DNA of 38,191 nt from a virus. Its lineage: Duplodnaviria > Heunggongvirae > Uroviricota > Caudoviricetes. Under the pieces are notes generated by a model. The model was not told the DNA's origin. It worked only from the letters and a program-made list of their open reading frames with translations, and did not search any database. The position numbers and the translations under genes were made by a program. The DNA lies in IMG/VR virus record IMGVR_UViG_2778261499_000008, positions 1 through 38,191 of that record. One strand, 5' to 3'. Below are positions 1-38,191 of the stretch, in pieces (the first letter of the stretch is position 1; each line of letters opens with the position of its first letter).

Positions 1-219
1 TCACATCCACATAATTTGCTGCCCTGACGGCAACGGGTGCGGCCTTACGGCGTGGACTTCTCCCGGCTTCACGATGTATCTCTGTACCGACTCATAGGTG
101 ATGAACGTGGCGCTGCAATTCACGTTCTGACACTGGTGATAACGCTCTTTTGTCGTGTCAGTGATATAGCGGCTTGTACGCGCATGTGCGGCATGCTGGC
201 ATAAAGGACAATGAAACAT
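1..219 (-). CDS. ogr: Ogr/Delta-family zinc-finger late-gene transcriptional activator
   Basis: 72-aa product MFHCPLCQHAAHARTSRYITDTTKERYHQCQNVNCSATF... with C-x2-C...C-x4-C zinc finger; start trimmed from ORF 1..282 to internal Met (residue 22), giving the 72-aa length of P2 Ogr. Confidence 0.9.
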   Translation of the reverse strand: MFHCPLCQHAAHARTSRYITDTTKERYHQCQNVNCSATFITYESVQRYIVKPGEVHAVRPHPLPSGQQIMWM

Positions 220-300
220 CGCGAGCACCTCTTCCGGTTTTGTTGATAGTGCCATTCTAGTTAATTTATCCTTATAAAACAAATAGATAAAATAAAAACA

Positions 301-1464
301 TCACTCATCATCTTCTGTTTCGTACTCCACATCAGAAAGCCTGACCTCAAGCTCCAAGGACGTCGTGAAGCCGCTATTATTCAGAAAATGTGTCACCTTA
401 GTGATTGTCCAGTCCTGCTCGTCTATGACGCGCTTAAAGCCTGACACTCTGACCGGCGTTTCCGTGTAAATATCAGCCCGACCAGTGGCAAGGCTGATGG
501 AGAACTCCGCAACGCCCCGTTGCAGTTTGTCCCACTTCGCCTGAGCGGCGCGCATGGCCTGTGCTTTCGTGGCATATACCGTGGTCAGGGCAAAAACGTT
601 ATCAGCCTCACCGGCCATGTATTCACCTTCGCGCGCTTCCGGCACTTTGGGCGCTATCTTCTGCCTGACCGGTTTCGCTTTCGGGTGCTCCAGTGCGCGC
701 AGGTGTTTTTCTTTCTTTTTGCGTTTCAGTTTTACCTTCTGCTTTTGCGGCTTCGGGTCTTTGGTGTGTAACCACTTTGCCGTTACGCCGGTGTAGGCTC
801 CACGGTCAGCAATCGCAAAATGATGACGGTCGCCGTCGCTGCGGGTGATGGTGACCTGCGGGATTTTCTTACCGCTGGCCGTCACCCCCTGCCCCGCTTT
901 GAGAAACAACAATTTTCCCATTTTTACCGACACCTCACCGCCGTTGCGTTCTGCAAGACGGGTCAGGAATTTCGCATCAGACTCCTGCGACTGGTCGATG
1001 TGCGGGATTTTAATTCCGGCCAGTGACGGAGCGACACTGGCTTCCAGCCTGTTACGGGAGGCTATCGCCTCAACAATCGCACCGAGCGTGGTGTCATGCC
1101 AGGAACCTTCACGGCGGGAATTGAGCGTCCCGCGGAAATCTGCACTCCGGGCGCGGATGGTGACCACATCCGGCGCGCCCCGGTGTTCAACCTCATCAAC
1201 GGTGAATTTCCCTTTGCATACCAGGGCAAAACCTTTCCAGCCGATATACACCGTCAGGACAGCGCCACGAACCGGCAGCCCGACCTGCCCGTCGGCATCG
1301 TTCAGTTCAATATCAAGCTGGTCAGCCTCAAAACCCCGGTTATCCGTCAGGGTCATACTCATCAGACGGTCGCTGATATTGCCGGTAATATCCCTGCTGT
1401 CGAGCATCAGCATGTAATCCGGCGTCAGCGTACTGCCTGCATCAAATGTCAGTGCATCCAGCAT
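301..1464 (-). CDS. D: Tail protein gpD (late control gene D protein)
   Basis: 387 aa, same length and position as P2 gpD; lysine-rich central linker KPQKQKVKLKRKKKEK; immediately upstream of ogr. Confidence 0.9.
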   Translation of the reverse strand: MLDALTFDAGSTLTPDYMLMLDSRDITGNISDRLMSMTLTDNRGFEADQLDIELNDADGQVGLPVRGAVLTVYIGWKGFALVCKGKFTVDEVEHRGAPDVVTIRARSADFRGTLNSRREGSWHDTTLGAIVEAIASRNRLEASVAPSLAGIKIPHIDQSQESDAKFLTRLAERNGGEVSVKMGKLLFLKAGQGVTASGKKIPQVTITRSDGDRHHFAIADRGAYTGVTAKWLHTKDPKPQKQKVKLKRKKKEKHLRALEHPKAKPVRQKIAPKVPEAREGEYMAGEADNVFALTTVYATKAQAMRAAQAKWDKLQRGVAEFSISLATGRADIYTETPVRVSGFKRVIDEQDWTITKVTHFLNNSGFTTSLELEVRLSDVEYETEDDE

Positions 1465-1943
1465 TATCCCGCCCCCGTCATACCCGTGAATTTAGTCGCC
1501 ATACTGCCAGCCTTACCGATGAGCGATTCCGCCTGTTTACCGATATCGCCATAAAGCGCGGCCAGTGATTCATCAACGCGGGTGAGCGACAGCGTAAAAT
1601 CAATTTTCCGGGGTGTGCCGTCTGCAAAGAAAATACTCCCTGTTTCACTCACCCTGCTGATGACATACATGCCGTAAATCATGCCGGTGCCATCCAGCAA
1701 CGGCCACGCCCGGCCTTCCTCTGCCATCAGCCTGAGCGTGGTCATCGTCAGCTTCCCGCCGGTCAGTTCAGGATAAAGCACACCGGCAAGCGTGATGTTT
1801 TCCTCACCCACACCGAGAAACTGAAAGGCATCCCGTTTACCGATACAGGAATTTGACGGCCAGCGATAATCTGATTCACGCTGCATGGTCTGGTGTGGCA
1901 GCGTCTGGCGCATAAAAACAAACATACCTAACGCGAGCATCAT
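1464..1943 (-). CDS. U: Tail protein gpU
   Basis: 159 aa, P2 gpU length and position between T and D; start overlaps D region. Confidence 0.88.
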   Translation of the reverse strand: MMLALGMFVFMRQTLPHQTMQRESDYRWPSNSCIGKRDAFQFLGVGEENITLAGVLYPELTGGKLTMTTLRLMAEEGRAWPLLDGTGMIYGMYVISRVSETGSIFFADGTPRKIDFTLSLTRVDESLAALYGDIGKQAESLIGKAGSMATKFTGMTGAG

Positions 1944-1957
1944 TTTTCGTCACCTCC

Positions 1958-4405
1958 TTAACCGTCATGCATCATGCTGGCACGGGCGCGCGCACGTTTA
2001 TCCCGCTCGTATTTTTCGAGCGCATCCTGTAACTGGCGGTCGAGCTGTGTCCCCTGCGCAGTACCGCCCGTCAGGTTGATGTGATATTCGTTTTTACTCT
2101 GGTCCACATAAGAGCGGCCAGCCGGTGCCGTAACTGGCTGATAAGCCTGATAGCCAGCATAAGAGCTGGTCGCCGGAATATAACCACCGGTGCCATACGT
2201 GGCGGCATGAGTTCTGGCGGCAGTCTGGTCAAGCGTGCCTGACTCTTTGTTGATGACGCCGAGTTTTTCCAGTACCCAGTCAATACCGCCGCGCAGTTTG
2301 TTGAACGCATTAAGCGGCAGCATCAGCGCGTCAGCCAGTGCCTGCCCGAACATGACGCCCGTGTCACGGCAACGGTTCAGGGTGTCCTGGGTGGCTTTAA
2401 CCGGGGCAATCAGGTTTTTAAACCACTGCCACGCGGCCTGTAACTTTTCACCCAGCCAGTCAAACAGCGGCTTAAGTGGCGTGAACAGTTCCCCCACCGG
2501 CGCAAATGCCGCTTTCAGCCCTTCCACCACACCGCCAAAGAATGCGCTGACAGGCTCCCAGTATTTACGGATAAGCAACGCCCCGGCGACAATGGCGGCC
2601 ACCACGGCCACAACCGGCCAGCTAATCGCCCCGATGGCCGTCATAACAGCACTGCCAACCGTCGTGAAGATTGCCCCCATTGCGCCTGCTGCCGCGATGA
2701 TAGCATTGATGCCAGTGATAACCGGCCAGGCTACAAGACCAATTGCACCGATGATGCCAATAAGCGCCAGCGCGCCACCGGCAATGATGCCAATGGTTGA
2801 CGCCAGTGATTTGTTTTTCTGGATCCAGCCGTCGAGTTTTAACACATACTTTGTGGCCGTCTGTGTGAGCTTGCGCAGTGCGCCTTCCTGCTGGTCAAAC
2901 AGGTCTGTCCCCACCGCCTCATAAGCGGACTGAAACTCCTTAAAGTCACCGCCGAGGTTGTCCTGCATGATATTTACCAGCTCGGCAGTCTTCCCGTTTG
3001 AGGCTTTAAACGCAGCGGTCAGTTTGTCCAGCTTTCCGGTTGAGGCGGCGGTCATCAGCACGGCGGCGGCTGAGCTGGCCTCCTCCCCGAAAATAGTTTT
3101 CATGTATTCAGCCTGCTGGGCAGTACCGAGCCGGTTTTTCTCAAAACTGGCCTGCATTTCTTTCAGAATGGTAAATATTGGCCGGGTGTTTCCCTTGCTG
3201 TCTGAGGTTTTCACGCCAAGCTCTTTGAGTGCATCCCATGCTTTTCCCGTCGGTGCCTGCAGGCGGCTTAACACGGCACGGCTTCCCGTCCCCGCCATTG
3301 AGCCTGTGATTTTTGCATCATGCAGCGCCCCGACCATTGCGGCGGTTTCTTCAATGCTGACACCGGCATTTTTTGCCACAGGTGCGGCATAGGTCAGCGC
3401 ATCGCTCATACCGTCAAAATCGGCGGCGGTTTTGTTCATCGTCATGGAGAGAACATCCCCGATATGAGCAACCTTATCGTTTGAAAGCTGAAAGGCAGAT
3501 TTCATCCCCATCAGCAGGGCGGCGTTTTCTTCCATCGTGCGACGGTTCGCCAGCGCCATATTCAGCGTGACCGGCGTTGCCGCCTGAATGGCATCAACAT
3601 CCCCACCCGCTTTCGCGATGATTATCTGTGCACCGGCCGCATCATCCGCCGAGGCGGCGGTATTGTCGCCGAGCTGGCGCGCCTGCTTGCGTAGCGCGGC
3701 CATTTCGGCGGAGTCTTTTGCCACACCGAGCACGGCCTGTAATTCTGAGTTTTTCTGCGCAAATTCATAACCGGGCATCAGCAGCTTAACACCGGCCATC
3801 GTTCCCGCCGCCGCAATCCCCACACCGGCAGCGCCCACTGAGGCCATATTTCCGGCCAGCTCCTTTCCTGCCTGATAGCGCTGTTTTACTGCGTTAAGTT
3901 TTGCCTGTTGCGCACTGACACGCGCCAGCGCGTCACGCTGCCGGTTAAGCTGTGCGGTGGTTTCACTGATACGGTTTTTCAGTCCCTGCTCATCATGTGC
4001 AAGATTGCGGGTATTAATTCCCACAGCGGCCAGTTCCCGCTGCTGGCGTTTAACGGAATCCGTCAGGCGGTTATATTTCGCCTGTAAGTCCTCCGCCGCT
4101 CGCTTTGCGGATTCCAGCACTTTCGCCTGAGCACGGGTCGGACGTTCGGTGTTTTTAAACTGTGTGGCAAGGGCTTCGGCTTCCTGCCGTGCCTTTTCAA
4201 GTGCATGACCAGTCACGGCGAGCTGCGCACTGGTCTTGCGAAATCCCTCAATACGGGATGCGTGACCGTTCAGCTCGCGCAGTGATTTTTGTGTTTCCCG
4301 GATATCCCCCGACAGCGACTTGCTCGCTGTGCGGATGGATTTAAACGGGCGGGATGCCTGGTCAACAGCCCTGAGCAATACCTGTAATTTTACATTGTTA
4401 CTCAT
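1958..4405 (-). CDS. T: Tail tape measure protein gpT
   Basis: 815 aa, coiled-coil-rich N-terminal half, Gly/Ala-rich hydrophobic segment, position after E/E'; matches P2 gpT length. Confidence 0.9.
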   Translation of the reverse strand: MSNNVKLQVLLRAVDQASRPFKSIRTASKSLSGDIRETQKSLRELNGHASRIEGFRKTSAQLAVTGHALEKARQEAEALATQFKNTERPTRAQAKVLESAKRAAEDLQAKYNRLTDSVKRQQRELAAVGINTRNLAHDEQGLKNRISETTAQLNRQRDALARVSAQQAKLNAVKQRYQAGKELAGNMASVGAAGVGIAAAGTMAGVKLLMPGYEFAQKNSELQAVLGVAKDSAEMAALRKQARQLGDNTAASADDAAGAQIIIAKAGGDVDAIQAATPVTLNMALANRRTMEENAALLMGMKSAFQLSNDKVAHIGDVLSMTMNKTAADFDGMSDALTYAAPVAKNAGVSIEETAAMVGALHDAKITGSMAGTGSRAVLSRLQAPTGKAWDALKELGVKTSDSKGNTRPIFTILKEMQASFEKNRLGTAQQAEYMKTIFGEEASSAAAVLMTAASTGKLDKLTAAFKASNGKTAELVNIMQDNLGGDFKEFQSAYEAVGTDLFDQQEGALRKLTQTATKYVLKLDGWIQKNKSLASTIGIIAGGALALIGIIGAIGLVAWPVITGINAIIAAAGAMGAIFTTVGSAVMTAIGAISWPVVAVVAAIVAGALLIRKYWEPVSAFFGGVVEGLKAAFAPVGELFTPLKPLFDWLGEKLQAAWQWFKNLIAPVKATQDTLNRCRDTGVMFGQALADALMLPLNAFNKLRGGIDWVLEKLGVINKESGTLDQTAARTHAATYGTGGYIPATSSYAGYQAYQPVTAPAGRSYVDQSKNEYHINLTGGTAQGTQLDRQLQDALEKYERDKRARARASMMHDG

Positions 4406-4825
4406 TCGTGTTTCCGCTTCGCCGGAGCGCCTTTTCGCGCCATGTGATGAGTTCGGTCAGGCTCATGGGATACAGTTCTGATGGCGGCCAGTGAAATATC
4501 ACTGCCACATCCGCCATCAGGTCATCGACCGAGAGATTTTTCGGAAACGTCACTGCACCGAGTTCGGCGACAAAAAACCGACCACCTTACCGGCCAGCGC
4601 CACAAGGTCAGGCAGTTCCAGCGCGGCGACTTCCTGCTCGGTCAGCATCGGTGCCGTCATGCGCGGCAGCACTTTAATCAGTGCATCGACTTCGGAGTTC
4701 GCGACTGCAGCCAGACTGACACCGCGTAGCGTCCCGGCATTGGGTTTCATCAGCGTGACCTGTTCGATAACCTGCTCACCACGTTTGACCGGATTGTCCA
4801 GGGTAATGACGTTTTCTTTGTTCAT
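4398..4825 (-). CDS. E+E': Tail assembly chaperone gpE+E' produced by programmed -1 ribosomal frameshift
   Basis: Slippery heptamer T TTT TTG (minus strand, about 4577..4571) sits in the zero frame at codons Phe-Leu of E (GGT TTT TTG = G-F-L). The -1 frame is open from there to a TAA at 4400..4398 overlapping the T start, giving 85 + 57 = 142 aa, the length of P2 E+E'. The +1 frame stops almost immediately. Confidence 0.8.
4550..4825 (-). CDS. E: Tail assembly chaperone gpE
   Basis: 91 aa ending ...VVGFLSPNSVQ; P2 gpE length and position between FII and T. Confidence 0.9.
   Translation of the reverse strand: MNKENVITLDNPVKRGEQVIEQVTLMKPNAGTLRGVSLAAVANSEVDALIKVLPRMTAPMLTEQEVAALELPDLVALAGKVVGFLSPNSVQ
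4571..4577 (-). other. Programmed -1 frameshift slippery site (T TTT TTG)
   Basis: Heptamer in the correct register relative to the E reading frame; classic tail-chaperone G/GT-type frameshift arrangement upstream of the tape measure gene. Confidence 0.75.
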
Positions 4826-4881
4826 GGTTTTCTCACTTCTGAATCGGGGTTAACCGGTCAGCCAGGCTGACCGGATGAAAA

Positions 4882-5400
4882 TCACAGGCCGATATTGCGG
4901 CGGTGTTGCTCCAGCCGGTCGACGCCGTTCACCTTCTCAATCATGTTGATGGTGTCGATTTCGACCAGCTCCTTACCGTCCATCGTCAGCCGGAAATAGG
5001 TGCAGACCACGGAGATTTTCGACTCGGTGTCTTCTCCCTGTTTGCCCTCGCCGGTGTCGATTTCTTTCTGACGTCCACGCATGACCACCTCGACGGCCAC
5101 CGTTTCGCCGGTATCGTCGCGCTGGTAAGAGCCTGCAAAACGAATCGGTACGGCATCCACACCGGTTGCGGCGTAAAGCTCCCAGATAACCGAATCCGGG
5201 AAGCCACCGAGCGACCACTCCATTGACAGCGCATCGTCATCAAGGCCGAGGTCTACCGGTGCGCTGCCGTTCATCCCCGCACCGCGATAGTTTTCGAGCT
5301 TACGGGTCAGTTTTGGCAGCGTGACGGACTTCGCGACGCCCTGATAGTTGTAGCCGTTCAGAAAGACGTTCATTAACTTGAGTTTGCGCGGCATTGCCAT
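4882..5400 (-). CDS. FII: Tail tube protein gpFII
   Basis: 172 aa, P2 FII length and position downstream of the sheath gene. Confidence 0.9.
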   Translation of the reverse strand: MAMPRKLKLMNVFLNGYNYQGVAKSVTLPKLTRKLENYRGAGMNGSAPVDLGLDDDALSMEWSLGGFPDSVIWELYAATGVDAVPIRFAGSYQRDDTGETVAVEVVMRGRQKEIDTGEGKQGEDTESKISVVCTYFRLTMDGKELVEIDTINMIEKVNGVDRLEQHRRNIGL

Positions 5401-5412
5401 CGGTCAGGCTCC

Positions 5413-6603
5413 TTAATTGCTGTTAACCGAGGTGACCAGACTTGCCAGGTATTTATCAGTAATACGCTGGCGCAGGGTCAGGTTTTCGAGAGGAGGCACC
5501 GGGGTATAGTCGTAGTCGATATACAGTTTTCCGGCCTTGAGGGTTTCCGCATCGTTGGATTCTTCGCTGAACCAGCAGGTCGCATCCACGATATAGCCGT
5601 TTGTTTTCAGCTCACGGAATTTGGCATTGATGCCGTCAACGATGTCGCGAATCAGCGTTGCGGTGATGGGCTTGTCCACCGCCCACATGTGCGCCTCAGC
5701 CATCGTGTCGGCCAGCACCTGCGCGGTGCGGGTGTAGTTTTCAAAGAGGAACAGCGGGTCATCAGAGCAGGTACGGTTACCCCAGAAGCGGAAACCGTCA
5801 CGGCGAATCAGCGTAGTGACGCCTGACTCGTTAAGCAGGTCAGCATCGGTGCCGGACTCCTGCAAATCCCAGAATACAGATGCGCTGATGCCGGTAACAC
5901 CGTTTACCCCAACGTTGGACAGCGTTTTATGCCAGCCCTGCTCCTGGTCGATTTTAGCGCGCAGACCCAGCGCACGGGCGGTGGCATGCGCGGTGGCGGT
6001 GGTACTGGTGACCGTATCCCATGCGAGGAAATCCGGCCAGATGACCATCAGCTCACGCTGGCTGAAATTCTGGCGGTAGGCTTTCACCTCGGAAATGGTC
6101 TTACAGCCCCATGCGCTGATATATCCGAAAGCGCGCAGCTTCTGACAGACTGATGCCAGTGCAACAGCCACCTCTTTGGTATCCAGCCCCGGCACACCAA
6201 GAATACGCGGTTTAACACCGGTTACCGACTCCGCCGCCAGCAGGGCTTTCAGTCCGGTGTACTGACCGTTTTCGTCAGTGGTGCCGATAATATTAGAAAC
6301 GGTCTGCGCGAGTTTCGTTTCCTCGTCATCACCGGTGCCGTCTTCCACGCGCACGACAACGGTGACCGGTTTTGACTGGTCAGCGATGGCCTGCAACGAT
6401 GCCGCCAGCGTGCCTTTTTTACCGGCCTTTGCAATTGCACTCTGCACATTGGTAATCAGCACAGGTTTATTGAGGGGGAAGGTTTCCGCATCCGCATCGC
6501 TGGCCGTGCAGACCATGCCGACAATGGCAGTGGATACGGTGGAAATGACGCGTGTGCCGTCGTTAATCTCCAGCACCTGCACGCCGTGATGATAGTCACT
6601 CAT
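5413..6603 (-). CDS. FI: Contractile tail sheath protein gpFI
   Basis: 396 aa, P2 FI length; GGAG Shine-Dalgarno 8 nt upstream of ATG; first gene of the FI-FII-E-T-U-D block. Confidence 0.9.
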   Translation of the reverse strand: MSDYHHGVQVLEINDGTRVISTVSTAIVGMVCTASDADAETFPLNKPVLITNVQSAIAKAGKKGTLAASLQAIADQSKPVTVVVRVEDGTGDDEETKLAQTVSNIIGTTDENGQYTGLKALLAAESVTGVKPRILGVPGLDTKEVAVALASVCQKLRAFGYISAWGCKTISEVKAYRQNFSQRELMVIWPDFLAWDTVTSTTATAHATARALGLRAKIDQEQGWHKTLSNVGVNGVTGISASVFWDLQESGTDADLLNESGVTTLIRRDGFRFWGNRTCSDDPLFLFENYTRTAQVLADTMAEAHMWAVDKPITATLIRDIVDGINAKFRELKTNGYIVDATCWFSEESNDAETLKAGKLYIDYDYTPVPPLENLTLRQRITDKYLASLVTSVNSN

Positions 6604-6696
6604 CCGTTTAACTCCGTGGTTAATGGGTGCAACTATTTTCTGTTGTGCAGAGCATGAGGCGCTATTTGACCTGGCTGGTCAGTGGATGAAACAACA

Positions 6697-6726
6697 GATA
6701 AAGAAAAGGCGGGCAATCCGCCCGCC
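6697..6726 (-). terminator. Intrinsic terminator-like hairpin (GGCGGGC-N5-GCCCGCC followed by a T-tract on the minus strand)
   Basis: Perfect 7-bp GC stem with 5-nt loop, followed on the minus strand by TTTTCTTTAT; lies about 90 nt upstream of FI, at the cargo/phage junction. Confidence 0.5.
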
Positions 6727-7035
6727 TGTCCTGACTTGCACTCACTCATTTTCCAACTGACGGTTTACATAGCCCAAACGTTATCAAATCTGACAGTCTG
6801 CTTTGAGCGAGGAGCGGACCAAACCCGGCCAACTGACTCTTAAAGGGGCCGCAGGAATTTTTCGTCTGAACTTTCGAAGCTCCTCTCCCTGAAGACAGAA
6901 AACTTCTGTGTGCTGTGGGAATATTGAATCTTTGCCTTAGATATAAATAATTTTATCCCGCCTGAAGTTTACATTATTTTATTTATCTGTTTTTCTAAAT
7001 CAGACTGCACTCCTTACTTAAATCAGGAGCCAGTC

Positions 7036-8235
7036 ATGCCATTTGTTATTTATGTGTTTACTATCAGTGCCTTTGCGCTCGGACTCGCGGAATTTGTCCC
7101 CATTGGGCTGACAGACGTTATGGCTCAGGGGTTGTGTGTGGGTGTGGAGCAGACCGGGGCAGCGGTTACAACCTATGCACTGGGGGCAACGTTCGCGGCA
7201 CCCGTACTGTCTGCGCTGACAGCAAGCTGGAGCCGGAAAAATGTAATGCTTACAACTGCCGTTGTGTTTACTGCCGGTAGTCTGGCGGCCGCGTTTGCAG
7301 CCACATTACCTCAGCTCCTGTTAGCGCGGTTCATTGCTGGTCTGGGACACGGCCTGTTTCTGGCTGCGGCATCCAGTACCGCAGCTCGTCTTGCTGGACC
7401 GGGTAAAGCAGGCAGAGCGGTGGCTGTGGTATTTGGTGGCTTTACTCTGGCGATGGCAATCGGCGTACCGCTGAGTACATGGTTGGGGGGGGTGGTCTCA
7501 TGGCGTCCAGTTCTCGGCGCTATTGCCGCTTTTGGCGCGTTCGGATTCCTTGGACTGTTGTTCGGTATGAAAGATCCCGTACGCAGCGTGCCCGGTGAAC
7601 ATAGTGACTCAGCAATGCAGAATATCGGCATGCTGTTTAACCGTAAGTTGCTGGCCGGCGCGCTGGTTACGGTGCTGGCGTATGCAGGCTCGTTTACGGA
7701 TTACACCTTTATCGCACCTATTCTGACGCAGGTGACAGGGGTTACCGGAGCAACGGTGAGTCTGTTTATGCTGGTTTACGGTATTACAGCTGCGGTAGGT
7801 AATATTCTTGGTGGGAAACTTACCGACAGCATGGGGGTTAATCGTGCCAATATACTCATCATTAGCGGCATTGTTGTTGTCGTGCTTGGTATGTGGCTGC
7901 TGTCATCCTCACCGGTGAGCATGGGCATTCTGGTTGCGCTGCTGGGTATGGTGACATTTGCCGCAGTGCCGGCACTGCAGGCCCGTCTGATTGGTGTCGC
8001 TGAGCAACATGCTCCTCATGCGCATGGTGTTGCTGCCGGCCTGAATATTGCGGGCTTCAACTCAGGTATAGCGCTGGGATCAGTACTGGGCAGCATTACT
8101 ATAAGCCACGCCGGTATCGTGTATACCGGTATCAGCGGTGCGATTGTTTCTCTGCTCGGCCTGCTGTTGCTGCTTGCACAAATCCGTCGCAGCCACAGTC
8201 GTAAATTTCAACAGGTTAAAATCGTAGGCCAGTAA
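7036..8235 (+). CDS. MFS-family transporter (12-TM efflux/permease type)
   Basis: 399 aa, highly hydrophobic with Gly/Ala-rich helices throughout, typical MFS topology; AGGAG RBS upstream. Not a P2 gene. Confidence 0.75.
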   Translation: MPFVIYVFTISAFALGLAEFVPIGLTDVMAQGLCVGVEQTGAAVTTYALGATFAAPVLSALTASWSRKNVMLTTAVVFTAGSLAAAFAATLPQLLLARFIAGLGHGLFLAAASSTAARLAGPGKAGRAVAVVFGGFTLAMAIGVPLSTWLGGVVSWRPVLGAIAAFGAFGFLGLLFGMKDPVRSVPGEHSDSAMQNIGMLFNRKLLAGALVTVLAYAGSFTDYTFIAPILTQVTGVTGATVSLFMLVYGITAAVGNILGGKLTDSMGVNRANILIISGIVVVVLGMWLLSSSPVSMGILVALLGMVTFAAVPALQARLIGVAEQHAPHAHGVAAGLNIAGFNSGIALGSVLGSITISHAGIVYTGISGAIVSLLGLLLLLAQIRRSHSRKFQQVKIVGQ

Positions 8236-8246
8236 AGGGAGGTTAT

Positions 8247-8939
8247 ATGCTTACCCGTGAAAATATGCTTAATGGCACATTTGTCAGGGTGCATGAAGCG
8301 CTGCTCCCGGCGAATATGCTCTGGGACGCTGAAAAAATACGCGCATCAATGAACTCTACTCTGGAGGAGCGCCCGACGGGTGCTCCTGTCTGGATATTTG
8401 CCTACGGGTCATTGATGTGGAATCCCGTGCTGGCGATTGAAGAAATGCAACGGGCCCGTCTGAAAGGATGGCAGCGCAGTTTCTGCATTCGTTTGATATC
8501 CGGACGAGCGACTCCTGATGTCCCCGGCAGGATGTTATCGCTCGACGAAGGTGGAATTACCGAAGGTATTGCGTTCAGACTGCCGGAATCGACTCTTATT
8601 AATGAGCTGGAAATTGTCTGGACGCGCGAGATGATAACCGGTCTTTACCGTCCGGTCTGGGCAGACGTTTCGCTAGGAAACGGTGAGGAAATTCAGGCGC
8701 TGGCTTTCGTATCAGACAGACTGCATCCGCATTATGAACAGGACAATCTTACAGCGACCGTAGCGTTGAGCATCGCATCTGCCCGTGGAGACATTGGCAC
8801 GAATGCAGATTATGTATGGAAACTGCAGGCCACTCTGGGTGCGTTGGGAATACGGGATGATTACGTGAGTGAACTGGCCCTTGCTCTGCATGAGGCTCCC
8901 TGTAACGATAAACTTCATCAGCGAGGCGCTTCACTATGA
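8247..8939 (+). CDS. ChaC-like gamma-glutamylcyclotransferase family protein
   Basis: 230 aa with the N-terminal FAYGSLMWNP motif characteristic of the ChaC/GGCT fold; GGGAGG RBS upstream. Confidence 0.65.
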   Translation: MLTRENMLNGTFVRVHEALLPANMLWDAEKIRASMNSTLEERPTGAPVWIFAYGSLMWNPVLAIEEMQRARLKGWQRSFCIRLISGRATPDVPGRMLSLDEGGITEGIAFRLPESTLINELEIVWTREMITGLYRPVWADVSLGNGEEIQALAFVSDRLHPHYEQDNLTATVALSIASARGDIGTNADYVWKLQATLGALGIRDDYVSELALALHEAPCNDKLHQRGASL

Positions 8940-9817
8940 GCCATCTGAGCCATCTGCGAACGTTTCTTGAGGCCTATCGCTCTGGCTCCTTTTCAAAGGC
9001 GGCAGAACTACTGGGCATCACTCAGCCCGCGGCGTCACAGCATATCCAGTCTCTTGAGACTCTGGTTGGTAAGCGTCTGTTTATCAGGCAGGCCAGAGGC
9101 GTGACGGCAACCGAAGCTGCGGATGAGCTTGCCCGCTCAGTTTCACCCTTCATTGATGGTCTGGAAGAAAAGCTGTCCTCTTTCCGGTCAGGCTCTGTAC
9201 GCGGGGGAACAATTAATCTGGCAGGACCGCCAGATTTTATTCATTCCCGGCTTGGGACAGTAATGGCTCCACTAATGAAGGAGGGGTATCGCCTACGCTT
9301 TCATACCGGCAATAAGCAACGTATTTATTCCCTTTTGCATGACGGGAGCGTCGATCTCGCTGTTACCGCATCTATGCCTGATGACCGTCTGTACGGCTAT
9401 GCACATCTACTGACTGAACGCATGCTCCTTGTTCATGCTCCCGCCATGTCAGAGATCATCGGATCAGAACCTGGTGCTGAAACGCTTGCCTCATTACCGC
9501 TGATTGCTTATGACGAAGAGTTGCCACTGATTAGAGCGCTCTGGGCCTCCATGTTTCAGAGAGCCCCTGAGATGCAGGCTACATTCACCATTCCGGATTT
9601 ACGTATTATCCGCGACTTGGTCTGTGACGGCCACGGGTGGACAGTGCTGCCGGATTATCACTGTGACAATGACCTGAAAAGTGGTCGCCTGATTTCAGTG
9701 ACACCTGCAGACCTCGCTCCGACTAATCATCTTTATCTGGTCTGGAACAAAAGGACGGCTAATAACAGCCGAACCGCCTATGTTCGGGATTACATTCTTA
9801 AAACGTTTCCGCGTTGA
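8936..9817 (+). CDS. LysR-family transcriptional regulator
   Basis: 293 aa; N-terminal HTH LRTFLEAYRSGSFSKAAELLGITQPAASQHIQSLE typical of LysR regulators, C-terminal substrate-binding region; start overlaps the ChaC-like stop (ATGA). Confidence 0.85.
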   Translation: MSHLSHLRTFLEAYRSGSFSKAAELLGITQPAASQHIQSLETLVGKRLFIRQARGVTATEAADELARSVSPFIDGLEEKLSSFRSGSVRGGTINLAGPPDFIHSRLGTVMAPLMKEGYRLRFHTGNKQRIYSLLHDGSVDLAVTASMPDDRLYGYAHLLTERMLLVHAPAMSEIIGSEPGAETLASLPLIAYDEELPLIRALWASMFQRAPEMQATFTIPDLRIIRDLVCDGHGWTVLPDYHCDNDLKSGRLISVTPADLAPTNHLYLVWNKRTANNSRTAYVRDYILKTFPR

Positions 9818-9947
9818 TGTTTGAAACGGATGATTGGCGATGCGTATCATAAGTTACGTATGTCCGCTTCTGGCACAAAGCAGACGCCCACTCTCACGCG
9901 AATGCTTTGCCCTTGACTTGCCAACAACCGTATCGCTTGCTCCGCAA

Positions 9948-11240
9948 CTATGGTTTTTTATTAGAATCTTCGCCACTAAATAAATTATAATAAATTGATT
10001 TTATTAGATATCTGTCAGAATCTATATGGTCAGCACGAGTAGCATGCTCTAATGTTTCAAATGCTAGGGTTTGTGCGGCTTCAGCAAAAATTCCAGGCCA
10101 ACCCTTACTCAGCATCGACAGTCCTTTAAGTACCCTTATCTGAATTTCCCTCATACTGGCACCATCGCGCGCAACAGGTGAGAAAAAGTCTTCAAGTAGA
10201 TCGTTATTCTGAAGTGGTGCAACATGTACAGAAGGATATTTCACTTCTATTTCATCAGATTTATTCTGCGCGTAAGCGGAAAGTATACGTACACCTCTGC
10301 CAATGACATCAATGGCGGTTCCAGGATCGTTCACTGCGGGGGAAAGGGCTCGGCAGGCTATTTCGGCCATGACGCTAAGACAAAATCGGGGGTCCTGAGC
10401 AAATGAACGTACATCCGAGACAATAATCGTCTCAAGTAAATCGGTGCTGATTGATGACTCCTGGCCCTGACTCAGGTACAAAACTGGCGTGGACGGATGT
10501 ATGAAACTGCCCGGCTGCGCCACGAGGTATACATGACGGGGATCATTGGTCAGCAGCTTGCTGAGTTTCACCATATCAACATATTCAACATAGCCAATCT
10601 TTTTCGGATAAACTGCAACCGTTCCTTTCGGCTGTTCATTGTTCTCAAGCCATGGATATCCGCCGAGACAGGGATTTCTTGCTCTCGCAATAAATGTTTC
10701 GATGGCCGCCTGTTCTACTTTTGCCGTTGTCTCACCAACCCTCCCCAGAGAGGTCAAATGCTGTATCCAGCGAAGCAATGTGATGAGGATTAAGGCAATG
10801 ACAACCAGTGTTACAATGAATAAAATGACTCTCCCCCTTTCTCCATAAGCTCCCATATTGAGGGCAATAATCCCTACCAGACTGAAGAGAAAAGAACCGA
10901 TGAAGGTGGCCAGTACATTTTGTGTGGTGACGTCTTCAACAACTAAACGAGTAGCTCTGGGAGTCACATTAGTAGTGGCTGAACCGTAGGCTGTGACCAT
11001 GATGCTCAGCGAAAATGTGGTCACTGCCAGCATACTCGATGCCAGTATGTTCAGAATGTTATCGACTGCTTCCGCACCAACCTTCACGGAAACCGACTCA
11101 GGTATCATTGATTTAAAAAGAATTGATAAAAGGGCCGTTATTATTGCGACAATTGCGAATAACGTTGCCCTGAACCATAGTTTTTTAAATGTCTGCTTCA
11201 GCATCCATTTCCAGCGTGAAATCATTCTGCATTCCCTCAT
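9948..11240 (-). CDS. Integral membrane protein of unknown function (possibly DUF2254-like)
   Basis: 430 aa; N-terminal third contains several predicted TM helices, followed by a soluble domain; AT-rich codon usage. Family assignment is from memory of architecture only. True start may be an internal Met a few codons downstream. Confidence 0.4.
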   Translation of the reverse strand: MRECRMISRWKWMLKQTFKKLWFRATLFAIVAIITALLSILFKSMIPESVSVKVGAEAVDNILNILASSMLAVTTFSLSIMVTAYGSATTNVTPRATRLVVEDVTTQNVLATFIGSFLFSLVGIIALNMGAYGERGRVILFIVTLVVIALILITLLRWIQHLTSLGRVGETTAKVEQAAIETFIARARNPCLGGYPWLENNEQPKGTVAVYPKKIGYVEYVDMVKLSKLLTNDPRHVYLVAQPGSFIHPSTPVLYLSQGQESSISTDLLETIIVSDVRSFAQDPRFCLSVMAEIACRALSPAVNDPGTAIDVIGRGVRILSAYAQNKSDEIEVKYPSVHVAPLQNNDLLEDFFSPVARDGASMREIQIRVLKGLSMLSKGWPGIFAEAAQTLAFETLEHATRADHIDSDRYLIKSIYYNLFSGEDSNKKP

Positions 11241-11249
11241 ATTGCAGCC

Positions 11250-11281
11250 GGGATAAATAAATGCCGCCTCTGTGGCGGCAT
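11250..11281 (-). terminator. Rho-independent terminator downstream of the BCCT transporter gene
   Basis: Hairpin ATGCCGCC-N5-GGCGGCAT followed on the minus strand by TTATTTATCC, immediately 3' of the BCCT stop. Confidence 0.6.
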
Positions 11282-11288
11282 GTTGCTG

Positions 11289-13292
11289 TTAACGAACCAG
11301 ATGCAGGAAGTGCAGGTGTTTTTCGTACTGGTCCAGTATGTCATTAATCAGCTGTTCCTGATTCCAGCCCATTACATCATAATTTTGGCCGCCCTCTTTG
11401 AGATAGACTTCAGCGCGATAATATCGATGTTGTTCACTCTGCTGCTCATCATTATCCAGCGCAGCGAGCGCGAAGGTCGGTGAGTTATACCCGCGAAGTC
11501 TCACTTCATATATATAATTCAGCTCGTTGCCCAAATCGACTTCAAGGCGAATACGATCCTCGGCGGCGTCACTGATGTGGCTTATCGTTCCCTGCTTGTT
11601 AAGTTCCTCCTGAACCAGCGTCATGGCGGGTTGGATAATGTCGTCCATAAAACGTTTCACAAGAGAGCGCTTCGGCAAATACGCGATATTGCGTAACCTT
11701 CTCTGCCAGGGAATTGGGTTACGTGCAGCCGTAGGAGCAATAGTCGCCATGCTAAGGCTTTCACGCTTGGTCAAATCCCGACGCAGGGCTTTTAACAGTC
11801 CGTATATGGATATTAATAAGATAACTGAGAAGGGCAATGCACTCGCTATCGTTACGGTTTGCAACGCACTCAGCCCCCCTGCGATCAGCAGGGCAATAGC
11901 AACAACGCCCATGAGCGATGCCCAGAAAATTCGCTGCCAGACGGGCGTGTTTGCCACCCCACCTGATGCCAGAGTATCCACAACCATTGCCCCCGAATCA
12001 GCAGACGTTACAAAGAAGACGATGACCATCGCCATTGCAATGAATGACAGCACGGAAGAGAACGGGAAATGCTCCAGGAAATTAAACAGGGCAAGCGCAA
12101 CATCCTGCTGAACGGTATTGGCGAGGTCAGTGGCGCCCTGGTTCATGATGAGATAGATGGCGCTGTTTCCAAACACCGTCATCCACATGAGCGTAAAGCC
12201 GGCGGGAACAAACAACACGCCAGTCACGAACTCACGAATTGTCCTGCCGCGGGAAACGCGTGCAATGAACATACCTACAAACGGCGACCATGAAAGCCAC
12301 CATCCCCAGTATAATAATGTCCAGCCCCCCAGCCAGTTGCTCGACTTGGGTTCATACGCGTAAAGGTTGAACGTTTTACTCACCAGTTCCGACAGATAAC
12401 CACCCGTATTTTCCACAAATGACTTCAGCAGAAGCACAGTGGGACCCAGGCACAAGACCAGCGCCAGGAGCAACACCGCCAGGCCCAGATTAAGCTCAGA
12501 CAGGATGCGTATTCCCTTGTCCAGGCCGGACACCACCGAAATCGTCGCTAACCCCGTGATGACCACGATCAAAATGACCTGTACCGTTTCATTGATGGGC
12601 ACGCCGAAAAGATGGTTCAAACCGGCATTCACCTGCAATACACCGTAACCCAGCGATGTTGCAACGCCAAAGACAGTGCCTATCACGGCGAAGATATCAA
12701 CCGCGTGGCCTATAGGCCCGTAAATGCGATCGCCGATAATGGGATAGAGCGCAGAACGCAGCGTTAAAGGCAGACCGTGACGGTAACTGAAAAAGGCCAG
12801 AATCAGCGCCACGATGGCATAAATTGCCCATGCGTGCAGACCCCAGTGGAAGAACGTCAGGCGCATGGCTTCCTTCGCTGCCGCAACGGTCTCTGGAGTG
12901 CCGACAGGTGGCGAAAGATAATGCATCACAGGTTCGGCAACGCCAAAGAACATCAGGCCGATCCCCATCCCTGCCGAAAAAAGCATCGCGAACCAGGAGT
13001 GGTAGCTGAAATCAGGCTGCGCATGGTCTGGGCCCAGCTTTATATCACCGTAACGTGAGAGTCCAAGGAACGTGACGCTCAGTAAAATCAGGGCCACAGC
13101 AAGTATGTAGAACCAGCTGGCATTCGTGAAGATTTGTTGCTGAAGTAGTTTAAAATTTTTGTCGGCGACATCCGGGAATACGGCGGCAAAGGCGACAAGA
13201 AGGAAAATTAGCAAAGCAGATGTAAAGAATACCGCTTTGTTAATCTGGCTTGTAGACTTCTTTGGGGTTGTATCATTTTCACTCATAATCAT
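11289..13292 (-). CDS. BCCT-family transporter, BetT-like (choline/betaine/carnitine type) with long cytoplasmic C-terminal tail
   Basis: 667 aa; contains the BCCT signature region ...WTLLYWGWWLSWSPFVGMFIARVSRGRTIREF...; overall length and C-terminal extension resemble BetT. Confidence 0.85.
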   Translation of the reverse strand: MIMSENDTTPKKSTSQINKAVFFTSALLIFLLVAFAAVFPDVADKNFKLLQQQIFTNASWFYILAVALILLSVTFLGLSRYGDIKLGPDHAQPDFSYHSWFAMLFSAGMGIGLMFFGVAEPVMHYLSPPVGTPETVAAAKEAMRLTFFHWGLHAWAIYAIVALILAFFSYRHGLPLTLRSALYPIIGDRIYGPIGHAVDIFAVIGTVFGVATSLGYGVLQVNAGLNHLFGVPINETVQVILIVVITGLATISVVSGLDKGIRILSELNLGLAVLLLALVLCLGPTVLLLKSFVENTGGYLSELVSKTFNLYAYEPKSSNWLGGWTLLYWGWWLSWSPFVGMFIARVSRGRTIREFVTGVLFVPAGFTLMWMTVFGNSAIYLIMNQGATDLANTVQQDVALALFNFLEHFPFSSVLSFIAMAMVIVFFVTSADSGAMVVDTLASGGVANTPVWQRIFWASLMGVVAIALLIAGGLSALQTVTIASALPFSVILLISIYGLLKALRRDLTKRESLSMATIAPTAARNPIPWQRRLRNIAYLPKRSLVKRFMDDIIQPAMTLVQEELNKQGTISHISDAAEDRIRLEVDLGNELNYIYEVRLRGYNSPTFALAALDNDEQQSEQHRYYRAEVYLKEGGQNYDVMGWNQEQLINDILDQYEKHLHFLHLVR

Positions 13293-13619
13293 TTATTCCA
13301 TTAATTAAATCCGCACTGGATAGAAGGTACTACCTCTCACAGAGTAGCAAAGTTCAACTGGCTATGCGGGGTTAATCGGAATGCATGGTGGAATGAGTGC
13401 CGATACAAATCATCCTATATTCTAAGGAGTTTTAAGTTACTCAGCCTGCCAATTACTGGGGCATTTAATTTGTATGATCTGTATCAAAGCTGGGATATAA
13501 GTTAAGTGAAGTATATTAGGCACGAATTACCAGCGTCTGCTCTTGGCACAGAGCGGACTGTCAGATTAGGCTTTACTCTGTGCCATAGATATGTAAGCTC
13601 ACACCAGAGTTCATACAAC

Positions 13620-14147
13620 TTATTGCGGCATTTCCGGCCATTCAGGATTTGCAGGATCCACACGACTGACCACAACGCTGTAGCGTTCCCAAGCCTCCAG
13701 CCGTGTGCGCTCCTCCTCTGTTGCCATGTTCAGCCTGACAGCACGCTCTAGCGGCAAAATCACGGATTCAGCATCTGCAAGAAGTCTGGCTTTCCGGTTT
13801 TCTGCCTGCAGTTGCAATTCCTCTGCCGTATAAATTCGTTTGATCACTGTGCCATCCTTAAACATCCAGTTCCCTGAAATGTCCGCCCGTCGGTTAGCAG
13901 TAATATCCGCCACTTCAACAACACTTAATCCATCCGGTCTGATAGCTGTCACATCCTTTTCCACATAGCGGATGATATTATCTTTGTCGTACGCTATTTT
14001 TATCGTGTCATCAGCAAAATACTTTTGTTCTTCGTACCAGTTCTTACCATCTTCTGAAAAAAACCAGACAACATCAAAGTTCTTTGTCAATTGATATTGT
14101 TCAACCGTTTTTGGATTACCCGCCGTAATATTTTTTAAATGCTGCAT
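13620..14147 (-). CDS. G: Tail fibre assembly chaperone gpG
   Basis: 175 aa, P2 gpG length, immediately downstream of the tail fibre gene H. Confidence 0.85.
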
Positions 14148-14150
14148 AAA

Positions 14151-16268
14151 TTATACCTGCGCCACGTTATACCATGTCCCGTTAATGTATTTCTGCACCG
14201 GCCTGTAATATACGCCACCAATGTTATCGGCAGAGTTTGAGCCGGTATCCTGAACAATAATGCCGGTATATACGCAACCTGACGGAGCCTGATGCGTCCA
14301 TGTAGTACCATTATTTGCTGGTTTATATGTAGATGCACCGCCCAGTCGCATGTCTCTCACATAACGTGAATCTGACTCAGCTTTGGTGTATGCACCAACA
14401 TCTCCCGCTGAGGGTTTATGAGCAGTTGTATATAGTTGCGCCCATCCAGACCAGTTAGCATCTGTGGTATCTCGTCGGGAGCGAATATATGCCGGAGCAT
14501 GAGCACCGCTGGTTCCACTCCAGCCAATAAGTAACTCACCCTCTCCTACTGCGGTTACGCCAGTGAGATGAAGCACATTACCATAGGCTGTTGGGTAGCC
14601 ATTGTTGTATGCCTCATACATCTGAATACCTGGTGTACCCTTTGAGCTCCCACCTAATGCAGTAACACGGTTTCTGGATACCAGTGTATTAATATTTATA
14701 TCGGCAGAACCATCAAATCTGACACCATTAATATTTCTTGCATTCGCTAACTTCGTTGCTGTTGCAGCATTTCCTGAAAGGCTGGAAATAAATGGATGTG
14801 AGCAGTAATAACCGCGCCCATTTTTAAAATCCAGAATAGCCTGTGCGTTCGTGCTTTCTGTAGCGGGATTAGTTGCCCCCCACTTATATGTCGTTTGACC
14901 GACGACATAATCCTCTGTCGGAACAATAACCGTTAGCCCTTCCTCTGCAAGAATTTGTACAGGGAAAGCTCTGGCTTCAACATAAAAAACACTACATACA
15001 TCATCATCTTTCAGGCTTGTAACAATGGAATGGATTGAACGCTCATTAGTCTGATACGTCCAGAAATAACCTGCCGCATATGAACCACGATCGGTCCAGC
15101 CTCCGGGCATAACCATGCCATTAAACTCGCAGTTATTCATTACATAATCGCCGTTATAACAACCAGTTGAAATAACGACGCGGGATGCCATTTCTCCTGA
15201 AAGGCTGGCAGCACGGCGAAAGATAACGGGATACCACTTCCCGGCAACGACATTTGCAGGGGCTGCAAACGAATACTTTCGCATTCCCTTTTTCTTATCC
15301 ACTTCACCTTTGCTGTAAACATTAATGTTACTCAGGAAGCGTCCTTTATCAGGAATATCCGCACCGTTCTGATCTTTCTGAAGACGTTTTTCAGCATTGT
15401 CATAGGCAGACTTCACCGCTTTTGGTGTTGCAGCCAGCGTTTCAGAATCACTGTTGGTGGCGCTACTGAGCTGGACAAGACCTTTTCGCGCTGTGGTGGC
15501 ATCCTGTGCAGTGTATTTCCCGTTAGCAAGGTCATACGCTGTCTTAACCGCCTTTGGCGTTGCCGCAAGCGTTTCAGAATCGCTGTTGGTGGCGCTACTG
15601 AGCTGGACAAGGCCTTTTCGCGCGGTGGTGGCGTCCTGTGCAGTGTATTTCCCGTTAGCAAGGTCATATGCTGCTTTTACCGCTTTTGGTGTTGCGGCGA
15701 GTGTTTCAGACGTGCTGTTGGTCGCACTGCTTAACTGAGTAAAACCTTTGGCGGTCAGCGAGGCGTCCGGGTGACGTCGTGACTGTTCATGTTCTGCAAT
15801 TTTGTCATCAACGTAATCCTGCGTTGCCATCACCGTTGTGGTGTCAATGGTCAGCGCCACTGAGGCCACACTGCTGACGATGATGACCATGCGGCAGGTC
15901 TGCGAACGCCCTGAGCCTTCGGCAAGAGCTGGCTTATAACTTTCAGCCATGTTCGCCACGGCAATTAACGTTCCAGCATCATCGTACAGGCCAAGCTCAC
16001 GCATCCAGAAACCGCCCACCTCCGGCGGAATAACCAGCTCTGCGATAATATAATTACTGTTTCGTTTGTCTTGGCTGATTTTGTTCAGCGCATGTCGCCA
16101 GACTTCGTGGATAAGCCCGGTCTGTCCGGCATCCGGGACAGGCAATTTACCACCGCCATCCCCGACGGCCATCGTGGTAATGTTGACCTTCCGCCCTCCC
16201 GGCGCGGTTGCCGCTGCCAGCTTTGCTGCACCAGCAGTGGTGATAACGGTTCTGAATTTTGTGCTCAT
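14151..16268 (-). CDS. H: Tail fibre protein gpH
   Basis: 705 aa; conserved P2 H N-terminus (MSTKFRTVIT...), internal tandem repeats of the SSATNS...AATPKAVK motif, divergent C-terminal receptor-binding region. Confidence 0.9.
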   Translation of the reverse strand: MSTKFRTVITTAGAAKLAAATAPGGRKVNITTMAVGDGGGKLPVPDAGQTGLIHEVWRHALNKISQDKRNSNYIIAELVIPPEVGGFWMRELGLYDDAGTLIAVANMAESYKPALAEGSGRSQTCRMVIIVSSVASVALTIDTTTVMATQDYVDDKIAEHEQSRRHPDASLTAKGFTQLSSATNSTSETLAATPKAVKAAYDLANGKYTAQDATTARKGLVQLSSATNSDSETLAATPKAVKTAYDLANGKYTAQDATTARKGLVQLSSATNSDSETLAATPKAVKSAYDNAEKRLQKDQNGADIPDKGRFLSNINVYSKGEVDKKKGMRKYSFAAPANVVAGKWYPVIFRRAASLSGEMASRVVISTGCYNGDYVMNNCEFNGMVMPGGWTDRGSYAAGYFWTYQTNERSIHSIVTSLKDDDVCSVFYVEARAFPVQILAEEGLTVIVPTEDYVVGQTTYKWGATNPATESTNAQAILDFKNGRGYYCSHPFISSLSGNAATATKLANARNINGVRFDGSADININTLVSRNRVTALGGSSKGTPGIQMYEAYNNGYPTAYGNVLHLTGVTAVGEGELLIGWSGTSGAHAPAYIRSRRDTTDANWSGWAQLYTTAHKPSAGDVGAYTKAESDSRYVRDMRLGGASTYKPANNGTTWTHQAPSGCVYTGIIVQDTGSNSADNIGGVYYRPVQKYINGTWYNVAQV
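15400..15790 (-). repeat. About three tandem copies of a ~132-bp in-frame repeat inside the tail fibre gene (approximate coordinates)
   Basis: DNA shows near-identical blocks (…ttcagaatcactgttggtggcgctactgagctggacaag… recurring); protein shows 44-aa units GLVQLSSATNSDSETLAATPKAVKxAYDLANGKYTAQDATTARK repeated. Confidence 0.8.
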
Positions 16269-16278
16269 TATTCCTCAC

Positions 16279-16809
16279 TTATCCGGGGTAAACCGTAATT
16301 ACATCGCCGTCATAAGCCACACCACCGGCGAACAGGTAGCCGGGAATGTCCCGGGTAATGTTCAGACCAATAAGGTGACGGCTTGCAGGTTTGGCATCAG
16401 CAATCAGCCGTTCCATTTCCTGATACATTGCCTCTGTGATACCGCTTTCCAGTACACCAATATCAAGGCGGAAGGTGCCGGGCGGGTCACTGTTTTCCCA
16501 CCACTCCGTCACGTTGATGAGATAGCCGAGCGGCTCCACCACACGCCGGATTGCGCCGATAGTGCCTTTATGACAGTGGATGAAATAGGCATCGCGGATA
16601 ACGGCGCGTTTTGTCGCTTCCGGCCACTTTTCATCCCACCTGTCGACCGAAAACGCCCACGCCAGCCACGGCAGCAGATTTGCCGGACAGGTATCCGGGT
16701 TCCACAGCTCACGAATACTGACCGGTGTCTTTTCAATTTCCGCACAGGCTTTTGCGGCGGCAACTTCAAGCGGTGATGAGCCGGTCGGCAGCAGTCGCGA
16801 ATCACTCAT
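16279..16809 (-). CDS. I: Baseplate assembly protein gpI
   Basis: 176 aa, P2 gpI length and position. Confidence 0.88.
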   Translation of the reverse strand: MSDSRLLPTGSSPLEVAAAKACAEIEKTPVSIRELWNPDTCPANLLPWLAWAFSVDRWDEKWPEATKRAVIRDAYFIHCHKGTIGAIRRVVEPLGYLINVTEWWENSDPPGTFRLDIGVLESGITEAMYQEMERLIADAKPASRHLIGLNITRDIPGYLFAGGVAYDGDVITVYPG

Positions 16810-17710
16810 CCGAGCCTCCGGTCACGACGCGGTATTCGGTACAGAAAGACGCCTGCGTATTGTTGAGCACGATGTCGGCCAGTGGTGCGGCCAGCTCGAC
16901 ACGCTGCACGCCTTCCACATGCAAAGCGGCATAAATGGCAGACAGACGGATGTCACGCCCCAGCCGGTGTTGTGCCGTGATGTACGCTTCCAGTTTTTTC
17001 ACGGCAGCAGCGCGGATGGGTTCGCTTTCGGGGCCAGGGTAAAGGTAAAGCGTGGCGTTTATCTGGTATTCAACGATGGCGGCAGACTGCACGGTCACGC
17101 GGTCGGCCACCGGTCTGACGTCCTCACCATTAAGGGCGTTGCGCACCACCGCCAGCAGGTCTTCGGATGCCACACCGTTATTTTCACGTGACAGCACAGA
17201 GATGGTGACGCAGGCCGGAGAAGGACTGGTGACAGAGATATCTGCGACACGCCCGTCGGCACTTCGACCATGATACTGATAGGCCCCCACCGACCCGGCG
17301 ACGCTTAAACCTTCAAACGCCTGCTGAATACGCAGACGATAATCGGTGTCAGATTCCATCACGGCCGGTGTCGGCGGGAGGGTCGAATCATCTGCCGGGG
17401 TGATAATCAGGCGTGTGGTGTTGTAATTGGCACCAATCACATCAAGGTCATTACCGGCGGCACAGGCCAGCATCACCGCCCGTGCAGCCTCATTCACACG
17501 CTGACGCCAGATAAGCTCACGATAAGCATTTTCCTCCAGCAGTTTGACGAGAGGCTCAGATTCCAGCGTCAGGGTACGGGCGACCGCCTCCTGCTGGTCT
17601 TCCGGGTAAAGGGAAATCAGTGTCGCCTTGCGTTCGGCAAGAATGGTTTCAAAGTCCAGCTCCTCGACCACATCCGGTGCGGGTAGCTGGTTCAGGTCGA
17701 TAATCGGCAT
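16802..17710 (-). CDS. J: Baseplate assembly protein gpJ
   Basis: 302 aa, P2 gpJ length; overlaps I start by 8 nt. Confidence 0.88.
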   Translation of the reverse strand: MPIIDLNQLPAPDVVEELDFETILAERKATLISLYPEDQQEAVARTLTLESEPLVKLLEENAYRELIWRQRVNEAARAVMLACAAGNDLDVIGANYNTTRLIITPADDSTLPPTPAVMESDTDYRLRIQQAFEGLSVAGSVGAYQYHGRSADGRVADISVTSPSPACVTISVLSRENNGVASEDLLAVVRNALNGEDVRPVADRVTVQSAAIVEYQINATLYLYPGPESEPIRAAAVKKLEAYITAQHRLGRDIRLSAIYAALHVEGVQRVELAAPLADIVLNNTQASFCTEYRVVTGGSDE

Positions 17711-17714
17711 GGTT

Positions 17715-18062
17715 TCAACTCACAGGGATGGTTAACGAAAGTGGCTGGCCGGTGTCGTTGTGCTGACCGGTTAACGTGACCGTCATTCGCCCGTCAAAAC
17801 TGCGCGCCGTGGTGACGGATGACAGGGTGACGCGGGGTTCCCATTTCAGCACGGCCATGTAACAGGCGACCTTAATCTGCAACTCAAGCGCCGGGGTCTG
17901 CGGCTGGTCAATCATTGACGCCAGCAACGAGCCGTAATCACGACGCATCACCCGTGAGCCGACCGGCGTGCGCAGGATATCGCCGATACTCTGGCTGATA
18001 TGCTCAAGGTCAGTGACAGTCAGGCCATCACTGCGATTCATTCCGAGATAACGCGCTGTCAT
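17715..18062 (-). CDS. W: Baseplate protein gpW (GPW/gp25 family)
   Basis: 115 aa, P2 gpW length; ATGA overlap with the V stop. Confidence 0.88.
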   Translation of the reverse strand: MTARYLGMNRSDGLTVTDLEHISQSIGDILRTPVGSRVMRRDYGSLLASMIDQPQTPALELQIKVACYMAVLKWEPRVTLSSVTTARSFDGRMTVTLTGQHNDTGQPLSLTIPVS

Positions 18063-18694
18063 AGAGGACTCCCGGTTGTGCCGCCGCTGTCGCCGGGGTG
18101 TTTATGGGTATGCAGTACCTTACCGTTTGATGAGAGTTCACCGCCGGTGTGTTCAATGTTGCCGCGCATCGTCCCGCCCTTCTGCACTTCCAGCGTGCCG
18201 GTAATCAGCCTGTTGGTGCAGACCACCTCCGGTGTGTCCAGGGTGATGCGGGTTGACGCTTTCACCATGACCACCGGCACCGTGGCAGTAACAGAATCAG
18301 AAGCCGTCACGCTGGCCGTTTTAATTCCGCTTACCGTGAGTGCACTGGTTTCGGGTTCATACTCAATCACCGCCCCGTCAGGGAAACGGATATGCAGGGC
18401 ATCCGCCGACGCAGACGGCGCGGGGTTATCGCCGGAATAAATCCCCGGCAGAACAAACGCCGTGTCAAGTTCACCGCCCACGGCCAGAATCAGCACCTGC
18501 TCTCCCACGGAAGGTGCCCACCATGTGCGCGAACGCCCGGCACGACAGGTCAGCCACTGAAGCCAGTCGGTGCACATGCCGCCGGTCTGCACACGGCAGC
18601 GACCGGCGTTAAGGTCGGTTTCGACGACAAGGCCGGTGCGAATCATGTTGCGCAGTGCGCGCGCGAGTTCCTGAATATTTGCGAGAGTGTTCAT
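18059..18694 (-). CDS. V: Baseplate spike/assembly protein gpV
   Basis: Product MNTLANIQELARALRNMIRTG... (211 aa) after trimming the ORF-track TTG-initiated extension (18712) to the first ATG; matches P2 gpV. Confidence 0.85.
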   Translation of the reverse strand: MNTLANIQELARALRNMIRTGLVVETDLNAGRCRVQTGGMCTDWLQWLTCRAGRSRTWWAPSVGEQVLILAVGGELDTAFVLPGIYSGDNPAPSASADALHIRFPDGAVIEYEPETSALTVSGIKTASVTASDSVTATVPVVMVKASTRITLDTPEVVCTNRLITGTLEVQKGGTMRGNIEHTGGELSSNGKVLHTHKHPGDSGGTTGSPL

Positions 18695-18777
18695 GCATGT
18701 GAGATTGCACAATATATAAAAGTTATGCTATCTGGATTCATTTGTAGAACTACCAGACAACATTCAAGGAGAGCGTA

Positions 18778-19563
18778 ATGGTCAGCTATAATGTGACTAA
18801 TGTGTGGGGGCTAATCGTTTTTTTCCTTTGTAGCTTTGCAGTATTAGCATTTTTTAGCTTTGGTAAAAGTAACCTTATGAGGCTTATTGCACATTATTTC
18901 AATTTTGGATATTCAGACAAAAAATTAAAAAGACTTGACCGCGAGTGGCGCGACATTCAACTATTTAAAATAATTAACGGAATCAATGTATCAGGCATTG
19001 AAAATGTGAGAATGATACAGCAGGGACTGATTGATGGAAAACTAAAAACATCGTATTTTTTCCTTACTCGCATCTGGGGTGACATAACAAAACCACCACA
19101 CATAATTAAAACAATAATTGTAATTCTGGCCAGTATTATTTATATTCTCTTCGCATGTTATATACACAACAAACAATCCGCTATAGTAAGAGATGCCATA
19201 GGCATACCATATAAAAATATGATGTACTATGTTTATAGTGACAAAGTTCTTTTATCCTTCAAAAATAAAGCAGTTGAATTTAATAAAACTTATAGCCTTG
19301 CCGATTGCAAGAGACTGCAAAACGTATTTATAAAAGACACACTTCCTGAAATCGCCTGCAATAAGCTCTTACAGCTAAACGAGGAGGACTCCGAATGGTT
19401 AAGCCAGGAGATTAAAGATAATAACAGTCACAAAAAAGCATTATTAATACTATCCCTCGTCTATTTCACTTCAGGTCTGGTTATATTCCTGTCATATACA
19501 AAATTCTTTTACGCCAATAAGAAGGTTTTAGAATACAAAGCATCAAATAAAAATCACTCATAA
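18778..19563 (+). CDS. Hypothetical membrane protein (moron), three predicted TM segments, unknown function
   Basis: 261 aa; very AT-rich gene on the opposite strand to the flanking late genes V and S; AAGGAG RBS 7 nt upstream of ATG; hydrophobic stretches near residues 9-29, 110-130 and 221-241; I recognise no family. Confidence 0.6.
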   Translation: MVSYNVTNVWGLIVFFLCSFAVLAFFSFGKSNLMRLIAHYFNFGYSDKKLKRLDREWRDIQLFKIINGINVSGIENVRMIQQGLIDGKLKTSYFFLTRIWGDITKPPHIIKTIIVILASIIYILFACYIHNKQSAIVRDAIGIPYKNMMYYVYSDKVLLSFKNKAVEFNKTYSLADCKRLQNVFIKDTLPEIACNKLLQLNEEDSEWLSQEIKDNNSHKKALLILSLVYFTSGLVIFLSYTKFFYANKKVLEYKASNKNHS

Positions 19564-19569
19564 ACCTCT

Positions 19570-19604
19570 AAACATTGAGCGACCAGCATGGCCGCTCAAT
19601 GTTT
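19570..19604. terminator. 12-bp perfect-stem hairpin between the moron and gene S (possible bidirectional terminator)
   Basis: AAACATTGAGCG-N11-CGCTCAATGTTT, ending in TTT followed by AATT, directly after the moron stop codon and after the S stop on the other strand. Confidence 0.5.
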
Positions 19605-19634
19605 AATTGCGCATCAGCCTCTGTCTGGATAAAA

Positions 19635-20087
19635 CTAACGCTCAAGGTGAGCCAGGATAATCTCTTCAATCATCTGCACATCCTCACCGGTAAAGCCGAG
19701 CAGAGGACGCGCCGGATAATCAATTTTCTTACCGTCTTTCCGGTTTTCTTCCGACAGACCGAACTGATGCACACTGGCGATTTTCGGCGACTTCCCGCCG
19801 TAAAATTCCATTGATGCCTGCTCCGGGCTGGCGCGGATATGCAAAAAACGACTGGTAATAAGTTTCGCAAACATTTTTCGCTTAACACGACCAGTCTTTT
19901 TTCTGGCGCTCTGCTGCTGGCGTGGCGCGTAGGGTGTGCCGTCCGGGGCTTTCTGTGCCATCACCCGACGCTGCTGACTCTGTCGCAGACGTTTTGCCAG
20001 TTCGGCACTCAGTCGCCGACGCCCTGACGGTGACAGCGACTCAATCAGTCCGGTCAGCCGGTCTTCAAAACGCTTAAACTCATTCAT
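19635..20087 (-). CDS. S: Tail completion protein gpS
   Basis: 150 aa, recognisably P2 gpS (MNEFKRFEDRLTGLIESLSP...). Confidence 0.9.
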   Translation of the reverse strand: MNEFKRFEDRLTGLIESLSPSGRRRLSAELAKRLRQSQQRRVMAQKAPDGTPYAPRQQQSARKKTGRVKRKMFAKLITSRFLHIRASPEQASMEFYGGKSPKIASVHQFGLSEENRKDGKKIDYPARPLLGFTGEDVQMIEEIILAHLER

Positions 20088-20547
20088 CCCACTTGCTCAC
20101 CAGTTCACCATTGATATAAAGCTCCACCGGGCGGGTGACCGGCTCCGGCGGCGGAGGTTCCGGGATATTCTTCACATGCAGTGCGCCGTCCACCTCACTG
20201 ACCAGCGTGCGCTCGGTCAGCATCAGACTGATGCTGATATCAAAGCTGCTGTCATTGTTGATGTCTGCATAAAACGTGAAGCCCTTTTTCTGGCCTGCGT
20301 CGGTGGTCATGATGTCTGGCTGATTTTCCCGCAGCCACGCCAGCACCGGCACGATGAGCAGGTCAAAATCACCGGTAAAGTCGGTCACAATCACGTTGAG
20401 CGTGTAACGCTTTTCGAATGACAGCGACGTCGCCAGTGTGGAGGCAATACTCCCGTTATCCACGAATATCCGCAGCATCTCGGGACTGGTTTTCAGCACC
20501 GTGACGGCATCAGTCAGCGCCCTGCGCAGGCTGTCGGGTTTGAGCAT
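20080..20547 (-). CDS. R: Tail completion protein gpR
   Basis: 155 aa, P2 gpR length and position; overlaps S start. Confidence 0.88.
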   Translation of the reverse strand: MLKPDSLRRALTDAVTVLKTSPEMLRIFVDNGSIASTLATSLSFEKRYTLNVIVTDFTGDFDLLIVPVLAWLRENQPDIMTTDAGQKKGFTFYADINNDSSFDISISLMLTERTLVSEVDGALHVKNIPEPPPPEPVTRPVELYINGELVSKWDE

Positions 20548-20800
20548 CGTTTTCGTCCTGACAGTGTTTAATCATTTTTACCTGGCTGGCACAGCGTGCC
20601 AGCGCGTTCTCAAGCTGTCGGATATCGGCACTTAAATCGCCGTTCGTCTCCGGGTCACTGCCCGGCATCGGGCAAAGGCTCACTTTCGGGCAGGCGTTGG
20701 CGACAATCACTGGCGTCGGTGCAGGCCGGGCGCTGGTGCAACCGGCGCACAGCATCAGGCAGGCCAGCGCCGTACCAGCGGCGAAAATCTTCGTTTTCAT
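20510..20800 (-). CDS. lysC: LysC, Rz1-like outer-membrane lipoprotein spanin component, embedded out of frame in lysB
   Basis: 96 aa; signal peptide with lipobox-like ...LMLCAGC; starts inside lysB in another frame and extends past the lysB stop into R, as in P2. Confidence 0.75.
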   Translation of the reverse strand: MKTKIFAAGTALACLMLCAGCTSARPAPTPVIVANACPKVSLCPMPGSDPETNGDLSADIRQLENALARCASQVKMIKHCQDENDAQTRQPAQGAD

Positions 20801-21080
20801 TCAGTAACCTCGTGATGGTTTTCTCGCGCTGTGCTTCACGCTTCGCCGCGTTCTCCAGTTCCTGACGCAGTGCCACCTGCGCCAGCTCGTTTTTGTCTGC
20901 TCTGGTGAGGGCAACATGAAGCTGATTTTTCAGCATGGTGATGGTCGTCTGCTGCCCGTTGGCGACGTTGTTCGCCCTGTCCAGCGAGGTGCGCAGGCTG
21001 GCGTTTTCATGCTTCGCCAGAAACAGACCGGCCACCGCCAGTGATAACAACACAACCAGCACAATCATCAGCTTTGACAT
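20655..21080 (-). CDS. lysB: LysB, Rz-like inner-membrane spanin component
   Basis: 141 aa, N-terminal TM helix followed by coiled-coil region; P2 LysB length and position. Confidence 0.8.
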   Translation of the reverse strand: MSKLMIVLVVLLSLAVAGLFLAKHENASLRTSLDRANNVANGQQTTITMLKNQLHVALTRADKNELAQVALRQELENAAKREAQREKTITRLLNENEDFRRWYGAGLPDAVRRLHQRPACTDASDCRQRLPESEPLPDAGQ

Positions 21081-21493
21081 GGTTCCCGCCCCTCAAAACG
21101 CTGACGACAGGCCGTGCGTATCAGCCGGAAAAACAGCGACGCCACGAGATAAATCAGCACGGTAAAAATCCACCCGGCAGCGACCAGCGCGATAAACGTC
21201 GCCACCATCACCACCAGAGCCGCCGCCCGTCTGCGCCACGGCACCGGCTGCAAAAACAGCGCCGTGACAATCTTCACGGCCAGCGATTCCGGCGGCAGCT
21301 CCCGCCCGTAGCGTTCCAGCACATACTCAGTGGCATACACGCCGACACCACCGGCAACCACACAGATAACCGTCGCCAGAATCGCCCAGGCAGCGACAAA
21401 ATTGACGGCCACGCTCTGCGGGTAAATCAGTGACAGTGCCAGCATCAGCGCCAGCGACACGTTCAGCATCAGTGAAAGGGATAATTTCTTCAT
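21068..21493 (-). CDS. lysA: LysA, lysis timing/antiholin-like membrane protein
   Basis: 141 aa multi-TM protein between K and lysB; P2 LysA length. Confidence 0.8.
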   Translation of the reverse strand: MKKLSLSLMLNVSLALMLALSLIYPQSVAVNFVAAWAILATVICVVAGGVGVYATEYVLERYGRELPPESLAVKIVTALFLQPVPWRRRAAALVVMVATFIALVAAGWIFTVLIYLVASLFFRLIRTACRQRFEGREPCQS

Positions 21494-21507
21494 GGTGTTT
21501 ACTCCGT

Positions 21508-22005
21508 TTAAGCCGGTACGCCGCCAGCGGTACGCCAGACGGTGACCAGTTTTTCCAGTGAATGCTCACGCTGACCGTAACCGGCTCCCGGCAGGGACGC
21601 CCAGATATTGCGACAGCGTGAAATGGCGCGCTCAATGCGTCCCGCCCGGATGTCATCCAGTGCACCGCGTTCGCGGATCAACTGAATGGCAAGTCTGTCC
21701 TGTGACAACGGACTGAAATCCGGCAGGGCAAGCTGTTTGCGGTAATGCGGCCAGAACAGGTAAAGCTGCTGATAGCGACCGGAGGCCGTGGATTTTTCAC
21801 CGCGACGGTTAAACACCTTCGCCGGTCGGCCATGTGCGAACGGGTGGTCACTGTAGTCGGTGAAAATTTCCGGCTTCCCGTCCAGTCCGGTGACTATCAC
21901 GTCATAGCCCCGGTTTTTCGTCAGCGGATGGTTTGCCGTCCCTTCGGACTCGGCCAGCATGTCGAGAAAGGCGGCGATATTCTGATGCGTGTTAATAACC
22001 GGCAT
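21508..22005 (-). CDS. K: Endolysin gpK (lysozyme-like)
   Basis: 165 aa, P2 gpK length and position after holin Y. Confidence 0.88.
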   Translation of the reverse strand: MPVINTHQNIAAFLDMLAESEGTANHPLTKNRGYDVIVTGLDGKPEIFTDYSDHPFAHGRPAKVFNRRGEKSTASGRYQQLYLFWPHYRKQLALPDFSPLSQDRLAIQLIRERGALDDIRAGRIERAISRCRNIWASLPGAGYGQREHSLEKLVTVWRTAGGVPA

Positions 22006-22286
22006 TACGGTTTCCCCCTGCCCTTAAAGCGGCGCTGAATGGCAATCTCAATCACCTGATAACCGGCGATACCCAGCATGGAGCCGATACCGCACACCGC
22101 AGGCAGTGACAGGTCAGGAAACTGCACCAGAACAACACCGGCAACCATCGAGACAAAACCACCGAGCAACATGCGCCCGATAAACAGACGCGGGGTGATG
22201 GGTTCACCACCGGCAAGCACCTTGCCGACAACAATCAGCACCCCAATCATGAAAAGCGACAGGACGCTTTTTTCTTCTGCTGTCAT
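22005..22286 (-). CDS. Y: Holin gpY
   Basis: 93 aa with hydrophobic TM segments and charged C-terminus (RRFKGRGKP); P2 Y length. Confidence 0.88.
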   Translation of the reverse strand: MTAEEKSVLSLFMIGVLIVVGKVLAGGEPITPRLFIGRMLLGGFVSMVAGVVLVQFPDLSLPAVCGIGSMLGIAGYQVIEIAIQRRFKGRGKP

Positions 22287-22289
22287 GCG

Positions 22290-22493
22290 TTACTCCCACA
22301 GATTGACAGTTTCAGCCACGGGCGCGGTCTGAACGTCGGGCAGTTCGACGGCGGTGCCGTGTGGCAGCACCGCACCCAGTTCAGCCAGTCCCGGATTTGC
22401 GGCGAGAACGGCTTCGACCACGCCCTCAGTGCGCCCGTAATACCGGACACAAATGGCGTCGAGCGTGTCGCCCTGTAGCGCAAAGGTCTTCAT
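22290..22493 (-). CDS. X: Tail protein gpX (LysM-like)
   Basis: 67-aa product MKTFALQGDTLDAICVRYYGRTEG... after trimming the ORF-track extension; start overlaps L stop in a TGATG arrangement. Confidence 0.85.
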   Translation of the reverse strand: MKTFALQGDTLDAICVRYYGRTEGVVEAVLAANPGLAELGAVLPHGTAVELPDVQTAPVAETVNLWE

Positions 22494-23002
22494 CAGATTT
22501 GACTCACGATGCAGCGCGGCTTGTCCTGGATACGCGCCACCGCCCAGCGCATATCCCGCCACAGTTCATCAATGGTGCTGTCAATGCTGTCAGCCTTCTT
22601 GTCGCCTTTCGCACTGGCATCCACGCCGCGATAACGCTCATAAAGCGACGCGGTCGCCATCGCACACACGGCGCGCTCGTAGTAAAAAACTTTGATGCTT
22701 TCACCGTCGATGTCGTCCGCCGGGACGTCCGCCAGACGCGTAAAACCGGCGGCAATTTTCTGTTCGCGGTACTCGTACAGCTCCGCATTCGTCTCCGCCA
22801 TGCCTGACTTGATGGCCTCACGCAGACGGGCGGGGGCGACGGTCTGCTCAAGGCGCATACGTTCCCGGACGCGCTTCGGGTCGATATCGGGAAAAAAGAA
22901 CGTGTTTTTAATCACCGGCTCGTCGCCTGCCGGTTGCGGGATGACCACCGTACCCTCACCGGACACGGGAGCCTCCTTTCGCGGAATAATCAGCGTCATC
23001 AT
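22493..23002 (-). CDS. L: Head completion/stabilisation protein gpL
   Basis: 169-aa product starting MMTLIIPRKEAP... after trimming the ORF-track N-terminal extension; P2 gpL length. Confidence 0.85.
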   Translation of the reverse strand: MMTLIIPRKEAPVSGEGTVVIPQPAGDEPVIKNTFFFPDIDPKRVRERMRLEQTVAPARLREAIKSGMAETNAELYEYREQKIAAGFTRLADVPADDIDGESIKVFYYERAVCAMATASLYERYRGVDASAKGDKKADSIDSTIDELWRDMRWAVARIQDKPRCIVSQI

Positions 23003-23101
23003 GACTACCTCTGAAAAGTCGGGCGGTGGACGCCGGTGCAGTGTCAGGTGATTCACCCTCACTGACCGGCGTGCCGCCCTGGCGCGGGGCGCATTCGGTT
23101 G

Positions 23102-23845
23102 TTAACTGGCTTTCTTTTTCGGGCGTCCACGTTTTGCCGGTGTCACGCTCCGGGTCTTACGCGGGGTACGGGTGGCCGCTTTTGGCTGCGGCTCCGGCTT
23201 CGGTTTCAGCTCCCGCTCCAGTCGTTCAATCTCTTTTTTGACGCCTGCCTGACAGTCGAGCTGTGTCGCACGTTGCAGGTGCGCCAGCGCACCGGCGGCA
23301 TCACCACCGTCACGCAGAAACAGACCGGTGATTTTGTGCAGCTTTGCGCGCACTTCATCAGGCATGTCAGCAGCAGCGGTCAGTTCAAGGGTGTCCGTCA
23401 GCAGTCGGATATCCACGGATTCACCGGCAGCGTGAGCGCGCATGGCCGCAAGCGCCACCTCCTCGGTGAACATGTACGGCGGGGTGCGGCGGTGTTTACC
23501 CGGCATGGTCAGCCCGTACTTCAGGGCATAACGGGCAATCTCCAGCGCACCGGCAATATCGCCGGTATCCAGACGCCACAGCATGACCGTCATCAGAATG
23601 TCATCCTGTGCACCTTTGCCCTGCTCCAGCACGCCGTTCACCCACGGCAACCAGAACGGCAGCAGTTCGCGTTTTTTTGCGGCCTTCAGCTCTTTTGAAT
23701 AAATCGCTTTCAGTGTGCGCTGGTCTGCGGCCAGCTTGACCAGCATCTGCTCATAGACAGTTGCATGTCGCAACGGGGCGGCTTCCCGCTGCGCGGTCAT
23801 CGCTGCCGAGACCCGCATCATGTGGCGCTGTGCGGGACTCGTCAT
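23102..23845 (-). CDS. M: Terminase endonuclease (small) subunit gpM
   Basis: 247 aa, basic C-terminal tail (KRGRPKKKAS), P2 gpM length and position. Confidence 0.88.
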   Translation of the reverse strand: MTSPAQRHMMRVSAAMTAQREAAPLRHATVYEQMLVKLAADQRTLKAIYSKELKAAKKRELLPFWLPWVNGVLEQGKGAQDDILMTVMLWRLDTGDIAGALEIARYALKYGLTMPGKHRRTPPYMFTEEVALAAMRAHAAGESVDIRLLTDTLELTAAADMPDEVRAKLHKITGLFLRDGGDAAGALAHLQRATQLDCQAGVKKEIERLERELKPKPEPQPKAATRTPRKTRSVTPAKRGRPKKKAS

Positions 23846-23848
23846 CGG

Positions 23849-24922
23849 TTACGCTCCCGGCTCTGCGGTCGCTTTAGCCGGTGTGGAGAAATCACCGACC
23901 TTAATTTTTTCCACCAGACAACCGGCGGCGTAGTCTTCCACCACGTAATCAATGTTCATTGACTCGTAGTTCTCCACGCGGTCGAGTTTCGGGTTTTCCA
24001 CAATTACGCGGCGATGGCTGTCATCCATGTAGTAGATGGACAGGTTTTCCAGCTTCGTGATGAGCATCGCATCCGCCGGGAAGTACGGGACGCGCACCGC
24101 CGGCAGGTTACCGATGCGTTTCTGGCTGATGATGACGTCAGCGGCCAGCATTTCGCTGTTGTCCTGCTCCCTGTTGACGATGGGGAAATACTTGTCCGCC
24201 AGTAGCTGGCGACCCACAATCACCACAAGGTCAGGGTCTTCCTGATACCACGGCTCAATCAGGTTGTTGGTCGCATCCATCACCAGTGCGTCAAGGCTGG
24301 CATAATCACCGCCCTTGCCCACGCGGATGACCTCAGAGGTCGTGTGACCTTCCTCGTCAGTAACCTTGCTCATCACGCGCGCCGGGGCTTCATTGCGGTA
24401 TTTCTGCAGCCAGCCGACCGCCACATCCTGCAGCATCGGATTGCTGCTGCGGTCAGAGGTTTCGGCACGCCTCACGCCGTTAAAACCGGCCATGATGAAA
24501 TCAAGGGACTGGCGTTTGATAATGGCGTTACGGACACGGAGCTGGAAATCCTGATAACGCGCCCACAGGTCCAGCGTTTTGTAGCGGATATAAAAATCGA
24601 AATTAATCTGGTCGCATTCGTACTTGTTTGACGCCAGCTTCGAGAAGTCCTTCGGCTGACGCTCGGTGCCACCGGCGGTGTCGGTGGTGCTGGCAATGGA
24701 GCCGGTGACACCAATACCAATTTTTTCCCCTTTCATTTCGCTGACCGGCACAATATTGATGCGGGTCAGAAAGTCAGAGGACTCCTGCATGGTGTTCATC
24801 AGGGTCTGAGTGACCGACGGTTCAACGGTGAATTTTTTCGACACATCACCGGCGTCGATGCCGTTCAGCTCGGCAACACGGGACAGGTAGGCATTAAATT
24901 TAAAGCGGGTTTCCTGGCGCAT
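23849..24922 (-). CDS. N: Major capsid protein gpN
   Basis: 357 aa, P2 gpN length and position. Confidence 0.9.
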   Translation of the reverse strand: MRQETRFKFNAYLSRVAELNGIDAGDVSKKFTVEPSVTQTLMNTMQESSDFLTRINIVPVSEMKGEKIGIGVTGSIASTTDTAGGTERQPKDFSKLASNKYECDQINFDFYIRYKTLDLWARYQDFQLRVRNAIIKRQSLDFIMAGFNGVRRAETSDRSSNPMLQDVAVGWLQKYRNEAPARVMSKVTDEEGHTTSEVIRVGKGGDYASLDALVMDATNNLIEPWYQEDPDLVVIVGRQLLADKYFPIVNREQDNSEMLAADVIISQKRIGNLPAVRVPYFPADAMLITKLENLSIYYMDDSHRRVIVENPKLDRVENYESMNIDYVVEDYAAGCLVEKIKVGDFSTPAKATAEPGA

Positions 24923-24980
24923 AGTTTTTCCTGAAATTAAGGGTTAATCGTGAAGGTTTTCCCGGACTGACTGACGCCGG

Positions 24981-25835
24981 TCAGCAGTTCGTCATCAGGG
25001 CGTCACCGCCACCGCCGGTGGCCTTGCTGCGGCGCTGCTGGGTCAGACTTTCGGTGTGGTCGAGACTGTTTTTCAGGCGGGTGAATGCCTGACTGGTTTC
25101 ATCCGCCCTGTCAGTCACATCCTGCTTAAGTGCGGAAAAGGCAGTTTCCATCTCAGCGAGGCGCTGCTCAGTGGCGCTCAGTTTTTCCTGCACATGTTCA
25201 GCGACAGCGGTCACCGCTTCATGCACGTCATTCAGACGGGCGTCATCGCTGGCCTGTTTGCGGCCAAAAATGGATTTCACCTTTTCGGTCAGGGCGGTGA
25301 ACACGGTTTCAGGCAGGTCTTCAAATTCCAGCTCAACGGGCGTTGCCACTGAAATCAGGTTTTCAGGGCTTAATTTGAAGCGGTTCAGAGGGTTGTGTTT
25401 TGCCGTGCGGCAGAATTCCAGGTATTCCGTACCGAGGCTTGCCGGGTCATCGGTGACGGCCAGACCCACCAGATAACATTTGCCGGTGTTGGCAAAGTTC
25501 GGCTGAATTTCCATTGAGGTGTAGACCTTCTGCGCGGCCTTGTTCATCGCGATAAGGTCATCGGTCGGGGTGATTTTCGCAAACAGCGCCCATTTGCCTT
25601 TCAGCGCCGAATCATCGTCAATCTTTTCGGCCTTCAGTTCGGCCACATCGCCATAACGTTTAAAAATACCGTCAGGCAGGATGCCGCGCAGATGTTCCAG
25701 GTTAATGCGGCAACCATAGACACGCGGGTCAAAGGTTTCGGCCATTTCCTGAATATCCTGCGCACTGATGACACGCCCGTCACAGGTGTCACCCTCAACG
25801 CCGATACGAAAGAATTTTGAGACTTTTTTTGCCAT
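24981..25835 (-). CDS. O: Capsid scaffolding protein gpO
   Basis: 284-aa product starting MAKKVSKFFRIGVEGDTCDGR... after trimming to internal Met; P2 gpO length. Confidence 0.88.
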   Translation of the reverse strand: MAKKVSKFFRIGVEGDTCDGRVISAQDIQEMAETFDPRVYGCRINLEHLRGILPDGIFKRYGDVAELKAEKIDDDSALKGKWALFAKITPTDDLIAMNKAAQKVYTSMEIQPNFANTGKCYLVGLAVTDDPASLGTEYLEFCRTAKHNPLNRFKLSPENLISVATPVELEFEDLPETVFTALTEKVKSIFGRKQASDDARLNDVHEAVTAVAEHVQEKLSATEQRLAEMETAFSALKQDVTDRADETSQAFTRLKNSLDHTESLTQQRRSKATGGGGDALMTNC

Positions 25836-26008
25836 TGTCAGGAGTCCTGAATAGTGATTAGAGGAGTCACATGTCGGCATCAGTTTCCCGACGATACGCA
25901 TCCTCCGCCATCAGTCCCGGATGGCTTATCACTGACACAACAGCACCTTAGCGAATCGCGGGGCGCGACTCAGTAGCCTTGCCGTGTATTCATCACGGCG
26001 AGGTATTC
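25836..26008. promoter_or_regulatory. Divergent late-promoter region between O and P (expected Ogr-dependent PO and PP promoters)
   Basis: Inferred from P2 organisation (O and P divergently transcribed from Ogr-activated late promoters). I could not confidently read a TGT-N12-ACA activator site by eye. Confidence 0.4.
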
Positions 26009-27781
26009 ATGACCATCACCACAGACACCACTCTTTTACACGACCCGCGTCGTCAGGCGGCGCTGCTGTACTGGCAGGGGTTTTCCGTGCCGCAGATTGC
26101 CGCCATGTTGCAGATGAAACGCCCGACGGTGCAGAGCTGGAAACAGCGCGACGGCTGGGACAGCGTTGCCCCCATCAGCCGTGTCGAAATGAGTCTGGAA
26201 GCGCGGCTGACCCAGCTCATCATCAAACCGCAGAAAACCGGCGGTGACTTCAAGGAAATTGACCTGCTGGGACGCCAGATTGAACGACTGGCACGGGTAA
26301 ACCGCTACAGTCAGACCGGCAACGAGGCAGACCTTAATCCGAACGTCGCTAACCGCAACAAAGGCGGGCGTCGCAAACCGAAAAAGAATTTTTTCAGTGA
26401 CGAGGCCATCGAAAAGCTGGAGCAGATTTTCTTTGAGCAGTCTTTCGACTATCAGTTGCACTGGTATCGCGCCGGGCTTGAGCACCGCATCCGCGATATC
26501 CTGAAATCCCGCCAGATTGGCGCGACGTTTTATTTTTCCCGCGAGGCGCTGCTGCGCGCCCTGAAAACCGGCCATAACCAGATTTTTCTGTCGGCCAGTA
26601 AAACGCAGGCGTATGTGTTCCGCGAATACATCATCGCCTTTGCCCGTCTGGTTGACGTTGACCTGACCGGTGACCCGATTGTCCTGGGCAATAACGGCGC
26701 AAAACTGATTTTTCTCGGCACCAACTCCAACACCGCGCAGAGCCATAACGGCGACCTGTACGTCGACGAGATTTTCTGGATCCCGAATTTTCAGGTACTG
26801 CGTAAGGTGGCATCAGGTATGGCCTCACAGAGTCACCTGCGCTCGACCTATTTCTCCACCCCGTCCACGCTGGCGCACGACGCCTACCCGTTCTGGTCGG
26901 GTGAACTGTTTAACCGGGGACGCGCCAGCGCCGCCGAACGCGTGGAAATCGACGTCAGTCATAACGCCCTTGCCGGTGGGCTTCTCTGTGCGGACGGCCA
27001 GTGGCGGCAGATTGTCACCATTGAGGACGCCCTGAAAGGCGGCTGCACGCTGTTCGACATTGAGCAACTCAAACGTGAAAACAGCGCCGACGATTTTAAA
27101 AACCTGTTCATGTGTGAATTTGTTGACGACAAGGCGTCGGTGTTCCCGTTCGAGGAGCTGCAACGCTGCATGGTCGACACGCTGGAAGAATGGGAAGACT
27201 ATGCTCCGTTTGCCGCCAATCCGTTCGGCTCACGTCCGGTATGGATTGGTTACGACCCGTCACACCGTGGCGACAGCGCCGGATGCGTGGTGCTGGCACC
27301 GCCGGTGGTGGCCGGTGGCAAATTCAGAATACTTGAGCGTCACCAGTGGAAAGGCATGGACTTTGCCACCCAGGCGGAATCCATCCGCAAACTCACCGAA
27401 AAATATAACGTCGAATACATCGGTATTGATGCCACCGGCCTCGGTGTCGGCGTGTTCCAGCTCGTGCGCTCGTTCTATCCCGCCGCGCGCGATATCCGCT
27501 ACACGCCGGAAATGAAAACTGCAATGGTGCTCAAGGCAAAAGACGTTATCCGCCGTGGCTGTCTGGAATATGACGTCAGCGCCACCGACATCACCAGCTC
27601 GTTCATGGCTATCCGCAAGACCATGACCAGCAGCGGACGCAGCGCCACCTATGAGGCCAGCCGCAGCGAGGAAGCCAGCCACGCCGACCTCGCCTGGGCG
27701 ACCATGCACGCCCTGTTAAATGAGCCACTCACCGCCGGTATCAGCACTCCGCTGACATCCACCATTCTGGAGTTTTACTGA
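26009..27781 (+). CDS. P: Terminase ATPase (large) subunit gpP
   Basis: 590-aa product starting MTITTDTTLLHDPRRQAALLYWQGFSVPQIAAML...; GAGG RBS 6 nt upstream of this ATG; ORF-track start at 25979 is an upstream TTG. Confidence 0.9.
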   Translation: MTITTDTTLLHDPRRQAALLYWQGFSVPQIAAMLQMKRPTVQSWKQRDGWDSVAPISRVEMSLEARLTQLIIKPQKTGGDFKEIDLLGRQIERLARVNRYSQTGNEADLNPNVANRNKGGRRKPKKNFFSDEAIEKLEQIFFEQSFDYQLHWYRAGLEHRIRDILKSRQIGATFYFSREALLRALKTGHNQIFLSASKTQAYVFREYIIAFARLVDVDLTGDPIVLGNNGAKLIFLGTNSNTAQSHNGDLYVDEIFWIPNFQVLRKVASGMASQSHLRSTYFSTPSTLAHDAYPFWSGELFNRGRASAAERVEIDVSHNALAGGLLCADGQWRQIVTIEDALKGGCTLFDIEQLKRENSADDFKNLFMCEFVDDKASVFPFEELQRCMVDTLEEWEDYAPFAANPFGSRPVWIGYDPSHRGDSAGCVVLAPPVVAGGKFRILERHQWKGMDFATQAESIRKLTEKYNVEYIGIDATGLGVGVFQLVRSFYPAARDIRYTPEMKTAMVLKAKDVIRRGCLEYDVSATDITSSFMAIRKTMTSSGRSATYEASRSEEASHADLAWATMHALLNEPLTAGISTPLTSTILEFY

Positions 27782-28815
27782 TGAGTAAGAAAAAAGGGAA
27801 AACACCGCGACCTGCGGCAAAAACAATCACCGCCAGCGCCCCGAAAATGGAGGCATTCACCTTTGGTGAGCCGGTGCCGGTACTCGACCGCCGTGACATT
27901 CTGGATTACGTCGAGTGCATCAGTAACGGCAGATGGTATGAGCCGCCGGTCAGCTTTACCGGTCTGGCGAAAAGCCTGCGTGCTGCCGTGCATCACAGCT
28001 CGCCGATTTACGTCAAACGCAATATTCTGGCCTCGACATTTATCCCGCATCCGTGGCTTTCCCAGCAGGATTTCAGCCGCTTTGTGCTGGATTTTCTGGT
28101 GTTCGGTAATGCGTTTCTGGAAAAGCGTTACAGCACCACCGGTAAGGTCATCAGACTGGAAACCTCACCGGCAAAATATACCCGCCGTGGCGTGGAGGAG
28201 GATGTTTACTGGTGGGTGCCGTCCTTCAACGAGCCGACAGCCTTCGCGCCCGGCTCCGTGTTTCACCTGCTGGAGCCGGATATTAATCAGGAGCTGTACG
28301 GCCTGCCGGAATATCTCAGCGCCCTTAACTCTGCCTGGCTGAATGAGTCGGCCACGCTGTTCCGCCGCAAGTATTACGAAAACGGCGCACATGCCGGATA
28401 CATCATGTACGTCACCGATGCCGTGCAGGACCGCAACGATATCGAAATGCTTCGCGAAAACATGGTGAAGTCGAAAGGCCGCAATAACTTTAAAAATCTG
28501 TTTCTCTATGCCCCACAGGGGAAAGCCGACGGCATTAAAATTATCCCGCTCAGTGAAGTGGCAACGAAGGACGATTTTTTTAATATCAAAAAAGCCAGCG
28601 CCGCTGACCTGCTGGACGCGCACCGTATCCCCTTTCAGTTGATGGGCGGCAAGCCGGAGAACGTCGGGTCACTGGGAGATATTGAGAAAGTGGCAAAGGT
28701 CTTTGTCCGCAATGAGCTTATCCCGTTACAGGACAGAATTCGGGAAATAAACGGCTGGCTCGGTCAGGAGGTCATCCGCTTTAAAAACTACTCACTGGAC
28801 ACTGACAACGGTTGA
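27781..28815 (+). CDS. Q: Portal (capsid vertex) protein gpQ
   Basis: 344 aa, P2 gpQ length; start overlaps the P stop. Confidence 0.9.
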   Translation: MSKKKGKTPRPAAKTITASAPKMEAFTFGEPVPVLDRRDILDYVECISNGRWYEPPVSFTGLAKSLRAAVHHSSPIYVKRNILASTFIPHPWLSQQDFSRFVLDFLVFGNAFLEKRYSTTGKVIRLETSPAKYTRRGVEEDVYWWVPSFNEPTAFAPGSVFHLLEPDINQELYGLPEYLSALNSAWLNESATLFRRKYYENGAHAGYIMYVTDAVQDRNDIEMLRENMVKSKGRNNFKNLFLYAPQGKADGIKIIPLSEVATKDDFFNIKKASAADLLDAHRIPFQLMGGKPENVGSLGDIEKVAKVFVRNELIPLQDRIREINGWLGQEVIRFKNYSLDTDNG

Positions 28816-28820
28816 ACATC

Positions 28821-28842
28821 GCCGCCTGCGGGCGGCTTTTTT
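28821..28842 (+). terminator. Rho-independent terminator after Q
   Basis: GCCGCC-TGCG-GGCGGC hairpin followed by TTTTTT, 6 nt after the Q stop codon. Confidence 0.8.
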
Positions 28843-28984
28843 ACACCCCGTCATCACGCCCTCACACGCTCACCACCGCACAAAACACCCCGCAGACACA
28901 CCAACGCCTCAACGGGCAGACTAAGCGCCATTACGACGCGCTGAGACGCTGAAAAAATAAAATCAGCACCACCGCCAGCGCGCA

Positions 28985-29003
28985 GTGCTTTCCCCGCCTC
29001 GCC
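28985..29003. other. cos: cos-like site (candidate 19-nt cohesive end)
   Basis: GTGCTTTCCCCGCCTCGCC is the reverse complement of the P2 cohesive-end sequence GGCGAGGCGGGGAAAGCAC as I recall it; lies about 170 bp beyond Q, as in P2. Confidence 0.7.
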
Positions 29004-29246
29004 CGCCCGCTTCATGGGGCGGTTTTAATGCGGTTGCACAGCCATGTCAAAGCCATGTCAACACTAGCAGTATGTAAAAAGAGCAGATATAAGAAACAAA
29101 TGCAGTTTCATGCAAAAAGCGACACACATCATGTCATGAAACAAAGCCGCTAATGAACACTTGCTTTGGTTATCTTAAGGTTTTATCTTCAGCCTAACCT
29201 ATTGATTGCATGAAACTAAAATGAACTCTCAGCAAGGAACGACTAT

Positions 29247-31205
29247 ATGTCAGATTTCGAAATTAAAATTGATTTGAATGTGCTAAATCACCTAGGGATG
29301 AGTCTCTATTCCAATACTCCCGCGGTACTAACTGAGATTATATCAAATGCATGGGATGCAGATGCTCAAAATGTAGAAATTACACTTGATGTTGAGAAAG
29401 GAGAGGTCATCATTAAAGATGATGGTCATGGCATGTCTAAAGATGACATTATTAATAAGTTCCTAAAAGTCGGTTATGCTCGCAGGGAACATGGAAGAGC
29501 CAAAAGCGATCATCTAAAACGTCAAGTTATGGGCAGAAAAGGTATTGGTAAGCTTGCCATGTTTTCACTTGCCAATAAAATCCAAGTTTATTCGTACAAA
29601 AAGGGGGAACAGCCTCAGGCCTTTGAGGTAGATGTCAAAGATTTACAGCAAAGTATCAAAGAATCAAAAAACTATATTGCTGACTCCCTTGAAATACCCG
29701 AAAATCTTGCTTACGGCACTACAATTAAATTATTTGAACTAAAAAAAGCCATTGATAGGACTCAAACTTACCTCAGAAAGCGAATAGCTCGTCGATTTAG
29801 CATTATTGGCCCCAACCATAACTTTACAGTTAAAATTAATGGGACCGATATTACACCGGCAGATAGAGATTTCCTTTCAGATCTCGAGTTCATTTGGGAA
29901 TTTGGCGAATCCGACCCTGAAAGGATAAAATCCTGCACAAACATCACACAAAAAAACATATTACCAAATACTATTACCTTTGAAGGAAAAGATGTAAAAG
30001 TTAGTGGGTACATTGGCAGTGTAGTTAAGCCATCACAGTTAAAGAAAGACCCTGAAATATCTAACAACAGCATTACTGTAATCTCTCACGGACGTGTTTT
30101 TGAGGAGGACATATTATTAGAATTTGGAAGTGCTAAAGTATTCACCAATTATCTGGTCGGTGAAATAGTCGCCGATTTTCTAGATGATAACGAAAAGCCT
30201 GATATGGCAACATCTTCTCGTCAAAAACTACAACAGAATGATCCAAGATACCCTGTACTTAAAGGTTTTCTGGAAAGAACGCTACAACTAATCGATAAAG
30301 ATTGGGATAAATGGAGACGCGAAAAAGGAGTAAATGAAGTTAAAAGCAATACTCCAATAGTAAGTGAATGGCTGAATTCTCTCAAAAAACATGAGAGAGA
30401 AAGTGCCGAAAAGTTAATTGGACGAGTAAACACATTCCGTTTTTCTGGTAATGAGGAAGAACAAAAAGCAGCAAGAAAAACCGTATTAAAAAATACGGTA
30501 TTAGCCTTTGAAAGACTTAGAATTCAAGACAACCTTGATGCATTAGATAAAATAAGCAACCTTCAATCAGAAAATTTTAAAGATGTATTTGCATCTGTCA
30601 ATGACATTGAAGCAAGCATGTTTTATGAAATTACTTCGCAACGCCTTAAAGTAATTGAAAAATTCCAAAAAATAACTGATGAAAATCAGCTTGAAAGAGC
30701 TGTACAAATGTATTTATATGATCATTTATGGTTATTGGATCCTTCATGGGAAAGAGTCACAGGCACATCTGTTATGGAGCAAACATTGACCAAGGAACTA
30801 AAACAGATAAACCCTGATGCTGCTAGCGGTGCTCGTATTGATATCGCTTTCAAAACCGTTTCTGGCAAGCATGTAATTATTGAGATGAAACGACCTAAAG
30901 TGCACCCAGATATAATGAACCTAGTCGCACAAGGTAATAAATATGTACAGGCAACGACACAATGGTTCTCCAATAACCCTAAAAATTGCCCAGGTGGAAA
31001 TATACCGCATATAGAAGTAATATTCCTGGTTGGCTCTGGATATTTACAAGAGAACCAACACTCTATAAATATGCAATTACTTTCTATCAATGGAAAAATA
31101 TTGACATATAATGACCTAATCGTGCAATCAAAACAAGCCTATGCTGAATATCAAGACAAAAAGAATGATGCAGCTAGAATTATGAAAATAGTTGAGGGAA
31201 TCTAA
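29247..31205 (+). CDS. GHKL-family (MutL/MORC/Hsp90-type) ATPase fused to a C-terminal putative PD-(D/E)xK nuclease-like domain; candidate restriction/defence protein
   Basis: 652 aa. N-terminus has the Bergerat-fold motifs in order: N-box TEIISNAWDADA, G1 box IKDDGHGM, G2 box GRKGIGKLAMF. C-terminus has ARIDIAFKTVSGKHVIIEMKRPK (D ... E-x-K). AAGGAA RBS upstream. AT-rich relative to the phage backbone. Occupies the P2 old/tin position. Confidence 0.7.
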   Translation: MSDFEIKIDLNVLNHLGMSLYSNTPAVLTEIISNAWDADAQNVEITLDVEKGEVIIKDDGHGMSKDDIINKFLKVGYARREHGRAKSDHLKRQVMGRKGIGKLAMFSLANKIQVYSYKKGEQPQAFEVDVKDLQQSIKESKNYIADSLEIPENLAYGTTIKLFELKKAIDRTQTYLRKRIARRFSIIGPNHNFTVKINGTDITPADRDFLSDLEFIWEFGESDPERIKSCTNITQKNILPNTITFEGKDVKVSGYIGSVVKPSQLKKDPEISNNSITVISHGRVFEEDILLEFGSAKVFTNYLVGEIVADFLDDNEKPDMATSSRQKLQQNDPRYPVLKGFLERTLQLIDKDWDKWRREKGVNEVKSNTPIVSEWLNSLKKHERESAEKLIGRVNTFRFSGNEEEQKAARKTVLKNTVLAFERLRIQDNLDALDKISNLQSENFKDVFASVNDIEASMFYEITSQRLKVIEKFQKITDENQLERAVQMYLYDHLWLLDPSWERVTGTSVMEQTLTKELKQINPDAASGARIDIAFKTVSGKHVIIEMKRPKVHPDIMNLVAQGNKYVQATTQWFSNNPKNCPGGNIPHIEVIFLVGSGYLQENQHSINMQLLSINGKILTYNDLIVQSKQAYAEYQDKKNDAARIMKIVEGI

Positions 31206-31209
31206 TTAT

Positions 31210-31233
31210 ACCCCCCTGTTTTTTGACAGGGGG
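31210..31233. terminator. GC-rich hairpin between the convergent ATPase and methyltransferase genes (possible bidirectional terminator)
   Basis: CCCCCTGT-tttttg-ACAGGGGG, 8-bp stem, located in the 40-bp gap between the two stop codons. Confidence 0.5.
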
Positions 31234-31245
31234 ATGACATAAGTT

Positions 31246-32295
31246 TTAAATATTCATTTCTGACAAATGTTTTAAAATAGTTTCACCTACGACCTCACCA
31301 AGCCTAACAGGAACAGCATTACCTATTAAACGCGCAACTGTTCTCATTTCAATTTTTACATCATCAGGCCAAAACTCATACTTTTCTGGGAATGACTGTA
31401 ATAGCGCAGCCTCTCTTAAACTTAATGCTCTATTTTGGACAGGGTGCCCAAAGCGTCCATTCCCATATCCAATACATTGAGTTGTAATTGTCGGTCCAAG
31501 TTTATCCCAACACATTCTCCCATATACAGCAGTATATGTAGAACCACTTTCTTTTGTATGACATTTTGCTCTTAGCTCTTCTGGCCAATCACGCCATGTT
31601 CCACCAGGTTTTGATGCCATTATTCTTTTTATATTAATATCAGATAATGATGCAGAGCGATGTAGTTTATCTCCAGCGTGAACAGCACCGGCACTAATTT
31701 CAGGAAGATTACCGATTATATCTCGCACCGTTTTATAATCATTCTTCTCATGAGTTGGTGGAATTATTTCTATTTCTCCATATTTTGATGCCAATAACAC
31801 TAATCTTGAACGACTTTGTGCCATTCCATAGTCTGGACAAAACACCACCCCATACCAAACAAAATAGCCATCATTTTTAAGAGACTTAATGAAGTCCTTA
31901 AAAACCTTATGATTCACCACTCGGGGAACGTTTTCCATTGTAATAATATCTGGCTTTGCAAATTTAATTTGCTTAGCAAAGCTATAAAGCAAAGACCATC
32001 TTTTATCTTTTGAACGTACTACCCCTAATTTAGCACTATTGGTATAGCTTGAAAAAGGTTGGCATGGGGCACAACCAGCCAAAACTCGAACCTTCGCTCC
32101 TTCGAAATATTTAACTAATTCGCCGTCCTCAATGTCTGTAACACTTTTCTGGACAAAGAGTGATTTATTATTTGTCTCATAGGCAAATCGACAGGCTGCA
32201 TCTATATCATAACCTGCAACTACATTAAGCCCCGACTTCTGAAGACCGTGAGTCAAGCCACCCGCGCCACAGAATAAATCAACAACCTTAATCAA
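31246..32295 (-). CDS. DNA (cytosine-5)-methyltransferase, Dcm-type
   Basis: Motif I DLFCGAGG, motif IV PCQPFS, motif VI ENV, motif VIII QSRSR, motif X GNAVP. Start placed at a TTG preceded by a strong AGGAGG RBS (product begins (M)IKVVDLFCGAGG, 349 aa); the ORF track extends in frame to an ATG at 32397, which I consider less likely. Confidence 0.85.
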   Translation of the reverse strand: MIKVVDLFCGAGGLTHGLQKSGLNVVAGYDIDAACRFAYETNNKSLFVQKSVTDIEDGELVKYFEGAKVRVLAGCAPCQPFSSYTNSAKLGVVRSKDKRWSLLYSFAKQIKFAKPDIITMENVPRVVNHKVFKDFIKSLKNDGYFVWYGVVFCPDYGMAQSRSRLVLLASKYGEIEIIPPTHEKNDYKTVRDIIGNLPEISAGAVHAGDKLHRSASLSDINIKRIMASKPGGTWRDWPEELRAKCHTKESGSTYTAVYGRMCWDKLGPTITTQCIGYGNGRFGHPVQNRALSLREAALLQSFPEKYEFWPDDVKIEMRTVARLIGNAVPVRLGEVVGETILKHLSEMNI

Positions 32296-32406
32296 GATAA
32301 ACCTCCTTCTAATGCTGTGGGGATTGTAGCATTGTTCTTTCTCATCATCGATGTTTACTTGATGCTTGATTTGTGAATACAAAATCAAGCATGTCAATCA
32401 TTATTG
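32296..32406 (-). promoter_or_regulatory. Methyltransferase promoter region with an 11-bp perfect inverted repeat (candidate operator)
   Basis: ATGCTTGATTT-N9-AAATCAAGCAT at about 32362-32392, with a TTGACA -35-like hexamer overlapping one arm on the minus strand, and AGGAGG RBS downstream. Confidence 0.5.
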
Positions 32407-34719
32407 TTAGTTTGTTTCAAATCCCGCCCAACCATCAGAAATCGGATATGAAAACGTTTTCCCATCATAATTTACGGTCGCGCCACGCGCCAGCGCCTCA
32501 AGCTCCCATCGCTGCGGCCTGATACCGTTCTGAGCAAGGTCAACGCGGATACGGGTAATTTGCATTCTTTCCGACCGGGTCAGTCTGGCCGATGGTGCAA
32601 TTTCATGTGGTTTTAACGGGCTTCCGTTTCTTTGCTGACGACTTGGCGTTCTCCGACCGTGTTTTAATGCACCTCTGAGCGCCCTCACGACCTCCGGGTC
32701 ACTCCATTCGATAACACCGTCATCAACCAGATTAAGCACTGCTGCGGCGTGCTCAGAAGGTGTGGGAGCCGGTAACGAAGTATCACCACCGGTGAGTTTT
32801 CCACAGTTATTGACAGGACTCCGAGGCGCGGCGATGCCGCTTTTTAAAGTCAAAGGCTGAACGACCGGAACTTTCGGCACAATGCGCCAGTCCGTCGTTC
32901 TGGTGATATGAATATGACGCGCGCCGAGATGCGGCGCGTAAATGCCGACCACTCTCTCGACCTCTTCCTCGTACTCGTTAACGTCATCCGACGGGCTACG
33001 GGCGACCCTGACAGTCTGACAATCGCGCGGGACATTTGCCCCACCCTGCGCGCTGATATACAGCGCAAAATCGCCACTGTCTGCGGCAGCGCGTGCAGCC
33101 TCGACGCGTTCGTCAAACTCATCAGCAATGCTGACGCCGCGAGGCAATTTGCGTAGTTCACGGTAAGCCCCCATTGTCGGCAGGCCAACCGTTTTAAATT
33201 GCGGAATGCGCCACGTTGACGCCCATGCGGTAACAGCCGCGGCAGTGTCTTTCAGCGGCCTGCCGGTATCGTTATCGAGCTGACCATCCAGTGCATAGCC
33301 GTCGATGTTTTTTGAAATGTATTTCGCGATATATCCCGCAGCACCGCCCCGGTTAAGGTGCTTTGCCTGAAAACGGTTTCGCGCGGCTCCTCTTTCGTCA
33401 CCATCCTCTTTGAGCGCATAGCGACGCATGATTTCGATAATCTGGTTACGCTGGCGTGGATTACAAAAAAGCATCATATGCCAGTGCGGCGTTCCGTCGT
33501 GGTGTGGCTCGACGACACGCAAACCGTAGACCTGTAAATCATTATCCTTGAATGCCGTGCGCATCAGGCTCCAGATGCGGCAGAGATAACGCTGCGCATC
33601 CTTTGGATTAAATGCCTCATCGTTCCAGCCGTGATTTAGCTGGACGGTTTTACTTTCGCCTTTTCCAACCTGACGTGTCGGGTGATACTTTGACGGCGCG
33701 GTGAGCGTGATAAACATCCCCACATCACCCTCTGCTGCGGCGTAACGCTCAATACCAGCAATGGTGTTCATCAGCTCCATCCGGCGAATTTCAGGATTAG
33801 AAATACTGCCCATCACCTTACTGATAAGGTCGATGCGCTCGCCGGTTTCCCTGTTTTCGAGATCACACGATTTAAGAAATTCCAGATTTGCCTGGCGGCG
33901 CGCACGCACATCACGAATGGCGTGTTTACTGGCATAAGGAGAACGGTCTTTATTGACCTCCCCGACAGCTATCAGTAACGCTTCATGCCAGCGCATACGC
34001 TGGCCTTTAAGCTGATGAGTCCACCACTCATCGTTAAACAGACGGGCAATGGCAGAATATGCCTGCCTCGTGGTCATCTGTCCTTTACGGTATTTTTTCC
34101 AGTAGAGAGGGGAAATATTGAAAGCTCGTGCAGCGCCAGCAACATGACCATACAGGTGAGCCTGAGCCTCATCCGTAAACAGTGATTCTTTTTCGCCATG
34201 CGCATCCACCCAGGCATCGCTGAGTTCCTCATACATCATGAAAAGCTGCGATGAGATACGGGCGGCAAACTTTTTCAGCTCCTTGTCATTCATTCCCGGC
34301 AGGCGCGCATAGTGGTCACGCTCTGCCAGAAACAGCAACGACGTGTCGGTGTTCATTTCATGGCGCTGATTCACACGCTCAATGCGCGGCCATAAACGAC
34401 GCTGAAAAGTGGATGTGAGGAAATAAAACCCGTGCACCGGGCTTTTATTGCGCCGGATGTAGTCATAGCGTGAAGTAAACAGCGAGCGCAAAAAGTAAGG
34501 CAGGCGGTTAATCGTGGATAAAACACCTTGCACCTGACGCATCTCGTCACGTGTAAGGGGTCTTTCGCGCCCGACGGCCTCGCGTGGCGCGTTCCATGCA
34601 TAAGCACCGGTCGTCTTACCGGTGCCTGCGGCAAATGCTGACGGAGGGACAAAACGCCCGGAGGCTTTAACGGCCATATGAGCCAAAAGCCTCTGAACAA
34701 CGCTTGCTGAGTTGCTCAA
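32407..34719 (-). CDS. A: Replication initiation protein gpA (rolling-circle initiator/nickase)
   Basis: 770-aa ORF recognisably P2 gpA (…VVEPHHDGTPHWHMMLF… …GYIAKYISKNIDGY…). True start may be a few codons downstream of the ORF-track start (P2 gpA is about 761 aa). Confidence 0.88.
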   Translation of the reverse strand: MSNSASVVQRLLAHMAVKASGRFVPPSAFAAGTGKTTGAYAWNAPREAVGRERPLTRDEMRQVQGVLSTINRLPYFLRSLFTSRYDYIRRNKSPVHGFYFLTSTFQRRLWPRIERVNQRHEMNTDTSLLFLAERDHYARLPGMNDKELKKFAARISSQLFMMYEELSDAWVDAHGEKESLFTDEAQAHLYGHVAGAARAFNISPLYWKKYRKGQMTTRQAYSAIARLFNDEWWTHQLKGQRMRWHEALLIAVGEVNKDRSPYASKHAIRDVRARRQANLEFLKSCDLENRETGERIDLISKVMGSISNPEIRRMELMNTIAGIERYAAAEGDVGMFITLTAPSKYHPTRQVGKGESKTVQLNHGWNDEAFNPKDAQRYLCRIWSLMRTAFKDNDLQVYGLRVVEPHHDGTPHWHMMLFCNPRQRNQIIEIMRRYALKEDGDERGAARNRFQAKHLNRGGAAGYIAKYISKNIDGYALDGQLDNDTGRPLKDTAAAVTAWASTWRIPQFKTVGLPTMGAYRELRKLPRGVSIADEFDERVEAARAAADSGDFALYISAQGGANVPRDCQTVRVARSPSDDVNEYEEEVERVVGIYAPHLGARHIHITRTTDWRIVPKVPVVQPLTLKSGIAAPRSPVNNCGKLTGGDTSLPAPTPSEHAAAVLNLVDDGVIEWSDPEVVRALRGALKHGRRTPSRQQRNGSPLKPHEIAPSARLTRSERMQITRIRVDLAQNGIRPQRWELEALARGATVNYDGKTFSYPISDGWAGFETN

Positions 34720-34942
34720 CCTGCGCGTTTAAATCAGCAAAAGACTTTGCGCTTCCGGTCAGAATATCGTGATGCATCAGGCCGGAAACGAGCTGGCTTA
34801 ATTTCGGGTAATAACCAACCACCGACAGCCATTCCTGACCGGCGTTTTTACCGCTTTCCGCTCTCTTTTTCTCGTGGAGAATAAACTGAAAGCTGTCACT
34901 GGTAACGACATAACGTTCGCCAATTTCAATACGAATACTCAT
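34667..34942 (-). CDS. P2 orf83-like hypothetical protein
   Basis: 91 aa, position between the TraR-like orf82 and A, as in P2; overlaps the A start. Confidence 0.6.
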   Translation of the reverse strand: MSIRIEIGERYVVTSDSFQFILHEKKRAESGKNAGQEWLSVVGYYPKLSQLVSGLMHHDILTGSAKSFADLNAQVEQLSKRCSEAFGSYGR

Positions 34943-35163
34943 GCCGTTCTCCGGTAATGTTTGTTTTTTGCTTCAAAGACTGACTGACAGGAAACACAAC
35001 GCGTGGCTGACGGATAAGCCGCACGACGGGCAGCAGGTATTGGCGCGTCACACTCTTCGCAAACCAGCGCAGAAGCACCGCAATGTTTTACCCTTGCCGC
35101 GTTAATCTGCCGCTCCAGTAATTCAGCCTGTTGTTCCTGAATAAAATCTACGTTGTCCGGCAT
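34939..35163 (-). CDS. TraR/DksA-family C4 zinc-finger protein (P2 orf82-like)
   Basis: 74 aa with C-x2-C ... C-x2-C (CEECDAPIP ... RCVSCQ), characteristic of the phage TraR/DksA zinc-finger family. Confidence 0.75.
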   Translation of the reverse strand: MPDNVDFIQEQQAELLERQINAARVKHCGASALVCEECDAPIPAARRAAYPSATRCVSCQSVFEAKNKHYRRTA

Positions 35164-35165
35164 TA

Positions 35166-35468
35166 TCAGCTCCTTTTATCGTTAAGTTTTCTGGATACAT
35201 CAGCGCAATAACTGGCAAGTTCTGTCGTTAATTTTGTCAGTTCATCCACTGAGGAAATTTGCTTGTGGAATACAGCGCGTTTAACAAGTAAATTGACCAC
35301 ATCAGACAGGAGGTTTAATTCATTCTGATAAATTGCGATAACAGATTCAGTTATGTCGCGTTTTTCTTTATCAAGGCAAAGTTGAATAAGAGACAAATCG
35401 CCATTTTTCATAACGGCGATTTTTAAGGCGTTATTCAGTAATACAACAGAATGAGAACAGGACATCAA
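35166..35468 (-). CDS. P2 orf81-like hypothetical protein
   Basis: 100 aa, in the early operon between B and A. Confidence 0.55.
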
Positions 35469-35689
35469 AGCACCTCCCCGCGAGACAATCCGATATTGTG
35501 AAATTTTTCCGACTCCTGACTGAGCAGCTCTACTATCTCCACGCGGGATAACTCCGCCTTTGTGATGTGGCGAATCATGGCGTCAAGATGAGAAGAAAAG
35601 CGCGTCGCAGCGTCGGCCTGTGCTTCGGTTCTGGCCTGTTGCAGCAGTAATGCGTATTTACCGCACTGATTTTCAGAAACTGTATGCAT
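35465..35689 (-). CDS. P2 orf80-like hypothetical protein
   Basis: 74-aa product starting MHTVSENQ... after trimming the ORF-track extension (35722). Confidence 0.55.
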
Positions 35690-35752
35690 GACTTTCTCCA
35701 GGCAAAAAGAAGCCCCGCACAATTAAGTGCGTTAAAAACTCTGGTTAATTAT

Positions 35753-36253
35753 TTAATGCAGATATTGCTCTGGTTTTACCGACGTCAGAATTGTCGGTGC
35801 ATACTCAAACAGGCTGAATAATTCACGTAATGCACGGAATAAAGCATCACGCCAGTAACATGACTCTTCATTAATTCGCCAGTATGGCTGGTTGAATTCT
35901 TTTTCAGTCAATCCGGCATGCATAAATAAAGTGCGACGCTGACTGACTGTTAAAAAACTAATATATGCATACTCACTTGCGCCAACCTGACGGCGTTTTG
36001 AGAATGCACCACGCAATTCATCAATTGCACAAACCAGCCGTTCACGTTCGACGTCGTTCATTTCTTCAAAACGCATCGTTGCGTGACGCTGTTTTAACTG
36101 CGCATGAAAGCAAACCGTTAGCCGTTCGCGCTCCATCATCTGATTATAATAATCACATGTCTCCTGCCAGCGAGGAACGGCAAGATGCTTACCAATTATC
36201 CGGCGCATAGCTGCTGGCTGTTTTTCAACGAGATTGAGCGTCATCACTGTCAT
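35753..36253 (-). CDS. B: Replication protein gpB (helicase-loader-like)
   Basis: 166 aa, P2 gpB length and position after cox/orf78. Confidence 0.85.
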   Translation of the reverse strand: MTVMTLNLVEKQPAAMRRIIGKHLAVPRWQETCDYYNQMMERERLTVCFHAQLKQRHATMRFEEMNDVERERLVCAIDELRGAFSKRRQVGASEYAYISFLTVSQRRTLFMHAGLTEKEFNQPYWRINEESCYWRDALFRALRELFSLFEYAPTILTSVKPEQYLH

Positions 36254-36420
36254 TTCCAGACCCTCCGGCTTTTCAGAAAGGTCAGAGCCTTTTTTAACGG
36301 ACTCTGTTTTTTGGTGCGGATAATGATTCCCTTACGCCCCTTACCGTGGGTGATGGTGAAGTCAATCGCCCTGGGGCTTTCGTTACGCAGTAACTGAGCA
36401 ATACAACGCGGTTCACTCAT
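36250..36420 (-). CDS. P2 orf78-like small protein
   Basis: 56-aa product starting MSEPRCIAQLL... after trimming the ORF-track extension; lies between cox and B. Confidence 0.5.
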   Translation of the reverse strand: MSEPRCIAQLLRNESPRAIDFTITHGKGRKGIIIRTKKQSPLKKALTFLKSRRVWK

Positions 36421-36422
36421 AA

Positions 36423-36695
36423 TCACAACCCCATCCACAAAAGCCATGCATCACGCTGTTCAACTGGTCGGTTATAAAACGCCTCTCGTACAGCGCGATT
36501 AAACTCTGGAATGAAAACCCACTTCTCACCGACACGAGCGTTCGGCTTACTTGGATCACGAAGCTCAATAACTGGCAATTTATTCTCTTTTACCATCTTG
36601 ACTACAGCCGTTTCTGGCTTACCAAGTAACTCTGCAAACTTAACCGTATGTACCGCATCAATCGGGTACTGAATCACATAGTCATTGACTTCCAT
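36423..36695 (-). CDS. cox: Cox (excisionase / early-promoter regulator)
   Basis: 90 aa; shares the P2 Cox pattern (…KLPVIELRDP…GEKWVFIPEFN…RDAWLLWMGL); first gene of the early operon, divergent from C. Confidence 0.85.
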   Translation of the reverse strand: MEVNDYVIQYPIDAVHTVKFAELLGKPETAVVKMVKENKLPVIELRDPSKPNARVGEKWVFIPEFNRAVREAFYNRPVEQRDAWLLWMGL

Positions 36696-36847
36696 TGATT
36701 AGCCCTTTTTGCTTTCGTGTTACCCTTATTAGATCCAGTCCCTTCTAGGTCGCCCCTGTCCTTTCTAGGGACTGGCTAACACACTCAAAAGGTCACCAAT
36801 ACACAACCTTTTGACGGGAATATAAGTCACCAATAGGTTACTGTCAA
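36696..36847. promoter_or_regulatory. Lysis/lysogeny switch region (expected Pe/Pc promoters and repressor operators)
   Basis: Between divergent cox and C; direct repeats TCCCTTCTAGG and TCCTTTCTAGG spaced about 20 bp, bracketed by inverted repeat CCAGTCCC ... GGGACTGG (about 36735-36775); TTGACG hexamer closer to C. Confidence 0.55.
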
Positions 36848-37141
36848 ATGCAGACATTCGAAAAACTGAAAGCGATTAGGAAAGCAGAAGGCTTAACACA
36901 GGCGAAATTCAGCGAAATTAGCGGGATAGCTCTAGGAACAGTCAAAAATTACGAAAGTGGGCATAAAGACCCTGGTCTCAGCATCGTTATGCGAGTCACA
37001 AATACGCCTTTATTTAAAAAATATACGCTCTGGTTAATGACTGGTGATACGTCACCACAAGCTGGTCAGATCGCGCCGGCTCTCGCACACATTGGGCAAA
37101 AACCAACAGAATCAGACCACTCCGAAAAACAGACTGGTTAA
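36848..37141 (+). CDS. C: Immunity repressor C
   Basis: 97 aa; HTH region and the C-terminal ...GQIAPALAHxGQ... stretch shared with P2 C. Confidence 0.85.
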   Translation: MQTFEKLKAIRKAEGLTQAKFSEISGIALGTVKNYESGHKDPGLSIVMRVTNTPLFKKYTLWLMTGDTSPQAGQIAPALAHIGQKPTESDHSEKQTG

Positions 37142-37210
37142 CACTCTATAAACATTACATTTTCACCATTTGTTACCAAGATGGTGAATACAGCGTCAGA
37201 GGGCTTTCTT

Positions 37211-38191
37211 ATGTCAATTAAGAAGCTCGATGATGGACGCTATGAAGTGGACATTAGACCTCGCGGTCGCGACGGAAAACGCATCCGCAGGAAATTTGAA
37301 AGAAAAGCTGAGGCTGTAGCATTTGAGCGATACACAATCGCCTACGCCAGCCAGAAAGAATGGGCAGGTCAGCGAGCAGATCGCAGAACTTTGAGTGAGT
37401 TGCTGGACATCTGGTGGAAATATCACGGGCAAAACCACGAGCATGGAACAAAAGAGTTTAATCATCTGCTCAAAACCATCAGCGGCATAGGTGATATACC
37501 AGTGAGCCGGATGAGCAAAAGAGCTTTGATGGATTATCGTTCCATGCGACTACGTGATGGTATCAGTGCCGCAACGATAAACCGTGACATGTACCGATTA
37601 TCCGGCATGTTCACAAAATTAATTCAATTGGATGAATTTTCCGGGCAACACCCAATTCACGGACTGCCGCCACTGGCGGAGGCCAACCCTGAAATGACGT
37701 TCCTGGAAAAAGCAGAAATCGAAAAACTGTTAAATGTTCTGGATGGTGATGACTTACTTGTCGCACTTTTATGTCTGAGCACTGGAGGAAGATGGACGGA
37801 AGTTGCCACGCTAAAACCAGCACAGATTACAAATTGCAGGGTTACCTTCCTGAAAACCAAAAACGGTAAAAAGCGAACCGTGCCGATTTCTGAGGAACTG
37901 GAGAAAAAAGTTAAAGAGGAGGCCAGCGCTAAATTATTCAAAGTTGATTATGAGAAGTTTTGCGGGATTTTACGCAGAGTGAAGCCAGATATACCACCCA
38001 ATCAGGCAACCCACATCCTGCGGCATACATTCGCAAGCCATTTCATGATGAATGGGGGCAATATAATCGCACTGCAACAGATTCTGGGACATGCGAGCAT
38101 TCAGCAGACGATGGCCTATGCGCACCTTGCGCCTGACTACCTGCAAAATGCCGTCGCGCTGAATCCTCTAAAAGGCGGAGTGACGTTATAA
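37211..38191 (+). CDS. int: Tyrosine integrase
   Basis: Product MSIKKLDDGRYEVDIRPRGRDGKRIRRKF... with C-terminal catalytic region (…HILRHTFASHF…LGHASIQQTMAYAHL…); start taken at the second ATG (GAGGG RBS), the ORF-track ATG at 37181 is an alternative; stop is the last codon of the window. Confidence 0.85.
   Translation: MSIKKLDDGRYEVDIRPRGRDGKRIRRKFERKAEAVAFERYTIAYASQKEWAGQRADRRTLSELLDIWWKYHGQNHEHGTKEFNHLLKTISGIGDIPVSRMSKRALMDYRSMRLRDGISAATINRDMYRLSGMFTKLIQLDEFSGQHPIHGLPPLAEANPEMTFLEKAEIEKLLNVLDGDDLLVALLCLSTGGRWTEVATLKPAQITNCRVTFLKTKNGKKRTVPISEELEKKVKEEASAKLFKVDYEKFCGILRRVKPDIPPNQATHILRHTFASHFMMNGGNIIALQQILGHASIQQTMAYAHLAPDYLQNAVALNPLKGGVTL

Follow-up and report, generated by a model that had tools for sequence, protein, structure and literature searches.

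The window analysed here, a stretch of 38,191 nucleotides from a P2-like phage, carries two mobile cassettes inside the cassette locus of the P2 Z-region, the G-FI interval, and they were most probably acquired by a swap confined to short sites (we put this reading at about 80%). A 24-bp palindrome, GTCYGCT-N10-AGCRGAC, occurs in exactly three copies (Table 1), which mark all three module borders; the chance expectation was 0.02, and no shuffle reached three. The original prediction had described the segment as having no obvious flanking repeat, but these palindromes bound both the cargo as a whole and each of its two cassettes.

The history of the locus could be read from a close relative and from a donor. 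The sibling prophage L126 matches the window at 100.0% identity over positions 1-6820 and at 99.7% from 13536 on; at the G-FI locus it holds a different cassette of 1,582 bp, with identity breaking at the sites. Positions 6795-13558 of the window (6.76 kb) match, at 100% identity, a block that lies between hokD and DUF977 in a lambdoid Rac prophage. The sites of these two parents share identical stretches of only 11 bp on the left and 7 bp on the right, and both junctions in the window are precise reciprocal hybrids. The left site combines a P2-type outer half (T at position 4) with an inner half of the module-A/Rac type; the right site joins a module-B-type inner half to a P2-type outer half (G at position 17, where Rac has A). 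The internal site coincides with the left end of module B as found on plasmids. A sibling with another cassette, together with the identity to Rac, indicates a recent en-bloc swap between prophages rather than capture of host chromosome. The comparison with related prophages that had been proposed revealed a difference in G-FI content; the block itself turned out to be borne by Rac and not to belong to the core chromosome. At the level of sequence, the alignments show a cargo swapped in from a Rac-type prophage by exchange exactly at the 24-bp palindromes.

Table 1. Features of the G-FI interval and its flanks (positions in the window)
Feature	Position	Strand	Basis
FI tail sheath, backbone flank	5413..6603	-	Pfam Phage_sheath_1/1C; 98% aa identity to P2 FI
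Terminator-like hairpin between left site and FI promoter region	6707..6727	-	9-bp stem, 7 GC pairs, T-run
Left boundary site, GAGCGA-spacer type, GTCTGCTTTGAG/CGAGGAGCGGAC	6796..6819		Palindrome search and alignments
Cassette A, MFS-ChaC-LysR operon, 3,042 bp	6820..9861	+	Same-length cassette in Rac prophages
MFS transporter, DHA1-like, Cmx/NepI/AraJ-like	7036..8235	+	Domain match, under all equivalog cutoffs
ChaC-family gamma-glutamylcyclotransferase	8247..8939	+	Pfam ChaC 3e-35; RefSeq name gamma-glutamylcyclotransferase
LysR-family regulator	8936..9817	+	Translationally coupled to ChaC, ATGA overlap
Internal site between cassettes, TGGCAC-spacer type, GTCCGCTTCTGG/CACAAAGCAGAC	9862..9885		Palindrome search
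Cassette B, betU and DUF2254 gene, 3,649 bp, equal to Tn6062 cargo	9886..13534	-	PMC3139670; Tn6062 primer match
DUF2254 membrane protein	9948..11240	-	Pfam DUF2254 1.6e-92
Bidirectional terminator-like hairpin, just 3' of betU	11261..11281	both	Hairpin scan
BCCT betaine transporter BetU (RefSeq: BetT/BCCT)	11289..13292	-	Pfam BCCT 7e-199; NCBIfam NF007399; PMC3139670
Right boundary site, TGGCAC-spacer type, GTCTGCTCTTGG/CACAGAGCGGAC	13535..13558		Palindrome search and alignments
G tail-fibre assembly gene, backbone flank	13620..14147	-	Pfam Caudo_TAP

Much of what had been predicted about the gene content holds. The interval between G and FI contains five intact non-phage genes, with the expected ORF positions and family identities, no transposase or integrase was found among the ORFs of the interval, and a terminator-like hairpin does follow the BCCT gene. 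The ATG of the LysR gene overlaps the ChaC stop codon, so the claimed coupling is correct. The BCCT protein scores 752 bits against the NCBIfam BetT model (cutoff 695) and covers the Pfam BCCT model end to end (positions 1-485 of 485). The limits of the segment had to be redrawn: the non-phage block is present, but instead of filling 6604-13619 the foreign DNA occupies only 6796-13558, and alignment to P2-like sequences identified 6604-6795 and 13559-13619 as ordinary P2 backbone. The hairpin next to FI belongs to this backbone, since the same sequence is found in P2, and shields the late FI operon from the cassette locus. Sibling prophages encode an identical G protein. A moron, an autonomous unit of promoter, gene and terminator in a phage, would be expected to bring its own regulatory signals and a composition unlike that of the backbone. 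The segment has a terminator after betU, a LysR regulator and a GC content of 44-56%, against 55-58% in the adjoining late genes, and a promoter scan of the segment gave matches not above chance.

The sites share a common architecture: inverted arms of 7-9 bp (GTCYGCT.. and ..AGCRGAC) enclose a spacer whose central GC is conserved, and the palindromic arms and this GC are kept in 132 site variants. There are two spacer types, GAGCGA and TGGCAC, which keep fixed sides at both the P2 and the Rac loci. The exchange maps to the centre of the palindrome. We compared 364 pairs of sites that had just one flank in common. Their differences are located at positions 1-12 and hardly ever at 13-24, and 353 of the 364 pairs show no difference to the right of position 12; the pairs are not independent events. 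Positions 16, 17 and 21 are polymorphic, yet the exchange point stays central. The core site of a tyrosine recombinase has two inverted binding arms around an overlap region of 6-8 bp, within which the strands are exchanged. The 9-6-9 geometry and the central exchange would fit such a site, and would equally fit a serine-type exchange at the central GC.

The same sites recur well beyond the window. They flank fun(Z) in P2 itself, bound modules on plasmids, and were found in more than 118 viral contigs (41 in P2 context, 41 in Rac context and 36 in others). About 70 cassette types lie between sites in P2-like phages, Rac-like prophages and plasmids; about 25 of these cassette types occur at the P2 locus, where the backbone on both sides stays P2-like, and four are common to P2 and Rac at identical length. 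The P2 Z-region, the Rac hotspot and the plasmid modules thus draw on one cassette pool with the same sites, which carries defence, transport and resistance-type genes. In E. coli the site occurs in 42% of genomes, at 1-6 places per genome, confined to accessory DNA. Higher copy numbers, with a 45 bp period, were seen in some Alpha- and Betaproteobacterial MAGs. The Rac block, counted where matches span 80% or more of the query, is present in 294 of 5,426 E. coli genomes (about 5%), many of which also match the P2 flanks elsewhere in the genome, and some Rac copies have IS insertions inside the block. The exact junction of P2 flank and module A was found in none of the 5,426 genomes and in no IMG/VR contig; module B lies in a P2-like Z-region in three E. 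coli strains and two IMG/VR contigs. That Z/fun is a variable locus had been recognised correctly, but the view of it as a place for small defence genes was too strong, because the virion-isolated Yersinia phages vB_YpM_115/117 carry an MFS transporter and a LysR regulator at the same place in the Z-region.

Both cassettes have close counterparts on plasmids. Cassette A has a 92%-identical copy on an IncF plasmid of Klebsiella, flanked there by the same pair of site types, and module B sits on many plasmids. The cloning primers of Tn6062, a betU composite transposon moved by flanking IS1 on IncHI1 PST6 plasmids (PMC3139670), map to module B, and its two-gene cargo of betU and the membrane protein, once cloned, supported growth of S. 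Typhi in 0.8 M NaCl (PMC3139670). The guess of an osmoprotection cargo was therefore a good one, as module B matches this osmotolerance-conferring cargo (PMC3139670), and a lysogenic-conversion type of cargo in the variable Z/fun locus is likewise supported. By analogy with the literature on the same module, the present BetU would import glycine or proline betaine under osmotic stress. The MFS, ChaC and LysR genes might form a self-regulated unit of transport and gamma-glutamyl (glutathione-type) degradation, judging by family membership.

A possible enzyme for the exchange was found in other arrays. A tyrosine recombinase of 200 amino acids is itself a site-bounded mini-cassette of about 0.7 kb there, and is the only conserved protein across 12 different arrays; the conserved gene module starts and stops at site centres. 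Protein homology alone was used to collect 26 viral loci whose recombinase is at least 83% identical, and sites lie on both sides at 21 of them, on one side at 4 and on neither at 1 (L304). Homologues of 55-67% identity retain site halves at fixed positions: downstream halves accompany 22 of 74, compared with 2.2 in shuffles, and the upstream peak reaches 10, compared with 0.64. The gene thus keeps site halves at both of its ends across 55-95% divergence. The window encodes no recombinase gene, and no recurrent recombinase was seen near sites in 120 genome loci. This protein, linked to the sites by co-occurrence, is the leading candidate for the exchange enzyme, unproven as such; it could also be just another cargo gene.

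The alignments thus give the course of events. A P2-like prophage with a 1.6-kb single-gene cassette in its Z-region took up the two cassettes together from a lambdoid prophage of the Rac type; crossovers took place at both outer sites, and the breakpoints lie within these sites. The new cargo would then serve as lysogenic conversion. The exchange itself could have been site-specific recombination at the palindrome centre by a small tyrosine recombinase consisting of the catalytic domain only and acting in trans. We give this chemistry, the most likely one, roughly even odds, on inferred and correlative grounds. Because the gene is absent from the window, some other element in the cell would need to provide the enzyme.

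The main competing account is that the same swap took place without a dedicated enzyme, the palindromes being merely the only shared sequence for short-homology or relaxed homologous recombination (RecET, Red-like annealases, RecA) or for template switching. Rac does encode RecE/RecT beside the donor block, the window has no recombinase of its own, and the 7-11 bp common to the sibling and Rac sites would suit micro-homology joins. Temperate phages are also reported to take up DNA of defective prophages by means of Rad52-like recombinases (PMC3945230). Such a swap, however, leaves unexplained why palindromic arms and the central GC are kept in 132 variants, why the exchange point is central despite polymorphic positions 16, 17 and 21, why the two spacer types keep their sides at the P2 and Rac loci, and why site halves persist at the recombinase gene ends across 55-95% divergence. 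Template switching driven by structure is further disfavoured, as the single-stranded site hairpins are weak (-3 to -6 kcal/mol, z-scores -0.5 to -1.3). We regard an enzyme-free swap as a possible but less probable route.

Capture of core host chromosome by illegitimate recombination or aberrant excision, which the original prediction had offered as its alternative, could account for genes resembling ordinary housekeeping-type transporters and regulators. It conflicts with a cargo that consists of two pre-formed, site-bounded cassettes: the block is not core in E. coli but sits 100% identical inside Rac in about 5% of complete genomes, module B occurs on plasmids too, the block lies in the middle of the phage genome and does not adjoin att, and the two junctions are inside conserved sites, which delimit the usual P2 cassette as well. 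We consider this origin very improbable. An assembly chimera of P2-like and Rac prophages joined at shared repeats is, if anything, slightly less probable. Strains with both elements exist, and the exact module-A/P2 junction is unique so far, but the parental sites have only 11 bp and 7 bp in common, much less than the k-mers that assemblers use, the junctions are precise reciprocal hybrids, and module B occupies P2 Z-regions in independent complete genomes and contigs. We attach equally little weight to IS-mediated composite transposition of the kind that moves Tn6062 on IncHI1 plasmids, because the segment has no IS or transposase in or beside it, and its borders are palindromic sites and not IS ends, with no target duplications, even though module B equals the Tn6062 cargo (PMC3139670) and IS insertions occur in some Rac copies of the block.

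A site-confined swap also has relatives among known systems. Integrons and CALINs likewise have cassette arrays bounded by imperfect palindromes, a linked tyrosine recombinase, many arrays without a recombinase, and cassettes common to several replicons. In an integron, an intI integrase adjoins attI and a cassette promoter, the cassettes are promoterless and co-oriented, and the attC sites have R''/L''/L'/R' boxes of the form RYYYAAC ... GTTRRRY, whereas the present sites are 24 bp long and lack these boxes; the present cassettes are multi-gene, may have their own promoters, lie in either orientation and are exchanged at site centres; and the recombinase of about 200 amino acids is a cassette rather than a fixed platform, scoring 17 bits against integron-integrase models with cutoffs of 265-435. 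No integrase was found in or near the segment, and with the GTCYGCT-N10-AGCRGAC site and multi-gene cassettes on both strands we rejected integron membership. In Acinetobacter plasmids, pdif modules are cargo flanked by XerC/XerD sites with short inverted arms and a 6-bp spacer, without a recombinase of their own. Discrete site-bounded cargo moving between replicons in this manner is shared with the present system, in which the carriers are phages, prophages and enterobacterial plasmids, and the site sequence is presumably unrelated to the dif consensus. Recombinase-mediated cassette exchange (RMCE) with heterospecific lox or FRT sites is an engineering concept, in which a double exchange replaces the intervening DNA without integration of the donor replicon. 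The GAGCGA and TGGCAC spacers on fixed locus sides resemble this arrangement, although the present system would be natural and its spacer-specific pairing is putative. REP/BIME and the Neisseria NIME/dRS3 elements are intergenic repeats whose short palindromic units come in two or three types and are clustered, joined by fixed linkers; a REP/BIME-type repeat has hundreds of such copies throughout the core genome and an associated RAYT transposase. Short palindromic units of few types, and the 45 bp period in Alpha- and Betaproteobacterial MAGs, are similar, whereas the present element is low-copy in E. coli and restricted to accessory DNA; with 1-6 places per E. coli genome and no RAYT-type transposase seen near the sites, we rejected a genome-wide repeat of this kind. 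Tn6062 shares the two genes, betU and that of the DUF2254 membrane protein, with osmotolerance shown for Tn6062 (PMC3139670), but is flanked by IS1 where the present module has palindromic sites and no IS; membership in this composite transposon was rejected because IS and transposase ORFs are absent from the interval, though the cargo matches.

The closest precedent is P2 itself. Going by its title, a 2004 paper on the P2 Z-region reportedly already proposed site-specific recombination. In the Z-region inverted repeats deposited in 2002-2004 (GenBank AJ512682/3), the inner repeat ends are the 24-bp sites, and foreign ORFs are replaced between them at the same G-FI locus; that cargo was 1-2 kb with one or two ORFs, compared with 6.7 kb, two cassettes and five genes here. 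Here we identify the Rac donor and define the 24-bp core, the crossover at its centre, the two spacer types and the candidate recombinase, part of which the 2004 paper may already contain. The palindromes might be core sites of an uncharacterised, integron-like cassette-exchange system. Its enzyme would be the product of the recombinase mini-cassette, about 200 aa long, and would work in trans; the arrays it serves, which lack a recombinase of their own, would be those of P2-like phages, Rac-like and other lambdoid prophages, P1-like, IncF and IncY plasmids and genomic islands, with relatives of enzyme and site reaching soil and marine Proteobacteria, and the window would be a product caught in the act. 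We hold this broader proposal tentatively, at a little below even odds.

A single, recent exchange of cassettes between two unrelated prophages thus explains the oddly large "metabolic" insert, and the predicted phenotype of the lysogen is betaine-dependent osmotolerance. The predicted genome size was accurate, at about 38.4 kb compared with 33.6 kb for P2. Among the phages sampled, those whose capsid gene is at least 95% identical span 28.9-34.8 kb, so that the present genome is about 10% larger than any sampled relative; this raises the question of a packaging limit, and the prophage may not be packageable. If the link between enzyme and site is true, the 20-year-old suggestion of site-specific recombination in the P2 Z-region would become directly testable, and phages and plasmids would have an integron-like route for trading accessory genes without transposases.

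What looks like a complete P2-like prophage fills the window, with the ogr stop at one end and the int stop at the other; the essential P2 genes are all present at full length with 94–100% amino-acid identity. Its backbone aligns with P2 at 96–97%, with four exceptions, among them the interval between FI and G. The five non-phage genes placed in this interval by the original prediction were confirmed by their open reading frames and family matches, and the proposed coupling of LysR to ChaC holds as well. Pairwise comparison with other P2-like phages revealed P2-like backbone homology up to position 6819 on the FI side and again from 13535 on the G side. Both borders carry a copy of GTCYGCT-N10-AGCRGAC, an imperfect palindrome of 24 bp, and a further copy at 9862 separates the two gene groups (three copies observed against 0.02 expected by chance). 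The earlier claim that there is no flanking repeat is therefore wrong, as the three palindromes bound the cargo and divide it into cassettes A and B. An Rfam scan of window 6400–13800 at E ≤ 1 returned nothing.

Features of the cargo and of the regions in which the prophage departs from P2 (window coordinates)
Feature	Position	Strand	Size	Remarks
FI	5413–6603	minus		Left flank of cargo
Cassette A	6820–9861		3,042 bp	MFS-ChaC-LysR, site-delimited
MFS transporter	between FI and G			Cassette A
ChaC-family gamma-glutamylcyclotransferase	between FI and G			Cassette A
LysR regulator				Cassette A; ATG overlaps ChaC stop
Cassette B	9886–13534		3,649 bp	DUF2254-BetU, site-delimited
DUF2254 membrane protein		opposite to MFS/ChaC/LysR		Cassette B
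BCCT transporter			667 aa	Cassette B; above NCBIfam BetT cutoff; terminator-like hairpin follows
G	13620–14147	minus		Right flank of cargo
Exception 1, immunity/int region (int-C-cox)	36422–38191			Mosaic replacement; heteroimmune, 43–52% aa identity to P2
Exception 2, H C-terminus and G	13620–15520			Differ from P2; mosaic replacement, just 74–78% identical
Exception 3, tin/old position	29247–32397			Replaced relative to P2; low-GC (35–38%) gene pair adjoining cos
Exception 4, G-FI interval				Occupied by cargo
ORF between S and V	18778–19563	opposite		Low-GC (34–38%); P2 orf30 homologue, 98% aa identity

Outside the cargo, P1/Mu U genes share the G-like sequences, and the ORF between S and V has no match in Pfam or PADLOC. 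The gene pair at the tin/old position encodes a 652-aa GHKL-ATPase protein, which matches PADLOC type II REase models, and, convergently, a C5-cytosine methyltransferase. The two look like R-M-like defence cargo at a known P2 defence hotspot, and no palindromic sites of the Z-region type flank them.

The bounding sites have a history. In P2 itself, fun(Z) is flanked by these sites on both sides, and the P2 record leaves them without annotation. GenBank entries AJ512682, AJ512683 and their neighbours, from a survey of P2-like coliphages ("proviral Z-region"), are annotated with a "left inverted repeat" and a "right inverted repeat", the inner ends of which are exactly the 24-mers, so the bounding repeats of the Z-region are prior art. 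The title of the 2004 paper by Nilsson et al. that is tied to these records reportedly proposes site-specific recombination. A full-text literature search gave no match to the site sequences, and concept searches found no description of a cassette-exchange system, with three papers (Nilsson et al. 2004, Odegrip et al. 2006 and Ly et al. 2004) lying outside the scope of both.

Complete E. coli chromosomes contain a block that matches window 6795–13558 at 100% identity, with matches of at least 80% query coverage in 294 of 5,426 genomes. Its location there is the lambdoid Rac prophage at ttcA, where hokD and a DUF977 gene flank it and the same three sites bound and divide it. Cassette B alone is present at 99.8% identity on many E. 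coli, Shigella, Klebsiella and Enterobacter plasmids, and a Klebsiella IncF plasmid carries a diverged cassette A (92% identity) with both its sites. Sibling prophages encode a G protein identical to that of the window. In one of them (L126), the FI side matches the window at 100.0% identity over 6,820 bp and the G side at 99.7%. L126 contains a different, single-gene cassette of 1,582 bp, and identity breaks at the sites. The window sites are hybrids with P2-type outer halves and cassette-type inner halves: the outer halves have T at position 4 (left) and G at position 17 (right), where Rac has C and A. Taken together, these observations are the signature of a recent double exchange, in which the resident cassette was replaced by the two-cassette block of Rac. 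PADLOC matched the ChaC-like and DUF2254 proteins and the 447-aa protein of the sibling prophage to no defence family.

The alternative of captured host core chromosome was not borne out, since the block lies in the Rac prophage in E. coli and its junctions fall at the sites. Arrival by an IS element was rejected. An assembly chimera is implausible because the parental sites share only 7–11 identical bases. The junction between module B and P2 recurs in four complete genomes from three strains, including strain S10 with the gene order FI-hypothetical-DUF2254-BCCT-G, and in two IMG/VR contigs; the junction between P2 and module A was found nowhere beyond the window among the complete genomes and IMG/VR contigs searched. 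This arrangement of cargo in a P2-like prophage is rare. The hypothetical protein WP_000161640.1 adjoins cassette B in the P2-like prophage of E. coli S10 (L256 4193–9138) and lies one array position from cassette B on the IncY plasmid pPO125 (L002 4249–11699), whose array also holds a small recombinase and another gene; multi-cassette arrays are therefore common to phage and plasmid. A degenerate site copy, GTCCGCCACTGGCTCAGAGCTGAC, near TolA-like genes in the Rac prophage (6556–6579 and 7892–7915 in two Rac loci, L003 and L004) may mark another cassette locus of this prophage, now decayed.

The position of the crossover was mapped with 364 pairs of site occurrences that have one flank in common and unrelated DNA on the other. 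Differences were concentrated at positions 1–9 and 12, and the rightmost differing position was at most 12 in 353 pairs. Differences at positions 13–24 were nearly absent (at most 8 of 364 pairs), although positions 16, 17 and 21 are polymorphic among sites. Each half-site thus belongs to the adjoining DNA, with exchange confined to the centre. Because the pairs are not independent events, this pattern argues strongly but not conclusively for site-specific recombination over a homology-driven process. Single-strand DNA folds of the sites were weak and no better than those of shuffled sequences, for which reason a structure-driven mechanism with a hairpin or cruciform was dropped as the main model; the unremarkable hairpin stability favours predicted duplex protein-binding sites with a 9-6-9 geometry.

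The sites delimit a shared pool of cassettes. Scanning IMG/VR with the stringent 24-mer, for which about zero chance matches are expected, returned more than 118 loci among the matches listed, of which 41 lie between G and FI of P2-like phages, 41 are of the Rac type and 36 occupy other contexts, including positions adjoining umuC-like or DprA-PRTase genes. Cassettes in these other contexts encode TIR effector, GNAT, glyoxalase/bleomycin-resistance, LysE and SRAP proteins. About 70 types of site-to-site segments were found among the matches listed, four of them in both P2 and Rac backbones at identical length. The 132 site variants conserve the arms and a central GC, the latter not constrained by the search, and form two spacer families: GAGCGA, on the FI side in P2 and the hokD side in Rac, and TGGCAC, on the G side in P2 and the DUF977 side in Rac. 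Adjacent cassettes are often joined via a doublet of about 66 bp, with one site of each type and a semi-conserved 18-bp linker between them. In E. coli, the element occurs always intergenically, at 1–6 places per genome in 42% of genomes; a genome-wide REP element was rejected because the copies are few and confined to accessory DNA. By eye, the sites match none of the consensus sequences of dif/XerCD, attC, hix/gix, the LexA box, the sigma-54 promoter, CRP and Chi.

Across the whole collection, where about 0.1 chance matches are expected, the 24-mer is also present, in many cases at multiple copies per genome, in numerous Enterobacterales as well as in Xanthobacteraceae, Pseudolabrys, Hyphomicrobiales, Nitrosomonadaceae and other MAGs, some of these phylum assignments resting on MAG binning. 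Alpha- and betaproteobacterial and other soil MAG loci (L148, L198, L249 and others in L135–L254) contain clusters of two or three different units of this palindrome family with a strict 45-bp period, located after accessory genes. The unit spacers are of the GGGTCA, ACCCCC and GTGCCA types, and an 8-kb stretch contains up to 16–20 of them; the clusters frequently follow TctC/ABC substrate-binding genes and lie close to contig ends. The 8-kb windows of 120 genome loci contained ordinary accessory metabolism genes and no recurrent transposase or recombinase near the sites. A recombinase homologue of 55% identity lies 82 nt from an Alphaproteobacteria-type unit.

A candidate for the exchange enzyme is a 200-aa tyrosine recombinase inside site-bounded arrays of plasmid pPO125, a lambdoid DUF977/hokD locus and a genomic island. 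It consists of the catalytic domain only (PF00589), with the catalytic Tyr in an RYLG motif, and belongs to no curated family, being Xer-, invertase- or IntI-like at low score; one example is WP_023147793.1. Protein homology alone retrieved 26 loci that encode a recombinase of at least 83% identity; sites lie on both sides of it in 21 of them, on one side in four and on neither in one (L304). It is the sole conserved protein across 12 different arrays, in which the genes on either side differ every time. The conserved gene module has both its ends at site centres: the upstream end in a TCGCTC-type site some 60 nt before the ATG, the downstream end in a GTGCCA-type site immediately beyond a hairpin that follows the stop codon. 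The gene is thus a cassette of about 0.7 kb in its own right, with atypical inner half-sites. The module occurs in 17% of complete E. coli genomes, and the recombinase belongs to a large family that is strongly conserved throughout Gammaproteobacteria. A "63%" clade lacking sites was rejected as a counter-example, its members being truncated, decayed copies of the main clade.

Divergent homologues keep the half-site arrangement. Around metagenomic homologues, a loosened full-site pattern was uninformative (134 matches against 92 in shuffles) and was replaced by positional half-site tests on 74 metagenomic loci with homologues of 58–67% identity. The outer half-site CCAnnAGCGGAC occurred at +15 to +59 in 22 of the 74 (2.2 in shuffles, maximum 8), and a mirrored half-site peaked 80–99 nt upstream of the ATG (10 against 0.64). 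This basis is correlative, and the recombinase gene is absent from the window; we give the small recombinase about an even chance of being the exchange enzyme, the main rival being short-homology recombination performed, for example, by RecET of Rac. Directly upstream of the ATG of the small recombinase gene, a hairpin pairs with the Shine-Dalgarno sequence (L259:7980–8046, with homologous 5'UTRs in loci L261–L408; for example, ACTCAAATCTCC-N9-GGAGATTTGAGT). In divergent homologues the structure persists while the sequence differs, which suggests translational control of the recombinase.

The two coding sequences carried by Tn6062 on IncHI1 typhoid plasmids have their counterpart in cassette B. 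Of the published Tn6062 cloning primers, one has an exact match at window 9961–9977 and the other an approximate match some 3.4 kb away. The Tn6062 cargo fragment was by itself enough for growth of S. Typhi in 0.8 M NaCl, and the same paper describes betU as an uptake system for glycine betaine and proline betaine that was originally discovered in uropathogenic E. coli (PMC3139670). The original reading of the cargo as osmoprotective conversion genes gains support from this analogy: because cassette B matches the fragment that gives salt growth, it would probably confer osmoprotection on the lysogen, a well-supported proposal. Cassette A forms one operon, in which an efflux-type MFS transporter and a ChaC-like enzyme are combined with a LysR regulator of their own. 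Transport and regulator cargo in the Z-region has a precedent: in the Yersinia phages vB_YpM_115/117, isolated as virions, this locus holds genes for an MFS transporter and a LysR regulator together with a hypothetical gene. In vB_YpM_115, a P2-like phage of 33.7 kb, the MFS gene is nepI-like and the LysR gene pgrR-like (L001 2705–6669); its G-side site is intact and its FI-side site degenerate.

Alignment to P2 places cos near window 29003. The genome would then measure about 38.4 kb, compared with 33.6 kb in P2 and about 33.3 kb in the sibling; among the sequenced phages sampled whose capsid gene is at least 95% identical, sizes lie at 28.9–34.8 kb. The prophage may be transmissible only after loss of DNA, or not at all. 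The object is a P2 Z-region cassette replacement, a kind already known, and its value lies in the clean triplet of before, after and donor. The finding exposes a cassette-exchange system, the enzyme of which is now a testable hypothesis.

Follow-up and report, generated by a model that had tools for sequence, protein, structure and literature searches.

An inverted repeat between gene A and a cytosine methyltransferase gene of a P2-like prophage: a probable by-product of a cargo junction

We lean towards reading the gap between the P2 gene A and the C5 methyltransferase gene of an Escherichia coli prophage as an ordinary cargo junction, and the perfect inverted repeat within it as a by-product of that junction without a dedicated regulatory role. 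This reading builds on the observed anatomy of the gap, its homologies and its pattern of conservation. The palindrome itself probably has no regulatory function, and the control elements of the methyltransferase gene appear to be a conserved weak -35 hexamer, an extended -10 element, a Shine-Dalgarno sequence and a TTG start codon (Table 1). Nothing in the arrangement departs from known kinds of systems.

Table 1. Features at the junction of gene A and the restriction-modification cassette
Feature	Position	Strand	Basis or remark
P2 gene A (replication endonuclease), last gene of the early operon	32407..34719	-	Pfam Phage_GPA E = 7e-124; PV340563 and RefSeq annotation
Relic of the initiation region of a small ORF since displaced, AATGATTGAC-ATG-CTT-GAT-TTT-G	32380..32402	-	21/23 identical to AATGATTGAAATGGTTGATTTTG
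Inverted repeat ATGCTTGATTT-N9-AAATCAAGCAT	32362..32392	.	Centre 32377, 49 nt upstream of the -10 hexamer
Conserved block CATCGATGA, holding the predicted -35 hexamer TCGATG (32351-32346), 17 nt from the -10	32345..32353	-	C-TCGA-G invariant in A2
Predicted extended -10 TGcTACAAT (TGCTACAAT) of the methyltransferase promoter	32323..32331	-	ATGnTACAATC invariant in A2
Shine-Dalgarno AGGAGG, 6 nt ahead of the start codon	32302..32307	-	Read from sequence; GGAGG kept in orthologues
C5 DNA cytosine methyltransferase, 349 aa, TTG start 32295-32293	31246..32295	-	Pfam DNA_methylase E = 1e-55; TIGR00675
GHKL-ATPase-type restriction enzyme (paraMORC3 type, BbrUII/HgiDII family), convergent partner gene	29247..31205	+	Own promoter-like blocks upstream

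The window, by which the whole analysed stretch of 38,191 nt is meant, is an E. coli P2-like prophage, and 30 complete E. coli genomes and phage PhiR44_1 share 801 nt of it at 98.5-100% identity. A literature search for PhiR44_1 returned nothing. The PhiR44_1 record (PV340563) annotates gpA, a 'Dcm protein' and 'paraMORC3', followed by the portal gene Q; the RefSeq names are replication endonuclease, DNA cytosine methyltransferase and ATP-binding protein. The partner of the methyltransferase (M) is a 652-aa protein (R) that scores 752.7 bits against a cut-off of 550 with the NCBIfam equivalog of the BbrUII/HgiDII family (NF050001.1), matches PADLOC REase_II (E = 1.6e-91) and Pfam HATPase_c_3, and carries the paraMORC3 annotation in PV340563. 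With its N-terminal GHKL module and a D...ExK motif visible near the C-terminus it fits the paraMORC3 architecture, a GHKL module joined to a C-terminal RE-fold nuclease (Iyer et al. 2008, PMC2292703). By homology the methyltransferase and nuclease pair is a type II restriction-modification (R-M) system of the BbrUII/HgiDII family, since the curated equivalog is passed and a C5 methyltransferase is linked; the partner protein agrees with the published account of paraMORC3 (PMC2292703) in its linkage to a cytosine methylase, and nothing is notably different. The convergent M and R genes are separated by 40 nt, where a terminator-like hairpin lies (31195-31216). The enzymes that give the family its name, HgiDII and BbrUII, recognise GTCGAC, a sequence found four times in the window against 7.8 +/- 2.6 expected, a depletion that is not significant.

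The cos end at 28986-29003 places the M and R pair in the gpA-gpQ defence hotspot of P2-like phages, where cargo is described as using native promoters (Rousset et al. 2022, PMC9122126). With the hotspot cargo of that paper and of a second one (NAR 2026, PMC13586616) the cassette shares its place between gene A and cos or the portal gene Q, its nature as a self-contained unit with its own promoter, and its occurrence in distantly related P2/186-like backbones. The vestigial SD-ATG seen here at the seam sets it apart: a term search of both papers turned up neither junction sequences nor inverted repeats. The orthologous M+R cassette was collected from 13 other contexts, P2/186-like prophages in which it is flanked on one side by gpA (or a DinI/Tum-like gene) and on the other by the portal gene. 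Methyltransferase identity to the window is 72-100% over the orthologous cassettes; cassettes at 72-90% sit in backbones whose gpA, by tblastn at five loci, is no more than 32-37% identical. Upstream regions were compared in an alignment of nine sequences (A2) together with an anchored listing of all 13 contexts. Between the phage genes all 13 contexts hold the DNA_methylase and HATPase_c_3 genes only, with no controller gene; in the window no ORF lies between or beside M and R save a 15-codon relic, the small ORFs near cos (28854-29153) being outside the Pfam scan.

On the minus strand, the 111 nt of the gap (32296-32406) follow the TAA with which gene A ends (32409-32407) and run CAATAATGA-TTGACA-TGCTTGATTT-TGTATTCAC-AAATCAAGCAT-CAAGTAAACATCGATGATGAGAAAGAACAATGCTACAATCCCCACAGCATTAGA-AGGAGG-TTTATC-TTG, the last triplet being the methyltransferase start. 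The first-pass annotation had described a perfect 11-bp inverted repeat with a 9-nt spacer in this gap, and its arms (32362-32372 and 32382-32392) are indeed complementary at 11 of 11 positions, with no more complementarity outside them. It had likewise been right about AGGAGG, six nucleotides and TTG in front of the methyltransferase. The TTGACA that it placed across one arm is present at 32397-32392 on the minus strand, but the hexamer and the arm have only its final A in common. How surprising such a repeat should appear depends on the search space. In first-order Markov simulations, a 38-kb window is expected to contain 0.24 perfect repeats with arms of 11 nt or more and a spacer of at most 20 nt, and 18% of simulated windows hold at least one; in the 111-nt gap alone, given its composition, the chance is about 0.0015. 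The repeat is thus locally unusual but only mildly so over the whole window. The one other such repeat in the window lies at 19569-19605 and has 13-nt arms (TAAACATTGAGCG-N11-CGCTCAATGTTTA).

The TTG start at 32295 is well supported by sequence comparison and is already the database call, being the start both in RefSeq (WP_000598783.1) and in the PhiR44_1 record. The protein that begins there reads MIKVVDLFCGAGG, so that motif I (FCGAGG) starts at residue 8, preceded by seven residues; of the 120 best homologues, 91 have a motif I that begins at residue 7-10, typically as MIKVVDLFCGAGG, and the closest methyltransferase homologues are 341-352 aa long. GGAGG and TTG are invariant across all orthologous cassettes, and two of these (L057 and L059) have a 1-nt indel between the -10 and the Shine-Dalgarno sequence, which shows that the stretch upstream of the TTG is non-coding. 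The longer ORF of the mechanical ORF list, starting at 32397, does add 34 codons, but its first codon is the TTG of TTGACA and not an ATG; the ATG within the arm (32392-32390) is out of the methyltransferase frame. Judging from the indel and from the block-wise conservation described below, this mechanical extension is non-coding. Pfam DNA_methylase covers residues 2-341 of the 349-aa protein. The TTG codon itself is kept in every orthologous cassette (L019-L024, L057-L060 and L180-L184, at 72-100% amino acid identity), and the conservation of a non-ATG start suggests that translation initiation is under selection to proceed at a particular rate, probably a low one.

Upstream of the start, alignment A2 has a constant order: C-TCGA-G, a variable spacer, ATGnTACAATC, a short variable leader, GGAGG and TTG. 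Such block-wise conservation is typical of a promoter. The TCGA(T/A)G core is found in 13 of 13 orthologous contexts, as is TACAAT with an upstream TG; the latter has the form of a sigma-70 extended -10 (TGnTAnnnT) and keeps its position relative to the gene. A weak -35 suffices where a TGn extended -10 is present, and TCGATG, 17 nt and TGcTACAAT would accordingly make a working promoter with a predicted transcription start at about 32316-32318. The built-in promoter scan missed it because the scan demands four of six -35 matches and TCGATG is weak. TTGACA, which had been taken as a -35-like element, lacks a partner: no promoter was called by the sigma-70 scan with TTGACA as its -35, no -10 hexamer lies 16-18 nt downstream, and the hexamer at 17 nt is ACAAAT, without the A at position 2. 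The hexamer stands 63 nt upstream of TACAAT, and the orthologue-conserved promoter lies 40-70 nt downstream of it; a role of TTGACA as the -35 is not supported. The -35 block at 32346-32353 is also an 8-bp palindrome, CATCGATG, the single such site in the window, with its TCGA core in 13 of 13 cassettes; the core may be conserved for more than its part in the -35, for instance as a site that is methylation-sensitive or bound by a protein.

The inverted repeat behaves quite differently from these signals. Across 30 E. coli genomes, phage PhiR44_1 and about 10 viral or metagenome contigs the gap shows 100% identity; these copies represent one recent lineage and carry no independent information on whether the repeat is conserved. 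It occurs in none of the 13 orthologous cassette contexts, and scans of IMG/VR and JGI metagenomes for the repeat core, the junction or the promoter returned the identical clone only, plus chance coding matches. Homology of the cassette, relative to its closest non-identical relatives (L019 and L020, 90%), starts at CAAGTAAAC, the first base 3' of the repeat, and both relatives have a T-run in place of the M-proximal arm. Comparison of the left-arm region with the sequence upstream of other cassettes gave individual p values of 0.03-0.8, at best a hint on which no weight is placed here. Context L058 has a different perfect 16-bp palindrome and L183 a 7-nt dyad elsewhere; in the other contexts there is nothing comparable. 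The L058 palindrome, TTTTATAGCTATAAAA, lies upstream of the methyltransferase gene at about 818-833, its centre 47.5 nt upstream of the -10 as against 49 in the window. The idea that a dyad is conserved at a set distance from the -10 was considered and rejected, as the window and L058 are alone in this among the contexts compared and their sequences are unrelated; by our own estimate, 100 nt of AT-rich DNA should contain about 0.1 dyads of 8 nt or longer. Palindromes of another kind, resembling LexA boxes (TACTGT...ACAGTA), occur between gpA and the cassette in L019 (3635-3666) and L020 (3640-3661) and downstream of gpA in L069 and L088; DinI-family ORFs adjoin such palindromes in L059, L060, L180, L181 and L183, an arrangement that resembles the SOS-controlled tum region of phage 186.

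The origin of the A-proximal arm points in the same direction. Similarity among P2-like backbones breaks down at the last few codons of gene A, which marks a recombination seam, and phages of the pro147 type, which carry different cargo, have AATGATTGAAATGGTTGATTTTG at the place where the window has AATGATTGACATGCTTGATTTTG. In those phages the initiation region of the small ORF after gene A reads TTGAAATGGTTGATTTTG. In L081 the corresponding sequence is GGTGATTGAAATGGCTGATTTTGAA, in which GGTGA serves as ribosome-binding site for a 38-aa ORF (MADFESII...) that begins at the ATG and weakly matches phrog_519 (E = 5e-4). The relic region of the window takes in both TTGACA and the A-proximal arm: TTGACA corresponds to the spacer between Shine-Dalgarno and ATG, TTGAAA(TG) (TTGAAATG), with one A-to-C change, and the arm ATGCTTGATTT is, by this homology, the start codon and codons 2-4 of a displaced gene. 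What is left of that gene in the window is a 15-codon ORF (32392-32345, MLDFVFTNQASSKHR*) out of the methyltransferase frame. In pro147 itself (L002, 4309-4400) the small ORF at the shared SD-ATG ends after seven codons, and homology to the L081 ORF goes on in the +1 frame, which indicates a frameshifted remnant in pro147-type phages too. The M-proximal arm falls within 18 nt, TATTCACAAATCAAGCAT (32379-32362), that are lineage-specific and for which no source was identified; they hold a 7-nt tandem repeat, ATCAAGC/ATCAAGT, and a slip duplication of this kind may have lengthened a shorter chance dyad.

The repeat is absent while the promoter is kept in orthologues whose gpA is only distantly related, which argues that the palindrome is not part of the cassette; with one arm and TTGACA a dead-gene relic and the other arm lineage-specific, a by-product of the junction is the most likely origin. 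The gap would then be a mosaic seam in the gpA-gpQ hotspot, where a two-gene type II R-M cassette (the C5 methyltransferase and the BbrUII/HgiDII-family, paraMORC3-type nuclease) took the place of earlier cargo. The cassette would have carried its own M signals, from the weak -35 TCGATG through the 17-nt spacer, TGcTACAAT and short leader to AGGAGG and TTG, and expression of the methyltransferase in the lysogen would depend on them. Of the previous cargo, a stump consisting of a small ORF's ribosome-binding site, ATG and first codons would remain upstream and supply TTGACA and the A-proximal arm, while the other arm would come from about 18 nt of lineage-specific sequence just ahead of the cassette homology, the dyad possibly being lengthened by the 7-nt slip duplication. 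At most, the palindrome would form an AU-rich hairpin in read-through early transcripts. Several observations count against this account: the local probability of about 0.0015 (at the level of roughly 2% when about eight independent cassette contexts are allowed for, by our own rough estimate), the M-proximal arm whose origin it leaves unaccounted for, the L058 palindrome at a near-equal distance from the -10, and the likeness of an arm to the R -35 in three orthologues. The centre of the repeat also falls at about -61 from the predicted start, and class I activators act from a position of about -61.

These points raise the possibility that the palindrome is the site of a dimeric DNA-binding protein from outside the cassette, a host factor or phage regulator, acquired in one lineage and acting on the M promoter from about -61 as an activator or via the alpha-CTD/UP region. 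It is an unlikely alternative. In its favour are the perfection of the dyad, its 9-nt spacer with half-site centres 20 bp apart, its local improbability and its position upstream of the -10, as well as the presence of another palindrome at a similar distance in L058. Against it, the repeat is kept in no orthologous cassette and in no other P2-like backbone, and its left arm can be traced separately to the SD-ATG relic. Extending from about -46 to -76 relative to the predicted start, the repeat falls outside the core promoter and overlaps neither the conserved -35 nor the conserved -10. A search of the window for the half-site within two mismatches gave 17 matches against 14.5 expected, that is chance level, with none in the immunity region and none upstream of R, so that the prophage offers no further half-sites. 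Nor does the repeat match, by eye, the P2 Ogr site, a LexA box or a full CRP site. The P2 Ogr-dependent late promoters have a consensus dyad TGT-N12-ACA centred near -55; the symmetric positions here are GAT-N12-ATC, with a centre near -61. Taken together, its place outside the core promoter, its absence from all orthologous cassettes, the relic nature of the left arm and the chance-level half-sites speak against the operator that the first-pass annotation had proposed. The repeat was also considered as part of the P2 origin of replication and rejected, as most P2-like phages lack it and the origin is located within gene A (PMC3986222, citing Liu and Haggard-Ljungquist 1994).

The R gene has conserved -35, -10 and Shine-Dalgarno blocks of its own (alignment A3), reading CTTGCTTT, about 17 nt, TTATCTTC, CAAGGAA and then ATG at about 29160-29246. 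In L057, L059 and L019 the R -35 region matches the repeat arm at 10 of 11 positions (TTGCTTGATTT, ATGCTTGCTTT and AGGCTTGATTT, respectively), a likeness that is possibly just -35-like composition. Further upstream, direct repeats ATGCAGTTTCATGCA lie at 29100-29114 (A3; consensus ATGCAnnTTCATGCA, sometimes with a third copy). The ATGCAnnTTCATGCA repeats were rejected as a shared operator: they are unrelated to the inverted repeat, the cos end is about 100 nt away and distantly related P2/186-like phages retain them, and they are probably a feature of the backbone, such as a cos or terminase accessory site, and not of the cargo.

The repeat could also act as RNA: the P2 early (Pe) transcript would end, beyond gene A, in a hairpin that shields the mRNA from 3' exonucleases or marks a processing site, partly insulating the lytic operon from the lysogenic cassette. 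It does lie on the sense strand, 15 nt past the gene A stop, and some P2-like phages (L044 and L064) have GC-rich hairpins directly after gene A. The predicted structure, with an 11-bp stem, belongs to the best fold of a 73-nt stretch at -14.3 kcal/mol (z = -2.0). Yet 9 of 200 shuffles fold equally well, and with z-scores of -2.0 and -1.0 on the two strands the sequence is marginally better than its shuffles. The stem is AU-rich, with G-C pairs at 3 of 11 positions, and is followed by CAAGUAAAC, without a U-tract. The terminator scan made no call at the repeat, and the reading as an intrinsic terminator, which would have a GC-rich stem with a U-tract, was dropped on the missing U-tract and the weak z-scores. 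Rfam returned a sub-threshold match alone (26.8 bits against a gathering score of 79), and pro147-type phages have the left arm but no equivalent stem. A role as RNA is therefore decidedly unlikely.

A more speculative variant would combine the relic with a function: the palindrome may be a recently evolved operator, built from the start region of the dead gene and a few lineage-specific bases, for a dimeric host or prophage regulator bound at about -61. We regard this as a long shot; if true, modification would be coupled to the state of the phage or host in one P2 lineage, and a regulatory site would have been born at a cargo junction.

Control by the cassette itself fares worst. Autoregulatory circuits do exist in other type II systems: in the SsoII, Ecl18kI, EcoRII and MspI type, the N-terminal region of the C5 methyltransferase binds an inverted repeat in the promoter region, and in systems with a C protein and C-boxes (PvuII, AhdI, Esp1396I) palindromic operators delay expression of the nuclease relative to the methylase. 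The window resembles the SsoII/EcoRII type in having a C5 methyltransferase gene, an inverted repeat upstream of it and oppositely oriented M and R genes. Unlike in that type, there is no N-terminal DNA-binding region, the Pfam domain filling all but the ends of the protein and the 34-codon extension being non-coding, and orthologous cassettes do not share the repeat, which is located beyond the core promoter; unlike in the C-protein systems, there is neither a controller gene nor a copy of the operator at the R promoter. The earlier proposal that the methyltransferase or another cassette-encoded controller binds the palindrome, autoregulating M and timing methylation relative to the nuclease, is barely credible for a cassette that consists of M and R only, has no third gene in 13 contexts and lacks the repeat, which sits off the conserved -35 and -10, in every orthologue.

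If the gap is an ordinary cargo junction, as we favour, the significance is mostly one of annotation: the start of the methyltransferase gene at 32295 agrees with the existing database call, and its likely promoter has been located. The eye-catching combination of TTGACA and a palindrome would belong to the recombination seam and not to the control logic of the cassette. Anyone cloning hotspot cargo 'with its native promoter' should need no more than the conserved 75 nt (32353-32296 and a little sequence upstream). Finally, several cargo types retain, where the gpA-gpQ hotspot begins on the left, the initiation stump of a displaced gene, which marks the site at which cargo is exchanged.
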